From the NCBI GenBank assembly GCA_050084515.1, contig CM114271.1:34038001-34102000 (forward strand): a DNA stretch of 64,000 nt. Direction: 5' to 3'. This document shows positions 1 through 64,000 of the stretch, one piece after another. The notes beneath the pieces were generated by a model. It saw nothing but the letters and a program-made list of their open reading frames with translations, was not told the origin of the DNA and did not search any database. The position numbers and the translations under genes were made by a program. This DNA comes from Blasia pusilla. Taxonomy: Eukaryota. How positions within the stretch are numbered: position 1 is the stretch's first letter; every line of letters starts with the position of its first letter.

Positions 1-124
1 ACTACGCAAACAAAATTCTCTGACTTCATTCACGTTTCAATTTGCCTTATAGAAATATGTAGGAGAAATAGCCGTGGGACCCCGACATTGTGGCATCGGA
101 AGACTAATATGAAATTTTTTTCTC

Positions 125-543
125 CATGTAGGGGAAGTGGAGAATTGGGGAGATTATGGCATCAAGCAAGGAAACTTTTGCAAAGAAGAACTCTCGTAGT
201 GATTTTATTGCATCTGCCAACTTTCTCGTTGAGAAGAACTATGCTCATCGGAGAAAACTTTGTGCTATGGGTATAAGTGTTGGCGGTCTACTAGTAGCCA
301 ATCCCATGAATCAACACCCGGATCTATCCCAGGCAATTATTCTTTAGGTTTGCATGAATGTTGGAGTGGCGGGACTAACCACACTACTACATCTAATTGA
401 TGAAGGATGATGTTGTGGTAGTGAATGACCCAATTGTCGCTATACAAGTGTAGAATGAATAATGATTTCTTATGCCCAGATAAGTTATTGAATTTCCTAT
501 GGGTTATGTTACAGGTTCCCTTCTTGGACATCAACAACACTCT
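125..543 (+). pseudogene. Oligopeptidase B / prolyl oligopeptidase (S9A) gene fragment, frameshifted, one intron retained
   Basis: Across two frameshifts it reads HV-RGSGELGRLWHQA...KKNSRSDFIASANFLVEKNYAHRRKLCAMGISVGGLLV (GxSxGG nucleophile motif)...HPDLSQAIIL*. A GT..AG intron (348-514) follows, then VPFLDINNTL. Has frameshifts and a TAG at 345-347. Confidence 0.75.
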
Positions 544-3500
544 CTCAATTTAAGTGGTCTTTTCAACCTGCTTACAATCATTACTTCATAGTTGGATACA
601 TTCTATAATAAATACAATTTTCTTTGGGATAACTATTTACAAAAATGGAGTGGGTGGTCTTCTATCAACACGGCCCCCCAATGAAGAACGTGATTTTTTT
701 AGTAATTTTTGTACACCGTTCCCAGCTACACAAGTGGACATGCTCTGCAATTATAAAATTGCACTCAAGTTAAGGGCAGAAAAGTGTGTCTCCGTCCAAA
801 CTATAAACTACCAACATTTTCACCGAAGTTTTTTTATATCACTTAATCTTGGCCTCATACAAATTTAACTTTTGTAAAGTTTCTACTTATATCATATTCC
901 AGGCTTAAAAAGAGGATAGAACCTATGAAGGAAAGGTCAAGCCTTGTCCCTTGTCACATCTTAAGTTCTAAGCAAGTTGTAAGTTGTGGTGTTCGTGGTT
1001 TCTAAACAAGACTTCTATGTGTGATATTGTCATCCACTTTTGGTCATAATGTAAATTAATGGCACTCGAGGTAATCGCCAACAAAAAATAGTTGCTTTGG
1101 TGTGGTGTGGCTCATAGTGTTGAAAAGGTTATACTATTTGAAGATGGCGGAGTATGAGCACGAGTTACAAGCAGAAGTTGTGCAAGATGCTAAAAGCCTC
1201 GTGAATTCGTCTAAGAACATGCAATGCCCAACTTTTAAAACTGCACAAATTTTGCAACCTTGAAACTCATATTGGTGATCATATGAAAGCATGGCAATGA
1301 GAGGGAGAAACTCTGATAACGTGAAAACTAATGCCAGTATGAACTTACATAGGTATTTATAGTCTTATCCCTGGTTGCACTCTTACGTGCAGTGTTCGAA
1401 TGAATTGTTGTCCAAATGAGTGATTTTTTTAAACAAATTTTGTATTTTTAAAATAAATAATTTTGGTGGATTAGTGATTTTTTTCACTCCAATAAGCTCT
1501 TGATCATCATCGACATCTAAGTTTATCATTCTTATGTCTTGTACTTCAAGATTTTTCTATTCAATTGTTACAAACTAACATAAAAAAGAGCATTGCCCAA
1601 CTCGATGTGGTTGTAGTGCTCGGAGATATCTTAAGTGAGGAGGCAAGTAAGTACGGTGATTTCCAAAAATCAGCTCTCGTGCAAGGCATGCAAGATTTTC
1701 TCAACAAGTCAAGGATAGGAAAAGATATTTTTTATCGAGATTCCAGTGTACATGACATGTAATTAGCAAACTTGTTTTTTGTCATATTGTGCCCTTCAGA
1801 TGTACCCCCTACAGATTTCTCTAAAGTCAACAAAGGCTCAAGAATTCTCTAGACCAATCGTGTATTACAATGGAGATAAGTTGTTAAATCCTCAGTCATG
1901 TATCAAAAGCTTAGTAAGCATGTGGGCACTATTGAAGACTGAGTTGCAGTCAAGCTCATCAGACATCCAAAAAACTACATTCGGTACTCACACGAAGTAG
2001 GGAAGCTTAATCTTGGTTAGTCAATTAAGCAAGATTATCTTAACTAGGGTTAGTAAATCATAGTTAGCCTAACTCGAGACTATGGTTAAGATTAGGGTTA
2101 GGGGTTCTTCTACATATCCTATATAATTGAGAAGGGGACCTGCCTCCACTCATTCTCTCATTGCATAATGTTGTTCTCCATGGTGGTGTGTTAGTGTGAG
2201 AGCTGTTTCCCACCAATTATGCTTCTTTAGCAGTTTTCTACAAGAGGTACCATATGAGACAAAGAGAGTCACTCTCATTTAGTGAGAGTGTTGATGATAA
2301 AAAGTGTTGATGCAAAGTTTCCAAGCGTCAACAAGGGAGGTCTTTACAACACTATCCAGTTTACTTGATTGGGATTCCAAATAAACATTACTTACTTATA
2401 TAACAACTTTGGACAAGGGATGTAGGGTGATGAATGTAGAGAAGACTGCAATAGGAAATGTAACAAGAAAATGCATGAAATTTTTTTATTATCCACGGAG
2501 ACCCCAAAGGGATATAAGACTAAACTTAGAGAGATTCCATAAGGCGTTCCTAGGCCCTCATACAACTTTGTAAGAATTTAGCAATCTGAACCTCATTCTT
2601 GCAAGTCATGAAGTCAACAATTGTGAGAGTCTGACCTTGCAAAAGATGTGGGAAGTCAATTTTGATATACTTGAGTTTACTCCATTTGAAGAGACAATAC
2701 TCTTCATCATTTAAAGTTCCAGATCTTTAGTGCCCACGTACACGAAGTCTAGAACTAGAAGTCGTACATGTTACAAGAAAAAAATCATGCATGGATATGG
2801 AGAATGAGGTAGGCCCATGAGGAACCTAATGATTAGAAGGAGCATCTAATGATGCTCTCAGAATGCATGTTTTACAACTTCAAAATGCTCACCTTGAGTT
2901 GCATAAAATCGCCACAAGAGTGAATTTTTAGCCCATAACCTCGAGTGTCTACGGTACCCTTGCAGTACAATAAGTTTCATGCACTAAGTAGTGACTAACC
3001 TATGCAGCACATCTCGTGAATCTTATATCAAAAGAGAACGAAATTTTATGACGTAAACTCGCAATACATTTCAAGATTTCAATCGACTCTAACTGTCAAT
3101 CGCGTCACATTCTTTGGCAAGAAGATGCAGTGGGTTGATAATCCATTGGCTCCATAACAAGAGGACTTGAGACTTTACTCATTCAACACTCCTTGATGTA
3201 CCCTTGCGAGCATAGACCCATTGAGTAGTACTTGTCGTAGCCTTCCTCTCATAAAATACTAGTGCTCACCATACAAAGTGTTGACGTTGAACTTCCAGAT
3301 ATGAACCAAGAAGCAACACTATTTATCTTACTTGGTTAAGACTGCATTGATTTAACTAGTGCATGTTGTAACCTTATGACCATAGACCTCCCGCTTGGGT
3401 TGGATAGAACTGGGATGGCTGTAGAGAGAGGGAGGGGTACTCTCTCATATAGTGTAAATACAAAGGGTTGGGGTGGAGCTTCCAAGTATCAACCAACAAG

Positions 3501-4718
3501 CTCCTTTCAACACTGTCTACCTTACATGATTGGGATCCCCATAACACATTCCTCACTTGTGCATATGAGATTTGAGAATGAATCAGTGAAGCAATATAGT
3601 GTTCAAAGGAATATTTGCATAATTTGGAACAATAGAAGGGACAAAGCGAAGTTCACAAGGTCCTACCAAATCCTATGTCGTGGGTTGTTATCTCTAGCCT
3701 TCAAACCTCGATATAAGAATTTAGCTCTTAAGAGCCACAAAATCAGTAACACTAAGGGCAGGTCCCCGAAAGAGAACAGGCTAGTCTGATGTCATTGATC
3801 ATGATGGCTTCAGTTGGAAACGTAATGGTATTTGTCATCAAGCATCCTTGAATTGCAATGTCTTCACATTTCAATTATGAGAATTATCCCTTCTCTCATT
3901 CCAGGTTGATTGAAGCACATCTAGCTAAAAGCTTAATGGACATGGGGTTGGAGATGTATGATGGCTGCTTTGCAGATCTCCCAATATCAATGAAAGTATG
4001 TGAATCCCACATCCATCTACCATCTTCCCATATTGATTACACTTCCTCTCCCAAAGCTTTTGGTGCTTATCTGAGCTGATAAACATATGAATGTTGAGCA
4101 GTTCGGCTAAAGCTTGTTGGCAGATCATGGATTGATATGCGCCATGATTAAACTGCCTAAAATCAGCCAAGATGACTCCGAACTCTCTTGTTTGGCCTAA
4201 TTACATCTACTCTCATAAGCACCTTCTTTTAGGAGCATGAAACAATCCTCACAGGTGAAAATTTCCTGCTTCATATGATCTAAAGAAGAAGAATGATGGT
4301 ACTAATTCTCATAAGGAGACGCTTCATGGGCTTCATGCGTCCATGCAAAAACATTCGAAATTTAGCCTCTCTTATACAATTATAGCCGACAAAACAACTC
4401 CAATCTGTATCCCCCAAAAATGCAATAGAGAGATGTAAGCAAGAAAACAAATTGTGGGATAAAGAATCAAATCTAAGTGCAATTTTTATCACATCTTCAA
4501 CAACTTCAGACAAAAATGCAATCCACGTTGCATTCTCGTACATTCTGATGCAACAACCTAGCTATCTCCAATGCGAAAATGCTTCATTCTAGCTATCTCC
4601 AATGCGAAGAGCATGAGAAATAGACGTTATCAATATGTTGAATCTGTAAGTTGGGGATTGACCTAATTGATATGTTGAATCTAAAAGTGGAGCATTGACC
4701 TAATCAATCTATTGAATC

Positions 4719-4882
<164 letters not shown>

Positions 4883-6387
4883 CATTCCATCCCGAAACTA
4901 GAGTCATAACAATGGAGAGCCCTGTGCTCCCTCCTTTTTTCAAGCGACCCAATCCCTCTAAAGTCTTCAAAGTTTCCAATCCAAGTGCAACCACTGGTTG
5001 TACACTTTCCCACTCTCGCTCTCTAACGTCTTCATCAACTTTGAGATTTACCACAAACAATGGCCTCCTTAACTCCTTTGATCCAACCCTCCCCGCCAAA
5101 TCCAATGAACATTAAATCTCATGGTGCCTACTCCACAATTATTCTCATGAATCCCCATTCTTCTTCTCTATTCTAGTCTCAATCCATCCCATCCCATAAC
5201 TTGCCATTCCATTCCACTTCGTCTCATTTCATCTAATTCCTTCCGTCTCTTCTTTCTTCCGTCCTCTACAACTCATCTTCTTCCACAACTGTAGAGTGGA
5301 AGCAACCCAATGTACAGAACACACCAACGAGCATTGAGAGAGGAGCACATCAAAGATATATGGAGAGCAATCACTCATGGCTCATAGACAAGAGGCAGTC
5401 AAAAAATCCACAAAGAGAGAGTGAGAGCTCACCTTGTACAACTTGAGAATGCAACCATCGTTGCAAGAATTCCTATAACTATCCACGATGAATGTTGAAA
5501 GCAAATCCCCTTCTAAACCATCAATTGGACCACCTTGAATGAGCTTACATGAATATCATAATTGTACCAAATTTGCTTCTCAAGACCATAGCTATAAGCG
5601 TATTCCTTCAAACATAGAATTACTGAAGCTTACTAGAAGAAGCGACAAGCACTTGCACGGTGCCAATATATGGTTTTAAAAGGGCCAATGATTGACGAGA
5701 GAGAGTGAATGGATAATTGGAAGGAGCTACGTGGTCGAGGATGAGTAAGAGGATTAAGAAATCGTTGATGCAACTCCTAACCCCTCCCACAATCTTGGCC
5801 CCTTCTTCAAACCCTAATTTCCTTCATATTACATAGGACTAGGGCTTTGGGAAAGGCAAAGTATTCACGCGGGAGAGTTTCATGTTTCAAATCTTGTTAC
5901 GGAAAAAAGAAAATCTCCCGTGAATGTACTTATAATCTTATTTCTTGGCCAATCATGTCTAGCTATATCACGTAACATTATTTGGTACTAAACTACTATT
6001 AGTACTAGATCTAGTATTATAAATTCCATCTCATTTATGTAAAAATGATATTTTAAAGATAATTTACGATAATTCCAAATTTTGCACAATTATATTATTA
6101 AGTAATTATTTTTAAACTAGCTGTAACTATATTTAGTCTAACCAACTAAAGTTAGTATATATATTATTATGTCATTATTTTGGAAAGTGTAAGATTAATA
6201 ATTATCCGAATCAAATTTATTAATAATATAATACTTATGCCACATCACTCATGTGTAGTTCATCGTAGTTGTAAAATAAAACTGACATATGACACCTCGA
6301 TATTTTAAGTCGAACTAGTTGTATATCTAGTGCTTTGGGATGTAGTTGTAAATATCCTAGTGTTAAAATCATGTATTTCCTTCTAGT

Positions 6388-6565
6388 GTGTATAGATATG
6401 ACCGACGATGTGGATTGTGTAGCAATGTGTATGGGCACCATAGATGTCATATCTTAGTTAGCCGATAGAGAGTCAACGAGTCGTTTGAGTGTAACATCGT
6501 CCTCAGATGTCATATGAGGTTGGCTATACGCCCATTGTGTCAGGAACGTCATCTATGACGATTTT
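6388..6565 (+). mobile_element. Degenerate LTR fragment related to the 3' LTR of Gypsy copy 1
   Basis: GTGTATAGATATGACCGACGATGTGGATTGTGTAGCAATGTGTATGGGCACCATAGATGTCATATC...TTGAGTGTAAC...CCATTGTGTCAGGAACGTC aligns by eye with 16585-16785. Confidence 0.7.
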
Positions 6566-8737
6566 CTTATTTTGGTCATGTGCATGATTAAGGGACTTAT
6601 GATGAATATAATTTTTTAACAAGGTCATGAATTAACCTAAGTAAGAATATGGATAGAGTTGTATTTCTATACACATTGAATATTATGGGCTAAAAGGATT
6701 CTCGCTTTCCCCTAAAGAAGGACTACCCACATGAGTCCTTATGGAGAGAAGGGAGAATAGTCCTTCAAACTCAATATCTTCTCTTCCTCCCTTCCAGGTC
6801 TTTAATCCTCCCCTCCTCCCTTCCCTAGTGGTCTATCTCCATCCCTACAAAGAGAACAGGGAAAGGAGATAGGAGCACAATATCTAGTAGAATATGCTTT
6901 GTTCGTATTCTAAATAAGAAGCATACGAAGTTAGATAGAAAGTTATAAAGATGTGCATTTTTGGGTTCTATTATAGATTGTATGGGTTATAGGAAGTATA
7001 ATCCTTCCACAAAAAGTTATAGCATAAATAAAATATGATGTTTGATGAAACAAAATCATAAGATAAGAAACTAAATTTGGTTCATAGTATTAGCCTACAT
7101 AATGAGCCAACAATCTATAATATTAAAACAACATTCTTCTTCCTGGGAAAGGTAAGTGTGTACTTACTTAAAGCACCGAAGCCTTCCTCATTGGGAGAAG
7201 GCCACCTGGCTGGTTTCTAATTCTAAATGAATGAAAATAAGACACTCATATCTTACCGTCCAACTCATGCCTTACTCAACCTTACTCACGTTGGGACATG
7301 TGTCTTTTGGCTGATGGTGAAAGTTTTTTTACTCCTTCTTATCAAAACTAAACACATGTAATATCTTTCCACCTCTGCATTTGGTGGAATCGAGCATATA
7401 GCCTTGAAGTTAGAGTAGAGGAGGAGACTTTGGTATTGAGGCTAACATGGAGGGCGGAGGGATGTGGTTATCTTCGTTGGAACATTTTAATGCCATGGTG
7501 AAATTTGGAGGACTCGATGTGGAGGATAACTGTGGTGAAATTTGGAGGACCCGAAGTGGAGGACATCCATGATGAAATCGTGAGGAAAGGATAAGAGCGC
7601 TTGATGTCTTTAGAGGTGAGAACTTCCTGTCAAATCTGATCTATGCGTATTGGTGTGTCCTTTCTTTGTTTCCAGTGTAAGTGTAGGTAAACACACAGAT
7701 TTGTAAATAGAGAGATTGCCTATCAATTGAGAGCTTAAGATTTTGGTGGAGCACCGGTAAAATACATTGTTTGAATCAGCGGTTTGTGTTGTCTCTACCA
7801 TGAAGCAGCCGCGGTTCGAGAGCTCATCAAGGTGTCAGTCTAGGTGTCCGTCGGTGTTTGTGCTATCTCTTCACAGTATAATTTGGTGTTTGTGCTATTC
7901 AGTATTTGTGCTATCTCTTCACAGTAGTATGTGGAGCGATAGTTCCAGAAAAAAATTCATATAGTGCACATGGAGAGTTGGTAGCTCTAGGAAGTCTCCT
8001 TCCCGGCTCTCCTTGTTAGCTGGTAGCTCGGGACGATTGTTCCCAAAACAAAATTTCACGTAGTGGATATAGCAGTCTCCTTCCCACTTATCCTGTCAAC
8101 TGGTAGCTCTTGGCACTCATCCTTCCCGCTTTTCCCTCTTAGCTCTTCTTGAGCCACACATTAAGTCACATAGGTGCATGAAAGGGCCCGAAGCCTCCCG
8201 TGCAGCTTCAGGCCTATGAAAGCCTCAAAATCCGCCAAGCCTCAAATGTTTCTCACCATTTAATATCAATATACCCGCCATGCCCGCCACCCCAAAATCA
8301 CCTATGGTGGGGATCGAACTCACAACTTGTCTGCTTCCATTTTGGGGAGCTCCCAACTTTGCTAGCCCTGCAGTTTTGAGTGATAGCGCTACAACTATAT
8401 ATTAAAGTACTCAAACTTTTAAAAAAATGGAATATATTTAAGGATATGCGTATTTTCCCATGGTCAAATTTACGTGGCTTTATCTAGGGTAGGCACTAGA
8501 AGGTTCATCCACCTTATGATATGTAGTGGTCAACATCCAAACAAACAAGGTAGTTATACCTGAAATGTTGTATATGAGGAGATATTACAATAATGATTAA
8601 AATTTTAAATTTTAAAACATGATTTAAAATTTATTCTATAATTATTTTTTAATAATCTAATTAAAAAATTCATGCCATAAAATCACCTTTAGAAATAATA
8701 GAGTTTTTAATCTCCTAATTGAAAACCTATTTACATA

Positions 8738-8764
8738 CCGTGCATTGCACGAGCAACTCACTAG
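8738..8764 (+). mobile_element. Helitron 3' terminus
   Basis: Palindrome CGTGCA-T-TGCACG (8739-8751), a 9-nt spacer, then CTAG followed by T: the canonical Helitron 3' end. Confidence 0.65.
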
Positions 8765-10719
8765 TAAAATCTAAGAAGGAAGAGTCAAGAAGCATCATTT
8801 AGTGATGCTAAGAGGTAATCAATTTTGTTTTGCAAATACGCATTGTTGTTCATATGTATTTATTGTCATGCACGCAACTCTATAATTCATTTAACTACGA
8901 ATTCTTTGATAATTGATATACATCTATATGAAAAATTGGGAAACATATCAATAACATTAGTCGTTACTTATGGTGTTTCCCTTCTCAAATAATAATTCCA
9001 ACACTTAAATATGATTTTGATGTGATAGCATACATACAACTATATAAAAAATGTGGTCTTTATATAGAAAATCATAGTACACCCTTCAAACCTTAATACC
9101 ACAAAATTTGGGCATCATCTAAGCTCTTAACTCTCAATGAAAGATGTCAGGGGGCTGGTGGGAATTCGTTGTTTGCAGGTAGGCAAGCGAGTTGCCTTGG
9201 TCGGGAGCTGTGGAGACGTTGGTTGGCGCCGTGTTTTGTCATTTTTCTGTTTGGAAGGATGTGGGCGGAAGCGCTGTCCGTTTTTCTCAGATTTTTCTAG
9301 TGCAGATTGTCGAAGGAGATCAGCAGGGTGTAACGGGAACTAAGCATCATCGGGAATTGGCAAGAGGGTTGGGAAATAGAGAGAAATTAGTTTTTAGGGC
9401 TTGCAGATGCCCGGGGGGCTGTTAAGTAAGGTAATTAGGTCGTAGCCGTACACGGCCCGGGGAGAGGCATCGGAGCCGCGAGAGTCGTATCACCGAAGTC
9501 GCAAGGACCGTGAGTAAGAGCCGGGAGCCAGGAGACGCGCGTCAAGAAGCGCCGTGCGAGGAGGCTGGACAGTCGGAAGGGAAGAGAGAGGGACGGGCCA
9601 CATAGGGCCGCGTGCCCATATAAGATCGCGACTCCATAGGGAGCCGCGCAGGTGTAGTTAAAGGGCTCATAGGGAGCCACGCAGCAAGAAGCTCCGAGGT
9701 TGGAGGGAGCTTGCATAGGGCAACGGACCCGCAAAGAGTTAATGATAGTGTTAAGGGGTAGAGCAGGCGCACAAGGAGGTGCATAGGGCACTGTGTGCGT
9801 GCCAACCGAGAAGCCGGGGGGTCAAACAGTGGCAAACAAAGAGGTTGGGTGTGAGCTGATGGGGAAGCTGCGGGGTGCAAGGTTGGACAGAGGCCTGATA
9901 AGGAGGCACGGAAGCCATGGTGGCCAAGGCCGATTGAGTCTAGAGGAAGGGAGCAATGGAGTTGGAACGGTGGACGTGATGCGTAGGGTGAACATGGTAG
10001 ACGTGCTACGTGGTTGAGAATCGGATGTGGTGAATTTGGATAACGTAGTAGGGGAGATTTTGTGACTTGGTATTTCTGAGCAAGGATCGCGATGTGTGGC
10101 GGGAGTTTGATTACTGTTCATTGAGAGTTTTAGAGATTTGGTGTATTGGCGAGCGTGGATGAGATTTGGGCGTTTTGTGATGGTGAGTGAGATGGGATAT
10201 TCTCATCGATAGTTTTGCGACGAGAGTTTGGGACGAAGTGTTAGAGGTGGAGATGCGTGTCAATGCCAACACGTAGTCTGCATCTATTGGCGGGAGGTTG
10301 GCGTGATGGTCAAGGAGAGTGTTGTGTTGCAGGGGTTGCCACACCACATGGGGGAGTGCATGTTGACGGTGCCGTAGGTTGGAAGGCGTTATCAAGTTAC
10401 CCGTTCGAGTCCCTTTTCCCGCACTTGTCGTGTGTGATTGAGAGTGCTGGGTATCGGGTAGTAGCTGGTGCTAAGTGGGTGCAGTGATGGTGACGAGTGT
10501 AGATTCTTTTCATGTGTAGCATGTTGGTGGATATACGGCGGTTGCCGAGTAGGGGTCGCGTGTATGACCCGAGAGAGTGTCGCTAGGTTAGGTGAGTCAG
10601 TTGGGAGGCTCATGGTGAGCCCGAGTGTTGAGCGTGCGTGAGGCCGGGTATGTCATCATGGGATTGATGTTAGCATAGGTGAGCTAGTGAGGCGTGTGGG
10701 AGACTCTCGATGAGTCTGA

Positions 10720-12190
10720 GTGATTGAGCGGGTGAGACAGGGTTTGTCATCACGGCGTTCTTCCAGGGTTCCGAAGAACTGGGGTAGTGCAAGCAGTTGT
10801 GTGATACGGAGTGGAGTGAGGTACCGAGGGGTTACCAATGAGGAGCTATCACGACATCCATCCGTGGCTGGATCGTCATCACTAGACACTAGGTCTGGTG
10901 ACGAGATCACAGACAGAGACAGTAGTACTTGGCAGGAGATGGACGACATGGGCCATCGGGGCATGCGTCGTTTCTCGGGTGCAGTGGGCACCATCGACTT
11001 AGATGATTTTATCCAGGAGTTTGACACATGGAGCGACTTCCAGGAAATACGGACCTCGACAGGGTTCAACCCTTTCATGGCATGGAAGGGGTTGTTCCAG
11101 CACTTGGAGGGTCCTCCGATATATGACTACATGGAGTTTCGATCACTATATTCAGTAGAGATCGATGCCTGGAGGATGTATTGGGCTCCAGGGTATGTGT
11201 TCACTAGTGGTCGTAAGGCATATGATGGGATTGTGAGAGGAGAGAGACCCACACCATCAGCCCGGAGACTAGATGGAGAGGAGGGCAGTGAGATAGGCGA
11301 TGTGGCACAGATCTCTGGTGGTAGAGGGCCACCCAGCTTCAGCCCCACAGTGGAGTTCTTCCGACAGTTGGGGAAGAGCTACCAGGGCGTACGCACCGAC
11401 AAGCTGAAGAGTCTACAGGATTTTCAGCGACGATCGGGTGAGAGTCTAAGAGAGGCATTCAAACGCATGAGGAGGCTCATCATTGCTACGTTTGGAGTGA
11501 CTGAGGCGCAGTCTGTCTAGTATTGGTACGGGGTTCTGGACCGAGAACTACGGAGGAGAGTCCGAGATGCGGTGCTCATTCACACAGCAAAGCCCATATT
11601 GAAGGTGGTCTTTGAGTTGTCTGAGCGTATTGAGCTCAACATGAGTGAGGAGCAGATAGTGACCGCTGGATTTTCTCGCGAGTCGAGGGGTCCATGAGCG
11701 ACCGTGACCCCACAGGTGCCACAGCGAGCATCAGTACTACGGGAGCGGGCCAGTGTGCCTAAAGAGCAGGGCGGGTACCGTGAGCCTATCAGGCAACGAC
11801 CCGTACCTGCACATGTTGCCCAACAGGGACCGATGTGGTCTTGTTGGACGTGTGGAGGGGCCCATAGGCAAAGAGACTGCCCACAGCATGGGAGAGGACC
11901 ACCAACGCCTCCGATTGCTCAGGAGCCATAGAGGATGGCCCCACGACAGCACCATTGTGACCATTGCCACAGATATGGTCACACTAGGGATAGATGTTTT
12001 GACCGTCGCCGAGGGGCACGTCCAGAGGTAGGCCGAGGGCCTGGGGGCGGTCGTCCTGGAGGAGGTCGGGGAGTTCTTCCTGGACGTGGTGGTAGAGGAC
12101 CACCACCAGCCAGAGGAGATGGAGCATGAGCACCAGAGCTGGCACTTCTCTCATGCATTGATCAGTTGAAGCAGAGGATTGCAGCTTAGG
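10720..12190 (+). pseudogene. gag: gag of copy 1 with two zinc knuckles
   Basis: FSGAVGTIDLDDFIQEFDTW; FQRRSGESLREAFKRM (Gypsy gag QxxxESxxxY/F); CWTCGGAHRQRDC and CDHCHRYGHTRDRC; RGG-rich tail. Stops at 11518, 11695 and 11929. Confidence 0.85.
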
Positions 12191-12912
12191 GAAGGCACGG
12201 AGCTGTGAGCAGCTAGTGTGACTCCAGCTTCAACTTCTTACCCTCACCCGGGTGAGGATCTCGCCAGTATGGGATTTATGTGTAGTGCAGCCCAGGTTGA
12301 GGCAACTACAGTGATGACTCGGGGTGCTGCGAGAAGCATCGAGCCATCGAGAGGTGGAGTTGAGATTGATCGACCAGAGGGGACCGATGGGCGGCAGTCC
12401 AGGGTTCCACACTCGTTCACATTGTCGGAGGCACTACACACACCATCGATGGTGCCTCGACGACCGGCCGGTGCCTCGATTCAGCACCTACGTCGACGTC
12501 ACGAGGAGTTGGAGTGACAACTCCTATGCCGGCTTGAGTGGAGTCAGTGTCGACCATAGTGTTGGAGGTGGCCACCAGAGTGAGTCAGACTCTATTATTT
12601 TCCTTCATAGAGTTGGCGACGTTGGGAGTTGGACCAGCTGAGGTGTTCTAGTTGGCCGCCATGTTGTGTGAGCGTGGAGAGATGACTGCTTCTTGTTCAG
12701 AGGTAGTTGGGGAGGTGGTGGAATTTCCCTCAGAGCCGGTGCTGTGGACGTTCCCCACAGAGTCATGGCATGCGGCGGCGGCGAAGTTGGTAGATATGCC
12801 AGCTCGACCAGCCATAGAGCGAGCAGTGGTGACACCTGGAGTAGTGTTACTGGATAATTGAGCTGGAGTATTTCGTTTGGTTAGTCCGACAGGGACATTA
12901 TACCACCCGTAG

Positions 12913-13240
12913 CGCGTCCTACTTGATTCGGGAGCGCAACCCTTGATGTTAGGGAAGGCGGCGTGTTTAGCGTTGGGGTTATGGAAGGCCGACATTGAGC
13001 CTTGTCCCTTCCAGATACAGACCTCGATTGGGGCCGTATCACCCACTCAGTATATGACTCGACAGGAGATTATTGTCAGAGTCCAGCTAGAGCATACGAT
13101 GGATAGTGCTATGGTGCGCACACGTGTGATTACGACACGAGATGAGTCGTACGATGTGTTGTTGGGGAGTACAGTGTTATATCCCCTAGGATTCATCCTT
13201 GACTTCTGGGAGGAGACCGTTGCTTATCGGCCAGGATGGC
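12913..13240 (+). pseudogene. Aspartic protease of copy 1
   Basis: RVLLDSGAQPLMLG (DSG at 12925-12933) and YDVLLG. Confidence 0.85.
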
Positions 13241-13640
13241 GGTCAGGTGACGGCCGGATGAGTCGATTCTGCATGCGGTTGCGGGGCGAGGTAGTCGATC
13301 TCGAGACGAGTCTGTGACCACGTTGGCAGCTTTCACAGGTAGTGTTAGCTGGCCAGGAGAGTTGTTGGAGGGGAATGCACATGCGGAGGATGTCCCAGTA
13401 GCGGATAGTCCCACAGAGAGACAGGCCATGGCGGGTGTTTCTTCCCATGTTGGCGACGCCTCTTCACCATTGTGGGGTACGACTCGGGAGCTACAGAGGA
13501 GTGCCGACGACCTCGTGAGGCAGTCGTGGAGTCATGTTTTTGTCCCAGAGCAGCGAGAGTCACGTGGCAATCAGGCTCTTGGAGTGGAGACGTTGACCCC
13601 ACTGGATATCACTCCTGTTGTGTGGCAGTGCCCAGAGGAG

Positions 13641-14440
13641 GGTGTTAGGGTGTTAGATCTTTCCGGAGGGATTAGCATCGGATTGGCTGCACTATTGCAG
13701 GCGGGCATACGGGTGCATCAGTACCTTTATGTGGAGAGAGATGAGACTGCGCGGCGAGTATCATTACGTCACGTGGCGAGATTGGTCCAGAGGTATCCTG
13801 AGTTATTGCGGTATCTGCGATGACGGGGATATCAAAGATACGCTACCCGTCGACATCTCTTTGGTGGGGGCGCAGGATCTGGATAGAGTTGGCACCATTC
13901 ATTTGGTGATTGCTGGATGGCCATATTAGGGTCATTTATCAACTGGCCGAGGATTTGGATTGCAGGATCCGAGGCCAGGGATGTTTTGGGAGATGCTATG
14001 AGTATTACGACACTTGCAAGAGAGTCAGATATGTTCTCCAGCGTACATTTTGGAGAACGTGCCGTTGTTGGGAGACACTCGTGCACGTGTGATGACGAGT
14101 GTACATCAGGTGAGGTCTTGGTTGGGACCTGCTGTGTTGTTAGATGCAGCGAGAGTTGGGTCACGTGCCCATCGTCCATGACTGTGGTGGACAAACCTGA
14201 TACCATCAAAGGTACTGAGTCAGCATACAGTGGAGTCCAGAGAGCACCACATCTCACAGTGGATGCTATTTTGGGCTCAAAGCGTCGATCTCAAGTGGTG
14301 ACACGGGATGATAGATCACCGTTGGCCATGGCCAATAGGGTGGGGGAGTTGAGGGCAGCCTTACCTACGTTGGTGAGCCTCCCAGCATCCCATGCCTTTC
14401 GTCAGGGAGGGCCAGGCATGATTTGGGATGAGGTGACTAT
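13641..14440 (+). pseudogene. DNMT3-like C5 cytosine methyltransferase domain in pol of copy 1 (motifs I-VIII)
   Basis: VRVLDLSGGISIGL (motif I), YLYVERD (II), LPVDI (III), IHLVIAGWPY*G (IV, 13921-13929), GLQDPRPGMFWEML (V), YILENV (VI, 14053-14061), SRAHRP*LWWTNL (VIII). Motifs IX-X removed by a deletion. Confidence 0.9.
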
Positions 14441-14446
14441 ATTTGG

Positions 14447-14830
14447 GTTGGGTCTAGGAGCAGTGCTTACTCAAAGGGATGACGAGGAGAGGGAGTTCGT
14501 TGGGGCTTACGTGAGACGATCAAACAACATTGCAGAGGCGAAGTACAGCTCCTACGAGGGAGAGTGCTTGGCTGCAGTGTGGGCCGTGGCACATTTTAGG
14601 TGTTATTTATTCGGCAACCCTTTCACACTTATCATTGATCATGAGCCGTTGAGGTGGTTGATGGAGTCCGATAAGCTTACGGGCAAGCTTGCCAGGTGGG
14701 CTCTATTACTGCAGGAGTATGAGTTTGAGGTGGTTCATAGGCCAGGTCGGCTGAACCAGGATGCGGATGGGTTGAGTCGTAACCCATGTCCGAGTCAGAG
14801 AGACGACAAAGGAGCTCGATGGCACGGAGA
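14447..14830 (+). pseudogene. RNase H of copy 1 (N-terminally truncated)
   Basis: LGLGAVLTQ...KYSSYEGECLAAVWAVAHFRCYLFGNPFTLIIDHEPLRWL...LARWALLLQEYEFEVVHRPGRLNQDADGLSR. Confidence 0.92.
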
Positions 14831-15139
14831 GAGTGATGAGGAGATGGTGCTCGGTTGGCATGCATCTGCCTATCTTTGTTGGTTGACTATGGCAGGTCAA
14901 TCACAAGTGATGACTCTAGTGGTGGGGTTGGATGATGAGTCTTTGGATTCGGAGGTTAGTGAGGAGGCGACAAGTGGTCGTGATATCCATGACGACGTGG
15001 AGGTTGTGGAGTTCTTGCCTTTGGCGTCATTAAAGTATAGTGAGTGCTAGGGGAGCGGGATCGGATCCTACAGAGAGCCAAGAGGTTCAGGTGGGAGGGG
15101 ACTCACATTTTGCGGGTATGGGGAGATGGTAGGATAAGA

Positions 15140-16230
15140 GTGGTACCTCATCCTTCCCAGCGAGCACGTGTGGTGCGACATGCCCATGAGGAGTTGGGAC
15201 ATTTCGGAGTAAAGCGTACTTACAGCTTACTCCAGGTTCAGTATTGGTGGCGTGGCATGCATACTAGGGTACATTAGTTTGTGGCCAGATGTATGGTATG
15301 TGACAGAGTGCGAGCATCCTTCAATGCTCCCACTCTGCAGTTACATCCTTTGCCGATTATGGGTTTATGTTATTGGTGGAGTTTAGACTTTGCGGGACCT
15401 TTGCCATTGACAGGACGTCATCATAGGTACGTGTTGGTCATGGTGGAGCATTTCTTCAAGTGGATAGAGTTGGTGGCACTACTAGACAAGGCGAGCGAGG
15501 GAACAGCTTATGCGCTTCTAGATCGTGTGCTTAGTCACTTTGGTGCACCGGCGGAGGTGTTGACTGACCAGGGTACCGAGTTCAGGGGAGAGTTTCAGAC
15601 CTTGTGTGATCAGGCACTGATAGATCACCGCATCACGTCCAGAGATCATCCTGAGGCGGATGGGTTGGCGGAGAGAGTGGTACAGACGGTGAAGAGAGGA
15701 TTGCCCAAGTATGGCTTGCAGTGGGGACAGTTGAGGGAGTGGGACCTACAGTTGCCATGGTTGGCTATGGGTTATCGCTTTAGTCGGCAGGCATCCTTGG
15801 CGTCATTTTCATCGTACTTTTTGCTCTTTGGGAGAGAGCCAGATTTACTTGCAGCGATTCGACGTGACATGGCGGAGGTGTTAGATCTTGATGATCCAGA
15901 TGTGTAGGTACAAGCATGTTCTCAAAGGGCATAAGTTTTTGGTAGAGTTATGCCTATGGCCTTTGAGAACTTAGCTATTGCCCAACATAAAGATACATTG
16001 AGGTATGCGACCATTCGTGGAGGAGGTTATCGTCCAGGGATTAGGAGGTTTCATCCTGGAGATTACGTATATTTATAGCAGACGGCATCCACGACGCTAG
16101 ATATCACTGCAGGGCGCACGATCCTACGTCTGCGCGAATTATTACCGACCGGAGTCCTCGTGTTGGAGGGACAGGATGGTATGGTTTGGAAGGATCATGT
16201 GCGCAATTGTGCGCCATGTCGTCTTCCGAA
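15140..16230 (+). pseudogene. Integrase of copy 1
   Basis: HHCC motif (HEELGHFG...CMVC) and DDE core (SLDFAGP, VLTDQGTEF, DGLAERVVQTVK). Confidence 0.92.
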
Positions 16231-16282
16231 CGTAGATGGGACGGTGGATCCGAGCTTGGCAGTGGTACCTGCAGGCTTGAGG

Positions 16283-16417
16283 TGTATGTTGTGCGGATCT
16301 ACGAGGGGTGCAGCCACCATGTTGGTATGTGATGGTTGTTTTTGAGGGTGGCATATGTCATGTCTGACCCCCCCTCTTGATGTGGTTCCCACGGGACGAT
16401 GGATGTGTCTGAGATGT
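16283..16417 (+). pseudogene. PHD finger at the pol C-terminus of copy 1
   Basis: CMLC...MLVCDGCF*GWHMSCLTPPLDVVPTGRWMCLRC is a C4HC3 motif with the conserved W; one TGA. Confidence 0.9.
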
Positions 16418-16490
16418 GTATAGGGTAGTAGGTCATGCCAGAGAGATGTGATATTTTCTATCTGGAGTTGGGGGGATCCAACTGCCAGCT

Positions 16491-16501
16491 AGGGGGGCGA
16501 T
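16491..16501 (+). promoter_or_regulatory. Polypurine tract of copy 1
   Basis: AGGGGGGCGAT immediately before TG; copy 2 has AGGGGGACGAT in the same position. Confidence 0.75.
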
Positions 16502-17254
16502 TGTGTGATCTCCATGTATATGTATGAGTTGATTTTTGTACATGTGTGGATCAAACCGTGTGTGGGGAAGATCGGTGTTGTGTGGTGTAGATGTGACCAG
16601 CGATGTATGTTGTGTAGCGATATGTATGCGCACGACAGTTGTCACATCTGAGTAGCTGATAGGCCGAGATCTATCGTGGATAGGGTGTAGGAGCCAGCGG
16701 ACTATCTTGAGTGTAACTTTGTCCCACGGTGTCGGATGAGGTTCAAGATAGGTCCATTGTATCAGGAACGTCGTTTCTGACAACTTTCATGTTGAGGTCT
16801 TTTACAACCGGGTGACTTGTTGACCAGGTTACCCGCCCCTGTTAACCTGTGCGCGCAGGTTACCAAGGGGAGGGCTATTTTTAGGGAAAGAGCCTTTTGG
16901 CTCTTCCCAACCCTATATAAGAGAGGAAGATGGCTTTCCTAAGCCATCTTTCTCATGTTGGGCCGTTAGAGCACCTCCCTTGTATGTGTGTGAACTAGGA
17001 CTAGGGTGCTAGCATCCGGATTCCTTGATAGCACAGGGTGGACGAGGCTCGATATGCCGATGTAGATTGAGGAGTGGAGTTTTAGGCCGGGTGTGCCGTT
17101 TTTACTACTCTATTTTTGTTGTGTGATCTCCATGTATATGTATGAGTTGATTTTTGTACATGTATGGATCGACCCGTGTGTGGGGAAGATCCGTGTTGTG
17201 TGGTGTAGATGTGACCACGGTGTATGTTGTGTAGCGATATGTTTGCGCACGACA
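16502..17254 (+). repeat. 3' LTR of copy 1 with a ~136-bp terminal direct repeat and TATA box
   Basis: Starts TG after the PPT and ends GCGCACGACA. 16501-16637 is repeated at 17119-17254. TATATAA at 16914-16920. Confidence 0.75.
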
Positions 17255-17519
17255 AACTTCATACAAAGGGAATATACCATATGGTGCCACATCACACTCT
17301 TAAAGGAATATCCACTTGTGAACTACAATCTCATATAAAAGAAAGGTTGATTTACATACGTGGATCATTATCTAACCCGACATCACCTTCTCGTCGGTCT
17401 CACCATGCCACCACGCTCTAGTGGCATAAATATGGCTCATGTATGGGTTATAACTCATCATGTCAATATCTTGGTTCAGATGTTCTAGATGATGGATAAC
17501 TTAAAAAATGTACTCCTAA

Positions 17520-17880
17520 AAAAAGTTGACTATCTAACAAGCTTCAATGTAAGCTAATGACATTCCATCACTCATCTCAGTGGTTGATGATTAGTGATGA
17601 TTGTGAGGGGATTCTCGAACAAATAACATTAAAAATTGGCCGCTACCCACATTGCAACTCAACACTTCCCCTCATATCAATTATACTTTATCTCCTCAAT
17701 ATTGTTTGAAGGACGTGGATATGCCCCTACAAACTCCTTCCCCTCATTATCTCTTTGAGTGAGCTTCGATACTATATCCAAAATACTCCGTTCCATACGT
17801 ACTTGAAATGGACGACCACGCATACGTCTCTTCATAATAGGCAAGGATGTTAACTTGTCTTTTAGCTCATGAAATAGTCT
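17520..17880 (-). mobile_element. Older Gypsy RT-linker/RNase H fragment related to the same family
   Basis: LKDKLTSLPIMKRRMRGRPFQV...LTQRDNEGKEFVGAY..SNN..KYN*YEGKC...CYLFENPLTIITNHQPL, homologous to copy 2 LKDRLTSVPILRRPIRGRPF. Confidence 0.8.
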
Positions 17881-18189
17881 CTTGATAATCCCCCTCATCA
17901 GGTTGTAACTTTTTAAGTCTCTTGCGAGCTTAGTTCGATGGGAGGTTTGTACAAGCATCATGACCGTCGGGACTTGTAAATCAATGGCAAATCGCACATC
18001 TTTATGGAGCCAGAATAGACTCGCACAAAATGGGCTCACAAAATGGAGTTTGCAATGGATTTGCAAAGTAGCCCCTATTGGCAAAAATGGACACGCAATG
18101 GATCTAGAGTTTGTAGTAGTATTATACGCCATGCATGTATGTGCAATAAAGACTAGATCTAATACGAAATAATGAAGCTAATCCATGAT

Positions 18190-20390
18190 TGAAGATAGAT
18201 GGATACAACTTAAGGTGGATCATGGGTTGTAATTATCGGAATGTTAGATATGAAGAAAGGAAAATGGAAGATTCTCAAGAGTTTGATATAGTAATTATTT
18301 ATGCACTTGGTATTGATCAGTAATATGAGAAGGTTAAAAACCAGTGATACATGTGTAGGGAGGACATTAGATCCATCAAAGGTGAAGGATATGGAGAGTT
18401 TTGTATTGAAGTCACCACATATATCATTTGGGAAGGAGACATAATTTTTGATGACCAAGAGGGATCTTACTTGGAAAATCATCAGATTTTTTGTAAGGAA
18501 AGGAGACAAGAAAATTAGTGGCCAAGAGTGATTCACATCAATCTTTCATAGAGAACCATCAGGTTTGCTCAATCTATGAAAAGATATACCATAATCGTTT
18601 GCCAACAAGAATATCAAGGTATCTTGGACATGGAACCCAAGGGTGTTGTGTGTGGAAGAGACATATGTAGGAATAAAAATGAAATATCCAGAGAGTTATG
18701 TATATAGGATGGATGTTGAACGAAAGAGACAAAAAAATAAACCTTTTAGATTAGACTATCTAGAGGGACTTTACATATACAAGTCACTAGATGTAGCCAT
18801 AAAATCATAGATTCCACATTATGGGGAAGATTAAAACTTATTATATGCAATATTTGGGCATACTTGGGCTACAAAAATCCCATGAAACATATCTGTGAGC
18901 TGAAGAGGTGTGTGTGACCATGCTAGAGGAAGAACATAACTAAGATATGCCATGTAAGTTCTATAATTGGAGAAGCAATTGGAATCAAACGCACGTGATT
19001 ATGGATGTAGTTCAAATAAATTTGTGCCTTTTCTTGGCTTATGTAATAGACATAATATAAGAAAGCAAATAAATTGAGTTTTTTTAGAAAATATCTTTGA
19101 TGTGCTTTTGCATAATATTCCAAAATAATTACATTACAAAATTGTCTCAATGTTGTTCAATATAACCATTTTATAATGTTCCATGCCAATATTGTATTAC
19201 ATAGAAAAACTAGATAGACGGGGACTCCCTACTAGGAGACTTGCTATGTATTATGATATATTTGAAGGTATTTTTTATGTACTTTTGCAAAATATTCCAA
19301 AACCATTATGCAAAAAAACTTTCTCAATGTTGTTCAATATTGGAATTGTATTATATTCCGCGCCAATATTGTATTCAATAGAGAATCCGAACATATGGGG
19401 GACTCCGTACTTGGAGACTTGCTACGCACTGTGAGTAGTGAAGGTCTAAGACTTGAATAAGTTGTTATTAGATAATTTTATCATAGGAAGAAGATAAAAC
19501 ATGTATGATATGTACTCCTTTTACATAATTTTTTTGCAATCGTATGGATGATTACATTAGATTGACGAGTTCGTATCCATTAAATATATAGAAAAAGGTG
19601 CTACATAATACTAGGGTTTATAGCTAAGAACACTCAAGACAACCAATGCTCCACAATCATTTCATCATGGTTCAAGATGATATTTCTTGTTCATAGAGAA
19701 GACAAAGTAGAGGAACTCCATCATTTTCAGAGGATGATATGCCACATCCATATTCACCTTGTGTGTAGAGGCATCGATTGTTCTAGTCTCCTCTAAATAA
19801 TGTAGTTATATTGACCGTCCAAACAAGATTGACATGTAGAATATGCCCTATTAACATTGAGAAATGTGAAGCACGCATCCAAGAAGAAGTTGTCAAAATT
19901 CTTGGTAGAATTCCAATTGCAAATAACATAAAGCTTGAGAGTGTTGCTTATAACGATGGTATTTTCCCCTTCTTCAAACACTGTATTGATGAATTTATTA
20001 CGAATTTAAAGAGGTAGGCAAGATTACATCTGGGTCCAGAGGGATCCTTTGTAGCTCCCATTTTAGGAGGTTTGATAATCTGCTACGTATGTGTATAGGT
20101 CAGACTTTCCTTTCGTACATGGCATATTGTGAGGAAAGGCCACTTACTAGGTAACTTGTGGAGTATTTAAGAACCTTGATGGTTGTTGATCACATTTAGT
20201 TTAATAGGATTAAACGAGATGTGTCACTAGTGAGGATGTTCCCTTTTGTGAGACCTTTCCTTTAGATAAATACTCTCGGTTCATATGGAGAGGACCTTAT
20301 GTTATAGTTTGTGAGGTTGAGTACATTATGTACTAGAAGTCCTTTATTACTTATTGCAAATGGTAAGATGTGCATAAATATTACGAGTGA
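18190..20390 (+). mobile_element. Highly decayed Gypsy pol remnant (different family)
   Basis: Protease-like YIILGR (~18420), RT-like KLESVAYNDGIFPFFKHCIDE (~19930) and integrase-tail WRGPYVI (~20286), in Gypsy order. Confidence 0.45.
19112..19425. repeat. Two-copy degenerate tandem repeat (~180-bp period)
   Basis: TCTCAATGTTGTTCAATAT...GCCAATATTGTATT...GGGGACTCC...GGAGACTTGCTA occurs twice. Confidence 0.75.
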
Positions 20391-23300
20391 CTTGCTAAGA
20401 GATGGTGTATATCCTCAATGAAGCTCATCATGAAGCCAATATTTGGACATTAGACCCATAGAGGGATCATTGATCCATTTTCACAAGGCTATGCTTGTGT
20501 CTCGAGCCAAGGGTCTCTTGCATTAAGAGTGGGCTAGGATCGTTGTATAAATATGTGTTATTTCATATCTAGCTCTTTGTTGGAAACACGATGTGCGTGT
20601 TGAATGCATCCGAGCCATATAGGGAGTGATTCGTGTAGTACAATTTTGGAAGAGGAGAGCTTCTATGTGTTACCATATTTTCTAGCTAAAGATCATTTCA
20701 CATCTTAAACTTATTTTAACTCTAAAGTTGAAGCTTGTTGCTTTCCATTGTAAGATGGAATCGAGAATAAATTTCATGTTTGGTGCAAAATTGGAGGTGT
20801 CTAACTTGCAAGCACAAATCCTGATGATATTTAGTACAAAGGCACAAGAATTTTTGAAATCAAGATAACAATTCATAATTTGAAGAGGCAGTTGAAAATA
20901 AAAAGGAACTCCCCGTTAATAATATAGATCAAATAGAAAACTGAAAAAACCAATGCATCTTAAGAGGAGGATATTATTTTTTCCAAAAGAATTTATTTGG
21001 TTATTATCAATGACACACTCTAAACCACTCTAATGGTATTATTATAGTATAATTTTCTTCACTAATCTTATCCAATAAATTTATAATAAATTTTTGTTAA
21101 TGCAACTTGTTTTTGCAAATTCCGTCATTAATTTTTAGATTCCTACATTGACTATTGGATTAAAAATTACTATTGGTATTTCCATGGGCCATTAAAATAA
21201 ACACATTAAAATATTACTGGATTGTAGACTACCAGCTTGCATTGCACAGTACCCAAGCCAATGACAATGATTAGGCCATACGGGATAGTATTGCTAGACA
21301 TTTCCAAATTTTGTATTTTTATTTTCAGTTAGGTTAGTTTTCACTAGAGTCCTATCTTCTATTCACGTTTGTTCATAGTGACTTGGTCCCTCATGACATT
21401 TTTTCTATTTTTAATTTCTGGATGGAAGAATTATCCTGTCATCTCCCTTGGGTCAAAAACTAGAAAGGAAAGAATAATGTTTTCATATGTATTCTTCCAA
21501 TGGGAAAAAAGATGACAAACAATGAGGCGTGCAGAAAATTGGTAAAGTATTAAAAAAGTCCATTTATTTTTGAATCTTTCTAAAAAGGAGAAAGAGGGGA
21601 AACATGACTTACATGAGGCAGGCATCCAAGGCACCATAAACTACTGTCGCGTTTTTTACAAGAACAGATCGCAGCGGGTTTCCAGGCGTTGCGCTCTCAT
21701 ACTAGAACACTAGATCGCTCGCACTCTCAACGGTGCGAAGCTGCGTACAAGAACACCTACCGGTCCCTAAAGGCCCTCTCTCGGAGTCCTTTACGGAGCT
21801 TCAGAAATTTCCGCAAACCCTAATAAGGTGGCAGCCTCGTCACAGCTCCCACCGGGAAATCCATAGGAGCCGGGAATGAGCACCGGCGACTGAGAAATAC
21901 GTGGCGCCGTTAATCAATGAACTGGCGCCACGTAGGGGCGCGAGAGACAGAGAAGTACACGACCTCCGGACGCCCATCCGGAGAGGAAGCGCAAAGACCG
22001 GTCCTGGGAGAGGGCGGCTGAGCTTCCAAGCGGTCACGTAGGGGGACCGCCAGTTCGTGACCGTAGGATAACTGACACGGTAGGGTAAGGGCTCTTAGCT
22101 TTCAGTATACGCTCTTTAGTCCTCTTGCTGCTGTTTCCGCTTCCGCTACAACATCCGCTTCTGGTTCCACTGCCTACTCCATTCTCTTCTTATCCACCAC
22201 CTTCTTCGATTGATTGATTGTTGTTGTTGTTGCTGAGGCGGAGCGAATCGCAATTGGCATGCCCTCGCTCGCGAAACGGGCGATGTATTCTTGAGTTTTG
22301 TCGCTGGAGGACTCAAAGGTGTGGCGGACGGGCGTATTGGTGTCTTCTGGATGGGAGAGGGGTGTGCGAGGGGAAACTGAGGGCGGACGGAAGGGGTGTA
22401 CAGAGTTCCCGGTCTTGATCCTGCCGTCTTCGTATCCATGGTCAGTCTGTGATTGCTGCCGCAGCAAGAGCAGATTAGAGGATTGGGGCGAAAGGCGAAG
22501 GAAATAAGCGACGGGCGAAGATATCCATTTTTTAAAAGGTTTTTAGGGTTAAAACGCATTGAGAATAATGACTGAAAGCAAAGGCGAAGCAATGAGAGAG
22601 ACCGGTGGCGGTACGCCTCTACGGCTTGAGCCTTGGAAGCTACGGGGTCCGTGGTTTTCTTCCTCATCTCACACTTCCTTGTTTCAATGCACCCGCACCG
22701 TGTTTTGTGACTTACACCAGTGACGGCTCTTTATCACCTTACATCTTGCTGCGTAGGTCTACCATCGTAGTGTCCATCACGGTTAGTTTTGCATCCCGAG
22801 TCTGGTTTCGACCCGTCACCGCCAGGATTTCGTGTAATTCCTGTCACCTGTCTGTATTCTTGGGCCTGTGTCTTAGTTTGAGCTAACTGTGTGTGCCTGC
22901 CTCAGTTGCTTAAGGGCGACGGTAGTAGATTAGGTTCTTCAAGGGGTATAGATAGCCACGTACCAGTGTGGTGGTAAGACAGCTCCCTGTGTATAGAGTT
23001 CGAGTCCTGGACAGTTCTGTGCGTGTGATTTACACGGAACTGCCGAGCTATCCAATAACCATCTCATCAATGTTCCCACTGGATAGCAATCTTCTTCTCT
23101 GCCTCGATCGTTCTCTTGGAGTGTGCCAATGAGTCTATTTTTCTTTCAGATCTCATGATATCTGGTCGTGTACGTGTTCTTAATAATCTTACGCATCGTC
23201 AAAGCCCCGAGGTATTCTTGATGATGCGAATGTGGCCATTGGAACAAAGTTTCGAACGCCTTTCGTTTTGAATGACTAGAAGATCTGAGCAAGGACTTCG

Positions 23301-24207
23301 AGTTGGTTTGAATTGCGGGTATTAGGATCTGGACTTTTGTCAAGCTTTTAGATCCTTCGATTTTGCCCTATCTTACGTGTTCAGTTGACTCTGAACAAGT
23401 GTAGTGGCCAGCTGCTGCTCCCTGTGCCAAGTGGGATCACCACGTCACAGTAACTGTTGTAGAAGGTCGCCTTTCTGCAATGCTCTCCATGTATGTTCTG
23501 TAAGACACATTCAAGAAGCTACTGAGGATTTGGGAAGGATATTCGGAGTGGGGGGTGTGAGCCGCCATTGCAGGTCCCATGCCGCGTACTCATTTTCAAT
23601 GCTACTCATTTACTTTGGGTATATGGACTCAAAGCTCCTTCTGAAGCCTACTAGTAACCTTACTAGTGGATCGCAGCTTCGCACACTTCCCGAATGTCTC
23701 CCTCTGCCCTAATGATGAGGGTTTTAGCGAAGGTCGCTCGTTCTTGGTCACTTCGGTGTTGCTTCTGTCATTCGCTTCTACATTTTTCTGCGCTTGCCTT
23801 GGTTGTGCCTAATGGCTTCATGTGATCTTGGTTTGTTATTCAGATGAAGGTAGTGGGATCTTGGCTTCATCCAAGCTTCTACTCGGACCTTCAGATACCG
23901 ACTTCAAAGGCACGTGGCGAGATTCTGAGTCTTGTAGGAATCAATAGATCCAGGGTTGTGTGATCTTTTCCTCTACTAATGTTTGGCACACGAAATTTGA
24001 GTCGTATCTGTCCTGCAAATGCGCGGGGTTTGCAGTTTATCATTCATAGTGGTCATCTGTGGGGCTGTGATGGCCACTATGAATGATCAAGCCCTCACAA
24101 TCCTCACTAGAGCATTCTAGCAAGCATACTTGTTTTGATTAATCTAGGACTCGTTTGGTATTTTTGCACGTGGTATTAACTGGATGTGATGGTTTTGTGG
24201 TGCAGAG

Positions 24208-27200
24208 ATGGTTGCCTCTGAAAATATTATACCTCTCTCCCCTCAGTGGCTCTTTTCAAAGCCTGCAGAAAGCAAACAACCCATCACCAGTGCGGTATAT
24301 TATCTTTAGAGTTCTTGTTGGTGGATTGCCTACATTGTCATTGTCTTCCATGACTTGGAATTGATGCAATAAGCGCTCGTTTGCACGCTTGAAGACTTTC
24401 AGTTGAACAAGGAGGCTGCTGAGTGCAGATGGATTCTGTTTCTCTTATACTTCAAGAGTTTTACTTCATACTCGTTTGCAGCTGGGTGACTTTTAGTGTT
24501 GTGCACTTTGGCCTGGCTAAGCCCCTGATGCTATCTTTACAGGAACCAGCCCGGACACCGGGGACTCCAAGTCATGGGGGAGGAAACAGTGATGCTGTGA
24601 TTAAAGAGCGTTGGCGGGGGGATGTTGGCCGTGGTGACGGGGGTCGTGATGTGGGGCGTGACAGTGTTCGAGAAGGAGGTCGTGGAGACGGTGGTCGTGA
24701 TGGTAGCCGAGATGGAGCCAGGGATGCTGAGAGGAAAAGAGATTGGTGGAGGTCCATCTCCTTGGAACGTGATGCGGACAGCAGTCGGCGTGATCGCTGG
24801 CGAGAGGAGGAGAGGGAGAACAGCACAGCTGCTCGGAGAGACCGCTGGAAGGATGGTGAGAGGGAAACTGCAGAAGCTCGGCGAGGGGAGAGGTGGGCTG
24901 AAACTAATGTTGGAAGAGATGCAACTGATCTCCGCCGCCTTCCTTCGGACAGGTGGACTGATTCTACCAACAGAGAAACGAGTTTTGAAGCTCGGCGGGA
25001 CAGCAAGTGGAGCACTCGATGGGGTCCTGATGATAAAGAGAAGGAATTCCGAAGGGAGAAGTGGGCAGAACCAGAGAAAGAAGGAGAGGGTCTCCCTCGA
25101 GAGAGACATACTCCCACTCACACTCCAACTCCCATCAATAGCAGAGAAGGTGAGAGGGAGTCAGACACAGCCACCAGAGACAGGGCTTGGCGTCCTCATT
25201 CTTTCATGAGTCGGGGCAGGGGAGAGACTCCACCTCCAGGGGCTGCTCCGCCCAAGTTTGCACCTGGTTTTGGTGTGGGCAGGGGAAGAGGAGATGGTCC
25301 TAGTGTTGGATTTGCTGCTGGACGTGGACGAGCCAACTTTTCAGGAAGTGGCCTCCTCCATGGCCCTCCTGCTGGACCCCCAATCGGTGCACCACCTGTC
25401 CCAGATAAATGGGATGGTAGTCAAGGAAAAGCTGGTGCCCTGCAAGACAATTTGTTTCGATATTCCCGCGCGAAGTTGCTGGACGTTTATAGGAAGGTTG
25501 GAAGCTCAGCAACTTTTGCGAGATATCCAGAAGGCTTCACTGAAGTCCCCCAACTGACTCAAGCCGATATCTTGGAGCCACTTGCTTTCTTCCCTCCGGA
25601 TATGGAAGAGGAGGTCGTGTCTCATCTCTTGCTTTGCTTTCCCATATGTCCAATGTTTTCCCGTTTGTTTGTTTGTGGTCACAATGGCTGAATTTCAAGC
25701 ATGATGAGCTCAGACACACCTCATCTGCTAGTGGTGAATCTCAGTTGTATATCTTCAAATTTTGAAGTCATACTTTGTTCCAATCGATTTTCTGCTCAGG
25801 TTATTCTTGAAGGTATACGAAAAGGAGAAATAGTAAGTAGTGGAGCAGTCCACAATTCAGTAGGGAAGGAGGCCGCTCTTGGGAGGATCCGAGAAGATCC
25901 AGCAAGAGGTCGTGGACGAGGTCGGGGAATAGGTACCCACTAGAACTCTTATGTTCTTTTTCAATGCTCCAAGATCAGTTTTCATGAGTGGGTGTATTGG
26001 ATGTATTAATCAATGATCATACTGAAGGGTTGAGCTATAGCAAGGTCTCATATGTATTTAGCTGCGTTTCTTCCTACAAAGGTACTTGTGGGGCGGGAGA
26101 TATCAGCTACCCTAAAGTTCAATTTTGGTGTTTAGAATGTGCCTCTAGGTGAATGTAGAGTGAGAAATCCAGATGAAAAGTTCAGTTGAAACGTCAATTC
26201 TTGAACATATTCTACCTGACCTCATGAATTGATTTCTTTTCAGTAGGTAAGGAAGATGGTCTTTTCGATAGTCATCGAGAGGATGACTTCTTCGATGCTC
26301 CTGGATTTGGGGATGTCCGCGGTGGTGATGGTGGTGTCTTCGACAAACTTGCTGAGGCTAGATATGCAGACGCAGAAGGCGGCGATACTTGGGAACCTCA
26401 CTCTCGAACTGAAAGTATTCAGGATATGGAAGGTATTGGAAGGTCCATTTTTTTTACATGTGATGCACCTGGTGATTTTGAACTGCTTATCTGATTGCAC
26501 TGACATCAGTACAAACCTTGTTTTTGGGAGCCCCGAGCCTGGTTCAAACTTGGGTAATTTGAGAGCATGAGGGTGTTTTATTATTGTGCCATATAGCAAT
26601 GTATCAATGCTGCATGTCTCAGGTGGGAGAGATGAAGGAGGTTGGAGAAGAGGACGAAGTGGAGAAGATGGAGCTGGTGGCTTTGGGAGGGAAGAATCTG
26701 GTTGGCGACAGCGAAGTGATGGAGCTTGGAGGAGAGGAAGAAATGGTGATGAAGCACCTGGTGCTTCTAAGGAGGATAAAAACTGGAGAAATGAACGTGG
26801 TGTTGCCCAGGAGGAGCACAATTGGCGGCCCAGCAGATCTGAGGAAGATGCCTTCAAAGAGGAGTTCAGTAGTCGACCTGACAGGGGTTCTGGTCAAGAG
26901 AAGGAGAAGCTGCAGGGTCACTTTGAAGACGAAAGCCCAAACTCTGTTACAGGGGAGAGACGCTGGCACTCGGAGAGTATTGTCTATCAGCGAAGCTCTG
27001 AATATGACAAAGGTGATGAGCAATTTTCGCATGGTATGTCCTTAGTAGGGAACACTGGTGCAAGACCTGTTCAGTTTCTGGGAAGCTCGGATAGAGATAT
27101 TCCAAGGTTGAACTCTCGTCATGTATCACCAGAAGATATGTCACTGTACTACACGGATCCACAAGGTGAAATGCAGGGGCCTTTCCTTGGATTGGATATT

Positions 27201-30200
27201 ATTGGGTGGTTTGAAGCTGGTTTCTTTGGTGTGGATCTACCTGTGCGTCTTGCTGATGCTCCAGAAGGCTCTCCATTTACTTCCTTGGGTAATCTGATGC
27301 CACATTTGAAGCCGAAGGCCAGAGTGCCTCCAGGATTTGATGCTCTGAAGCAGGTGGAAGAACAAGCTGAGGCTGTGTCAAAGATTGAGGTGGATGCCTT
27401 ATCGGTAAATTTTTCTCGGCATGCAAGCCTATCATCATCTGGGATGGAAACTGGAATGATAGAGACAAAAGAGTTCCAAGGTAAAGCTCCCCTGCCGAAG
27501 ATGGAAATCATGAACAGTGTTGTGGATGCATGTGACGATGGTTCTCTGTCTGGAGACACACGATCCAGTCGGGAAGAACAGTTAAGGAATCATTCCTTGA
27601 CACTCAAGAAGGTAAGAAATGCTCTGGTACATATGAGTTGTTTGTGGCTCCATGAACTTCTGGTAGTGTTATGCATGTGACGCTGGAGTGACTGAGGAAT
27701 GCTGCTCTTTTGGGTTTTGGTTTTGACTGTGGAGAGTGATTCCTGTTTCTTTTGGCAGATATACCAGTGGACAGGCTTTTTGGCCATAGGGATGGACCAG
27801 GGATTGAGAGGACTTATTCAATGAGGCGTCGGATGCCTGCTTTTCCTCGAGTGGAATCTGAAGAACTGGAGTCTGTGAGACATCCTTCTCCAAGTCTTTT
27901 CTCACAGTGGCCCGGGCAAGATGGTGAACCCTCGACTTCAGGAAGTGCCGAGGCTTCAATGTCAATGCCCAACCACCCGTCCTTCAGAGTTGCACCATCA
28001 TCCAACCATCATCCAGTCTCTAGGTCTGCAGACTTAATGCCAATGATGCAAGGAGCCACCAGCCATGTACCTCTTGGACCTCAGCCTGAGCGCGCTTGGC
28101 CTGACCTCATGCGTTCTCTCTCAGATGCACCATCTCCTCATCACAACCTTCCACAGGGTGCGGGTGTTGACCATTCACATATTCACCCCCTGGAGATGCA
28201 ACATCTACAACGTTTGGTTTGATGCAGCCCGGGGGACTTCCATCCATCCAGCGACAACTCTCACAACCTTCCCCTCTTCCTCTAAGTCAGCAATTGCCAC
28301 CAGGGGGGCCTGCTCTAGAACAACTTCTTCGTCCTGGTCTCTCACGAGACCTGCAAACATTGAATATGCTACAGCAGCAGCAACATCAGCAACAGGCTCA
28401 GCAACCCCCTTTACCTATTCCTCCCTCAGGCCCTGTCTTGGATCAGCTTTTGAGACTTCAACAGCAGCAACAGCAGCAATTGCCACCTCAGGTCTTGTTG
28501 GAGCAGCTTTTGAGGCAACACCAGCAGAATCACTTTGATCACATGCATCGGCAGGCTGCAGGGGCTCCAGTTGATCAACTTCTCATGCGGCAAACTCATG
28601 AGCTGGCACAACCCCCACAACATCCTCTAGGCCCCCGTGGTGCAGGATTTGATCAGATGTATCAAGCAAGGCATCAGCCTGCACCAGCAATTGAACAACT
28701 TCTGCGGCACCGCCAACAGCAAGAACAACAACAGGTATATTGGTCTAGCGTCCCATTTTCATGGCCTTCACATGTTGCTCTGTTGCTATGTCAAAGCTTC
28801 CTCGGGAGGTGTAGGTTCAGGATGAAACACCCTGAATGTTCTGTTAGTCCAAGCTGTGGAAAGAGGTAGTAGAGTATAATTGAAGTATGTTGATACTCCC
28901 CTGGTTCCTGTCTTGGTGTTTTAGCTCAACCAGTTCTCACTGTGATTTTCTCAATCATGACAGCAAGATGCCTTCAGACACACTTCGGTTGTTGTTTGTG
29001 TACCCATAAGTGCTTCTGTTTCGCAGTTGCTACTTCTGTGAAGCAAGGATTCTTAGGTGATTCCTAATGGTCACCTCTCACTATGAACTCACACTTTGTC
29101 TCAATGTAATCTGTAACTCATCGGACTCTGTTTTTTGCTCTGTTTCACTGTCAGTTCTGTTTTCATTGAGTGGCACCAGGATTATTCTTACAGTTCAATT
29201 GCATCTTGAATTCTTCTTTTCTAGGACCTGATCCTTTTTCTCCGTCAACTGGAAGATACTTCTGGCCACATTCACAAGTATGTTCCTTTCAAGTGTGTCT
29301 GCTGTTCCAAACCCATTGCACGGGGGTTATCACTATTCCGCTTTCCTATGTAGGTTACATACAAAGCAACGGTTTACAGCCACATGGCATGCCTCCATAT
29401 TCATTGGGCGAATCATTCAGTTGTGGATTTTGAACTTCACTCCTTTCACTCCACCGCATCTTCTTTCAAAAGACTTAGTCTGCTGGTTTGTTGAATTGGT
29501 TGATCAGAAATCACCAATGTTGTGGGGCTGTCTGTTTATTCAGTCACTTTCTTGAGGAGAAGATGACAAGTTTAGTTTTGAGACCAAAGTTGGTTCAGTA
29601 CTTTTCTCCTTTTTTTGGTGATGTGTTGATGTACAACACCAAACACTGCTGGAAAAATGCGAGGAGGTTCTGGATCTATTAGGGTGGTAATGATATCAAT
29701 TCTGCAATTCTATCTTTTCAACTTCTGGCTTACGAAGCATTTCTCATTTGTCATCCCTCTTTCAAACTCATGACGGGCATGGAGTGTGTAGAGGAGTGTA
29801 GGTATTCCTTGCAAATGGGGGTTGTTGAATCTGTACTTTAATCATAATGGAACTTTTCCTCCTTAGTGTTCTGGTTTTGTGTAATCTCCTTCCTGTTTGG
29901 TATGTGTTGAAGCTGAACTCACCTTCTCACGTGTTGGTTTCCATCGTGTGAAGTTACTAACTAATCGTCATCTTTCCTGAGCTTCATTTTCATGGTTTGA
30001 CATTATTTGTGGAACTCACTCCAATTGAAATTACCGGTCCTTCTAAGGCTTTCCGAACATCTGGATGCTGGAAGTTCTCTGCATTAGTTTCTTGCTGTTA
30101 ATTTGTTGTGCCAATGGATTAAGCTCTACTAGGAGGCTTGAAAAGAAACTACCATCCCTCTGACCTTAAGAATGGTTTTACCTTCCAGGTAAGGCAATTT

Positions 30201-33200
30201 GGCCTTTCACAGGCACAAAGACCTGGTGTAGATGAGATGCGAATTTCTGGCGTCTGGGAAGTGGATGAATTTGGCCATTTCGTGCGGACTCAAGCTCAAC
30301 CTCCTCTGAGGCCATTCGATACTTTGAAGTCACAACCACAGCAAACTCAGCAGCAGCAGCAACAACAACAACACCATATGCCGAGCTCCTTGGGCATGTT
30401 GCAAGGTTCCATGCAACATCCTCAAGTTCAAGGTCCTCCTCAGCCAGAAAGCCAAGGAGTTTTTGGATATGAGTCTGCCACAAGTGTGAGAGGTCCGCCT
30501 AGTTTGTTTGACCCTAATTTGGCAAGAATTGAGAGGAATTTGTCAACTTTGGGGGGGTCTCAAAGAAAGGACACTGGAGTTGCTGCTGAATTAGTGGCAC
30601 AGCTTCAAGAGCAAAGAGCAAGAATTGAGAGGGCGACTAGTATCTCATTTTCTGAGTCCTCTAGGCCGTACTCTTTAGGCTTCCAGTCACAATCTCAGGA
30701 TAGACAATCTGATGCTGGATCTCTAGGTTGGACAGTACCTGCAAGCAGCTCATCAACAGATTCTGATTCACCAGCAAAGGTAACTGAGTGCCATTCAGGT
30801 CAGCAGGATGATGTGCCCAGTGTTGATGGACATCAATCTCAGCTGGAAGGACTTGGCTGGCAATTTGAACCAGACTCCCTTTCGGAAACTTCTACCTACC
30901 TTGAAAAGGGCAAAGAGAGTAGCAGCTTGCCTGGTCATTCCAAAACTTTTGGAGGGCAAGCTTGGAATGATTCTCCTGATCTCGTGCGTCAGGAGCAGCC
31001 CAGCCCAGGGCTTCCTGATTCAAATCTTGACTCCACAGTTCCTCAGGCTAAAGCCAGTACTTTATCAGTAGGTATTGTCTCTGATCAGCAGCTAACAACT
31101 GATAGTTGGTCCTCAGTCCACGAAACTGATCTTTCACCTCAAAACTCTGTGCCAGACATGACCCAGATGCCCAGTCACCCAGTTTGGAAGCCTGCTGTTG
31201 TGCCAAAGCCAAAGTCCTTAATGGAAATCCAACAAGAGGAAGCAGAGAGGAGAATCGCGGAGGAGAAGGCTGCATCAGAAGTGGCTGCACAAATAGGCCC
31301 CTTGAGTAACACTGGAAGTTCTACTAACTCTGGACCCTGGGCTGCCTCTGCAGCTATGCCCCAGACAAGGTCACTAAGAGAGATTCAGGAAGAGGAGGGC
31401 CGCAGAGCTGCCGCTCTTGGTCATTCTGGTTCGACGACTTTTGCCCCTCCTCTCACTTCTAGTGGTAAGGGCGAAGCTTCTTGGACACTGGCATCTCAAT
31501 CGTCAAGTGGTGAAAAGTCAAACTTGCGTGATGTGATTGCAGAAGAGGTGCAATTGATTGCCCCCAGTAAGAAGGGTGGGGAAGCTCCTACTTCTAATGT
31601 TTTGAGTCGACAGGTGTCTGCACCTGTGCCCGTGCCCGTGCCTGCACCTATGGCTGCTGTAACACCACCTCAGGCCTCTCCAACATTTGATGACTCTGAT
31701 TTTGTGGAGCCCAAAGAATCCAAGAAGAACAAGAAACGGGCCTCTAAAGCAAAGGGTGCTGTAAGCAAGGCGGCTCCTACTTCCACTCCAGAGCCTGTGC
31801 AGATCTCACCATCAGCATCCTCCAAGAACCCCGGAGCCCGACAGACTCAACATGATATAAGCAAAGAGGTTCTACCTGCTCCTCCAGTACCCTCTTTGGC
31901 AGATTTTCTGCAGCTGAAGGAAGAAGTGACAGCCTCTCAGCCTTTACCTGCTTGGTCAGTGGATCTAAGCAAGCAAGCAAAGTCTGCCAAATCCTTGAAG
32001 GAAATTCAAGAAGCGGAAAGGCGAGCAAGAGAGGAGCAGGAAAGGCAGTTCCGGGCTGAAGTGGTGCAAGTTTCTGCTCCTGTCAAGCCTATAATAGCTC
32101 ACATGCCTAGTGGATCAGGTGCATCTGCCTGGCAGCGCCCTTCTGTGTCCCCATCTCCACAAACTTCGAGTGCTGTCCAATCCAGCTTTGCAGCATCTGT
32201 AGCTGCTCCACCGTTGGCTTCAGCCAATAGCAGTTCTCGATCAAAAACAGGTTTCTATGAAGATGATGATGAGTTGTTTTGGGATTACAGTGAAGATGTG
32301 ACTCTTAAGATTGGTGCTGTCAAGCAAGCAACGAATTCTGAACGGTAGGACCAAACTAGCACTGTCCATTTTCCAAAGAGTCTTCAAAATTGTGGGAGTG
32401 ATTGAGACGAGAAGTTTTTTAAATAATTTATTGTGCAAGCATAGAGCACTCGAATGTTCTCCGTTCTAGTTGTTTCTAGAGAATGGGTGTGTGACCAGTG
32501 ACTGCCTGAGTTATGTGTTTGTAGCCAGTCTTACACTTACCCAGTGCTTCACTTGGTATGGTGCAGGCCAGAATTTCCGTCGCTGATTGCAATTGGGAAA
32601 GGAACAGCTGCTAAAATCCCGGTGGTTAAAGTTCCTGGCTCAGCAGCACCAACATCAGCACCTGTATCTGCTGCTCCTTCAACAGTACCAGTCTCTGCCT
32701 TTCGACAGGCAACTACCGGGGTGGCCTCTCCTCGTGTTAGCCCTATGGAGTTCCCTACTTTATCTGCTACTTTAAGTACAGTTGGTAAGGCAGTGGTTGT
32801 AAAACCCAAGAAGCAGCAGCATCCCAACATGCGAGCCAATGAAGGTGCATCCTTGAGTCAATCCTGTGTAGTGGCCTGACCTTGCTAGGGTAGTGGGTGT
32901 ATTGGCTCTGGAACATCTGTTAATATCTTGTCAGTGGATGTATTTCAACTCCTTTTTTGTTTAGATGCGGCGCCTAAAGTATGCTTGCACACAGCCCAAT
33001 TCTTGCCAAACAGGCCTTTGTCGATCTGAAGGATAAGGTGCCTCTGTGGTCAGAAATGCATATGGTAGTACATAACTAGCTGGAATTTTTGTGATGAACT
33101 GTTGTCTCTCTGAGCCAATTATTTGTGGCTATTGCAGACCTAGCAGCAACTTCTGTGCAGTATGCAGCCATGTCAACTACGGAAGGGAAAGCATTTAGGC

Positions 33201-33883
33201 AGTGGTGTGAACAGCACATCAAGAAGCTCACAGGGAATGATGGTACGTGATTTTAACTTGGGAACACCAGTGGAAGGGATATAAGGCTGCATGTGGTAAG
33301 GAAGGTTTCTAATGATAGTTCAGAATTCAATACTGTTGTCATTGGGAGCATCCTGATTCCAGGGATGAGTTATCAGATATTTAGATGCCATCCGGATGCA
33401 ATTGATTGAAATCACCATATTCCTGTAGTCAAATTCTGATGGTTGAAATTGGGTGCATCAGACATGACACTCTTGGACTTCTGCATTTCACTCCCATCAC
33501 TTGCAGAAGCTGGAGAGTATCTCACACAGTATCTTGGTTCGAGCCCCAACGTCCAAAGCTTCAAAGCTGAGTTTCTACGACGCAAGGAAATGGTGCCAAA
33601 TGAAGTAATTCGGACAGTTTTCCCTGTAAGTGATGCAGTCATCAGAGATGAATCTTCCAGCAAAAGCAATGGGAAGAAGGGAGACATGAAAAGCAAACTT
33701 GTTGCGCCAGTTAGAGATGTAAAAGAAGAAGATTATGGATTAACAGATGCAGATGGAAATAATAGCAAGGCGGGTAAGAAGAAAGGGAAAAAGGGAAAAA
33801 AGGTAGTTGATCCTTCTCTGTTGGGGTTTAGTGTCACAAGTAATCGGATCATGATGGGTGAGATTCAGCATATAGAGGATTAG
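24208..33883 (+). CDS. GYF-domain protein, EXA1/GIGYF-like (eIF4E-family-binding translational regulator)
   Basis: Exons inferred from GT/AG and phase: 24206-24294 (IPLSPQWL), 24543-25613 ([10 protein letters not shown]), 25800-25932, 26244-26432, 26623-27611 ([15 protein letters not shown]...WFEAGFF), 27759-28734, 30189-32344 ([24 protein letters not shown]), 32567-32844, 33138-33242 (FRQWCE), 33462-33883 ([21 protein letters not shown]). The true start may lie upstream (possible exon 23844-23909). Two apparent 1-bp frameshifts. Confidence 0.9.
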
Positions 33884-35403
33884 TGGTAATCTCAAATAGT
33901 TTTGATCAGTGGTGGACGGAACATGTACAATTCAGGTAGAGCGGAACTATTTTAGCTAAGATACGGACTTATCCCAAATTCCCAGTAGATTTAGAGCATA
34001 TAAGGATGGCACAACCGAGACCCTTTGAGGGGCTCTAGGTTGATGAACTCTTGTCCTAGGCACTGAGCTTTCTCCAGTGTACATGAGAAGGTAGATGGCC
34101 TCCAAGCGGGTGAGGATCGTAGAGTTGCTGATATTGGGTTGTGAGACCATTATACTGGTCCCTCTCATCATTTACACGTGCCGCAATTGTATCAAGTCAC
34201 TGAATGAATGGAATCACCTTTTAAATGGAGCCATTCACCATGAGGTGTTATTCTCACTTACTTTCTCCGAGTGATGTGAAATGCTGTGGGCCATTTTTCG
34301 TGTTCAGTTGGTATGACTCACTCATGTTCACACTACCACCACCAAAGGCCGTGTTCCTTGTTTGCTTGGTTGGTGGGTAGAACTCTGTGCGGCCCCGTCT
34401 ACTTCCCTGCAGAGGCCTCACAATGAAGGTGGATAAGTTGCTTCCAACTGCCTATCCGCCTTTAAAAATACATCTGTGAGTTTCTTAGAGTATATGTGTA
34501 GGGATCATAAAGTTCTGTCCAATTTTTGGTCCTCCACCGATCACCATCTTTGGGGCCGCCAGACTAGTTTTATGACACGATTTCCCCAACCACCAACCCC
34601 TTCAGATATGAATCAAACACGAGAGATCTCTGCCCTGGCTTTTCCTCTCCGGCACTTCAACGAACTGCGCATCTCTAGATGTGCACTTTGGATTCCCACT
34701 CTCTCAAAGTTGGATCCATCTTCAGTCCGGAGGCCCCCACTCTGAACCTCGAACCTGGTTTTGGGTCTTGTGCATATACTTGTGGGTCCTGCGTGCCACC
34801 ACTCTCCCTTCCCGCATGCACAGGCACTATCTCGTGACGACAGTTTCTTCCGATATGCACCCACTCTCCGAGGAAGCTTAGGTCACGGCTATGAGAGACA
34901 GTGCTTTCTACGTAAAACCTGTTATTTCACGAGGATGAGGTCATGGCTACGGGAGGCAGTGCCGAATAAGTAAAATCTGCTCTCTAGTTGTGGGCTTTCG
35001 AAAGGTTTGGACACTAAAAGTATACCCATTTTATTATAAAATAATCCTCAAAAGAGGACAAAGAAAGATAATAACATCTTATGCATGAATTATCCATTTA
35101 GGATGATTCATGCAGAAGAGAATTAAATGGATAATTCTCTTATGCATTTTTTGACTCAAAAGAAGAGTAAGAAAATGCAAAAGAGAATGCAAAAAAAAAG
35201 GCAACTAGCCAACGCAAACACCCACTCAGCGAGTTACATGATAATCAAATCTGACAAGAACACGAATGGTTGGTAAGACGTCCATTCACGTCTTACCCAC
35301 TGCCACCTCCGCACGACGTATCAATGCCAAGCTTGTGCACGTTGTAAGCCCACTGAGATGTATTGCCAAACATGTTTAACCGCACTGGCATCCATATTCA
35401 CGG

Positions 35404-35656
35404 AAGGATTATTTCATAATAAAAATAAAGCTCAGATTTATTAAAAGTAGAGGCACCTAAAAAATTAGGTGCCTCTACTTTTGACGATTGAGAAGAAAAA
35501 AATTTTAGAGAGTGAAAGGGATTAGAAGGGTTTTGGTAGGGGTTTTTGGTTAATTTTGTGAGTAATTTGACAGAAAACTAATCCAATTTGAAAAATACTA
35601 GCTTTGTCCTTCCTCAAATTCTGAATCTGAGCTTTATTTTCGTTAGTATCTCCCTT
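35404..35656. mobile_element. MITE-like foldback element with an internal perfect hairpin
   Basis: AAAATAAAGCTCAGATT (35422-35438) is inverted at 35624-35640. Internal 18-bp stem 35443-35460/35465-35482. Confidence 0.6.
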
Positions 35657-36483
35657 TAGTCGAAATCCCTCTCTTAAAATGACATGTGTCAATTTAAGAG
35701 AGGAGGGTTTCTTATAACCCCAACCTCTTTTAATTATCTAGATGGTAAAGTGGTAGTAAAAATAATAAGACAAAATCATGGGATAGTAAGACAAAATAGC
35801 AACATACTTGAATTTTGTCCCTTGATTCACATTAGACGGGTGGAGAAAATGAATTTGAGTAAAAGAGGATTATATTTATAAAAAGGTTTTCCATACTGAA
35901 TTGGATGGCCAAATTCAAAACAAAGTTTGAACTAGGCACGTGTCATATGGAGTGGGACATTGCATCCTCCTCTTCGTATATCGGTCATGAGCGATTTTGG
36001 GTTGTTCGTTAAGTACTCTAAGGGTTGTCATTGTTTAAGAATAAGTAGCCCTAGTTAGCATGCATGCCTATGCTTGCACATGACACTAATTTTTTTTTAT
36101 AATTTAGAAATATTTTTAGTTTCAAAATTCAAGTATGATAATAATAAGATTTTACTTTCAAATAATTTTTCTCCTCAATTAAAATTTAAACAATACCCAA
36201 AATCTCTAAATAATTTCACTCTTCCATAAACTTTTAAGCAATATCTATTCTTTCCCTTCCAATCTTCCCACCAAAATAAAATCCATTAACTAAATTATTA
36301 GTTAATTTGAATTATTGAAATCATTTCCATTTTCCTTTTAAATTCATTTTACTTTCAAAAAATATTCAATGTGAATTCACATGATTATTTTTAAAAATAA
36401 TCACATTTTCATTTCAAAATTTAAATTGAATTTATGTTTTCTTAAATCTTAAAAGAGTTATAACATTTCATTCTTCTAAATAA

Positions 36484-37098
36484 CTAGCTGGTTTCTATGC
36501 AATGCACGGTTGTATGATTTTGAATTACCCATCCTAAGTGTACAATTGAATTCGAACAATCCTATTGGCTTAGACAACGAGAGATTCTGTTGAATTGAAA
36601 GGAGATGCGATCTCAAAATGAAAAGGCACTCTCCAATAATAATATAGATTCCACTCTTCAATTAAAATTTAAATGATATCCCACTCCCCTAAATAATTTG
36701 ACATTTCCATAAAATTTAAACAAAATGTGCTCCTCCTCCACCCTTCCCATCAAATAAGAATTAAGGGAAAAAATTATAACTTTTTTTTGCTTAATTATTC
36801 AATTAGTTTATCATATTTTAAACCTAGGATAATCCATTATAATATAAATTAATTAAATGATGTATTCATAAAAATATAGTCCTCTTTCACTCAAAATTAT
36901 TTTCTCCACCCATCTAATCTGAATAAAGGGACAAAAATCAAATATGTTGCTATTTTGTCTTATTGTCTTTACTGATCCATGGAAATCTAAAGTCTCCATA
37001 TGCATGGACGACCAAGTGTCATGATCATATCTATGATATCATCCATCAGTCATGGCCATCATGGCAACCAGACTCCCACATGTAAGTATGATAAGAGA
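36484..37098 (-). mobile_element. Putative non-autonomous Helitron
   Basis: On the minus strand it ends CCGTGCATTGCATAG-AAACCAG-CTAG|T at 36484. Candidate 5' end A|TCTCTTATCATACTT at 37098 (less certain). Confidence 0.45.
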
Positions 37099-38863
37099 TC
37101 AACTATTTGTTGACATGGGAATTTGCTGGATATTCGATGCAAAGGGCAGATTTGTAGGTTGATGGAAGCAAAATCCAATTGAAAAAGGAATAGAGGAGTG
37201 TGAGGGATTCTCGTTGTTCATAGGAGCCAAAACCCAGAGATATAAAGGTTCTAAGTTCGAAAGGTTGATTCAAATGTACTTGCTTCCACACTCCTTTCAT
37301 CTCTTCTCTCCTCTTCTCCTTCATACACCACTTCTAGAAGCCCTCTTTCGAATAACCATACTTCTTTAATGGCGGTAATATTATATATGATGTCAATGAA
37401 ATTAGAGTTTGAAGTATTCCCCTTTATTTTCTCATCTATATTATTCTTGTTACTAGAGAGTGGCTTTTATTATTATTTGCAAGCATATATGACAACATAA
37501 ATTCAAATTTCGTTTTGCTAATTTTCGGGATTAGTCTTGTCGAGGGCATGAGTTACACTACTGTATATTATTATTGGTGAACAACTATTTATTTTTCAAA
37601 CTCTTCTCATGTCGACGCTTGACCCTCTCAACCAGTAGGATCGTTTGATCTCTCAACCAACAGGATTATTCAAAATTGATTTAAAATGTCACACAACAAT
37701 TTTAGGAGTTAATCCAACATTAGTCATTTAAATCACATGAGTCTATCTATATCATAGAATGTCCTTCTATTTTCCTCTTGACATCTCCCATTTTTAGTCA
37801 ATCACGTGCTTACATACGTCCTTGATATTTAGAGTGGATATTGGATAGTCAAATTTGAAGTCCCTAAGGGTAGATTTGAGGTGAAATAAGAGTGCGGTGG
37901 CCTTATTGTCTTGGAACTCATGATGAGTAATTCAACTTATCCGTCGTCAGTAATCTATATCATCAAGAGAGGATGATTATTAGAAAACTTAGAAAACTTT
38001 CGACACTCCTCTCATGTTGACACATATATGTGAAATGAATTAAATCTACATACTAATTTAATCCGAGGATGCAACATTTGTAACTACTCCTCTCTATAAC
38101 AAGCATCTTTAGATTTCTTTCAAGAGTACTTTTGGTCACGTTGAAAAGGATTACAACTTTTTTTTTAAAAGAAAATAAACTATGAAATAGGCATCCAAAC
38201 TGAATCTTTACTAATTAAGAAAAAAGAGAAGACGTAAGACAAGGGGAAAATACACTTAAAATGGAAGATACAAATTTTTTTTCACTTGAAAAAGATTATA
38301 GATATAATTCCGGCACATCGGACGGGCAACTTAGTGGTAGTAGGTGTCCAAGTTGTGTCTCCTCCTTCCATCCATTTCCGTCCGCATGCAGAGTCATTGC
38401 AGACTTTGCGATGTTCAGCGTAGATGCGTATCAGTACCACGCGAGCCTCGCCTCCGGATTCCGTCTCTCTTTCTCCCAGTTTTCCGTTCGTCCGTGCCTG
38501 TCATGGGGACCACACGAACCTCGTATCCGGTTTCCGTCTTGCGTCCGTCCGTCTTGCGTCCTTCCGTCCGTCCGTCCGTCCTCGAGAAGGAAATACGGAA
38601 AAGAGGCCGTGAGAGAGAGAGAGAGTTTGGGTTTTTTGGCTGTCAAGTGTGGGGGGCGAGCGGATGAAAGACAGACAGACAGACAGAAGGAAGAAATCGG
38701 AAGAAGAAAGGAGAGAAGAGAGAGGGGAGGGATTGACAGTTGCGGAAGGGAAGAGGGACGGGGAGCGGAGGAGGGTTGGTGCACCCGCTCGCCACTGCGA
38801 AGAGATTCGAGCGCGTGATTCCTGCGAATCGGAGTGTCGCGGGATTTCCTCTGGTTAGAGAGA

Positions 38864-41800
38864 ATGGCACTGACCTGCAGGCAGCTTGTGTTTCCTGAGC
38901 TGCGGGAGATTTCCGTGAGGGATGCGTGTGGCGGTCTGGAGAATAATAGCAATGCTAATGGACGGGCGCCCGCGCTGTCTCCCAGGCTTCGCTCTTTCCG
39001 GGGATTGCACAGAGACAAGGATCTGATGCCCGCTTCTCCTCGTTGGCCTTCCGCTTATGTGGTGCGTTTTGGTGCACGATTCTCGCTCGCATTTGCAATT
39101 TTGCGTCGTTTGGGCCGACGTGGGAGCCCCGGCTCATTTCGTCGCCCGACCTGCGTCCAGATGTCGTCCAATTCTCTAGGTATGTTGACGTGTAGTGCAA
39201 GTAATGTGAGGGTGTATTCTACAGCGCCTGTACAATTCACTGGGAGGATTTGCCATTGCGTCTCAACGGATCTCGAGCGCCGTCTGGAGTCGGATAGCCT
39301 ACGGCGTGCAGGCTGGGAAATGTCTTGTTATCTCATTGCGGTCCTTGGATGGATTGTGATATTATGTCGGTACAACCAGTCTTATGTTGGTTAATGGTCG
39401 TTCCGTACGGTGTCCTGTCAATTGGTTCTTTGACAAATGCGTGGCTGCGGGTCCTCCCCCGTGTGCTTCATGTAGTTCGATGAGTCTCTGGTGGAGGCTC
39501 AGCGTCGGCCAGTAGCGAGCTTTAATTCCCTTAGTGTGCAAATGTCCGCATTCATAAAATACGGACTCGTGGTTGGTCGGCAAGCATATTCTCGAAAGTT
39601 AACAACTCCTATTTTATGATTTTCCAAAGTTCCGTCTGTTCTGCTATCATGACTCATCTTCCCACGGTGCAGGTAAATCAATCTTCAAGCAACAAGTTCT
39701 GTGTGTGGGGCTCCAGGTGTCAGAGCTCTAGAAGTCGCAGCATTCGGTCTGAGGCTGTGGCCATCACTTCATCCAAGTGAGTGCTTTTGAGCTGAGCACA
39801 GCATCTGAACTTCAATCCATGAACCACTAGTGTGCAAAGGCCTGCCGCTTATCTGCAGGATTATGAGCCCGGTATATGAGTCCTTCCAGTGTAAGAACTG
39901 CTCATTGTTGCACTTGTCCGGCCGTGACGAGCTCTCAATGTGTTCACCCGTCTCCCAATCAAACAGCAGTCGCCAAAACATTAATTCTGTACTTGGAACC
40001 AACATTCTCTCAGTTTTGACATGCCATGACTGCTCCAGAGCTTTGTTCCTCTTGTCACTCCGATAGTTTTTACACAAACTTTCTTCCTACTGAGCTTGAT
40101 ACTACTTGAGCCTAGAAATTGGCTCTCTGATTTTGACCCTTGCATAGAGCACTCTCCTGAAGAAAGAGATGGTGGAACTGTGGTGGCAGTGAGGCTGAAA
40201 CCCTTGAGGGTGTGGATTGGGATAAATTTGGATTCGGGATTCGCCCAACTGATGCCATGTATATCATGAAGTGTGGGCAAGACGGTGAATGGAGTAAGGG
40301 GGAGCTGATTCCTTTCGGTAATCTGGAGATGAGTCCCTCTGCTGCTGTTCTTAACTATGGCCAGGTAATGTTTGCTTGTAAATGTTTTCCTCGTGATAAT
40401 TTCTTATGGATACATGTGTTGATGTGCTCAGGGAAAGACAAGAGGTTCATTCATTGAGTTCTTGGATTAGATATTTCAAGGACTAGATATTGATGTTCAT
40501 TTACTGAGATGCTTGGAAAGCTTTCCCCAAAGTCTTTCAAAATGACCTGCGAATTCACTCTCATGTGTGCATTTTCGGTGGATTTGATGTTTATCATTTA
40601 CTATGGTTGTTTTGCTGAGAGGTATTCTAGAAGATAGTGAATAACTAGGAATTCCTGATCCAATAGTTTGCGGAATGTCCTACGGTGTTATTTGATTTCA
40701 CTTGAAATCAGCGTTAGAAAATGGTGAGCACATTTACCACAGAAATCAGGTGATTGAAGCCTTTGGCAGGATTGGGATACACAGCAACATAGAACTGCAT
40801 AGACTTTACTTATGTAGAGCAAGACCCACAAGAATGACTTGGAAAAACTTAATGGAACTACTCACATTAAGATCAACTACATGTCAGGCGCAATCGACTG
40901 TTTTCCCTAGTCATTGCTCTTATGTAGGGCAATACCCACAAGGATGACTTGGAAAAACTTGATGGAACTATTCACATTGATATCAACTACATATCAGGCA
41001 CTGTCACTCGCGTTCCCTGGTCAATCCTCTTCCCATCTATCACTATTGAAAATTAACCATTTGAGCAGTCACTTGTGTCAGCTGTTACAATCTGCTGACT
41101 CCACCAATCAGACCAGCATATTACAAGGACGCGATCTCCTTTTGGTTGACAGTGCATGTTTGGACTACTCTCATGCTTTTCCATCCTTGTTTTCATTGTG
41201 ATAGGGATTGTTTGAAGGTCTTAAGGCCTACAGGACAGCGGATGGACGCATTCTCCTGTTTAGGCCTGAAGAGAATGCCCTTCGTATGATCTCTGGGGCA
41301 GATAGGCTAAGCATGCCTGAAGTTCCTGTGAATGCATTCGTAAATGCCGTCAAGCAAACTGTTCTTGCAAACAAGCGCTGGGTACGTAACTCATGCTATA
41401 TCCTCTAAGTTTCTGGGCTTCTGGAGGTACGTGTACAAGTTTTAAGACTTTCCTGGCTCCTTGAATGTCTTTCTGTACTGGAACAAAGTTCTTGTCAAAC
41501 ACTAGTTACTGATGCTTGACATTGAAATGACTTTTTGCAGATTCCTCCTCCTGGCAAGGGCTCCTTGTACATCCGTCCTTTGCTGCTAGGTTCAGGAGCT
41601 GTTCTAGGTTTAGCTCCAGCCCCTGAATACACGTTCCTTATCTATGTATCGCCTGTGGGTAATTACTTCAAGGTGAGATTTGCAGCTTTCTCAAATTCTT
41701 GCAAGTTTAGCTCATATCATATGAAAGGATGAAAAAGTCGCCCTCCAAAATAAATGTCAGATACGAGGAACATGGATCTGAAATCAAAACGTCCTATTGC

Positions 41801-43640
41801 TTGAACAGGGGGGATTGACCCCAATTGACCTGAAAGTGGACAACTATTATCATCGAGCAGCACCAGGAGGAACAGGAGGAGTAAAGACGATTGGTAATTA
41901 TGCTCCGGTAGGACCTCTATGACCATACATAGCCAGCAGGCCAAAATGGTGTTTAGTGTCCTGGATTACTGAAAGAGAATCAAGTCCAGAGGGAGCTTGT
42001 TGTGGTGAGCATCTTGCTAATTGCACCCTGAACTCTCAAGCTTGTATGCCAGTCGACTATCTCAGCTCTGCTCATTTTCCAGAGTTAACAACTCTGACAG
42101 TAGTGAGTTGTAGCATGTGCTCATGTCATTCTTATTCTCTATGGTTCGCTTGTTTACTGAGATGTTGTGAATACACGTGGCACATAATCTGTATGTGGTG
42201 GTGGTTACAGTTTAGTCTCAATTTTTTATTTTTATTGTGGTGCTTTGACAACTTCTGTGCTATTCTCTTTAAAAAAAAATTACTAGTCCTGAAAGTCTCA
42301 TTTTCGTCCCACATGCATGGAAACTTGTATAAGTGGGAGAAGTGGTGCTGGAGAAACTCTGGAGCCTGCAATAATACAACTTCTTAGTTCTCCCCGCATA
42401 CACTAATCATTGAGTGTGTCGAGAATATGGACACTTGTGGATATGCTTGAGTAAAAGCATCTTGGGGGATCCTTACTTTTGCAGAGGACGATCTGATCAA
42501 AGTGAAAGGCTCATCCATGTAAATGCCAACTTTCTGCTTGGGAAACTCCCGACAGGTGTTGAAGACACAGCTAAGAGCAAAAAGCAAAGGCTACTCAGAT
42601 GTGCTGTACTTGGATGCAGTGGAGAATAAGTATGTGGAGGAGGTATCATCTTGCAACATCTTTGTTGTCAAAGTAAGCTTGGTCCTTCCTACCCATTCTC
42701 AAAAACTTTTGATGTTTAAGAGCGATGTTGTATGTACATAGAATGGTTTTCGTATTCCCTTCACTGGAAGATCTTGTAAAAGGATGTGCAGTAGTGATCA
42801 CCTCTTCGTTACAGCTTTTTCCTTATCGCCGACACGAAGATTTAAATGATGTTTTTAAGGAAGGCAGCCACAGTCTTAGAGGTTGTAACAAGAACAATTT
42901 GAATAGAAGTGATGATGTAACACGCCAAACTCTGTGGATTTAATATGCCTGTTGTCATACCTACACAATGTGAGCTTGGTTATTTTTGAATCTACTTTCA
43001 GGATGGCAAAATAGCTACCCCAGATCTCCGGGGAACCATATTGCCAGGGATCACCAGGAAGAGCATCATTGAACTGGCCCGCAAGTTGCAGTTCCAGGTA
43101 TGAATCAAGGAACTGACAGAGGTGGACGCTCCACTCGAAAGCTTCAATACTGAGTTTATCTCTTTGGACATATCCCATTTCCCACACAAGTAGACCAGGA
43201 TTTCATTGTCATTGGCCTAAAGTGCGGCGGACTATTTCTAACCTATGTGTTTCCAGGTTGAGGAACGCCCTGTTTCTGTGGATGAGTTGCTCGAGGCTGA
43301 TGAAGCGTTCTGCACTGGTACAGCTGTGGTGGTGAATCCTGTTGGTTCTATCACATACGATGACAAACGGTTTGTCCTCCTTGCTCTAGTTTCAGGCTGG
43401 AATTCATTGCACATGTTAATGTTTTCCACTTTCTGTCTGTCCCAACCTGGAATCATAGCCGAGAAGTTTAGCTTTTGTAATGTGTGCAGTCTTGTATGAT
43501 CTAAGAGAATATTTGCATGCAGTGTGAAGTTCAAGAATGGAGGGCATGGTGAAGTTGCTCAACAACTCTATACTGCACTGACTGACATCCAGATGGGAAA
43601 GGCTGAGGATCAATTGGGTTGGATAGTGCAAATAGCTTAA
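38864..43640 (+). CDS. BCAT: Branched-chain amino acid aminotransferase (PLP fold IV), 442 aa, likely organelle-targeted
   Basis: Ten exons in consistent phase: 38864-39061, 39673-39776, 40190-40364, 41205-41381, 41541-41672, 41809-41907, 42556-42672, 43002-43097, 43257-43369, 43523-43640. Motifs [29 protein letters not shown] (PLP Lys at 41884), [29 protein letters not shown]-rich N-terminal extension. Confidence 0.95.
40809..41023. repeat. ~110-bp tandem duplication in BCAT intron 3
   Basis: CTTATGTAG.GCAA.ACCCACAAG.ATGACTTGGAAAAACTT.ATGGAACTA.TCACATT...ATCAACTACAT.TCAGGC occurs twice. Confidence 0.9.
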
Positions 43641-45705
43641 AGACTTTTACTATAGATTCAACTCTCCTACCTGTTTGTTACTAAGTTCTCCGTATGAGAG
43701 AGGTCTTCGTGTCAATTTTGTACAATTGTCTCTTAACCTAGTTCATCTGTGGCGGCAATATGAATGGTTATGTGCTCACAGGATGCTGAAGAGTAGATAC
43801 AGTCATCTCTCATACCAACCAGATATTTTTCTCTCTAACCAGGTGTCCCCTATTCTCTGCATTACGAGGGGCAAGAATTGTATGTGGCTACAAGAAGGAT
43901 CTGTCTTTGTCCCCTTGTCCATAGACCAGTGGGGAGTGCGTGGATTTTTGTGTGCACCAATTTTGCATTTGCACTCTTTATACTCTTTTATGTAATTTCA
44001 TATTCCTTGCTTGAGAGGAGGAAGGGAGCTTAGATGGTTCTGATGATGGCAATCTGGACTATTTGACGTAGTTCATAATTTATTGGAAAGTGCCAGAAGA
44101 GTCAGGTCGTCACTTGTGTATGAGCATGTTTCTAGATTAGTGCATTAAACAGAGGAATGTTCTTGAAGGCTGCAATTTGTACCGTCTCTTTGACATGTCT
44201 CAATTCTTGGGAAGGACGGAGATGGAAATTGAAAAGCCTGTGTACCATTAAGGTATTGGCACTTCAAATGCATCCAGCAGTCTCAGATCCAAAGTTTAAT
44301 TCCAGGAGAGTTCTCCCACCCACTTTGGTTTAACTTGGAAGTTATGGTTGAGGACCAGCAAGATCATCTATTTAGATGTGAAGTTACTCAGCACCAGGGA
44401 ACTCGGTTGATTGGAGAGGTCAATTAAGAGTTTTCGGGGTTAGTTAAGTCATGAATCAAATGATAATCTAATGTAGACGAGTCCATTAGTAGTTATGGGT
44501 GTAGTGTATACTAGTGCCCGTGCTCTGCACAGGTGAAAGAGAGTCCAAGGAGATAAAGACGTGTGTACTAGAGGAGCTTACATGTTTTTTGCTCAGAAGT
44601 GACACACATCAATTACCTACTTGTCTGAAAGAATGGATGTTATCGGAAGACATGGCACCCCTATAAGGGCTCTCTCTCATAATAATGTAGATAGATGGGG
44701 GAATCTCTTGATTATGTATAATGAAGGCGACCAAAGACACATACAGCAGAGGTCTATGCTCAAAATACAAACTAGAATGTAAGTACATGGTAGTTAGTAG
44801 GCTCAAATTCCAATTAGACCTTCTTCACGTCCCATGTTAAAGTGTCCCAATGTACACATGGGGGACTCGCTCTGGTTGGTTATTTGTGACTGATGACACA
44901 TACGACAGGGATCCATGCACAACACACTAAAGAAGTATAGTACAAGCATATTGTAATTAGTAGCCTCTAATCCCAATCCCCTCTTCAAACTAACTTGCTA
45001 TATAGTTAGCAAAAGGATCTTACATTAGATCTTTTTGCTAGGAGAGTTAGTGAATGTCCCTCACGGACTTAAAAATGTTTAGAACGGCACCTTGGCAATT
45101 CCATCATGAGATTTGCTGGTCTCCTTCTAAATGCCGCCCAAGGCTCACGATATTGCACACCTTGTAGTCCTCAAGAGAACATCATGTGGTTGTGAAGTTG
45201 ATTCAATTTTTGACAATAGAGATGGGATGAAATATATTTTGCTCTTTGTTAGTATTGAAGCCATGTTGGGGTGTGCAGACTTTTTTTATTCTAATATCAC
45301 CCATAGTTTAATCTTGTGTCAAAGCACAAAGGTTAGAATAATCAAATAAAGTTCACACGATTTTTACAATATCATTGGTGCCTTGATGATTAGACCAATT
45401 CTCTATGACACCAACATTTACACTAGCTCTTAATCAAGGATTTCCATGATCATACTTTTTCTTTGATGATGATCATCTTCAAAGGAGTGTCATTTTGAGC
45501 TTTTCAATAATGACATACCTCCCTTTTTAGTAGGATGTTTTCCAAAGTTAAATGGATATGTGAATATTACCATGAAAAAAATCTGAGATTTTGTGGATGG
45601 GCAACTTAAGAAATACTAGTTAGCATGTCCTATGCACGGAAAGAAGTATTATTATGAATAATTATTAAGAAAAAAAAAGAAATTAAAGAGTGGATAATTT
45701 TTTCT

Positions 45706-46033
45706 AACCCACTCCTCATATACATAAAATCACCACTAAACCATTCCCCCCATAAATATAACCCCGCCAATCAAATGAAACCCCACTACTTCCTAAAATA
45801 ATTACTACCCAAGTTTTAACTCACTCTTCACATACATAAAATCACCACTAAACCACTCCCCCATAAATGAATGTAACCCCCACCAATCAAATTAAATCCC
45901 ACTATTTCCTACAATAATTACTATTTAATTTTAACCCACTCCTCACATACATAAAATCACCACTAAACCAATCCCATAAATATAACTCCCACCAAATTAA
46001 ACCCCACTACTTCCTACAATAACTACGACCCAA
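45706..46033. repeat. Three-copy ~113-bp tandem repeat
   Basis: Units start at ~45706, 45818 and 45933, each with CATACATAAAATCACCACTAAACC-like...CCCACTA.TTCCTA.AATAA. Confidence 0.85.
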
Positions 46034-46129
46034 GGATTTTTATTTCTTCTCAAACTCATAAGAAGTTACAAAATGAATACATGAAAAAAATAGGAACATA
46101 CTACTATTTTATCTTATTATGGTTGCTAT

Positions 46130-46408
46130 CATGGTTGCACAAAAATAGAAAAATCCTTCCTTAGGACGGACATGGACGGACAAGTCTGGACATGAGTTCC
46201 AAGAGATGGGAAGCAAGACAAGGATGAGAAGAGCAATGAGGGAGGAGTGAGTGGAGGTGGAAGGAGGAAGAAATAGGGGAGTATGAAATACGAAGGCAAG
46301 TAAGAGGAATGAGAAAGAAGGGAAAGATGGGGCATATACGGACAAGTCCTTCCATAGGACGGACATAGACATGTCCACGGACACAGACTTTTTCCATATG
46401 CAACCTTG
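46130..46408 (+). mobile_element. hAT-type MITE copy A
   Basis: Termini CATGGTTGCA...TGCAACCTTG. Flanks GTTGCTAT/GCTGTTAT (8 bp, two transitions). Confidence 0.75.
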
Positions 46409-46701
46409 GCTGTTATCTTATCTTATTCTACTTGTGGGATTGCGTATTATATTATGGATAATGATGCTTTCATTGGGGGGAAATTATGTGCTTTTACTTT
46501 CTTGTCACTTTCATCAACTATGGTGCCTCGACTCTCTAAAAAACCGAACGAGTGTGTTGCAAAAGCTTGCTTTTAACAAGTTATACTCTTGTTATTGATA
46601 TGCATCCAAATACACTCACATTAGTGATCGTCTACATCCACCAGACTTGCATCTCATAAGTGTGGGTCTCGGATCATTTTTCAAGTTCTACATATCTAGA
46701 C

Positions 46702-46971
46702 CATGGTTGCACAAAAATGGACAAGTTCATATTTATGGTAGACATGAACGGATAAGTATGGCTATGAATTGCAAGGGGTGCATCCACACTTATAGATCTT
46801 GGTGGAAGGTGAGGCAAGGGCAGGCGGGGTAATAAGTGGGGAGGGAATGGAGGTGGGGGAAGGAAGAAAAGGGAAGGTGCAAAACATATAGGCAAGTGGG
46901 ATGGGGTCCACAAGTCCTTCCATGGAACCAACGTAAGTCCACGTACATGGAATTTTCCACATGCAACCTTG
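46702..46971 (+). mobile_element. hAT-type MITE copy B with a perfect 8-bp TSD
   Basis: Termini CATGGTTGCA...TGCAACCTTG flanked on both sides by ATCTAGAC (46694-46701, 46972-46979). Confidence 0.88.
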
Positions 46972-49248
46972 ATCTAGACGTGGTCTCTCATTCCTTGATC
47001 CATGCAAATTATTCAAGACTTTGGATAAACTTCCTCAATAGCCTAAGGACCTAAAAAAAATGTATGTGTATCTAGAGAATGTATAATGTATTGGAATCCA
47101 CTTCTCACAAGCTTTCCAACACCCCTTTATTCATCCTAGACTCATCTTGAGTTGATATTTTATGATCTCAAACGTGAAAGGCCATGAAACTCTAAATCAT
47201 GTTTTGAGCTAGGTTGTAGTCTCCTTTGAGTTGAACTCTTGTAGGACTTGAGCTCTTCTAGTATAAAACCCTTATCATTCAAGATGCATATTAATGCTTG
47301 CACGTCGCTTCTACAACTCGTGTCTTGCTCATGAGAATCCTACGTGTTTCCATCATAATGTGAGTCCATTAGAATTTTGTTATTTCATATTGGCGTACAT
47401 TTGGTTATGAGGATTGCAACATCATCAATTACCAACTTGTATTCTACATAATCTTTGCTTGCATGCACTATCAACTTGTATTCGCTTCTACGTAGAGATT
47501 ATGAGTTGTATTTGAGTCTTGTGATTATTATCATTTCCATTGATTTTCGCTTTTCTTTAAATCCATAAACATTGTGCAATTTTGTGCATCATTATAACAA
47601 ACAAGACTCTTAGAGAACAATCACCAATTTTAATTTGGATCATACAGAGGGAAGGATTATTTTTATGGAAAATCCCTAAAGTTATATGCAGCAAAACTAA
47701 ACTTACTATCGTATGACAATGCATATTTCATCAACAATAGAATGATTGCAAATTTTATGTATTTTTGTCTAAAGTGTGTAGATTTCAAAGATCAATCTTC
47801 TTATTTACAAGATTTTGATGTATGAGAGTTTTTATGTTCTTTCAAACCAACAAAGATAATTTAGAGTTCCAACTACTTATAATTCTTTTGAGTCTCATAG
47901 GTCAAGCTGGTTTACTTTACTTGTTAAACATTTATCACCTTTGTATTAAGGCATTCATTAAATACTTTAAACCTAAACATCTCCCTTTCTTCATTGTTGT
48001 AATACGGAGATTGCCTCATTGAACTTACTTTTATCTTAAATTGGAACAAGTTCATAGAAGAGAGTTCTTCACTTGTTTCAATTTATAGATATACGTATAT
48101 ATCTCAACTATTTTCGCTTCAACTTCAAAATGTTATTTTCAACTCCTAATATCACGCTTCTAGTGTCGATCGATGTATTGGAAAGAAAACACATAACATA
48201 AGACATCACATCACTATGTATATCATCATATCACTAGGCCACATAAATAGTTGGGAAACTTATCGCTCTCCAAATGAATAAATAACAATTGAGCAAGATA
48301 CACCTTCAACATGAGGGGCTTCGGTTCTGATACACCGCTAATAATACCATGCCCTAATCTATGCTTAGGAAGGCTCAACTGTTTAAAGATGGGCCTCTTC
48401 AAGTCTCCCGTTGGGTTATACTTTTCTCTAAATTCTCATGGCTCCAAAAAGGTGACCTATGCAAACATATTATCTCGGCATACACGATGGATTACTAACT
48501 TACATAGAACCTCCAAGAAGGTTTAAAGAAAGCCCCTAAATGATAATATATATATACACCTCACCAAGAGAGGCTCGAATCCCACTCTTAGATCCTCTCC
48601 ACTTGTTACTTTACATACATACCCTCTACATGGTCACACTATTTAGAATTCATTTATATTACAATTGAAATAGAATATACGACTCAGTATGAAAGTAATA
48701 TGTATTCCAATGTGAAATCTTATCATGGAAAAAATGGTTTTTAAATTAAAAAATACATCTTTTTTAAGGAATGGAGAGATATTCATCAATATGTGAATAA
48801 TATGCCAATAATATAAATATATGAACAAATTCAAGATAACTCATATAATTTAGTACAATGATTCTTAGCCTGATAGGTTAGATACTGATGTAGATATACA
48901 TATTAGCATCTAAGGAAAGGAAATAAGTTTTTTGGGAATCTTGGGAAAGTGCTCCTTATCCCTATCTTTATATCGATAGAGAGAGGGATGAGGCTCTTTC
49001 ATTGTATGCATTATATTCTTACTCTCCATATTTATTCAAGCTAGCTCTCTTCTTTATATGTGTATGTGTGAGGGTAAAGGTCTTACATGGATATTAGTTT
49101 CTATACCTTATCATAACTTGAAAGAGTGTGAAGAATCCTTTGGAAAGTGGAAGATCTTCAAGGAGAGCAAGAAAATATTTTCAAAGAGGAGAATTTGACC
49201 CATGGGGGTAAAATCCTCTTAGATAGACATAATTATTTCTTTTAAGGT

Positions 49249-49561
49249 TGTCGCGCGCATACACATTGTTGTCACTAACTACAAACACATAACATAAGAC
49301 ACCATAGTCACCTATAGGATCTGAACATCGAGATCATCATGTACCAAAATATTTGCGATTAATTCAAAAGCATTTCAATCTCTACCTCTCTCTCATGTCA
49401 AACTAAACGCACTCTCCTAATTAATGAGAGGTTTGGGTCACTCAAAAGGCAAGGAGGACAAGAGCTCTATCGCCTCATACCAAAAGGTTCAACAATGAGC
49501 TCCAGAGATCTATCTCTTTAGGTATACCCCTTCCCTCTCTCAAACTCTCTCCATAGTAACC
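49249..49561 (-). mobile_element. Degenerate solo-LTR-like relative of the copy 2 LTR
   Basis: On + it begins TGTCGCGCGCATACACA, like 51774. 49385-49561 aligns with 51960-52144 (ATGTCAAAC...CACTCTCCTAAT...AAACTCTCTCCAT.GTAACC). Confidence 0.75.
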
Positions 49562-50199
49562 TTTGCTCTCATGTTATCTTCTTGGCTCTAAACCTCATAT
49601 AAGGGGTCAAGGGCCACTTCCCAAAGCGGAAGGTTAGCTATGCTCATAATAAAAACTTACCCCAAATAGTAAATGTCTCAATATAGCTCCAAATGAGTCA
49701 AAAAAGGGGAAATTCGCTCTCTCATATTACCTAAGGCCTCAACACATAATCCTTGACCTCTCAAGATCATCCTACCATCTCCTCAAAGGTGTCCTATAGA
49801 TGCTTGCAAATCCATCCTGAAAGATGTGAGAAGGCCAAAAAAATCTCGAAAGGCCAAAATACAAGTTTGATATGATATGACTAAAAATCTCGTATTTCCT
49901 ACATGTTGCTCCAAATTTTTTTTTATCTATCGTCCAAATTATCTAGATTTCTAATTTTAGGCTCCAAACTAGATACCATCAAAAACTCGTGAAGTTGTTA
50001 TCTTCAAAAAAATATTTAATTTGACCAAATGAAAAACTTTCTAAAAATTTTTAGACTTAAATGCAACAAGAACGTAATACAAATATAAAATAATGGGTTA
50101 GAAATTGATTGCTAATGCTTGAGAGTTAGAGAGTAGAATTATGGTTTTCAAATCTGTAATAATTTGAAACTTTACGATTTTGATTATGTCTAAATCAAC

Positions 50200-50700
50200 A
50201 TCTAACATAACATGAGAGAAATTGGATTGAAATAAATACTTCGCATATAAGTTTATGATCAAGAACTTCTTTAAGGATCACAAATTGTGGAATCTCATTG
50301 CATGTGAAAAATCCAAGCCTAAAGAAAAATCCACCTTACTATGTATCTATGAGAGATCATATTCAAGATATAAAGACACCCAAGGAAGCATGGGATGCAT
50401 TAGCTAAGTTATATTACTTATATACTATTATTGGGAAATTTGAATTGAAGCAATAGTTGAATATGGTTATAAAAGGATCTCAAAATCAATATAACATATT
50501 ATATCTTTACTATTAGAAGTATCATTGATTAGTTAGGTAGTGTTAGAGTAATCATAAATGATGAGGATATTATTATGATCAAACTTTAATTATAAAGGAA
50601 GAAGTTGAAGTCTTTCGGAAACGTCATTTGTGTTAGGGATACATTCTAGACATTTCAACAATTTATTCCACTTTAACTAGTGAAGAGATGAGATCAATTA
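50200..50700 (+). mobile_element. Ty1/Copia gag remnant
   Basis: HIQDIKTPKEAWDALAKLY (~50358-50414), then LKQ*LNMV and RSIID*LGSVRVIINDEDI; upstream EKLD...KNF...LWNLI. Typical Copia gag (UBN2-type), heavily decayed. Confidence 0.7.
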
Positions 50701-51224
50701 TGACCTATATCTTCTCCAAGTATTTTGCAAGAACATTAATATTACGTAAGAGAAGGTATAGGTAGAAATTTTAGCCATAGAAACCAGATTTATGGTGAAA
50801 GGTTTGGCTCTGAAGATCTTAGTTTCCAAAATCCTTTTGTCACATCTTTTATATTGGAGTGGAGAGTACGTGCTCAACGTATCTAGAAATAGTATGAAAG
50901 TAAGACATTGGTGGCGGGAGGTTAAGGATAATATATTGTAGAGGTAGAATACATTAAGGCATAAGTTTTTCCCTATTTTAGAATCATTTGGAGCTATTTT
51001 GAGGAACTTGCTATTTTGTGTAAGTTCCCTATTTTTGGTTTATTTGACTTATGATTTTGGGCATGTCATGCGTACACAGCTCACCAAGGAGAGAATTTGA
51101 GGAAGGAAAAGAGTGTATACATCAAGGAGAGAACGCTTATAAGCTAATTCTCTCTTTGTTAAACCTCTTGCCATGAGACAAGATATTTATGGTGCTCCTT
51201 GTGCCCTATGAGTAATCAAACCTC

Positions 51225-51227
<3 letters not shown>

Positions 51228-51283
<56 letters not shown>
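51228..51283. repeat. (GA)n microsatellite, ~28 units
   Basis: Perfect GA run. Confidence 0.99.
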
Positions 51284-51284
<1 letters not shown>

Positions 51285-51773
51285 GTAAGCTTCCGAGCAT
51301 GAGATATGCCACCTTTTGTTGATTTTGCAAGGAGGGGACCGTGTTCCTTATGTTAAAGTCCTTACAAAAATCCAAATACTAAGTAGGTACATATGTCTCT
51401 AGCTTCAAAGATGCTTTGTTCTAGCCTTAGGGAACTTGGTAAATCCCTAACACTGGTTGTACCTTAGTCAACTAAAGATTGGAGCATTTGGTATCCATCT
51501 TGCATCTACAAACATGTAACTCTTTCCTAATATCTTCCAACTAGTATGATGGGAAAAAGGTCAACACTAAGCTAAAAAATCTACATGAAGATCTCCCTAA
51601 CGAGTGTAACCACATGGTCCATGCTTAAGGTTGAGCCTTCAATGCCTAAAAGCTAGTGCATTGGATCTCATTGACTCTCAAGCAATTCGACCTATATGGC
51701 TTTCTTAGGAATCTTGGGTCTCATCTTCCCTTTAGACAATGAAGCTACTTTTGGTCTCATGGCTTGTAACTTG

Positions 51774-52225
51774 TGTCGTGCGCATACACATCGCTACACA
51801 ACATACATCGTTGTCACCGAACACACACACAGACATGCACGATCCCATGCTAACTCATGGCATCCAAACAATGAGACAAGAAGTACTAAAATATCTCCAA
51901 TAAAATAAGATCTAATCTATCTCACAACACCATAGTTCTCACATGTGTGCACTCTTACATGTCTCTCTCAATGTCAAACCAAACCCACTCTCCTAATGAG
52001 AGGCTTGGGTTACACACACAAGGCAAGCAAGACCATAACTCCTCCGCCTCATGCCAAGAGGTTCAACAAAGAGAGAATGAGCTCTCAAGCTCTCTCTCCT
52101 TGAGGTATATCCCTCCCCTCTCCCAAACTCTCTCCATGGTAACCGAACACACACACCAACACGCACGATCCCATGCTAACTCATGGCATCCAAACAACGA
52201 GACAAGAAGTACTAAAATATCTCCA
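51774..52225 (-). repeat. 3' LTR of copy 2 with an internal 86-bp direct repeat
   Basis: TG after the PPT; ends GCGCACGACA like copy 1. 52142-52227 is repeated at 51816-51901. Confidence 0.75.
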
Positions 52226-52419
52226 ATCGTCCCCCTAATTGGTGGTTATGTCCCCCTAACTCCAGATAGCCCTTTATCCCTACCTACCACGACATACATT
52301 TCTATGACGCTAAGAGCATAAAGGCCAGGTGCTCATGTGGCCCCATCGTTAGTCGCCTTCCTGTCATCCATGTCATAAAAAAAGTCGAAATCGAAACCTA
52401 CCTAGTATCTCCTCTATGT

Positions 52420-52550
52420 ACATTTGGGACACATCCATCCCGAGGAACCCTAGTGAGAGGTGGCGTCAGACATGCCATATGCCAACCTCTCGAACATCCA
52501 TCACAGACTAGCATCGTGGCCGTACCACGAGCAAAATCACACAACATACA
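52420..52550 (-). pseudogene. PHD finger of copy 2
   Basis: CMLCDFARGTATMLVCDGCSRGWHMACLTPPLTRVPR, then after a frameshift GWMCPKC. Confidence 0.9.
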
Positions 52551-52599
52551 ACGCAAGCCTGCAGGAACTACTGCTAAGTTTGGATCTACTATACCATCA

Positions 52600-53720
52600 A
52601 TGTTAGGAAGATGATATGACACACAATTACGCACATGGTCTTTCCATACCATACCATCGCGTCCCTCAAACAAGAGAACACCAGATGGCAAAATGTCCCG
52701 CACTCTCAAGACAGTGCGCCCTGTAGTCACATCCAACGTCATCGGTGCCTTCTACTATAAGTAAACATATCTCCCTGATGAAACCTCCAGATAGTTGGTC
52801 GATAACCACCACCCGAATAGCCGCATACCTCAACATATCCCAATGCTGCGCAATCGCCAAGTTCTCGAACGCCATGGGCATCACTCTCCAAAACAACTCA
52901 GCCCTCTAAGAATATGCTCGCATCCATACATCTGGGTCGTCAAGGTCCAACACCTCACCAGTATCTTGAGGAATGGCCGGAGGTAAATCTGGCCAAGAGC
53001 CAGAGAGCCAGATTATGGCCGAGAGCCAGATTTACCTCCCGCCATAAAGTAGCAAGTACGATGAAAAAGACGCTAAGGATGCCTGCCTGCTGAATCTGTA
53101 TCCCATTGCCAACCACGGAAACCGGAGGTCCCAATCTCCTAGGTGAACTCTCTGCAAGCCATACTTGCATAAATCCCTCTTCAGTGTCTGCACAACTCTC
53201 TCCGCTAATCCATCCGCCTCAGGATGATCTCGCGAAGTCGTGCGGTGGTCGATCAGCGCCTGGAACTCACCTCGAAACTCGGTACCTTGGTCTGTCAACA
53301 CCTTAGATGGTGCACCGTAATGACTTGGCACTCGATCTAGGAAGGCATATGCTACTCCCTCACTCACTTTGTTAAGCAATGCAACCAACTCGATCCACTT
53401 CGAGAAGTGCTCGATCATCACCAACACATAACGACTGTGACGCTCCGTCAAAGGCAAAGGTCCTGCAAAATCCAAACTCCATCTATACCCTAAGCCATGA
53501 TCGGTAATGGATGCAAATGTGGAGTCGGAGAATTGAACGATGCTCGGACCCATTCACACACCATGCACCTGGTAACAAACTGCTGAAGGTCAGTCTGCAT
53601 GCCTCGCCACCAATAATGAATCTAGAGCAAGCTATACGTCCGCTTCACCCCAAAATGACCAAACTCCTCGTGGGCATGCTGCACTAGTCGTGCTCTTTGC
53701 AAAGGATGCGGCACTACGCG
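52600..53720 (-). pseudogene. Integrase of copy 2
   Basis: HEEFGHFG, SLDFAGP, VLTDQGTEF, DGLAERVVQTLK. Confidence 0.92.
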
Positions 53721-54029
53721 TACTGTGCGTTCCTCCCAAACCCTCAAAACATGTGTCCCCTCCCAACGGAACCATCTGGCCCACTGTAGGATCCGATCCA
53801 ACTCTCTAGCACCCACTGTGCTCGCGACGCTGCCAGTACGAAGGTACTCCAAGACTACTACATCATCATGAATATCTCGGCCACTTGTCGTCTTCTCACT
53901 GACCTCGGGATGCAAGGACTCTCCGCTAGACCTCGCCATCAAAGTCTCCACACTCTGGCTCTCCATATCCAACATGCCTAAATAGGCTGACGAGTGTCAT
54001 CTTGGCATTGACTCCTCATCACTCTCTCC

Positions 54030-54494
54030 ATGCCATCGAGCTTCAGTCGCATCTTGTTGACTTGGGCATGGGTTACGACTCAACCCATCTGCATCTTGGT
54101 TGAGCATCCCAGGTCTATGTACCACCTGAAAATCATACTCTTGCAGCAACAGAGCCCATCATGCAAGCTTCCCTGTAAGCGTGTCGGACTCCATCAACCA
54201 CTTCAGTGGTTGATGATAAGTGATGATGGTAAAGGGGTTGCCGAATAAGTAACACTTGAAATGCGCGATAGTCCACACCGCAGCCAAGAACTCACCCTCA
54301 TACGAGCTGTACTTTGCCTCTGCAACGTTGTTCAAGCGGCTAGCATAAGCCACCACGAACTCTCTACCCTCATCATCATGTTGGGTGAGCACTGCTCCAA
54401 GCCCCAACATGCTCCAATCTGTGTGCAAGTGGAATGGACGCCCCCTGATCGGTCTCCTCAAGATGGGCACGGACGTCAACCTGTCCTTGAGCAA
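54030..54494 (-). pseudogene. RNase H of copy 2
   Basis: FHLHTDWSMLGLGAVL...YSSYEGEFLAAVW...DADGLSR. Confidence 0.92.
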
Positions 54495-54673
54495 CTAAAA
54501 TGCTCACTCCTGCTCATTCCCCCACTGCCACTTGTGATCCACCTTGGTCAGCAAGGTTAGTGGCTTTGCAATGGAACTGAATCCATTCACGTACCGCCGA
54601 TAGAAGTTCGCAAATCCCATGAATGCGCGAACACGACTTACATCTGTAGGGCGTAGAATGCGTGAGATAGCCT

Positions 54674-55460
54674 CTACCTTCTTCTGCTGAACACCAAGGC
54701 CCCCTGGGTATATATTGTATGACCCAAGTACTCAATCTGGTCGTAGAAGAACTTGCGCTTGCCTGGATGTAGCTTCAGCCCATGTAATTGCAATCGTCGA
54801 AACACCTCCTCAAGATTTCGCTCATGCTCCTCAATCGTGGCGCTAAAGACTACAATGTCATCAATATAACACTTACCAAAATCCAGACCAGCCAAGATCC
54901 TATCCATGACCCTCTGAAACTCAGCCGGGGTGTTCTTTAACCCAAATGGTAAGAACCACCACTGGTACAAACAATCCTTCCCGCGAGGATCGATGCCCCA
55001 AAATACCGTCTTCTGCCTATCCTCCAATCTGATAGGGAGCTGATGGTATCCCGCTCGCAAATCCAATGAAGTGAAGACCTTTGCGCGACCAATCGCATCA
55101 AAGATCTCCTCAAGGGTGGGCATGGCATACCTATTGGACTTTGTCTGCCGATTGATAGGTCGGTAATCCCCACACATCCGCATATCCGTCTAGTTGCCAT
55201 GTACATCCTTCTTGGCGGGCATGATAGTGGCAGATGCATACTCCCCATGTGACATCTCCACTAGTCGTACTCCGACCAAGTCCTGGCTCCTACTCTGAAT
55301 TAGAGCCCTCTCCATATCAATGTACATGTAGGATTGTCAAAAGATCGGCGTATCACTCGACAACTGAATGCGGATCCCGAGTCCCTTTAGCGTACCCAAA
55401 TCCTCCATGCTAAATGCAAAGTAGCTCCTATAACTCATGAGGAACTGATGTATCAAGTGC
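54674..55460 (-). pseudogene. Reverse transcriptase of copy 2
   Basis: RMCGDYRPIN, FTSLDLRAGYHQL, LPFGLKNTPAEFQ, YIDD (54857-54868), IEYLGH. Confidence 0.95.
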
Positions 55461-55859
55461 CGCTCTCCTCTTGTCAACTTAGGGCCCATATTTGGCTCCC
55501 AAATCTCCATCGCGACTACGATAGGACTCTCCGGCGCGGATATCGGTGGTTGCTATGGTGCAACCCCGTCTCGAACGACAAAACTTGGCCGCTCTAGTGC
55601 AGCCAACTGCAAACTCTGATCTCCTCCACATGCCGTGCCCGGAACGACGCTCGATGTTGTGGCTATCATCTCCTAGCGTACCTGCAAAACATCCCAAGAA
55701 CTCCAAGGGTGTCTCTCCCGATCTCCCTTGGTGTGTAGATCTCCTCGAGTCTTGCCCCTAGCCACTACCTCCACCGTCCGGTAGGCATGGGGCTCACCAA
55801 CGCAACCGCTGTAATCTGTCGCGATCTCATACGGCGCTGCTCAGCCACTCCCAAGTTGA

Positions 55860-56690
55860 GGATCCATGTCAAGCAGTTCATGTGCATTTCCTGGCCTAAG
55901 GCATGGCGTCGTGCTGCCTCTGACACTAACGCTACTGCCGTCACTCCTGTGGGAAATCCCATCGCTCGCTCTCTCTCGTCGGCGTTGGGCTCCACCAACC
56001 GTTGAACCTGGTCATCGCAAACCAAGCCAGGACCGGCCTCCTTGTATGCATAGGAGGCGGGAAAAATCACAAACGTGGGCAAGGTTGCTCGCGGCCTGCC
56101 TACCCTGTTGACCACAGTCAACGGTGGACAATCATTGTGCCTCATTGCCTGTGGTTGATGACCTGGATCGAGAATGGAATCCACTAACAAATGGGAGGGG
56201 CGCTCCACTCTCGCATACGCCCTCCGTAACACCGCATGGGACACCAAATTGGTCCACCATAGACGCGGGCGATGGGCTCTAGAACCTACACTCGCTGTAT
56301 CCAAGAACACTACTGAGCCGATCCAGGCACGCATCTGATGAGCGCTTGTCACCACCCGTGACCTGGAGTCTCCTAAGATCGGCACATTTTCTAGAATGTA
56401 GGTTGGAGAACGAGACTGATGCTCCTGCAACTACCGTAAGACCCTCAACATCTCCCAAAACAACCTCGACCGAGTGTTAGCCAACCCGCTGCCTCGTCCA
56501 ACACTCGATTGGCCCTGATAAGGCCAACCAGCAATGACCATATCAATGGTTCCTACCGGCTCTAAGTCATGCGCCCCCAACAACGAAATATCCCTCGATA
56601 GGGAACTCTGGTACCCCTGTACTGCGGACGCAGATAATAAGTCGGGAAAACATAGGTGTAATTGGGCCATATGTCGTAGTGAGACGCGGT
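55860..56690 (-). pseudogene. DNMT3-like C5 cytosine methyltransferase domain in pol of copy 2 (motifs III-X)
   Basis: RDISLL (III), IDMVIAGWPYQG (IV), SRLFWEML (V), YILENV (VI, 56383-56391), SRAHRPRLWWTNL (VIII), ERERAMGFP (IX), RRHALGQ (X). Motifs I-II deleted. Confidence 0.9.
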
Positions 56691-56969
56691 CTGCACGTGC
56701 TCATCTGCCAATCGTCAAAGCTTCTCAGTCGAGCCCCACAACGGCACCTCTCTTCCACGGAATGATGCGGCTACCAGAACACTCCTCTCCATAGAAATGT
56801 CAGCAAGGGGAGTATCCTCTGCATGGACATGTCCTTCAATCAAATCACTAGGCCAAGTGATGGCACTGCTAAATGATGCTAAGGTCGCCACCTCTCCTGG
56901 CCGTCGCTCGATCACTGCACCTGTGAATCGAACGGGTAATGAGATAAGACGCCCATCACTTGATTGCCA

Positions 56970-57295
56970 TCCTGGTCTGTAGGACGTTGACTCCTCCCAA
57001 TAATCCAGGGAAAACCCCATCGGGTATAACACTGCTCCACCAACCAAGACGTCATAGGACTTTGCATCAGTCACTATCGCCTTGGCTCGCACTAGAGACT
57101 CATATGTAGGATGTCCCGGGCGAATCCTCACCACGACCTCCTGTCGGGTGATATACCTCGTGGTACTCTCTCAACCCAAGGATGTATGTATCCGGAATGG
57201 ACAACGCTCCACATCGGCTCTCGTCAAGCCCAATCCTCTGAATGACGCTTTCCCCAACATCAGGGGTTGCGCTCGTGAATCCAACAAGACGCGCT
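56970..57295 (-). pseudogene. Aspartic protease of copy 2
   Basis: RVLLDSRAQPLMLG (DSG changed to DSR) and YDVLVGG. Confidence 0.85.
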
Positions 57296-57439
57296 GCGGA
57301 CTAAAAGCTCTACCTCCGAGACTCACCAACTGGAAGACCTCTCCTCGGTTATCTAGCAAACAACACTAGGAGAAGCCATGGCCTCCATCTGGGCAACCCC
57401 GCACATCCAACCATGATCCTCCATATCTCAAGCTGCTCC

Positions 57440-59031
57440 CTATGATGTCGATGCCACGGATCCGGCATCGGGTAATCTCAATGCCATAGCGGCAATCTGC
57501 TCCTGTATCTGAGCTGCCATCCTAGCCTCACGTCTGGCATCTCCCTGGATGCGTCTTGGTGGTAGGACTCTACCTCCTCCATGAGCAGCTCCACCACCAT
57601 GTTGGGCAACTCTTGCTCCTCGTTTCCCAACGGGACCACCTTGTGCACGATCTCTAGGCCTACTTGGACCGGCTACTCGCTCTGGTGCCCTCTCTAGCCC
57701 TCGGTCCGGACGTAACTCAGGATGTAAACTGAAACACTTGGCGCGTGTATGACCATACCTCTGACAATAGTCATATTGATCACCTCGTGGTGCATCACCA
57801 TCTCCTCCTGCATGCTGAGGCACACGTCCATGACCCTGACGAGTGCAATCGCGCTGATGATGGGCTCCACCACATGACCAACAAGTAATAGTAGGCGGCT
57901 GCTGGTCAGCTGCATATGAAGGCGCAGGTCTCTGTGACACGGCCTCTCGGTATCCTCCCTGAGCTCGTGGTGCCACAATCGACCTATCTTGGAGTCCACG
58001 TCGCTGCACAGGTGGTGCAGACAATCGCGACTGCTCTCGCCTAGAACCCATGGTGGCTACGCTCTCCTCCGCCATGTTGCGCTCAATGTTCTCAGCAGTC
58101 CTAAAAATATCTCTCAACGTAGGGGAGGTGTTCATAAGAAGCATCCCCTCCCGCACCCGTGTCCACAGGATCCGGTCCAGCATCGCGTACCATGAGTGGA
58201 TAGCCTAGGCTCTGTCACCCCTTGAGTGACGTTGATCAACCAACACAAGCGAGTGTAAGCCTCACGCAAACTCTCACCCGGGCGCCTCTGGAAGTCGTGG
58301 ATGCTACGCAATTTCTCTGGCCGTACCCCCTGGTAGCTCGTCCTCAACTCAACAAAGAACTCAATCACAGGGCTGAACCTGGGACAAACCCGACTAGACG
58401 GTGCAACTGCTCCCGTGCGAGTGACCCCTCCTAAAATGTCACCAGTGGAAGAGGAAGTAGCCTCTCCTGAATCCTCCTCCTCATGTAGGAACGGCTCCGT
58501 CCATGACACATAATGTGGGTCATAGTAGAGCCTCCACGCCTCGATCTCACGTGCATATCTCTGAGAGAACTCATGGTTATCGTCTATGGGCTCCCCCTCT
58601 AAATGCTGGAATATACTGTTCCATGCTGTAAACGGGTTGAACTCTCTAGAGTTCTTGGCTTGTTGGGAGTCTCACCAACTCCTAAACTCTGCTATGAAAT
58701 CGTGCAACTCAATCGTACCTACTGCACCTGAAAACCTACGCGGTCCTCTACCCCAGTCGTCCATCTCGTACGCTCAACTGGTAGGACCACTCACAATGTG
58801 TGGCGATGTGCTCACAAACTCCTCTACACCCTCCCCCTCGTCTGACGATGACATAGAAGGAGGTCGAGGTGGTCCCTCACGTGGAGACCCTCGGAACCTC
58901 GCGCCACTCCGCGTAAAACCTCTAGAGCTACTCTCAGGTTCACCACCTTGCCTCTCAAAGTCCCGAACGGATGCCGTGATGACCCTCGTACCTCTTACCC
59001 GATCACTCTCACGTGGCGAGTAATCCCTCAA
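57440..59031 (-). pseudogene. gag: gag of copy 2
   Basis: FQRRPGESLREAYTRL, CWSCGGAHHQRDC, YDYCQRYGHTRAKC; colinear with copy 1 gag. Confidence 0.85.
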
Positions 59032-60786
59032 TCACTCATCCCAAACATGCGGCACTTGATCTACACTCTCCCTCCCCGAGACGTGTTACGTGCGGCAACA
59101 AGCGGCGTGGTGCGGCAAATCGACCAGGCTATCATCTCATCGACAACCTACCCTCAACTCCGGACATCCCACATAGGTCTATGTCCCCTTAACCTTATAC
59201 ATGAATGATGCTCTCAGCATCTACACAACCCAATATCCCCAAATAAACTATCAAAATCCTAGAATCCCTCACTTGTGCAGGATAAAGGACCAGAATGGAT
59301 AACTTGAACACATGTCTATGTCGCTTCTCAACAATTGCAAATCTCGACCCCAACACGGTCGTGGAGAAAACTCCTCCAATCAACAAGTCATACTCCTCCC
59401 GTACTGACACTGCTCAAAACTGCTCGATAGACAGTGCGGTTCCAGCGGAACGGTGCGTCGTTGCAGGCGACACGGAACGGTTACAAACGGCGCGGCCCTC
59501 GATGGTGGGATGCGGCACTCGGAAGCATACCCTCAATAAAAAATAAACCCAAACTCTGCTCCACAATGATGATGCAGCTCCGCGATCGAGATGGTGTGGT
59601 GCGGCCACAAGCGGCACGACGCGGAAATCGGCGGCGTGTTGCGGCTACGGGCGTCACGACACGGTTCTCGATCGTCGTCGAGCGGCTACCAATCACAACA
59701 TAGCAGCATGAAATCAAAACTCAAACACCATAACCGGAGGTCATTTTCCATCACTGATTGATGACGAAACTGTGATGACGGTGGCGGCCAAAACAAAGTA
59801 CGTGGTGGCGACGCAAGTCAAAGAATCAACGAACGTCGTGGAAGATCCTCCACTCTGTAACGACGGCAATGGCAACCAAAGGGTGGAAAATGGATGGTGG
59901 ACCATTGACGGTGACTATGACGGCGATGGCCGCCGCCGGCGTGGCGGTTGGTTTAGGGTTTGAACAATTTAACCCTAAAAATCGCCTAGCAATGGAAGTT
60001 TTGCAAGATTGACCATTACTTTTTGCTTGCAACTCCAAATTATGTACTATTTGTTGCACAGCGTGCACAACTTCATGATGTATGATAGCATCAAAAAATA
60101 TTTAGAATCAGACATTCCACTAAAAACTTACGGGGACTGTCGTAAAGCCCAATGTCTCTTTCTCCTACACAAAATTTGGCAGCGCTTCCGCGCTGATTTC
60201 TCCCAACAAAAATGTAAAACCTATAAAAATACAAATCAACAAGCTACATGGTGCTCTTGAGAGCACCGGCATGGGGCAACCCACCCCCATAATCAATCTC
60301 TATCAGAAATTGGGTAGCGCTTCTGTGTGCCACTCTTCCACACGAAAAATTGGCAAATGCAATTAACAATCAAAGCAGCCTTTGCTCCGGTGAGCTCTCC
60401 CATGAGCAGCTGAACGGGGAACACGGTCCCCAACCTTCAAAAACAGCGAGTGACCAGCGAGCTCCTCCATGAAGCTCTCTCACAACACTATAGTTCTCAC
60501 ATGTGTGCACTCTCACATATCTCTCTCAATGTCAAACCAAACCCACTCTCCTTGACCTTGGCAGATCTCTTCTTGCCTTTTTTTGATTGACTGCCTTCTT
60601 TTGCCAAAGTGATTATTCTTGCCAAAATGACCCACTTACCCTTGGCCTACTGGTGGTTTTATGTAGTACCACTTTAGAGAGTTTCTCCTCTCCTCCTCTT
60701 AACTAGCCACATGAAAAGACTCTAACCTTAAGCCTTGCAAGTGGAAGAATTAGGCTGGGATCTAAGACCCAACTACTCACACATTT

Positions 60787-61045
60787 ATGTTCGTGGACTT
60801 ACGTCCATCCTATGGAAGGACTTCTCCATGTGGACCCCACCTTTCCCTTCTTTCTCATTCCCTCCACTTTCTGATTTCTTTTTCCTCTCACCTCCACTCC
60901 CTCCCCCCTTATGAGCCCACCTACCATTGCCTTGCCTTCCACCATGAACTATAAGTATGGGCCTCACCTCTTCCAATCCATGTTTATGGACATGTCCGTC
61001 CATATTTGTCCTAGGAACGGACTTGTCCGCTTTTGTGCAACCATG
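60787..61045 (-). mobile_element. hAT-type MITE copy C, truncated
   Basis: On the minus strand it begins CATGGTTGCACAAAA and aligns with 46130-46385 and 46702-46948. The second TIR is missing. Confidence 0.75.
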
Positions 61046-61419
61046 CTTATTAGTGTCCATTGCAAAATGTGATGCATAAAGACAATGTGGTTTTTTTTAG
61101 TTAGAAAAACATATAATCAATTTGATATTCCTATACGTTATTTGCAAAGTTAAACTCTTCCCTAAGTTGAGGATCAATTTCATTTTTCTTCCAAAATATA
61201 ATTGGATTAAATTGCAATGAATCTCTTTTATTTTCAAAGGAGGCATAACATCTTAAGGCAATTACATATTCTATTTGAAATTTTATGACATCTCTTCCCG
61301 TGCACATAAGAATTTTATGAGAAAAAGACTCGTTAAATAAATTACTTTTTAATGTATGAGAAATTAAAACCCAACATGTAAAATATAACGGGGAGAAAAT
61401 TTAATTATATTAAATTAAA

Positions 61420-61520
61420 ATTATGGGATTTAAAGGAAAAGAAGAAAGCCCAAGTAAAGTTTTTGTTGGTGATGAGATTAGTTTATGGGGGCTTTCTTCT
61501 TTTCCTTTCAATCCCATAAT
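61420..61520. repeat. Foldback inverted repeat (~32-bp arms, 1 mismatch)
   Basis: ATTATGGGATTTAAAGGAAAAGAAGAAAGCCC ... GGGCTTTCTTCTTTTCCTTTCAATCCCATAAT. Confidence 0.85.
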
Positions 61521-64000
61521 ATGTAATTTAATAGAATAGAATTATTTTATTTTGACATCATGTGCTTTAATGGACATCACACTACTAGCCTTAGGGTATG
61601 TATGTGACTTCCAATATATCAATCTCTATTAAATAAATTTTGGATTTCATGGGAATTGTGGTAGGTAGTGATAATCTATTAGGAATAGCAAAAAGATGAT
61701 ACAAAACAATTGAATTAACAACATTAAGCGGGAGAAATGATGGAACAAGGGAAGAATATAAAAGTAGAAATGAACATACATTTTTAATTTTAGAAATGTT
61801 GATCAAGATTTTTTTTCAAAATTTATCATTAAATATATTTTCAGTGTAGTAAAATAAGCCCTTCAAAATTGGATTTTCCTTGTCCCTTGTGGAAATTTTA
61901 TGTCTTCTATATATGATCAGATTTTTATTTTTATTTTTTCTTTTCTCTATCCTTACTTCTTTCCCTCTATTCACCAAAGTGCATCACATGAGCATCAAAG
62001 TACTAATAGAAATTAGCTTTATTAAACTAAGCAAAACAAGAGGGAAGGCACATAAGAGGATACACTCCAACCAAAGACTAATTAAGATAGTTTTTCAAGG
62101 GATTTGCTGATTTTCTTCATATATGTAATCATTAAATATTTTCTCTATGTAGGATTAGTGCTATGATATAGAAAGATATGCACTACCTAGAATATGGGAA
62201 GACTCCACTCCGATGGGAGCTGGTCTCCATCCCCCCTTAGAGGCCTTGACTTTGTCATCTTAATATGTGGATGACGCATAATGCCATTTTTTTTCCGCCA
62301 AAGGAAAATTAGACTCGAGAAGTGAGAAGAGGAAAGGTTATAAGTTTTATTTACATTTCCTCACATATTGTCATCCTTCTTAGTTCCTCAAAAGCATTTA
62401 ATTTCCTGTATGGAGAGTAAATGCTATACCATGTCGATCGCCAATTTATACTCCATCCATTCTTGGGTATCTTACTAGTCTTGCTAATGGGAGATGTTAA
62501 TGGATGGCCCTAGTATCTGTCTAACCAATAAAGTAAAATGCCAAATGGTATGTTCACTATCCTTTCTCCAACTTGAATAAAATAACTTTGAATTTTTTTA
62601 ATCTAGTAAAACATCATAATTGATACTTTACTTCGTACCATTATTTAATAGTTATAGGGAGACTACGTGTGCTTAAAATCCGATTCTTCCGGACTTCCTT
62701 CCACTCTCCGATAGTCAAAAGACGTCCTAATACCCCCCACGCGCGAGAGGAAACGAAAGTTGCGAAAAGAAAAAGAAGCGGATAAGGCAATTTTCAATAT
62801 GCAGCGCGAGCGGGAGATTCGGAAGGCGCCTAAGCTGAACACGGAGGTCATGGGGGGCGTCATCACATGTAATGGCCAACGGTCCCCTTTCTAAATTCAG
62901 CCTCTGCGTAGCGGTGTCAAGTGGTATCTTGAGGCACCGCTATTCTAGCCGTAGTCCTGCTAGAAAGGCGAACTTGCGAAGCAGTCGTGGACGGACTCGG
63001 TAGTGGCCGTCACCGATTCTGGGACCCGGTAGCCGGTCGTACTGATGTGTAACTTCCAATCCGCACTTCCGTTGACCCGGAGTTCGGCATCCTGCTCTAA
63101 CGGTCGCGACGAATGGAGAGGGAGTTTGGTAGTCGGTGACCGGTCAACAGTGGCAGTTGCTAGCTGCCCCTCTTTCCGGAATTCCGCCGGAGCACTGGGA
63201 GACCTTCCTTTGCGGCTTTGCCTTCCCACTCTGACCTCACGGGGAGATATTGCCGATCAAGACCAAAAGGCATTTATTTCGCGTCGGGAAATTTTAATTA
63301 AATATTTGAATCGAAACTAGATTGCGGGTGCTCGACGACCGGAGCTGCTGGTATTCGGTACGGCGGATCGGGGGAGAATTTACGTGGGGTTTGAAAGCAT
63401 CACGCGTGACCAGCCATCACTCATCAAGTCTGGTACGAACTGCAGGCCCCCCGATCTCGTCCCGTACCATATTCCTGTCAGGAATATGGTCCCCCGTAGA
63501 TACTCAGAGGCATACCGGGAATTACCGAAAGTCACCTATACGGGTCTAGGAATTCTCAAATACCCGTCGGGAATTTCAAGCTAAAAAAATTAGCGTCGGG
63601 AAACAGCTAAACAATTTCTAAATTCTAGTTGCTACGAGGCTTTCTTGCTAGGTTCATTTTTTATGTGGAAATTTTTTTAAAACACTTGGAGGAAAACATC
63701 TTCGAGAAAATATGTGAGACCTTAAATTGAAGTGGTAAATTAGAGGGGACTAGTATAACTAGGGTGAAAATCACTGTTAGATTATGTTACATTGTACACG
63801 TGCCATCACCACATAGAACCAAAATGGACACGTGTCGAAATCAGACAAGGGATTTCCCAAACCCCGTCAGTAATATGAATGAAATAAAATTCGGAGAAAA
63901 TGAAAATGGATATTAAATTGCAATTTCTATGTCATTAACAACACCCCTCTCACCGATGAACACCTCACAAACCCGTTCTTGGGACATATGTCCTCATCTC

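Follow-up and report, generated by a model that had tools for sequence, protein, structure and literature searches.

The window analysed here is a 64,000 nt stretch of the liverwort Blasia pusilla genome (assembly GCA_050084515.1, contig CM114271.1, positions 34,038,001 to 34,102,000 of the forward strand). It contains two retrotransposon copies, copy 1 at approximately 10.9–17.3 kb on the forward strand and copy 2 at approximately 60.6–51.8 kb on the reverse strand. The order of their Pfam domains, reverse transcriptase (RT), RNase H and integrase core (rve), is of the Ty3/gypsy type. Both copies carry a C5 cytosine methyltransferase (MTase) domain of about 300 codons between the positions of the protease and the RT. 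They share 67–73% DNA identity, and both are dead, with stop codons, frameshifts and one deletion apiece. The features of copy 1 are as follows.

10936–12033, + strand: gag, interrupted by stops, with two Cys-His knuckles (CWTCGGAHRQRDC and CDHCHRYGHTRDRC)
12847–13299, + strand: aspartic protease region (LLDSGAQ...), homologous to relatives with PF13650/PF13975
13641–14438, + strand: DNMT3-like MTase, motifs I to VIII and the target-recognition part
14448–15032, + strand: RNase H (PF17917, E = 2.5e-26; tblastn match to residues 1008–1157 of relative P0165)
15053–16018, + strand: integrase, zinc-binding part and rve core (PF00665, E = 1.6e-11 on 15278–15904)
16283–16417, + strand: PHD finger 3′ of the integrase (PF00628, E = 1.2e-9, 38.5 bits, cut-off 24), with one internal stop
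16501–16637, + strand: 3′ direct repeat B1, identical to B2 at 130 of 137 positions
17119–17254, + strand: 3′ direct repeat B2, the partner of B1

Residues 1–757 of the Marchantia protein P0162 match copy 1 at 10939–13281 (tblastn). Pfam recovers no zf-CCHC domain in the copy 1 gag, in which the Cys-His knuckles were identified by eye. The protease piece of copy 1 likewise has no Pfam match, and since no window piece matches a Pfam protease, this region was placed by homology to relatives that have a Pfam aspartyl-protease domain. The MTase is broken into three frame pieces by two frameshifts and has four in-frame stops. Its first piece begins at 13641 (GVRVLDLSGGISIGL...YVERDE), its middle piece spans 13834–14217 (DISLVG...VIAGWPY*G...MFWEML*...ILENVP...SRAHRP*LWWTNL), and its last piece, 14223–14438, ends in GGPGMIWDE. 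A deletion has removed motifs IX–X and the entire RT, such that the MTase passes directly into RNase H at approximately 14438/14448. Copy 2 reads in the opposite direction and retains the following features, listed from its 5′-end.

60472–60552, − strand: 5′ repeat A1, identical to A2 (51914–51994) at 76 of 81 positions, in a split-direct-repeat layout
57698–58767, − strand: gag (tblastn with relatives, and translation)
56907–57359, − strand: protease region (tblastn with relatives, and translation)
55768–56700, − strand: DNMT3-like MTase, motifs IV to X in a single frame with one TAG (56431–56433)
54674–55501, − strand: RT (PF00078, E = 1.1e-28 on 54677–55189), in a different frame from the MTase (frames −2 and −1)
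53826–54407, − strand: RNase H (tblastn with relatives)
52813–53804, − strand: integrase (translation)
52443–52550, − strand: PHD finger 3′ of the integrase (PF00628, E = 2.3e-7, 31.2 bits), its C-terminal end decayed
51813–52227, − strand: 3′ repeat block with B1 (52227–52139), A2 (51994–51914) and B2 (51901–51813)

The copy 2 MTase contains the motifs DISLLG, VIAGWPYQG, LFWEML, ILENVP, AHRPRLWWTNL, ERERAMGFP and RRHALGQ; motifs I–III have been lost by deletion. Its repeats are arranged as A1...B1-A2-B2, with B1 and B2 identical at 84 of 89 positions. In copy 1, an A1/A2 pair was looked for and not found, leaving only B1/B2; searches for flanking long terminal repeats were negative for both copies. 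A first-pass annotation, made from the letters alone, had reported an extra MTase domain after the protease in both copies, and tblastn with relatives, Pfam, the PDB search and Foldseek all bear this out. The motifs it listed are all present as described, but the set is divided between the copies by the two deletions, copy 2 being without I–III and copy 1 without IX–X. Its placement of an RT behind the MTase holds for copy 2; in copy 1 the RT is deleted.

The domain is a C5 MTase of the DNMT3 type as judged by its ranking against PDB chains and its predicted fold. PF00145 matches the copy 2 read-through at 32.2 bits (cut-off 22, E = 1e-7), and the MTases of relatives match the same profile at E = 1e-15 to 5e-4. 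The central piece of copy 1 alone reaches only 13 bits, under the cut-off. A separate protein-domain search again returned PF00145. With phmmer, the copy 2 read-through (P0001) has 1477 matches at E ≤ 1e-3 and 103 at E ≤ 1e-30 among 1.84 billion representative proteins; against the PDB it matches DNMT3A at E = 2.2e-7 and M.HhaI at 0.8. A profile of 35 family members ranks DNMT3A (1.5e-30), DNMT3B (8.4e-28) and DNMT3C (9.9e-28) ahead of DRM (1.4e-16 and 6.6e-13), M.HhaI (7e-10) and DNMT2 (approximately 1e-6). The profile has 57 PDB matches at E ≤ 1, and none of these chains is named as a DNMT1 or a chromomethylase. The profile matches DNMT3A in three colinear stretches (I, IV–VIII and IX–X), and the motif order is therefore not circularly permuted. 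An AlphaFold2 model of the copy 2 MTase has a pLDDT of 92.2, and all 31 Foldseek matches listed for it are DNMT3A, DNMT3B or DNMT3C (E = 2.1e-13 to 1.2e-9, TM 0.50–0.65). The earlier assignment to a DNMT3-like enzyme with an unpermuted motif order is thus upheld by the profile, the colinear stretches and Foldseek, and the C5-MTase structure match that it called for was found at a best E of 2.1e-13.

Cellular DNMT3A, DNMT3B and DNMT3C share the fold and motif order of the window family's catalytic domain. The family differs from them in having no PWWP or ADD in its polypeptide and in being part of a retrotransposon. DRM, whose motifs are circularly permuted, scores far more weakly against the family profile than DNMT3A does. 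The PHD finger in the same element as the MTase recalls the ADD domain of DNMT3, a histone-reading zinc finger. An enzyme that acts on RNA as DNMT2 does, methylating the element's genomic RNA or its tRNA primer instead of DNA, would be a very improbable reading. DNMT2/tRNA methyltransferase chains do occur among the PDB matches, and RNA methylation has been raised for a LINE-borne DNMT (de Mendoza et al., 2018; PMC5890265), but the E-value of DNMT2 trails those of DNMT3A/B/C by about 24 orders of magnitude, and the listed Foldseek matches are without exception of the DNMT3 type.

The position of the domain is fixed. Among 196 proteins bearing the domain, 35 have the order protease-MTase or MTase-RT (layout A), 70 have RNase H-MTase-integrase (layout B), and 91 consist of the MTase alone. 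The 35 layout A relatives come from liverworts, mosses, charophytes and metagenome sources. In a list of 35 relatives traced to their source records, 14 are Marchantia gene models, giving at least 14 in Marchantia polymorpha. In the MTase tree, a split with a support of 99 separates the layouts completely, with 54 rows on one side (31 A, 0 B) and 88 on the other (65 B, 0 A); the same split has a support of 97 in a 53-row IQ-TREE analysis. A fragment of a host DNMT3 pseudogene lying by chance in or beside a gypsy element would not recur in this way. The domain occupies the same place in two copies that are only 67–73% identical and in 35 independent relatives, and its frame is continuous with that of the protease in both copy 1 and Marchantia. 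A chance neighbourhood of this sort is ruled out by the constancy of the MTase position across copies, relatives and tree. The suggestion that the MTase was part of the polyprotein stands in so far as the domain lies in the element's own frame. In many relatives, however, it forms the end of an upstream gag-protease-MTase frame and is not enclosed in one continuous pol.

The IQ-TREE analysis groups copies 1 and 2 with Marchantia, Calypogeia and Sphagnum sequences in a clade of 14 rows (support 100). Moss sequences are nested among those of liverworts, for which horizontal transfer is one possible cause. The Klebsormidium nitens protein GAQ93235.1 (P0071 in the relatives list, one Klebsormidium protein) has zf-CCHC, Asp protease and DNA_methylase domains in that order. 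Its MTase, 30–35% identical to those of the window, falls together with the bryophyte clade in the A/B split (supports of 99 and 97). From its species, its layout and the text of the paper, GAQ93235.1 presumably corresponds to KnitGypsy-Dnmt3, a DNMT-bearing element described from K. nitens together with others from Symbiodinium (de Mendoza et al., 2018; Nat Commun 9:1341; PMC5890265). The first-pass annotation had cited that study correctly, and its remark that no such element was known from a land plant agrees with the literature searched, in which no land-plant retrotransposon with a DNMT3 is described. The consulted portions of PMC11982613, PMC12344493, PMC6453930, PMC5784723, PMC11244446, bioRxiv 10.1101/2021.02.12.428880 and bioRxiv 10.64898/2026.05.21.726589 contain no land-plant report.

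As described by de Mendoza et al. (2018), KnitGypsy-Dnmt3 resembles the window family in that it belongs to the Gypsy type and encodes within its polyprotein a DNMT3-type MTase whose motifs are not permuted. The legend of Figure 4c of that paper gives it DIRS-like repeats with Gypsy domains; in the window, copy 2 has the A1...B1-A2-B2 arrangement and copy 1 only the B1/B2 pair. Its MTase domain is under purifying selection with a Ka/Ks below 0.2, compared with a dN/dS of 0.15 in the window family. The differences are that its host is a charophyte alga and that of the window family a liverwort, a land plant, and that the window copies are dead and have Tyr at the catalytic Cys. In the window family, a PHD finger follows the integrase. 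Because GAQ93235.1 has the CCHC-protease-MTase layout and the same tree placement, and because intact bryophyte relatives exist, we read the window family as the bryophyte branch of the KnitGypsy-Dnmt3 kind and not as a new kind. The window family has the position of the domain and the MTase clade in common with the Klebsormidium element, and probably the layout of the repeats as well, which suggests that the bryophyte family is not an independent invention. The Klebsormidium and bryophyte domains may nevertheless be separate captures from a similar host gene. De Mendoza et al. placed the capture ‘in the K. nitens lineage’ (PMC5890265). In the tree of the family's MTase domains, those of Klebsormidium and the bryophytes share ancestry. 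The data point to one lineage that spans Klebsormidium, Closterium, mosses (Sphagnum) and liverworts (Marchantia, Calypogeia and Blasia pusilla). On this evidence, the two window copies are best interpreted as long-dead members of two old sub-lineages of one retrotransposon family, the bryophyte branch of a Gypsy-DNMT3 lineage (probability roughly 0.85). The intact layout of the family is very probably gag with Cys-His knuckles, aspartic protease, DNMT3-type MTase, RT, RNase H, integrase and PHD finger, with split direct repeats.

The other side of the well-supported split is occupied by a sister clade of chlorophyte elements, annotated as ‘pol’ in Scenedesmus and as ‘hypothetical protein’ in Haematococcus and Chromochloris. 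They share with the window family the MTase family (36–38% identity), the Gypsy RT/RNase H/integrase set and a C-terminal PHD finger. Their order is RT-RNase H-MTase-integrase-PHD, with the MTase between RNase H and integrase, whereas in the window family it lies between protease and RT. No published description of these elements was found in the literature searched. These two insertion places, beside the protease and between RNase H and integrase, are also those at which retroviral polyproteins carry dUTPase, an accessory enzyme of nucleic-acid metabolism; enzyme and function are unrelated, and the likeness is one of analogy alone. The Symbiodinium elements SymbioDIRS-Dnmt3 and SymbioLINE-Dnmt are also retrotransposons that encode a C5 MTase. 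By their description, they are set apart as members of other classes (DIRS with a tyrosine recombinase, and LINE) in another host lineage, and in the view of the authors they represent independent captures (PMC5890265). In viral contigs, the 80 loci retained out of 200 confirmed matches to the family alignment are all distant phage and giant-virus MTases, which match over short stretches at 23–47% identity and E-values of 5e-12 to 9e-7.

Between copies 1 and 2, the MTase core has a dN/dS of 0.15 (bootstrap range 0.08–0.26, 194 codons), a rough value because synonymous sites are saturated (pS approximately 0.70), although pN is still clearly far below pS. The values for gag, protease, RNase H and integrase are 0.09–0.17. 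The MTase domain has thus evolved under purifying selection. Two RNA-seq runs labelled as the same species contained 5763 and 5687 reads that matched the family at 80% likeness or more. On the assumption that the libraries were stranded, these reads show a strong bias towards the sense strand, and the MTase bins have a depth of 39–65. Most of them are only 80–95% alike to the window copies and therefore stem from other copies. Transcripts of the family occur in this species, whose DNA runs contained 129065 and 21505 matching contig pieces. The PHD finger after the integrase, the split direct repeats, the purifying selection on the MTase, the sense-strand transcripts and the chlorophyte sister clade are new here.

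The window's two copies have no remaining function. Both keep the ENV of motif VI, and in both the motif IV Cys is replaced by Tyr, encoded by TAT (56518–56520 in copy 2). Of 141 relatives, 136 have the catalytic Cys and the other five are gapped at this position; 140 have the Glu of ENV. The catalytic Pro-Cys and Glu-Asn-Val residues are accordingly retained in the family and incomplete in the window copies. It is conceivable, if rather unlikely, that the copies derive from a pseudo-enzyme sub-lineage, in which the Cys-to-Tyr change and a remodelled catalytic loop arose before they diverged and the fold was kept under purifying selection. Such a protein could have bound DNA or chromatin without catalysis, or partnered or blocked a host DNMT3, in the manner of DNMT3L and DRM3. 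TAT occurs in both copies, and none of the 136 ungapped relatives is substituted at this codon. Among the 83 columns that are invariant in 16 bryophyte relatives, two are changed in both copies where 0.7 would be expected, and both lie in the catalytic loop with the same residue in each copy. The loop columns of copy 1 are changed in 3 of 6 cases compared with 10 of 96 elsewhere (p = 0.026), while the remainder of the domain diverged under purifying selection.

Against this, the reading draws on two decayed copies only, and a single G-to-A transition, the type of decay seen most often in methylated repeats, is enough to turn TGT into TAT. Because it needs only this one common change, the Cys-to-Tyr substitution could have arisen twice. 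The Ser common to both copies is encoded by unrelated codons, TCA in copy 1 and AGT in copy 2, which argues for coincidence. The excess of columns changed in both copies is not significant (p = 0.15), nor is the loop enrichment in copy 2 (p = 0.22). The window copies are not resolved as sisters in the tree, and each is 61–69% identical to Cys-bearing Marchantia and Calypogeia sequences compared with 57% to the other copy. Intact Cys-bearing relatives are found in Marchantia, Calypogeia and Sphagnum; a metagenome scan with the VIAGWPYQG pattern found no intact Tyr-bearing relative. The sole match to the back-translated pattern, a soil contig, is bacterial-looking and offers no MTase context, and was discarded as a chance match.

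For the family as a bryophyte branch of the Gypsy-DNMT3 lineage, a mechanism can be proposed tentatively, at somewhat less than even odds. The MTase would be translated as the tail of a Gag-protease precursor, enter the particle with it and be freed by the protease. It would then methylate de novo the element's new double-stranded cDNA, or the fresh insertion, and under this proposal the new copy would arrive carrying the host's mark. The PHD finger that follows the integrase might read histone H3 tails and so influence the choice of target chromatin. In yeast, SymbioDIRS-Dnmt3 carried out de novo CG methylation, and the Klebsormidium domain gave no methylation, a result that its authors deem inconclusive (PMC5890265). 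The enzyme might instead act in trans on host DNA or rival transposons, shaping local chromatin or silencing competitors, which we consider improbable. It has been discussed that retrotransposon DNMTs might act on the host genome by accident (PMC5890265), and the family is both very abundant and transcribed. The sequence, however, contains no pointer to trans activity, and a location at the end of the Gag-protease precursor would favour packaging with the particle.

Retrotransposons bearing an enzyme of the kind normally used to silence them have so far been known from one charophyte alga and from dinoflagellates, and the bryophyte elements bring the question into land plants. Transcribed retrotransposons that encode both a writer (DNMT3) and a reader (PHD) of chromatin marks may be present in bryophytes, Marchantia among them; the PHD finger places a histone reader in the same element as the MTase. 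The spread over Klebsormidium, Closterium, Sphagnum and three liverwort lineages, together with the chlorophyte sister clade, suggests an old and successful strategy. M. polymorpha, with its gene models of this family, is a model plant amenable to genetics and well equipped for methylome work. The Marchantia, Calypogeia and Sphagnum relatives are annotated merely as ‘hypothetical protein’, their MTase unrecognised, and counts of DNMT3 genes in bryophytes must set transposon copies apart from host genes.

Copies 1 and 2 belong to one Ty3/gypsy-type retrotransposon family and lie in opposite orientation, with only 67–73% DNA identity between them; both are dead. The DNMT3-type domain has a fixed place in the element and is conserved, under selection, co-encoded with a PHD finger and transcribed. 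The parts of the two copies are as follows.

Features of the two element copies, in element order
Copy 1
10936–12033 (+), gag
12847–13299 (+), protease
13641–14438 (+), methyltransferase-like stretch
14448–15032 (+), RNase H, directly 3′ of the methyltransferase stretch
15053–16018 (+), integrase
16283–16417 (+), PHD finger (PF00628, E 1.2e-9)
Copy 2
60552–60472 (−), A1, first segment of the split direct repeats
58767–57698 (−), gag
57359–56907 (−), protease
56700–55768 (−), methyltransferase
55501–54674 (−), reverse transcriptase (RT)
54407–53826 (−), RNase H
53804–52813 (−), integrase
52550–52443 (−), PHD finger (PF00628, E 2.3e-7)
52227–52139 (−), B1, following A1 among the repeats
51994–51914 (−), A2 (76/81 identical to A1)
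51901–51813 (−), B2 (84/89 identical to B1)

Pfam confirmed the pol domains RT (E 1.1e-28), RNase H (E 2.5e-26) and integrase core (E 1.6e-11). The methyltransferase (MTase) of copy 1 is spread over three frames with four in-frame stops, and one deletion took motifs IX–X together with the entire RT; that of copy 2 has lost motifs I–III by deletion and contains one stop. The motif IV catalytic cysteine is replaced by tyrosine in both copies, with the codon TAT in each. The elements have a GC content of 50–55%, versus 31–45% in background where no coding sequence was found. The PHD finger downstream of the integrase is common to both copies and to chlorophyte relatives, and places a histone reader beside a DNA methylation writer within a single element. 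Just past copy 1, the opposite strand carries another gypsy RNase H, the third, as a short fragment (17375–17880, −) 38–47% identical to residues 975–1140 of Marchantia P0165.

The first-pass annotation had described a C5-MTase resembling DNMT3, with motifs in canonical order rather than permuted as in DRM. When both copies were translated, every motif claimed was found in that order, and the PF00145 profile matched the copy 2 read-through (its single TAG entered as X) at 32.2 bits, against a cut-off of 22 (E 1e-7). Among all PDB sequences, the same read-through matched DNMT3A best (E 2.2e-7), then DNMT3B and DNMT3C, and bacterial M.HhaI appeared only near E 0.8. A profile built on 35 family members, which ranks more sharply than a single sequence, gave DNMT3A (E 1.5e-30), DNMT3B (8.4e-28), DNMT3C (9.9e-28), DRM (1.4e-16 and 6.6e-13), M.HhaI (7e-10) and DNMT2 (about 1e-6). 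Three colinear stretches were matched to DNMT3A by this profile, and the domain is therefore not permuted in the DRM manner. AlphaFold2 modelled the copy 2 domain with high confidence (pLDDT 92.2), and all 31 Foldseek matches listed for it are DNMT3A, 3B or 3C (best E 2.1e-13; TM about 0.57–0.65). The proposed likeness to DNMT3 thus held in both rankings, and the domain is a predicted DNMT3-type MTase, assigned by PDB ranking and modelled fold.

A search with the domain against 1.84 billion representative proteins returned 1477 matches at E ≤ 1e-3, 103 of them at E ≤ 1e-30. The close relatives with names (48–65% identity), among 35 rows, comprise 14 Marchantia polymorpha gene models, one Calypogeia fissa and two Sphagnum sequences, and the motif WPCQG is present in all five bryophyte sequences read at full length. 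Two domain orders occur among the 196 domain-bearing proteins: protease-MTase or MTase-RT, as in the window (class A, 35 proteins), and RNase H-MTase-integrase(-PHD) (class B, 70 proteins), with the MTase standing alone in the other 91. The FastTree phylogeny of the MTase separates these classes completely (support 99), for of the 54 rows on one side 31 are class A and none class B, and of the 88 on the other 65 are class B and none class A; the split had a support of 97 in an IQ-TREE analysis of 53 hand-picked rows (41 from the class A side, 10 class B and the two window copies). Named class A members come from bryophytes, Closterium and Klebsormidium, and named class B members from the chlorophytes Scenedesmus, Haematococcus and Chromochloris. 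The proteins P0017, P0027, P0029, P0032, P0150 and P0257 are among the members of the class B sister clade, in which a PHD finger accompanies an MTase placed between RNase H and integrase; no description of this clade was found in the literature searched. Copies 1 and 2 fall within a 14-row bryophyte clade (support 100, IQ-TREE), and the tree does not fix their positions within it. The Sphagnum MTases P0183 and P0187 are 74% identical to Marchantia P0162 (Calypogeia P0159 and Marchantia share 77%) and are nested among liverwort sequences with weak support, a closeness that could reflect either very slow evolution or moss-liverwort transfer.

The Klebsormidium nitens protein in the MTase tree, P0071 (GAQ93235.1), carries a zinc knuckle followed by an aspartic protease and the MTase, the order of the window element, and joins the class A side in both FastTree and IQ-TREE, as the window copies do; its identity to bryophyte MTase domains is only 30–35%. 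The repeats of copy 2 are arranged A1...B1-A2-B2, which is the layout of PAT/Ngaro-type DIRS elements. In copy 1, B1 and B2 are 130/137 identical, and a search for an A1/A2 pair found none. The Klebsormidium retrotransposon mentioned in the first-pass annotation is KnitGypsy-Dnmt3, described by de Mendoza et al. (2018; PMC5890265) as an intron-less DNMT3-related domain within a Gypsy Pol frame, with DIRS-like repeats and Ka/Ks below 0.2; the authors hold that the domain was captured “in the K. nitens lineage.” Judged from the wording of the figure legend, its repeats would fit the split direct repeats of copy 2 (PMC5890265). Domain order in P0071, tree side and the copy 2 repeat layout together tie the window family to KnitGypsy-Dnmt3. 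The annotation knew of no land-plant description, and the literature searched full-text likewise held no report of Gypsy-DNMT3 elements in land plants, though supplements may hold more; in the available text of two later papers, “streptophytes” are mentioned only through citation of the 2018 work. The window family is a land-plant member of an already described kind of element. What it adds to that kind is a PHD finger, the arrangement of reading frames, a sister clade in chlorophytes and possibly a sub-lineage with a dead enzyme.

Synonymous sites are saturated between copies 1 and 2 (pS about 0.70), and at that saturation dN/dS is 0.15 for the MTase core (bootstrap 0.08–0.26, 194 codons), 0.17 for gag, 0.09 for protease, 0.13 for RNase H and 0.10 for integrase. 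Because non-synonymous differences are far rarer than synonymous ones, most of the divergence dates from before either lineage went inactive, while the domain was still of use to the element. The catalytic cysteine is present in 136 of 141 near-complete relatives (the remaining five are gapped, with no substitutions) and the ENV glutamate in 140.

Against this background, the tyrosine in both window copies, where every relative with that column has cysteine, could mean that a loss of catalysis was shared by the two and selected, which is unlikely, if well short of negligible. Sixteen bryophyte relatives agree without exception at 83 columns that both copies retain; copy 1 departs from them at 6 of these and copy 2 at 10. 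The columns altered in both copies number two, versus 0.7 expected (p 0.15), and these lie in the catalytic loop with the same replacements, Cys→Tyr and Arg→Ser. Loop columns are enriched for change in copy 1 (3/6 vs. 10/96 elsewhere, p 0.026), but not significantly in copy 2 (2/6 vs. 14/101, p 0.22). The shared serines, however, come from unrelated codons (TCA in copy 1, AGT in copy 2), Cys to Tyr needs only one transition, and the tree does not group the copies as sisters. By identity, each is nearer to Cys-bearing Marchantia and Calypogeia domains (61–69%) than to the other (57%).

Sequencing runs with the same species label were mapped to copy 2 at a likeness of at least 80%. From two DNA runs, 129065 and 21505 contig pieces aligned, which shows that the family is abundant. 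A pair of RNA-seq runs contributed 5763 and 5687 reads, nearly all only 80–95% alike and therefore derived from other family copies, with a depth of 39–65 over the MTase bins. In every bin the first mate was commoner on the + strand than on the −, by a factor that varied between bins from about 5 to >100; this means sense-strand element RNA provided that the libraries were stranded in the usual way. An RNA joint at 54311/55385 (copy 2, −; 14 and 23 reads in the two runs) skips 1073 bases holding RT and is absent from the DNA contigs; with aaag on both sides, it resembles a transcribed deletion derivative lacking RT rather than a splice.

Among class A proteins complete on the C-terminal side of the domain, 33 of 50 end within 160 residues of the MTase, some of these ends being contig ends, and the MTase and RT of copy 2 are in different frames. 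In many members the MTase therefore probably, if tentatively, ends an upstream gag-protease-MTase frame; a few, e.g., P0022, have a single continuous frame. The MTase would then be made together with Gag-protease, packaged and freed by the protease, and could act on newly made cDNA of the element or on a recent insertion, as the 2018 study proposed for DIRS elements (PMC5890265). The PHD-integrase would choose the chromatin. When the 2018 study assayed the Klebsormidium domain in yeast, the methylation test came out negative, a result that its authors called inconclusive. Enzyme activity has so far been demonstrated for no Gypsy-DNMT3.

Other features lie outside the elements.
4722–4880 and 51228–51283, long (GA)n/(TC)n microsatellites
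19073–19400, short tandem duplication (151 nt, 74% identity)
24423–33883 (+), multi-exon GYF-domain host gene
40809–41028, short tandem duplication (110 nt, 82% identity)

That the host is a liverwort, though none of the species compared, follows from one 741-codon exon of the GYF gene (30123–32345), which shares 66–67% identity with Riccia proteins and 62% with a Calypogeia protein.

Follow-up and report, generated by a model that had tools for sequence, protein, structure and literature searches.

Chromodomain-guided integration is the textbook case of chromatin reading by a retrotransposon, and chromoviruses are the chromodomain-bearing Gypsy elements, MAGGY and Tf1 among them (Gao et al. 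2008, as cited in PMC6673714 and 10.1101/2021.11.30.470311). Other elements carry a DNA methyltransferase. KnitGypsy-Dnmt3, one of the streptophyte Gypsy-DNMT3 elements, has terminal repeats in a DIRS-like layout (de Mendoza et al. 2018, PMC5890265), and the main text and three supplement files of that paper contain 0 occurrences of a PHD finger. EpiLTRs, described from Cymbomonas and Euglena, join a chromodomain to two methyltransferases, a DAM adenine methylase and a DNMT4-related DNMT, and in its available part the preprint that describes them does not mention a PHD finger (10.64898/2026.05.21.726589).

Both PHD fingers in transposons and Gypsy-DNMT3 elements have been published already. 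Kapitonov and Jurka are said to have found a PHD finger in CR1 non-LTR elements in 2003, and REM1 of Chlamydomonas was reportedly described with one by Perez-Alegre in 2005. General accounts treat PHD fingers in transposons (PMC6673714, PMC8557442, PMC9940879, PMC2836005, 10.1101/2021.11.30.470311), the last of them with PHD-TE fusions at large, and REM1 appears in two of them together with other Chlamydomonas elements that carry the finger (PMC8557442, PMC9940879). As far as the available text of these accounts goes, the PHD-bearing transposons belong to other element classes than the one described here or have the PHD finger at other positions, and none is described with a DNMT.

We analyzed a stretch of 64,000 nucleotides from Blasia pusilla (contig CM114271.1, positions 34,038,001 to 34,102,000; hereafter the window, numbered from its first letter). 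It holds two copies of a Gypsy-DNMT3 LTR retrotransposon, and the feature under study is the C-terminal PHD zinc finger of its integrase. Like KnitGypsy-Dnmt3 and the streptophyte Gypsy-DNMT3 elements in the available parts of their description (PMC5890265), the element has a Gypsy pol with a DNMT3-like domain within the polyprotein, and copy 2 in the window shares the A-coding-B-A-B repeats of KnitGypsy-Dnmt3; unlike KnitGypsy-Dnmt3, it comes from another host and its copies are decayed. As in chromoviruses, a histone-tail reader, here a predicted one, stands behind the GPY/F module at the end of pol, and in both cases a tethering to a chromatin state is proposed. The reader in the window is, however, a PHD finger whose expected ligand is the unmodified H3 N-terminus, whereas the chromovirus ligand is H3K9me. 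Ginger1-9_HM offers a further parallel, with a PHD finger as the C-terminus of a Gypsy-integrase-like transposase, and a difference, in that the Ginger1 PHD is accompanied by a Ulp1 protease (PMC2836005, in its available part); in Gypsy-7a_cRei, according to a figure legend, the PHD lies instead between RH and INT. With EpiLTRs, as far as their preprint is available, the family shares the joining of a chromatin reader with a DNA methyltransferase in an LTR retrotransposon, and it differs from them in having a PHD finger and a DNMT3-like domain. The papers and preprints whose running text was searched make no mention of a PHD finger on a Gypsy-DNMT3 integrase or of the near-constant PHD-DNMT pairing that we describe below.

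The PHD finger and the two element copies

The finger of copy 1 is a full-length C4HC3 PHD finger at 16283-16417 on the plus strand, in the reading frame of the integrase H2C2 and core domains, and these two positions are exactly its outermost zinc-ligand cysteines. The ligand spacing, C-x2-C-x11-C-x2-C-x4-H-x2-C-x15-C-x2-C, is canonical for a PHD finger. With an internal TGA (16343-16345) read as X, the finger matched Pfam PF00628 over the entire model (1-47 of 47) at 39.2 bits (E 6.9e-10), the curated cut-off of the family being 24 bits. Pol ends directly behind it, the last PHD cysteine being followed by one residue and then by the TAG stop codon at 16421-16423. On the plus strand, 16079-16423 translates as ...AGLRCMLCGSTRGAATMLVCDGCF, a stop, GWHMSCLTPPLDVVPTGRWMCLRCV and the final stop, and the integrase C-terminus with the finger at its end reads CMLCGSTRGAATMLVCDGCF, a stop, GWHMSCLTPPLDVVPTGRWMCLRCV and the final stop. 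Between 15140 and 16420 the copy 1 frame has five in-frame stops, at 15275, 15905, 15932, 16076 and 16343.

The finger of copy 2 lies on the minus strand, from 52550 down to 52417, with the stop codon at 52416-52414 (feature 52414-52550). It reads CMLCDFARGTATMLVCDGCSRGWHMACLTPPLTRVPRDG and, after a one-base frameshift near 52440, GWMCPKCT before the stop. It is unbroken through the sixth ligand, the frameshift coming after, and its uninterrupted first 35 positions alone scored 30.9 bits against PF00628. G-W-H and CDGC are found in both copies, together with VPTGRW in copy 1 and with VPRDG and a post-frameshift GW in copy 2; the two copies are 73-78% identical.

In copy 1 the finger adjoins the integrase GPY/F (SH3-like) module through a linker of ~25 residues. 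Module and linker occupy 16031-16282 (+), with 60% identity to the C-terminus of the intact relative P0173 in tblastn, and the module is a beta-barrel in the structural model of another intact relative, L007. No Chromo family matched at E ≤ 0.01 in three frames of copy 1 and copy 2, and none did in the relatives scanned. A chromodomain at the end of pol is therefore rejected, since these scans gave no Chromo family and a PHD finger stands in that place. The preliminary description had placed a C4HC3 finger at the end of pol in both copies, where chromoviruses carry a chromodomain, and our results bear this out for its limits in copy 1, which run from ligand to ligand, for its location in copy 2, which is on the minus strand, and for its place behind GPY/F.

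We scanned both regions against Pfam in three frames, with stops read as X, and searched them by tblastn, the queries being the single domains of a relative that is intact. The domain order was gag, protease, DNMT3-like C5-methyltransferase, reverse transcriptase (RT), RNase H, integrase and PHD, which includes the Gypsy order PR-RT-RNaseH-IN and an integrase with H2C2 and GPY/F. Copy 1 extends on the plus strand over ~11239-16423. It comprises a gag remnant at 11239-12030 with a CCHC zinc knuckle at 11956-11997 (tblastn), an aspartic protease at 12868-13227 with LLDSGA at 12919-12936 (tblastn), the remnant of the DNMT3-like domain at 13837-14423 (tblastn to the P0173 DNMT; motif scan), RNase H at 14448-14762 (PF17917, 88.9 bits; tblastn) and the integrase H2C2 and catalytic core at 15137-15826 (PF17921, 55.4 bits; PF00665, 39.9 bits; tblastn). 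The RT, expected before RNase H, is lost; the Pfam scan gave no RVT_1 match in copy 1. Blastn self-comparison found only the two B terminal repeats of this copy, at 16501-16637 and 17119-17254 (+), which are 95% identical. A third, inverted fragment of the same family, holding part of RNase H, lies 1.1 kb behind copy 1 at 17533-17866 on the minus strand (tblastn; blastn self-comparison).

Copy 2 extends on the minus strand over ~60552-51813 and has kept all domains, in shifting frames. Its protease is at 56979-57338 (tblastn), and the DNMT3-like domain follows at 55852-56649 in the interval between protease and RT (PF00145, 27.7 bits; tblastn). The RT lies at 54692-55240 with YIDD at 54868-54857 (RVT_1, 95.5 bits; tblastn), RNase H at 54093-54467 and the integrase H2C2 and core at 53047-53720 (Pfam scan and tblastn for both), and the integrase C-terminal module with its linker at 52551-52775 (tblastn). 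The repeats form the DIRS-like A-coding-B-A-B arrangement in blastn self-comparison: a 5' repeat A at 60472-60552, 94% identical to 51914-51994, and a 3' block at 51813-52227 made of B (52227-52139), A (51994-51914) and B (51901-51813), with the B pair likewise 94% identical.

The catalytic Cys of the DNMT is replaced by Tyr in both copies. Motif IV reads GWPY followed by a stop in copy 1 (from 13903), instead of GWPCQ, and GWPYQG in copy 2. Both copies of the element in the window are old, inactivated and dead. The suggestion that the element encodes a chromatin reader together with a DNA methylation writer consequently has to be divided: it may apply to the family, in which a DNMT3-like domain belongs to the same element, and does not apply to the two window copies, which are dead and have lost the catalytic Cys.

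We mapped three RNA-seq runs of the host species at a likeness of at least 85%. Each run placed 1097-1340 reads along 13800-16700, and the depth in the PHD-coding bins was 12-28. Most reads had their first mate on the minus strand and, provided that the library follows the usual stranded scheme, represent sense RNA. Because most of them were less than 95% alike to copy 1, the reads stem for the most part from related copies. Three of the five codons that are in-frame stops in copy 1 had another letter in the majority of RNA reads and of the DNA contig depth, and they are sense codons in those copies. The host thus has an abundant and transcribed family, of which the copy 1 locus is a decayed member.

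Relatives and conservation of the finger

To find relatives we searched with the integrase-PHD stretch of copy 1 and took the best 120 of 153 matches, proteins of 749-2135 residues. Named sources among these 120 included Klebsormidium nitens, Closterium, Coleochaete scutata, Calypogeia fissa, Volvox, Pleodorina, Tetrabaena, Chlamydomonas eustigma and Tetraselmis, and the best named match was the liverwort Calypogeia fissa, at 87% identity over part of the query only. A finger follows the integrase in 104 of the 120 nearest long proteins (98 C4HC3 and 6 C4HC2H); 13 others stop short of the finger position, and 3 are long enough yet have no canonical finger. PF00628 scores in the relatives were 31-50 bits.

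The preliminary description had also named intact copies that end pol before the PHD finger as a finding that would speak against it. This check does not refute it, as the intact relatives nearest the window end 2-14 residues past the finger. P0173 is a single ORF of 2811 aa with the order gag-PR-DNMT-RT-RH-IN-PHD, ending 3 residues past the finger; the second ORF of L007 (1047 aa) has a terminal PHD finger at 40.6 bits; and P0003, a Coleochaete scutata transcript, has a complete ORF with the finger at its very end. When the intact L007 C-terminus was compared by phmmer with 1.84 billion representatives, 984 matches were obtained at E ≤ 1e-10 and 48 at E ≤ 1e-30, and ~127 of the 150 best matches covered integrase C-terminal module plus finger in one continuous stretch.

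These relatives bear on a foreign origin of the finger, be it from a host exon that was captured, from a chimeric assembly or from an open frame that arose by chance. Nothing speaks for such an origin except that both window copies are broken. Chance is excluded by the presence of the finger in both copies and in 104 of the 120 nearest long homologues. The finger agrees in frame and position between two copies that have diverged to the extent given above, it occupies the same place in those homologues and in 41 of 42 metagenome loci with enough downstream DNA, and it is kept inside uninterrupted ORFs of relatives. With this agreement in two copies and in hundreds of relatives, we reject all three origins as refuted.

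We aligned 28 intact fingers, drawn from each of the two halves of the family tree. The eight zinc ligands and P42 were invariant, L21, D23, G28, L34, P36, L38 and W46 were conserved in at least 90% of the fingers, and the mean column identity was 54%.

The integrase tree was built with FastTree from 121 rows, with the PHD columns excluded and no outgroup, and it fell into two halves with 95% local support. The window's half, with streptophyte names, places the window copy together with P0002 and the Coleochaete transcript; in it the DNMT precedes the RT and the PHD finger is terminal. Four Klebsormidium nitens proteins (P0073, P0084, P0094 and P0104) belong to the same half. In the other half, with volvocine names, the DNMT comes after RNase H and ahead of the integrase, and the PHD finger is followed by a tail of 100-450 residues. 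This tail was modelled as a Tudor-like barrel plus a SAM methyltransferase, with N6-adenine DNA methylases as the best fold matches. Its Pfam matches at E ≤ 5 were all sub-threshold (MethyltransfD12, 0.06 and 0.35; N6_N4_Mtase, 0.28; PTM_DIR17_Tudor, 3e-4 to 0.23), and the ESM Atlas gave one sub-threshold lead (0.86). Motifs and predicted fold suggest that the volvocine tail is a putative methylase.

Fold class and predicted ligand

We compared the window finger and a profile of the 28 intact fingers with the PDB. The best matches were Lid/KDM5A/KDM5B PHD1, ATXR5, WSTF, KMT2C/D and PHF12, followed by DPF2/3, PHF21A (BHC80), BAZ2A/B, KAT6A/B, ORC1b, UHRF1/2, AIRE and CHD4. ING, BPTF and TAF3 fingers were absent from the best 60 of the 138 PDB matches of the 28-finger profile. 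An AlphaFold (AF2) model of the intact L007 C-terminus had a mean pLDDT of 73.9, with 72-86 in the blocks of the finger, and showed a PHD fold joined by a low-confidence linker to an SH3-like barrel. In Foldseek the modelled finger matched BHC80 (2puy) with an rmsd of 1.1-1.3 A and ATXR5 (5vab) with 1.5 A, and also entries for BAZ2A, ORC1b and UHRF1 that have unmodified H3 peptides in their titles. The model points to the interleaved two-zinc fold of PHD fingers, with putative zinc binding.

A resemblance to KDM5-PHD1/BAZ/UHRF1-type fingers, noted at the outset from the motif pattern, is now met with in the window sequence, the 28-finger profile and the predicted fold alike. By sequence and modelled fold the finger falls in the class of unmodified-H3-tail readers, and binding to such a tail is predicted for it. 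Apart from the PDB entries with unmodified H3 in their titles, we presume that the matched proteins belong to this class.

K4me3 readers typically carry an aromatic residue two residues ahead of the zinc histidine; this position is Gly in at least 90% of the 28 fingers. We take D23 to be the H3R2-binding Asp, G28 to indicate that there is no K4me3 cage tryptophan, and the PxGxW loop with P42 and W46 to be the anchor of H3 A1. The loop that leads from the first zinc pair to the MLLCD strand contains 2-4 acidic residues in 11 of 12 volvocine-half fingers, as it does in KDM5 and Lid. In the eight fingers nearest the window it has one acidic residue and is otherwise neutral or basic (for example EKKGAAT, DHRRGYA). 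Because of this neutral or basic loop, as against the acidic loop of KDM5/Lid, the K4 pocket in the window's subgroup may differ.

The departure from the KDM5-type acidic loop also speaks for another ligand, be it a different histone mark, a host protein or a nucleic acid, or for a finger that is mainly a structural zinc module. The matched class includes DPF3/KAT6A (H3K14 acylation), CHD4 (H3K9me3) and UHRF1 (H3R2), and the whole L007 model aligned in Foldseek with the Tudor-PHD cassettes of PHF1, MTF2 and UHRF1, which its SH3-like barrel and PHD finger resemble. We nevertheless judge this quite improbable. The CDxC Asp and the PxGxW loop, the putative surface for H3 A1 and R2, are at least 90% conserved, and the nearest solved fingers are overwhelmingly binders of the H3 N-terminus.

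The best explanation as a whole, which we hold to be probable on the analogy of the chromodomain, is that the finger binds the K4-unmethylated H3 tail and thereby tethers the integrase to nucleosomes. In active members of the family the finger would bind the N-terminal tail of histone H3 with a preference for K4-unmethylated H3, as its sequence class predicts. Once bound, it would tether the integrase-cDNA complex to nucleosomes outside active promoters and so do the job of the H3K9me-binding chromodomain in chromoviruses. The element DNMT, which lacks a reader of the ADD or PWWP kind and is probably a separate processing product, may then methylate DNA in the same chromatin. The function is here inferred by homology to solved readers.

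Pairing of the finger with a DNMT3-like domain

In precomputed Pfam lists a DNMT appeared in only 10 of the 120 relatives. We rejected these lists as a gauge because they were too insensitive; phmmer with the DNMTs of the family found the domain in most proteins long enough to judge. By this method, 26 full-length proteins had the layout RT-RH-DNMT-IN-PHD plus tail, 18 N-truncated proteins had the DNMT just before the integrase, and 11 had it before the RT. Two PHD-bearing proteins that are long enough to judge (P0054 and P0065) are DNMT-less, and 27 start ~100 residues before the RT and are undecidable for the DNMT. P0104, which is truncated, is also without a DNMT.

To settle the 27 undecidable proteins we fetched 80 related metagenome loci, which stem from a few sample series, are in many cases decayed, and count as copies, not as independent lineages. 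All 54 loci with at least 1700 bases upstream had a DNMT upstream of the RT; the other 26 were too short upstream to judge, and 9 of these had a partial DNMT. Of the 42 loci that extend far enough downstream, 41 had the PHD part. Co-occurrence of PHD and DNMT in related Gypsy elements, which the preliminary description had raised, was found in 30 of the 30 loci judgeable on both sides. The pairing is common to a large family of elements from green algae and early land plants. Either domain can nonetheless occur alone: the Closterium clade (P0118, P0119) has the DNMT without the PHD finger, and P0054 and P0065 have the PHD finger without the DNMT.

The catalytic motifs of the DNMT are conserved in both layouts. 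For the intact L007 domain the nearest PDB entries were DNMT3A/3B/3C (E 6e-8), ahead of M.HaeIII and M.HhaI. PWWP and ADD families gave no match at E ≤ 0.01 in the intact polyproteins scanned. In L007 and L009, both intact, a single in-frame stop separates a gag-PR-DNMT ORF from an RT-RH-IN-PHD ORF. The PHD finger stands directly behind the integrase in every architecture, whether the DNMT comes before the RT or between RNase H and integrase.

The ADD of animal DNMT3A, DNMT3B and DNMT3L is an H3K4me0-reading zinc module that is fused to the catalytic domain and regulates it. The element is similar in having a predicted zinc reader of the H3K4me0 type alongside a DNMT3-type methyltransferase. 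It differs from the animal arrangement in that the reader in the window is a canonical single PHD finger. This finger belongs to the integrase, lies at a distance from the DNMT and probably ends up in a different processing product.

The finger might accordingly serve the DNMT of the element in the manner of an ADD, reading H3K4me0 and directing or licensing methylation onto silent chromatin or onto the new copy. This is the main rival of integrase tethering, with which it is compatible, and it draws on the constancy of the pairing (30 of 30 loci, and 54 of 54 for the DNMT upstream of the RT), on the 26 full-length volvocine-half proteins with the DNMT directly N-terminal to IN-PHD, on the DNMT3-like nature of the domain and on its lack of an ADD or PWWP of its own. 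Against it, the finger sits on the integrase C-terminus in every architecture, and in the window's half RT, RNase H and integrase lie between it and the DNMT; the stop between the two ORFs of L007 and L009 parts them further, and they are uncoupled in the Closterium clade (DNMT only) and in P0054 and P0065 (PHD only). We consider guidance of the DNMT unlikely. Tethering of the integrase is favoured because the fusion of finger and integrase holds for every position of the DNMT.

A wider scenario, which we put forward as possible and quite tentative, is that of a large Gypsy lineage of the green line that had an H3K4me0-type PHD reader on its integrase and a DNMT3-like writer before its two main branches split. 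Its members would then have chosen unmarked chromatin and written their own DNA methylation, with the PHD finger taking the place of an ADD.

A second widespread reader at the same spot of the integrase as the chromodomain would, if true, make this spot a general docking site for targeting modules, and its likely ligand here, unmethylated H3K4, differs from that of the chromodomain. Among the intact relatives, P0173, the L007 ORFs and Coleochaete P0003 are suited to a direct test. The elements offer compact reader-integrase and reader-methylase modules for study, and they are a natural system for the question of whether one mobile element can both select its epigenetic state and write it.

Structure and setting of the two window copies

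We found that in copy 1 the DNMT remnant runs directly into RNase H (window about 14205-14448, + strand), a deletion having removed the C-terminal part of the DNMT together with the whole of RT. The terminal repeats of this Gypsy-type element are split, in the DIRS-like order A-coding-B-A-B. In copy 2 the repeats lie on the - strand at 60552-60472, 52227-52139, 51994-51914 and 51901-51813, and copy 1 has two B repeats at 16501-16637 and 17119-17254 (+ strand); self-comparison of the window did not recover a 5' A repeat for this copy. De Mendoza et al. 2018 (PMC5890265) report DIRS-like A-coding-B-A-B repeats for the Gypsy-DNMT3 element KnitGypsy-Dnmt3 as well.

The element bodies (window 10700-16420 and 52420-58800) have a GC content of 0.52-0.53, compared with 0.36-0.38 in the flanks, and their coding strand carries a strong excess of purines and of G (G 0.33 versus C 0.21). 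Within the copies the CpG observed/expected ratio was 0.71-0.74, as against 0.38-0.61 for the flanking DNA. Outside the element, the window also holds two short tandem direct repeats, one at 19073-19400 with units of approximately 151-177 nt and one at 40809-41028 with a 110-nt unit.

An inverted RNase H piece of the same family lies 1.1 kb behind copy 1 (window 17533-17866, - strand). At six of the related metagenome loci (L027, L035, L039, L040, L069 and L071), fragments or second copies of this family are also inverted and only a few kb away from a copy. This clustering, anecdotal as it is, fits insertion into silent, transposon-rich DNA.

The DNMT and its place in the reading frames

Motif IV of the DNMT reads GWPY in both copy 1 (window 13903-13932, + strand) and copy 2 (about 56529-56500, - strand). 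In contrast, the catalytic Cys of this motif was kept in all ten of the metagenome loci that have the motif, and it was present in every DNMT-bearing relative that we tabulated. The shared GWPY could reflect either inheritance of an already inactive DNMT or parallel decay of the two copies.

Two intact relatives, L007 and L009, have a gag-PR-DNMT ORF that is parted from an RT-RH-IN-PHD ORF by one in-frame stop (L007:5083-5085; L009:4661-4663), in what looks like a readthrough-type gag-pol arrangement with the DNMT on the gag side. Because the stop precedes the RT-RH-IN-PHD ORF, many database proteins begin approximately 100 residues ahead of RT. One related protein, P0173, has no in-frame stop between its DNMT and RT parts.

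The PHD finger and what follows it among relatives

Six proteins forming one subclade with 100% local support (P0037, P0043, P0056, P0057, P0060 and P0076) carry a C4HC2H variant of the finger, in which His takes the place of the last Cys (CPRH, CKLH, CDKH). The PHD is absent from the clade of Closterium and its kin (P0109, P0111 and P0117-P0120), although the DNMT is retained in at least two of its members, P0118 and P0119. In the FastTree phylogeny, which has no outgroup, this clade is sister to a Klebsormidium group with 98% local support, and since that group bears the PHD, the placement suggests that the finger was lost in the Closterium clade.

In the volvocine half of the integrase tree, outside the window, proteins P0028-P0115 extend C-terminal to the PHD by a tail of 250-600 residues, predicted to be made up of a Tudor-like barrel plus a SAM methyltransferase of class I. 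The methyltransferase motifs are DPFAGSGT (motif I) and SPPF or SPWF (motif IV). An AF2 model (pLDDT 83.9) gave best Foldseek matches to type I and type IIG N6-adenine DNA methylases, M.TaqI and Erm/KsgA, with E values of 1e-5 to 1e-4; Pfam matches were sub-threshold only. With this tail, and with a DNMT lying between RNase H and integrase, the volvocine elements would total four chromatin-related modules.

Follow-up and report, generated by a model that had tools for sequence, protein, structure and literature searches.

Two decayed Ty3/gypsy-type retroelements of Blasia pusilla with a DNMT3-like methyltransferase, and the selection that acted on it

The window analyzed here, i.e., the whole stretch of 64,000 nucleotides from contig CM114271.1 of Blasia pusilla, contains two retroelement copies of one kind, each of which includes a C5 DNA methylase (MTase). 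The question raised by this locus is whether the MTase was maintained by selection as a part of the element, as an earlier note on this DNA had claimed, or whether it was neutral cargo. The explanation that we consider very probable is that the copies are two dead members, belonging to different lineages, of a bryophyte Ty3/gypsy-type family. The single gag-pol frame of this family would comprise a DNMT3-type MTase between the protease (PR) and the reverse transcriptase (RT), with a PHD finger behind the integrase (IN), and the MTase would be a part of the working element.

Arrangement and decay of the two copies

Copy 1 is located on the + strand at ~10.7–17.3 kb, with its coding parts at ~10.7–16.4 kb, and copy 2 on the − strand at ~51.8–60.6 kb, with its coding parts at ~52.4–58.9 kb. 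The GC content of both copies is 0.50–0.55, compared to 0.35–0.40 in the AT-rich flanks. On the sense strand of both copies, G exceeds C. The order of the domains, taken from the listing of open reading frames and from Pfam matches, is gag, zinc knuckle, PR, MTase, RT, RNase H, IN, and PHD finger, and it is identical in copy 1 except for the missing RT. At the DNA level the two copies can be aligned only in their coding parts, with 67–73% identity. MTase matches within the window, searched by tblastn with pieces of copy 2 as queries, are confined to these two places. The succession of RVT_1, RNase H, and rve matches in copy 2, together with a gag that carries a zinc knuckle, represents traits of Ty3/gypsy elements, and in copy 1 the MTase shares its frame with PR (open reading frame 13251–13823). 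Judged by these domain matches, both copies are classified as decayed Ty3/gypsy-type elements with a DNMT3-like MTase between PR and RT.

In copy 2, in which all features are on the − strand, the gag and zinc-knuckle region occupies 57440–58932, with open reading frames at 58671–58132 and 58204–57440 and with tblastx and tblastn matches to the gag of copy 1 (44–64% at the amino acid level). The PR region (56763–57359) is delimited by tblastx HSPs to 12847–13442 of copy 1 (45–54% at the amino acid level) and aligns with the protease part of a Marchantia polyprotein, P0128. The region assigned to a DNMT3-like MTase (55765–56700), based on its translation, Pfam PF00145, DNMT3A matches, and an alignment with relatives, retains motifs IV–X. 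Motif IV is found at 56532–56512 (with a Tyr codon at 56520–56518), ENV at 56391–56383, motif VIII at 56286–56248, motif IX at 55992–55951, and motif X at 55899–55876, all of them in one reading frame that is interrupted by a single TAG (56433–56431). The parts that follow are RT (54674–55260; Pfam RVT_1, E = 1.1e-28), RNase H (54159–54494; an open reading frame with 76–79% at the amino acid level to RNase H of copy 1), IN (53032–53996; Pfam rve, E = 1.3e-9; 73–81% at the amino acid level to copy 1), and the PHD finger (52398–52751; Pfam PHD, E = 2.4e-7). PDB matches of this last region are the PHD fingers of KMT2D, KAT6A, KDM5, DPF3, AIRE, and UHRF1.

In copy 1, in which all features are on the + strand, the gag and zinc-knuckle region at 10720–12033 includes an open reading frame at 10720–11520 and, like the PR region at 12847–13442, is supported by tblastx matches to copy 2. 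The MTase, with motifs I–VIII, was located by alignment and tblastx at 13530–14432, where it is spread over three frames with four in-frame stops and two frame changes. Motif I is found at 13653–13688 (VLDLSGGISIGLA), motif II at 13728–13745 (YVERDE), motif IV at 13912–13932 (with a Tyr codon at 13924–13926 and a TAG at 13927–13929), and ENV at 14053–14061. The remaining coding part, 14447–16390, consists of RNase H (14447–15032; Pfam RT_RNaseH, E = 2.5e-26), IN (15053–15907), and the PHD finger (16058–16390). This region is 72.9% identical to copy 2 over 2024 nt in blastn and is also matched by tblastn.

Each copy has lost a different portion of the MTase. For copy 2, a deletion of ~230 bp had been described, equivalent to 13520–13750 with a junction near 56690. 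Affine alignment refines these values to 232 nt, corresponding to 13516–13747 of copy 1, with the junction between 56696 and 56695. The junction area, delimited by this alignment as well as by loose ends of reads and contigs, is 56684–56700 (−). The copy 2 MTase begins with ‘...ARADRVSLRH’, and motifs I and II are absent; since 232 nt equals 3n+1, the deletion also changes the frame. At 56684, the similarity to copy 2 ends in 27 RNA reads and 10 contigs that stem from related copies, and their loose ends, read on the element strand, encode ‘..SEAFAPERD..’, which corresponds to how the deleted segment begins in copy 1 and in relatives. These loose ends are independent support for the deletion.

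In copy 1, the MTase ends at 14432, a position that aligns to 56011 of copy 2, and position 14447 aligns to the copy 2 RNase H at 54408. The junction, defined by blastn and tblastx alignment to copy 2, is thus placed at 14433–14446 (+). The gap corresponds to 56010–54409 of copy 2 (1602 nt) and includes not only motifs IX–X, the absence of which had already been noticed, but also RT in its entirety and the beginning of RNase H. No RT was found in copy 1, as a tblastn search across the window with the RT of copy 2 matched only that RT itself. Within the MTase, the two deletions are indeed complementary, with motifs I–II absent from copy 2 and motifs IX–X absent from copy 1.

The ends of the copies differ from those of a simple LTR element, and neither copy is flanked by two plain long terminal repeats. 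In copy 2, the repeats follow, in the orientation of the element, the arrangement A-coding-B-A-B, all on the − strand. Repeat A1 (60472–60552, 81 nt, 94% identical to 51914–51994) lies on the 5′ side, upstream of gag. Repeat B1 (52139–52227, 89 nt, 94% identical to 51813–51901) is preceded by the purine-rich run ‘TTAGGGGGACG’ and followed by A2 (51914–51994, 94% identical to A1). The last element, 51774–51901, delimited by repeat alignment, consists of B2 (51901–51813) and a conserved 44-nt terminal piece (51817–51774). Copy 1 shows this arrangement in part, with only B1 and B2 present at its 3′ end (16501–17254, +). These repeats, at 16501–16637 and 17119–17254 (137 nt, 95% identical), are separated by a 481-nt spacer, and B1 is preceded by ‘TAGGGGGGCG’; a G-rich purine run directly upstream of B1 is thus common to both copies. 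A 5′ repeat A1 of copy 1 was sought by repeat comparison in the window and was not found, and a by-eye check of the ends of copy 2 revealed no match that would indicate a target-site duplication. The earlier note had called the LTRs largely unalignable. This description holds as far as the alignment is concerned, since the only similarity between the two sets of ends consists of a 44–45-nt piece (91–93%) and a 46-nt piece (80%), but the ends are not plain LTRs.

Class of the enzyme and its catalytic cysteine

The MTase of copy 2 matches Pfam PF00145 with an E-value of 1e-7, which is above the curated cut-off, and DNMT3A chains with an E-value of 2.2e-7. The order of the C5 MTase motifs is canonical in both copies (I, II, IV, VI, and VIII in copy 1; IV, VI, VIII, IX, and X in copy 2), and the catalytic Cys, absent from both of them, is present in the family. 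In a search of the PDB with a family profile, the best matches were DNMT3A (3e-21), DNMT3B (5e-19), and DNMT3C (1e-18), followed by plant DRM (2e-12), M.HhaI (5e-6), and DNMT2 (4e-5), and DNMT1 was not among the 54 PDB sequences found at E ≤ 0.01. An AlphaFold model of an intact relative, P0003 (mean pLDDT 69.5), was compared to known structures with Foldseek, and all of the listed top-50 matches were DNMT3A, DNMT3B, or DNMT3C (E = 2e-14, TM 0.72–0.78 by target). Motif I precedes motif IV, so the MTase is of the non-rearranged kind, unlike DRM. According to the profile and the predicted fold, the MTase would be of the Dnmt3 type, closer to DNMT3 than to DNMT1, DRM, DNMT2, or the bacterial enzymes. 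It resembles host DNMT3A, DNMT3B, and DNMT3C in these best profile and fold matches, in the order of motifs I–X, and in a short target-recognition region, although the identity is only ~20%. Unlike the host enzymes, the element MTase has no adjacent PWWP or ADD domains and is flanked by a retroviral-type protease on one side and by RT on the other.

In both copies, the catalytic Cys of motif IV (P-C-Q) is replaced by Tyr, encoded by TAT at 13924–13926 (+) in copy 1 and at 56520–56518 (−) in copy 2. This codon is TGC or TGT in all 71 related loci with data (72 loci in total), although neighboring codons are often damaged in them, with TAG at the next codon in 10 of the 72. Related database proteins that include motif IV have Cys in 75 of 78 cases, Tyr in two, and Phe in one. 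The presence of TAT in both copies could mean that Cys had been replaced by Tyr before at least one of the insertions took place, and that some transposing lineages in this genome carried a catalytically dead MTase for a non-catalytic role, either as a DNMT3L-like partner of a host DNMT3 or as a DNA-binding module. The tree of PR, MTase, and RNase H would agree with such a history, as it places both copies in one clade with the metagenome locus L004 (SH-aLRT 98) and does not reject a constraint that makes them sisters (p-AU 0.79). The low pN/pS of the motif IV–VIII core between the copies (0.30) is also in line with it. However, the two copies are not joined in the tree based on the MTase only, and L004, a member of the same clade, has TGC. 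An independent origin of Tyr is also seen in two decayed proteins, P0016 and P0017, which have Cys-bearing sisters, and the other catalytic motifs, ENV and RxR, are intact in the copies, which would not be expected after a long non-catalytic history. Additionally, family-conserved positions are changed at a rate of ~10% in each copy (6 of 61 and 7 of 67), so that a parallel G>A hit in each of them would be improbable, though conceivable. An early origin of the Tyr in transposing lineages is considered unlikely, and parallel decay of the catalytic Cys after insertion is the most likely reading.

We regard as similarly doubtful the broader proposal that the Cys was lost before the split of the lineages, or independently in transposing masters, with the MTase still under purifying selection. 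If it were true, the module carried by the element would be DNMT3L-like and non-catalytic, acting by DNA binding or by recruitment of a host DNMT3. Whichever way the Tyr codons arose, the two copies together supply no intact active site. The suggestion that the whole enzyme could be reconstructed from them is unsupported, because the copies are only 56% identical in protein and the catalytic Cys is missing from both.

Selection on the methyltransferase

The codon differences on which the earlier note had based its claim of purifying selection (TTG GAG AAC vs. CTA GAA AAT in the ENV region, and YILENVPLLGDTRARV vs. YILENVPILGDSRSRV) are present in the window exactly as quoted. The selection test covered one sequence pair, copy 1 vs. 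copy 2, and used ungapped in-frame tblastx alignments from which codon pairs containing stops were dropped, Nei–Gojobori counts, and a 95% bootstrap. The pN/pS value for the MTase is 0.39 (0.31–0.47) over 228 codons, with all but two codons of the span 13725–14432 covered, and 0.30 for its motif IV–VIII core. The corresponding values are 0.41 for gag, 0.37 for PR, 0.25 for RNase H, 0.18 for IN, and 0.24 for the IN C terminus and PHD. When the MTase columns were shifted by one or two bases, pN/pS rose to 0.77 and 1.89, respectively, and all wrong-frame controls fell in the range 0.67–3.1. The contrast between the in-frame and out-of-frame values bears out the claim that the MTase was under purifying selection during the divergence of the subfamilies. 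A comparison of dN/dS in the MTase with that in RNase H and IN had been proposed as a check, with a value near 1 in the MTase but values well below 1 in the other pol domains as the outcome contrary to the claim; this pattern was not observed. The level of constraint on the MTase is about that of gag and PR and is weaker than that of RNase H or IN.

Identity of the MTase at codon positions 1, 2, and 3 is 0.62, 0.81, and 0.43, respectively. Synonymous sites are saturated in all regions (pS 0.63–0.78), so the ratio can be stated only as well below 1; the corrected dN/dS of the MTase, 0.15, comes with a saturated dS of 2.2 and is not reliable as a measurement. Decay of the C>T/G>A type was masked by ignoring every transition. 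The values after this masking are of the same order, and the ratio of second-position to four-fold transversions is 0.22 for the MTase (0.14 for its core), compared to 0.31 for RNase H, 0.10 for IN, 0.35 for gag, and 0.27 for PR. The choice of HSPs by protein similarity introduces a bias toward low pN, which is mitigated by the wrong-frame controls and by the fact that the MTase alignment spans 234 of 236 contiguous codons (13725–14432). An internal reference is provided by the segment that links the zinc knuckle to PR (~12.03–12.85 kb in copy 1), which lies within the gag-pol frame and for which the two copies cannot be meaningfully aligned. Unconstrained coding sequence has thus become unrecognizable over the same span of time.

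The alternative is that the MTase was neutral cargo, its frame being kept open only through its position between PR and RT, with the conservation of residues resulting from short divergence or chance. Two observations could be read in its favor. In comparisons of deeply separated lineages, the protein divergence of the MTase is 1.1–2.8 times that of RNase H. In addition, in a family of 63 metagenome loci the pairwise dN/dS of the MTase is ~0.58, and stops account for 21 of the shared variants. Maintenance of an open frame alone, however, cannot yield a second-position identity of 0.81–0.89 vs. a third-position identity of 0.43–0.44, and it leaves the transversion ratio of 0.14–0.22 unexplained. 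It also does not account for ENV, RPRLWWTN, EPNADERERAMGF, and GQ.MD.N, which are near-invariant across lineages down to 32–37% identity, and the segment from the zinc knuckle to PR, located in the same gag-pol frame, diverged beyond alignment. We therefore hold neutral cargo to be very improbable. The view that the MTase was not neutral cargo is upheld by the in-frame pN/pS of 0.39, by the transversion ratio of 0.22, and by the presence of the MTase inside open polyproteins of relatives.

Relaxed constraint in the lineages of the window copies was considered separately and was rejected. The ratio of protein divergence of the MTase to that of RNase H, 2.10 for the copy pair, is ordinary among the 55 other lineage pairs (1.06–2.79).

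The metagenome material consisted of 72 loci gathered with a 5-row alignment, 63 of which form one family, composed mostly of decayed copies with a mean nucleotide distance of 13.6%. Pairwise dN/dS in these loci, besides the value for the MTase given above, is 0.32–0.46 for RT, 0.36–0.43 for RNase H, and 0.72–0.94 for PR. The N/S ratio of shared vs. singleton variants is 0.64 for the MTase (p = 0.02) and 0.45 for RT (p = 4e-4), and the spectrum of the singletons is not dominated by C>T/G>A. Most of the variation among the 72 loci looks neutral and the signals of selection there are weak, which is expected if most of the differences postdate the death of the copies. These rows say little about the copies in the window.

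A history consistent with these results would begin with the filtering of amino acid changes in the MTase during the divergence of the lineages up to the saturation of synonymous sites, approximately as in gag and PR and less than in RNase H and IN. After insertion, the copies would have decayed separately, with the loss of 232 nt in copy 2 and of 1.6 kb in copy 1. Both of them would have gained stops and frame changes, and in each the catalytic Cys codon would have become TAT.

Relatives, comparable elements, and a possible role

Matches to the MTase of copy 2, with identity of up to 65%, comprise 157 proteins of comparable length and 35 that are longer. The organisms named among these relatives are all bryophytes (Marchantia polymorpha, M. 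paleacea, Riccia sorocarpa, Calypogeia fissa, Sphagnum troendelagicum, and S. fallax). Gene models of Marchantia, including M. polymorpha, with 1150–1330 residues, comprise gag-PR-MTase, in some cases followed by RT-RNase H, in one frame, and the metagenome locus L004 has no stops in PR, MTase, RT, or RNase H. The order of domains varies in more distant polyproteins. It is RT-RNase H-MTase-G-patch-IN-PHD in P0154 and P0157, and MTase-RT-RNase H-IN in P0156, where a PHD-like Cys/His stretch was seen by eye after IN.

Elements of this kind are already known, as a Gypsy-borne DNMT3 under purifying selection has been described in Klebsormidium (de Mendoza et al. 2018, PMC5890265). According to the accessible part of that paper, KnitGypsy-Dnmt3 of Klebsormidium nitens has a Dnmt3-type DNMT in the Gypsy pol frame, with Ka/Ks < 0.2 indicating purifying selection, and the legend of its Fig. 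4c describes DIRS-like A-coding-B-A-B repeats with Gypsy domains. Compared by this published description, the window elements share with it a non-rearranged Dnmt3-type DNMT in the pol frame, a DDE integrase, purifying selection on the DNMT (for the window pair stated only as a ratio well below 1), and a streptophyte host. The A-coding-B-A-B terminal repeats are shared as well, fully in copy 2 and in part in copy 1. The hosts differ, that of the window elements being a land plant (a bryophyte) and K. nitens a charophyte, and the copies in the window, unlike KnitGypsy-Dnmt3, are dead, with no catalytic Cys in either of them.

A second comparison is offered by SymbioDIRS-Dnmt3 of Symbiodinium, which, as given in the same source, has a Dnmt3 domain in the pol polyprotein with Ka/Ks < 0.2 and saturated Ks (PMC5890265). 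Common to it and to the window elements are a Dnmt3-type domain in the pol polyprotein and an order of domains that differs among sublineages. SymbioDIRS-Dnmt3 is, however, a DIRS element with a tyrosine recombinase, whereas the window elements have an rve (DDE) integrase with a zinc-binding domain. Activity has been reported there for the Symbiodinium domains alone, in the form of de novo CG methylation in yeast, whereas no activity is known for any Gypsy-borne DNMT3, the K. nitens domain having given an inconclusive result when it was assayed in yeast (PMC5890265). The EpiLTRs of Cymbomonas and Euglena, as outlined in a preprint, have a DNMT4-related enzyme at the 3′ end of pol and additionally encode an adenine methyltransferase and a chromodomain (bioRxiv 10.64898/2026.05.21.726589). 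Like the window elements, they are LTR elements in which a cytosine DNMT occurs together with a chromatin reader. The enzyme in the latter is instead DNMT3-like and located between PR and RT, the reader is a PHD finger, and an adenine methyltransferase is absent.

We can speculate on the role of the MTase by analogy with the proposals made for KnitGypsy-Dnmt3 and SymbioDIRS-Dnmt3; its enzymatic activity, its substrate, and its benefit to the element are inferred. The MTase would be made within the polyprotein and would travel with RT and integrase. It may methylate the new cDNA of the element itself or the DNA at the site of insertion, and the PHD finger may steer integration via histone H3 tails.

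Retrotransposons that carry an enzyme of a class used by the host for silencing have been described in dinoflagellates and in one charophyte alga, as reported in the part of the source available to us (PMC5890265). Its survey of 96 genomes included Physcomitrella as the sole bryophyte, with nine DNMT genes, and in that available text such elements are unreported there (PMC5890265). The 2026 preprint mentions ‘streptophytes (Gypsy-DNMT3)’ in passing within its accessible text (bioRxiv 10.64898/2026.05.21.726589). A search of the literature outside of subscription papers found no description of Gypsy-DNMT3 elements in bryophytes and led only to the 2018 paper and the 2026 preprint. The window, together with the relatives named in Marchantia, Sphagnum, Calypogeia, and Riccia, extends the Gypsy-DNMT3 type to land plants. 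As Marchantia polymorpha is a tractable model with long open gene models, the role of the enzyme for the element becomes testable. In bryophytes, these transposon copies will inflate both the counts of DNMT genes and the phylogenies of DNMT3.

In the source organism, the family is highly repeated. Three DNA runs, in which 0.23–0.32 of the sampled words were present, each gave from 8,241 to 47,102 contig pieces on 54600–57200 of copy 2 at a likeness of at least 80%. In an RNA run, ~6% of which was used for the counts, 1,946 reads were found on the same region, 46 of them 95–99% alike, 677 at 90–95%, and 1,223 below 90%. As no read was at least 99% alike, the reads come from relatives and not visibly from copy 2 itself. 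The depth of the first mates was 46–190 on the + strand and 0.6–13.6 on the − strand, which, assuming the usual type of library, points to RNA of the − strand, the sense strand of the family. Relatives of copy 2 are thus transcribed across the MTase, with a bias in strand.

Domain arrangement and divergence of the MTase

In the bryophyte clade, the DNMT3-like cytosine methyltransferase (MTase) is located between the protease (PR) and RT, unlike in the distant relatives among the matching database polyproteins (P0154, P0157, P0173, P0152, and P0156), where it is placed either between RNase H and integrase or at the N terminus. The former position is accompanied by a G-patch in P0154 and P0157, whereas the latter is found in P0156. 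A C-terminal PHD finger is recognized by Pfam in P0152, P0154, P0157, and P0173, while visual inspection of P0156 revealed no more than a PHD-like Cys/His stretch.

RNase H of the Marchantia polymorpha polyprotein P0128 shares 88–90% amino acid identity with that of the metagenome loci L002, L003, and L053, members of a family that clusters with Sphagnum proteins, whereas the identity of the MTase in the same pairs is just 69–73%. The former value is high for a comparison of a moss with a liverwort, and may reflect either horizontal transfer or constraint that is very uneven.

Across the 72 related metagenome loci (L001–L072), RT has a stop-codon density of 0.64 per 100 codons, half that of the MTase, PR, and RNase H (1.34–1.45). 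This low density is accompanied by a rarity of codons one step from a stop, with a value of 0.049 in RT vs. 0.073–0.083 in the other three domains.

Terminal sequences and strand composition

A terminal piece of 44–45 nt, ending in ...GCGCACGACA, is present in copy 1 (16593–16637 and 17211–17254) and in copy 2 (51774–51817). It is 91–93% identical between the two copies, compared to 67–73% for their coding DNA, and may be a cis-acting terminal sequence. Directly 5' of repeat B1, the first B repeat at the 3' end of the element, both copies carry a G-rich purine run. On the sense strand of both copies (10001–16000 and 52001–60000), G greatly exceeds C, with the GC skew of the + strand ranging from +0.21 to +0.28 in copy 1 and from −0.14 to −0.24 in copy 2.

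Additional fragments and a neighboring gene candidate

A third, inverted piece of a related element (17536–18177, − strand) lies directly behind copy 1. This piece is from RNase H, is situated within an open frame of 166 residues, and shares 54% amino acid identity with RNase H of copy 2. Three short remnants (6378–6577, + strand; 49387–49561; and 51083–51177) show similarity to the 3'-terminal parts of copy 1 (74–79%) and copy 2 (78–79%), and are probably vestiges of additional family members.

Multiple long open frames in the same direction, located at 24423–32348 (+ strand), have the appearance of host-gene exons, with one of them (26571–27680, + strand) encoding a GYF domain (Pfam E 1.8e-10).
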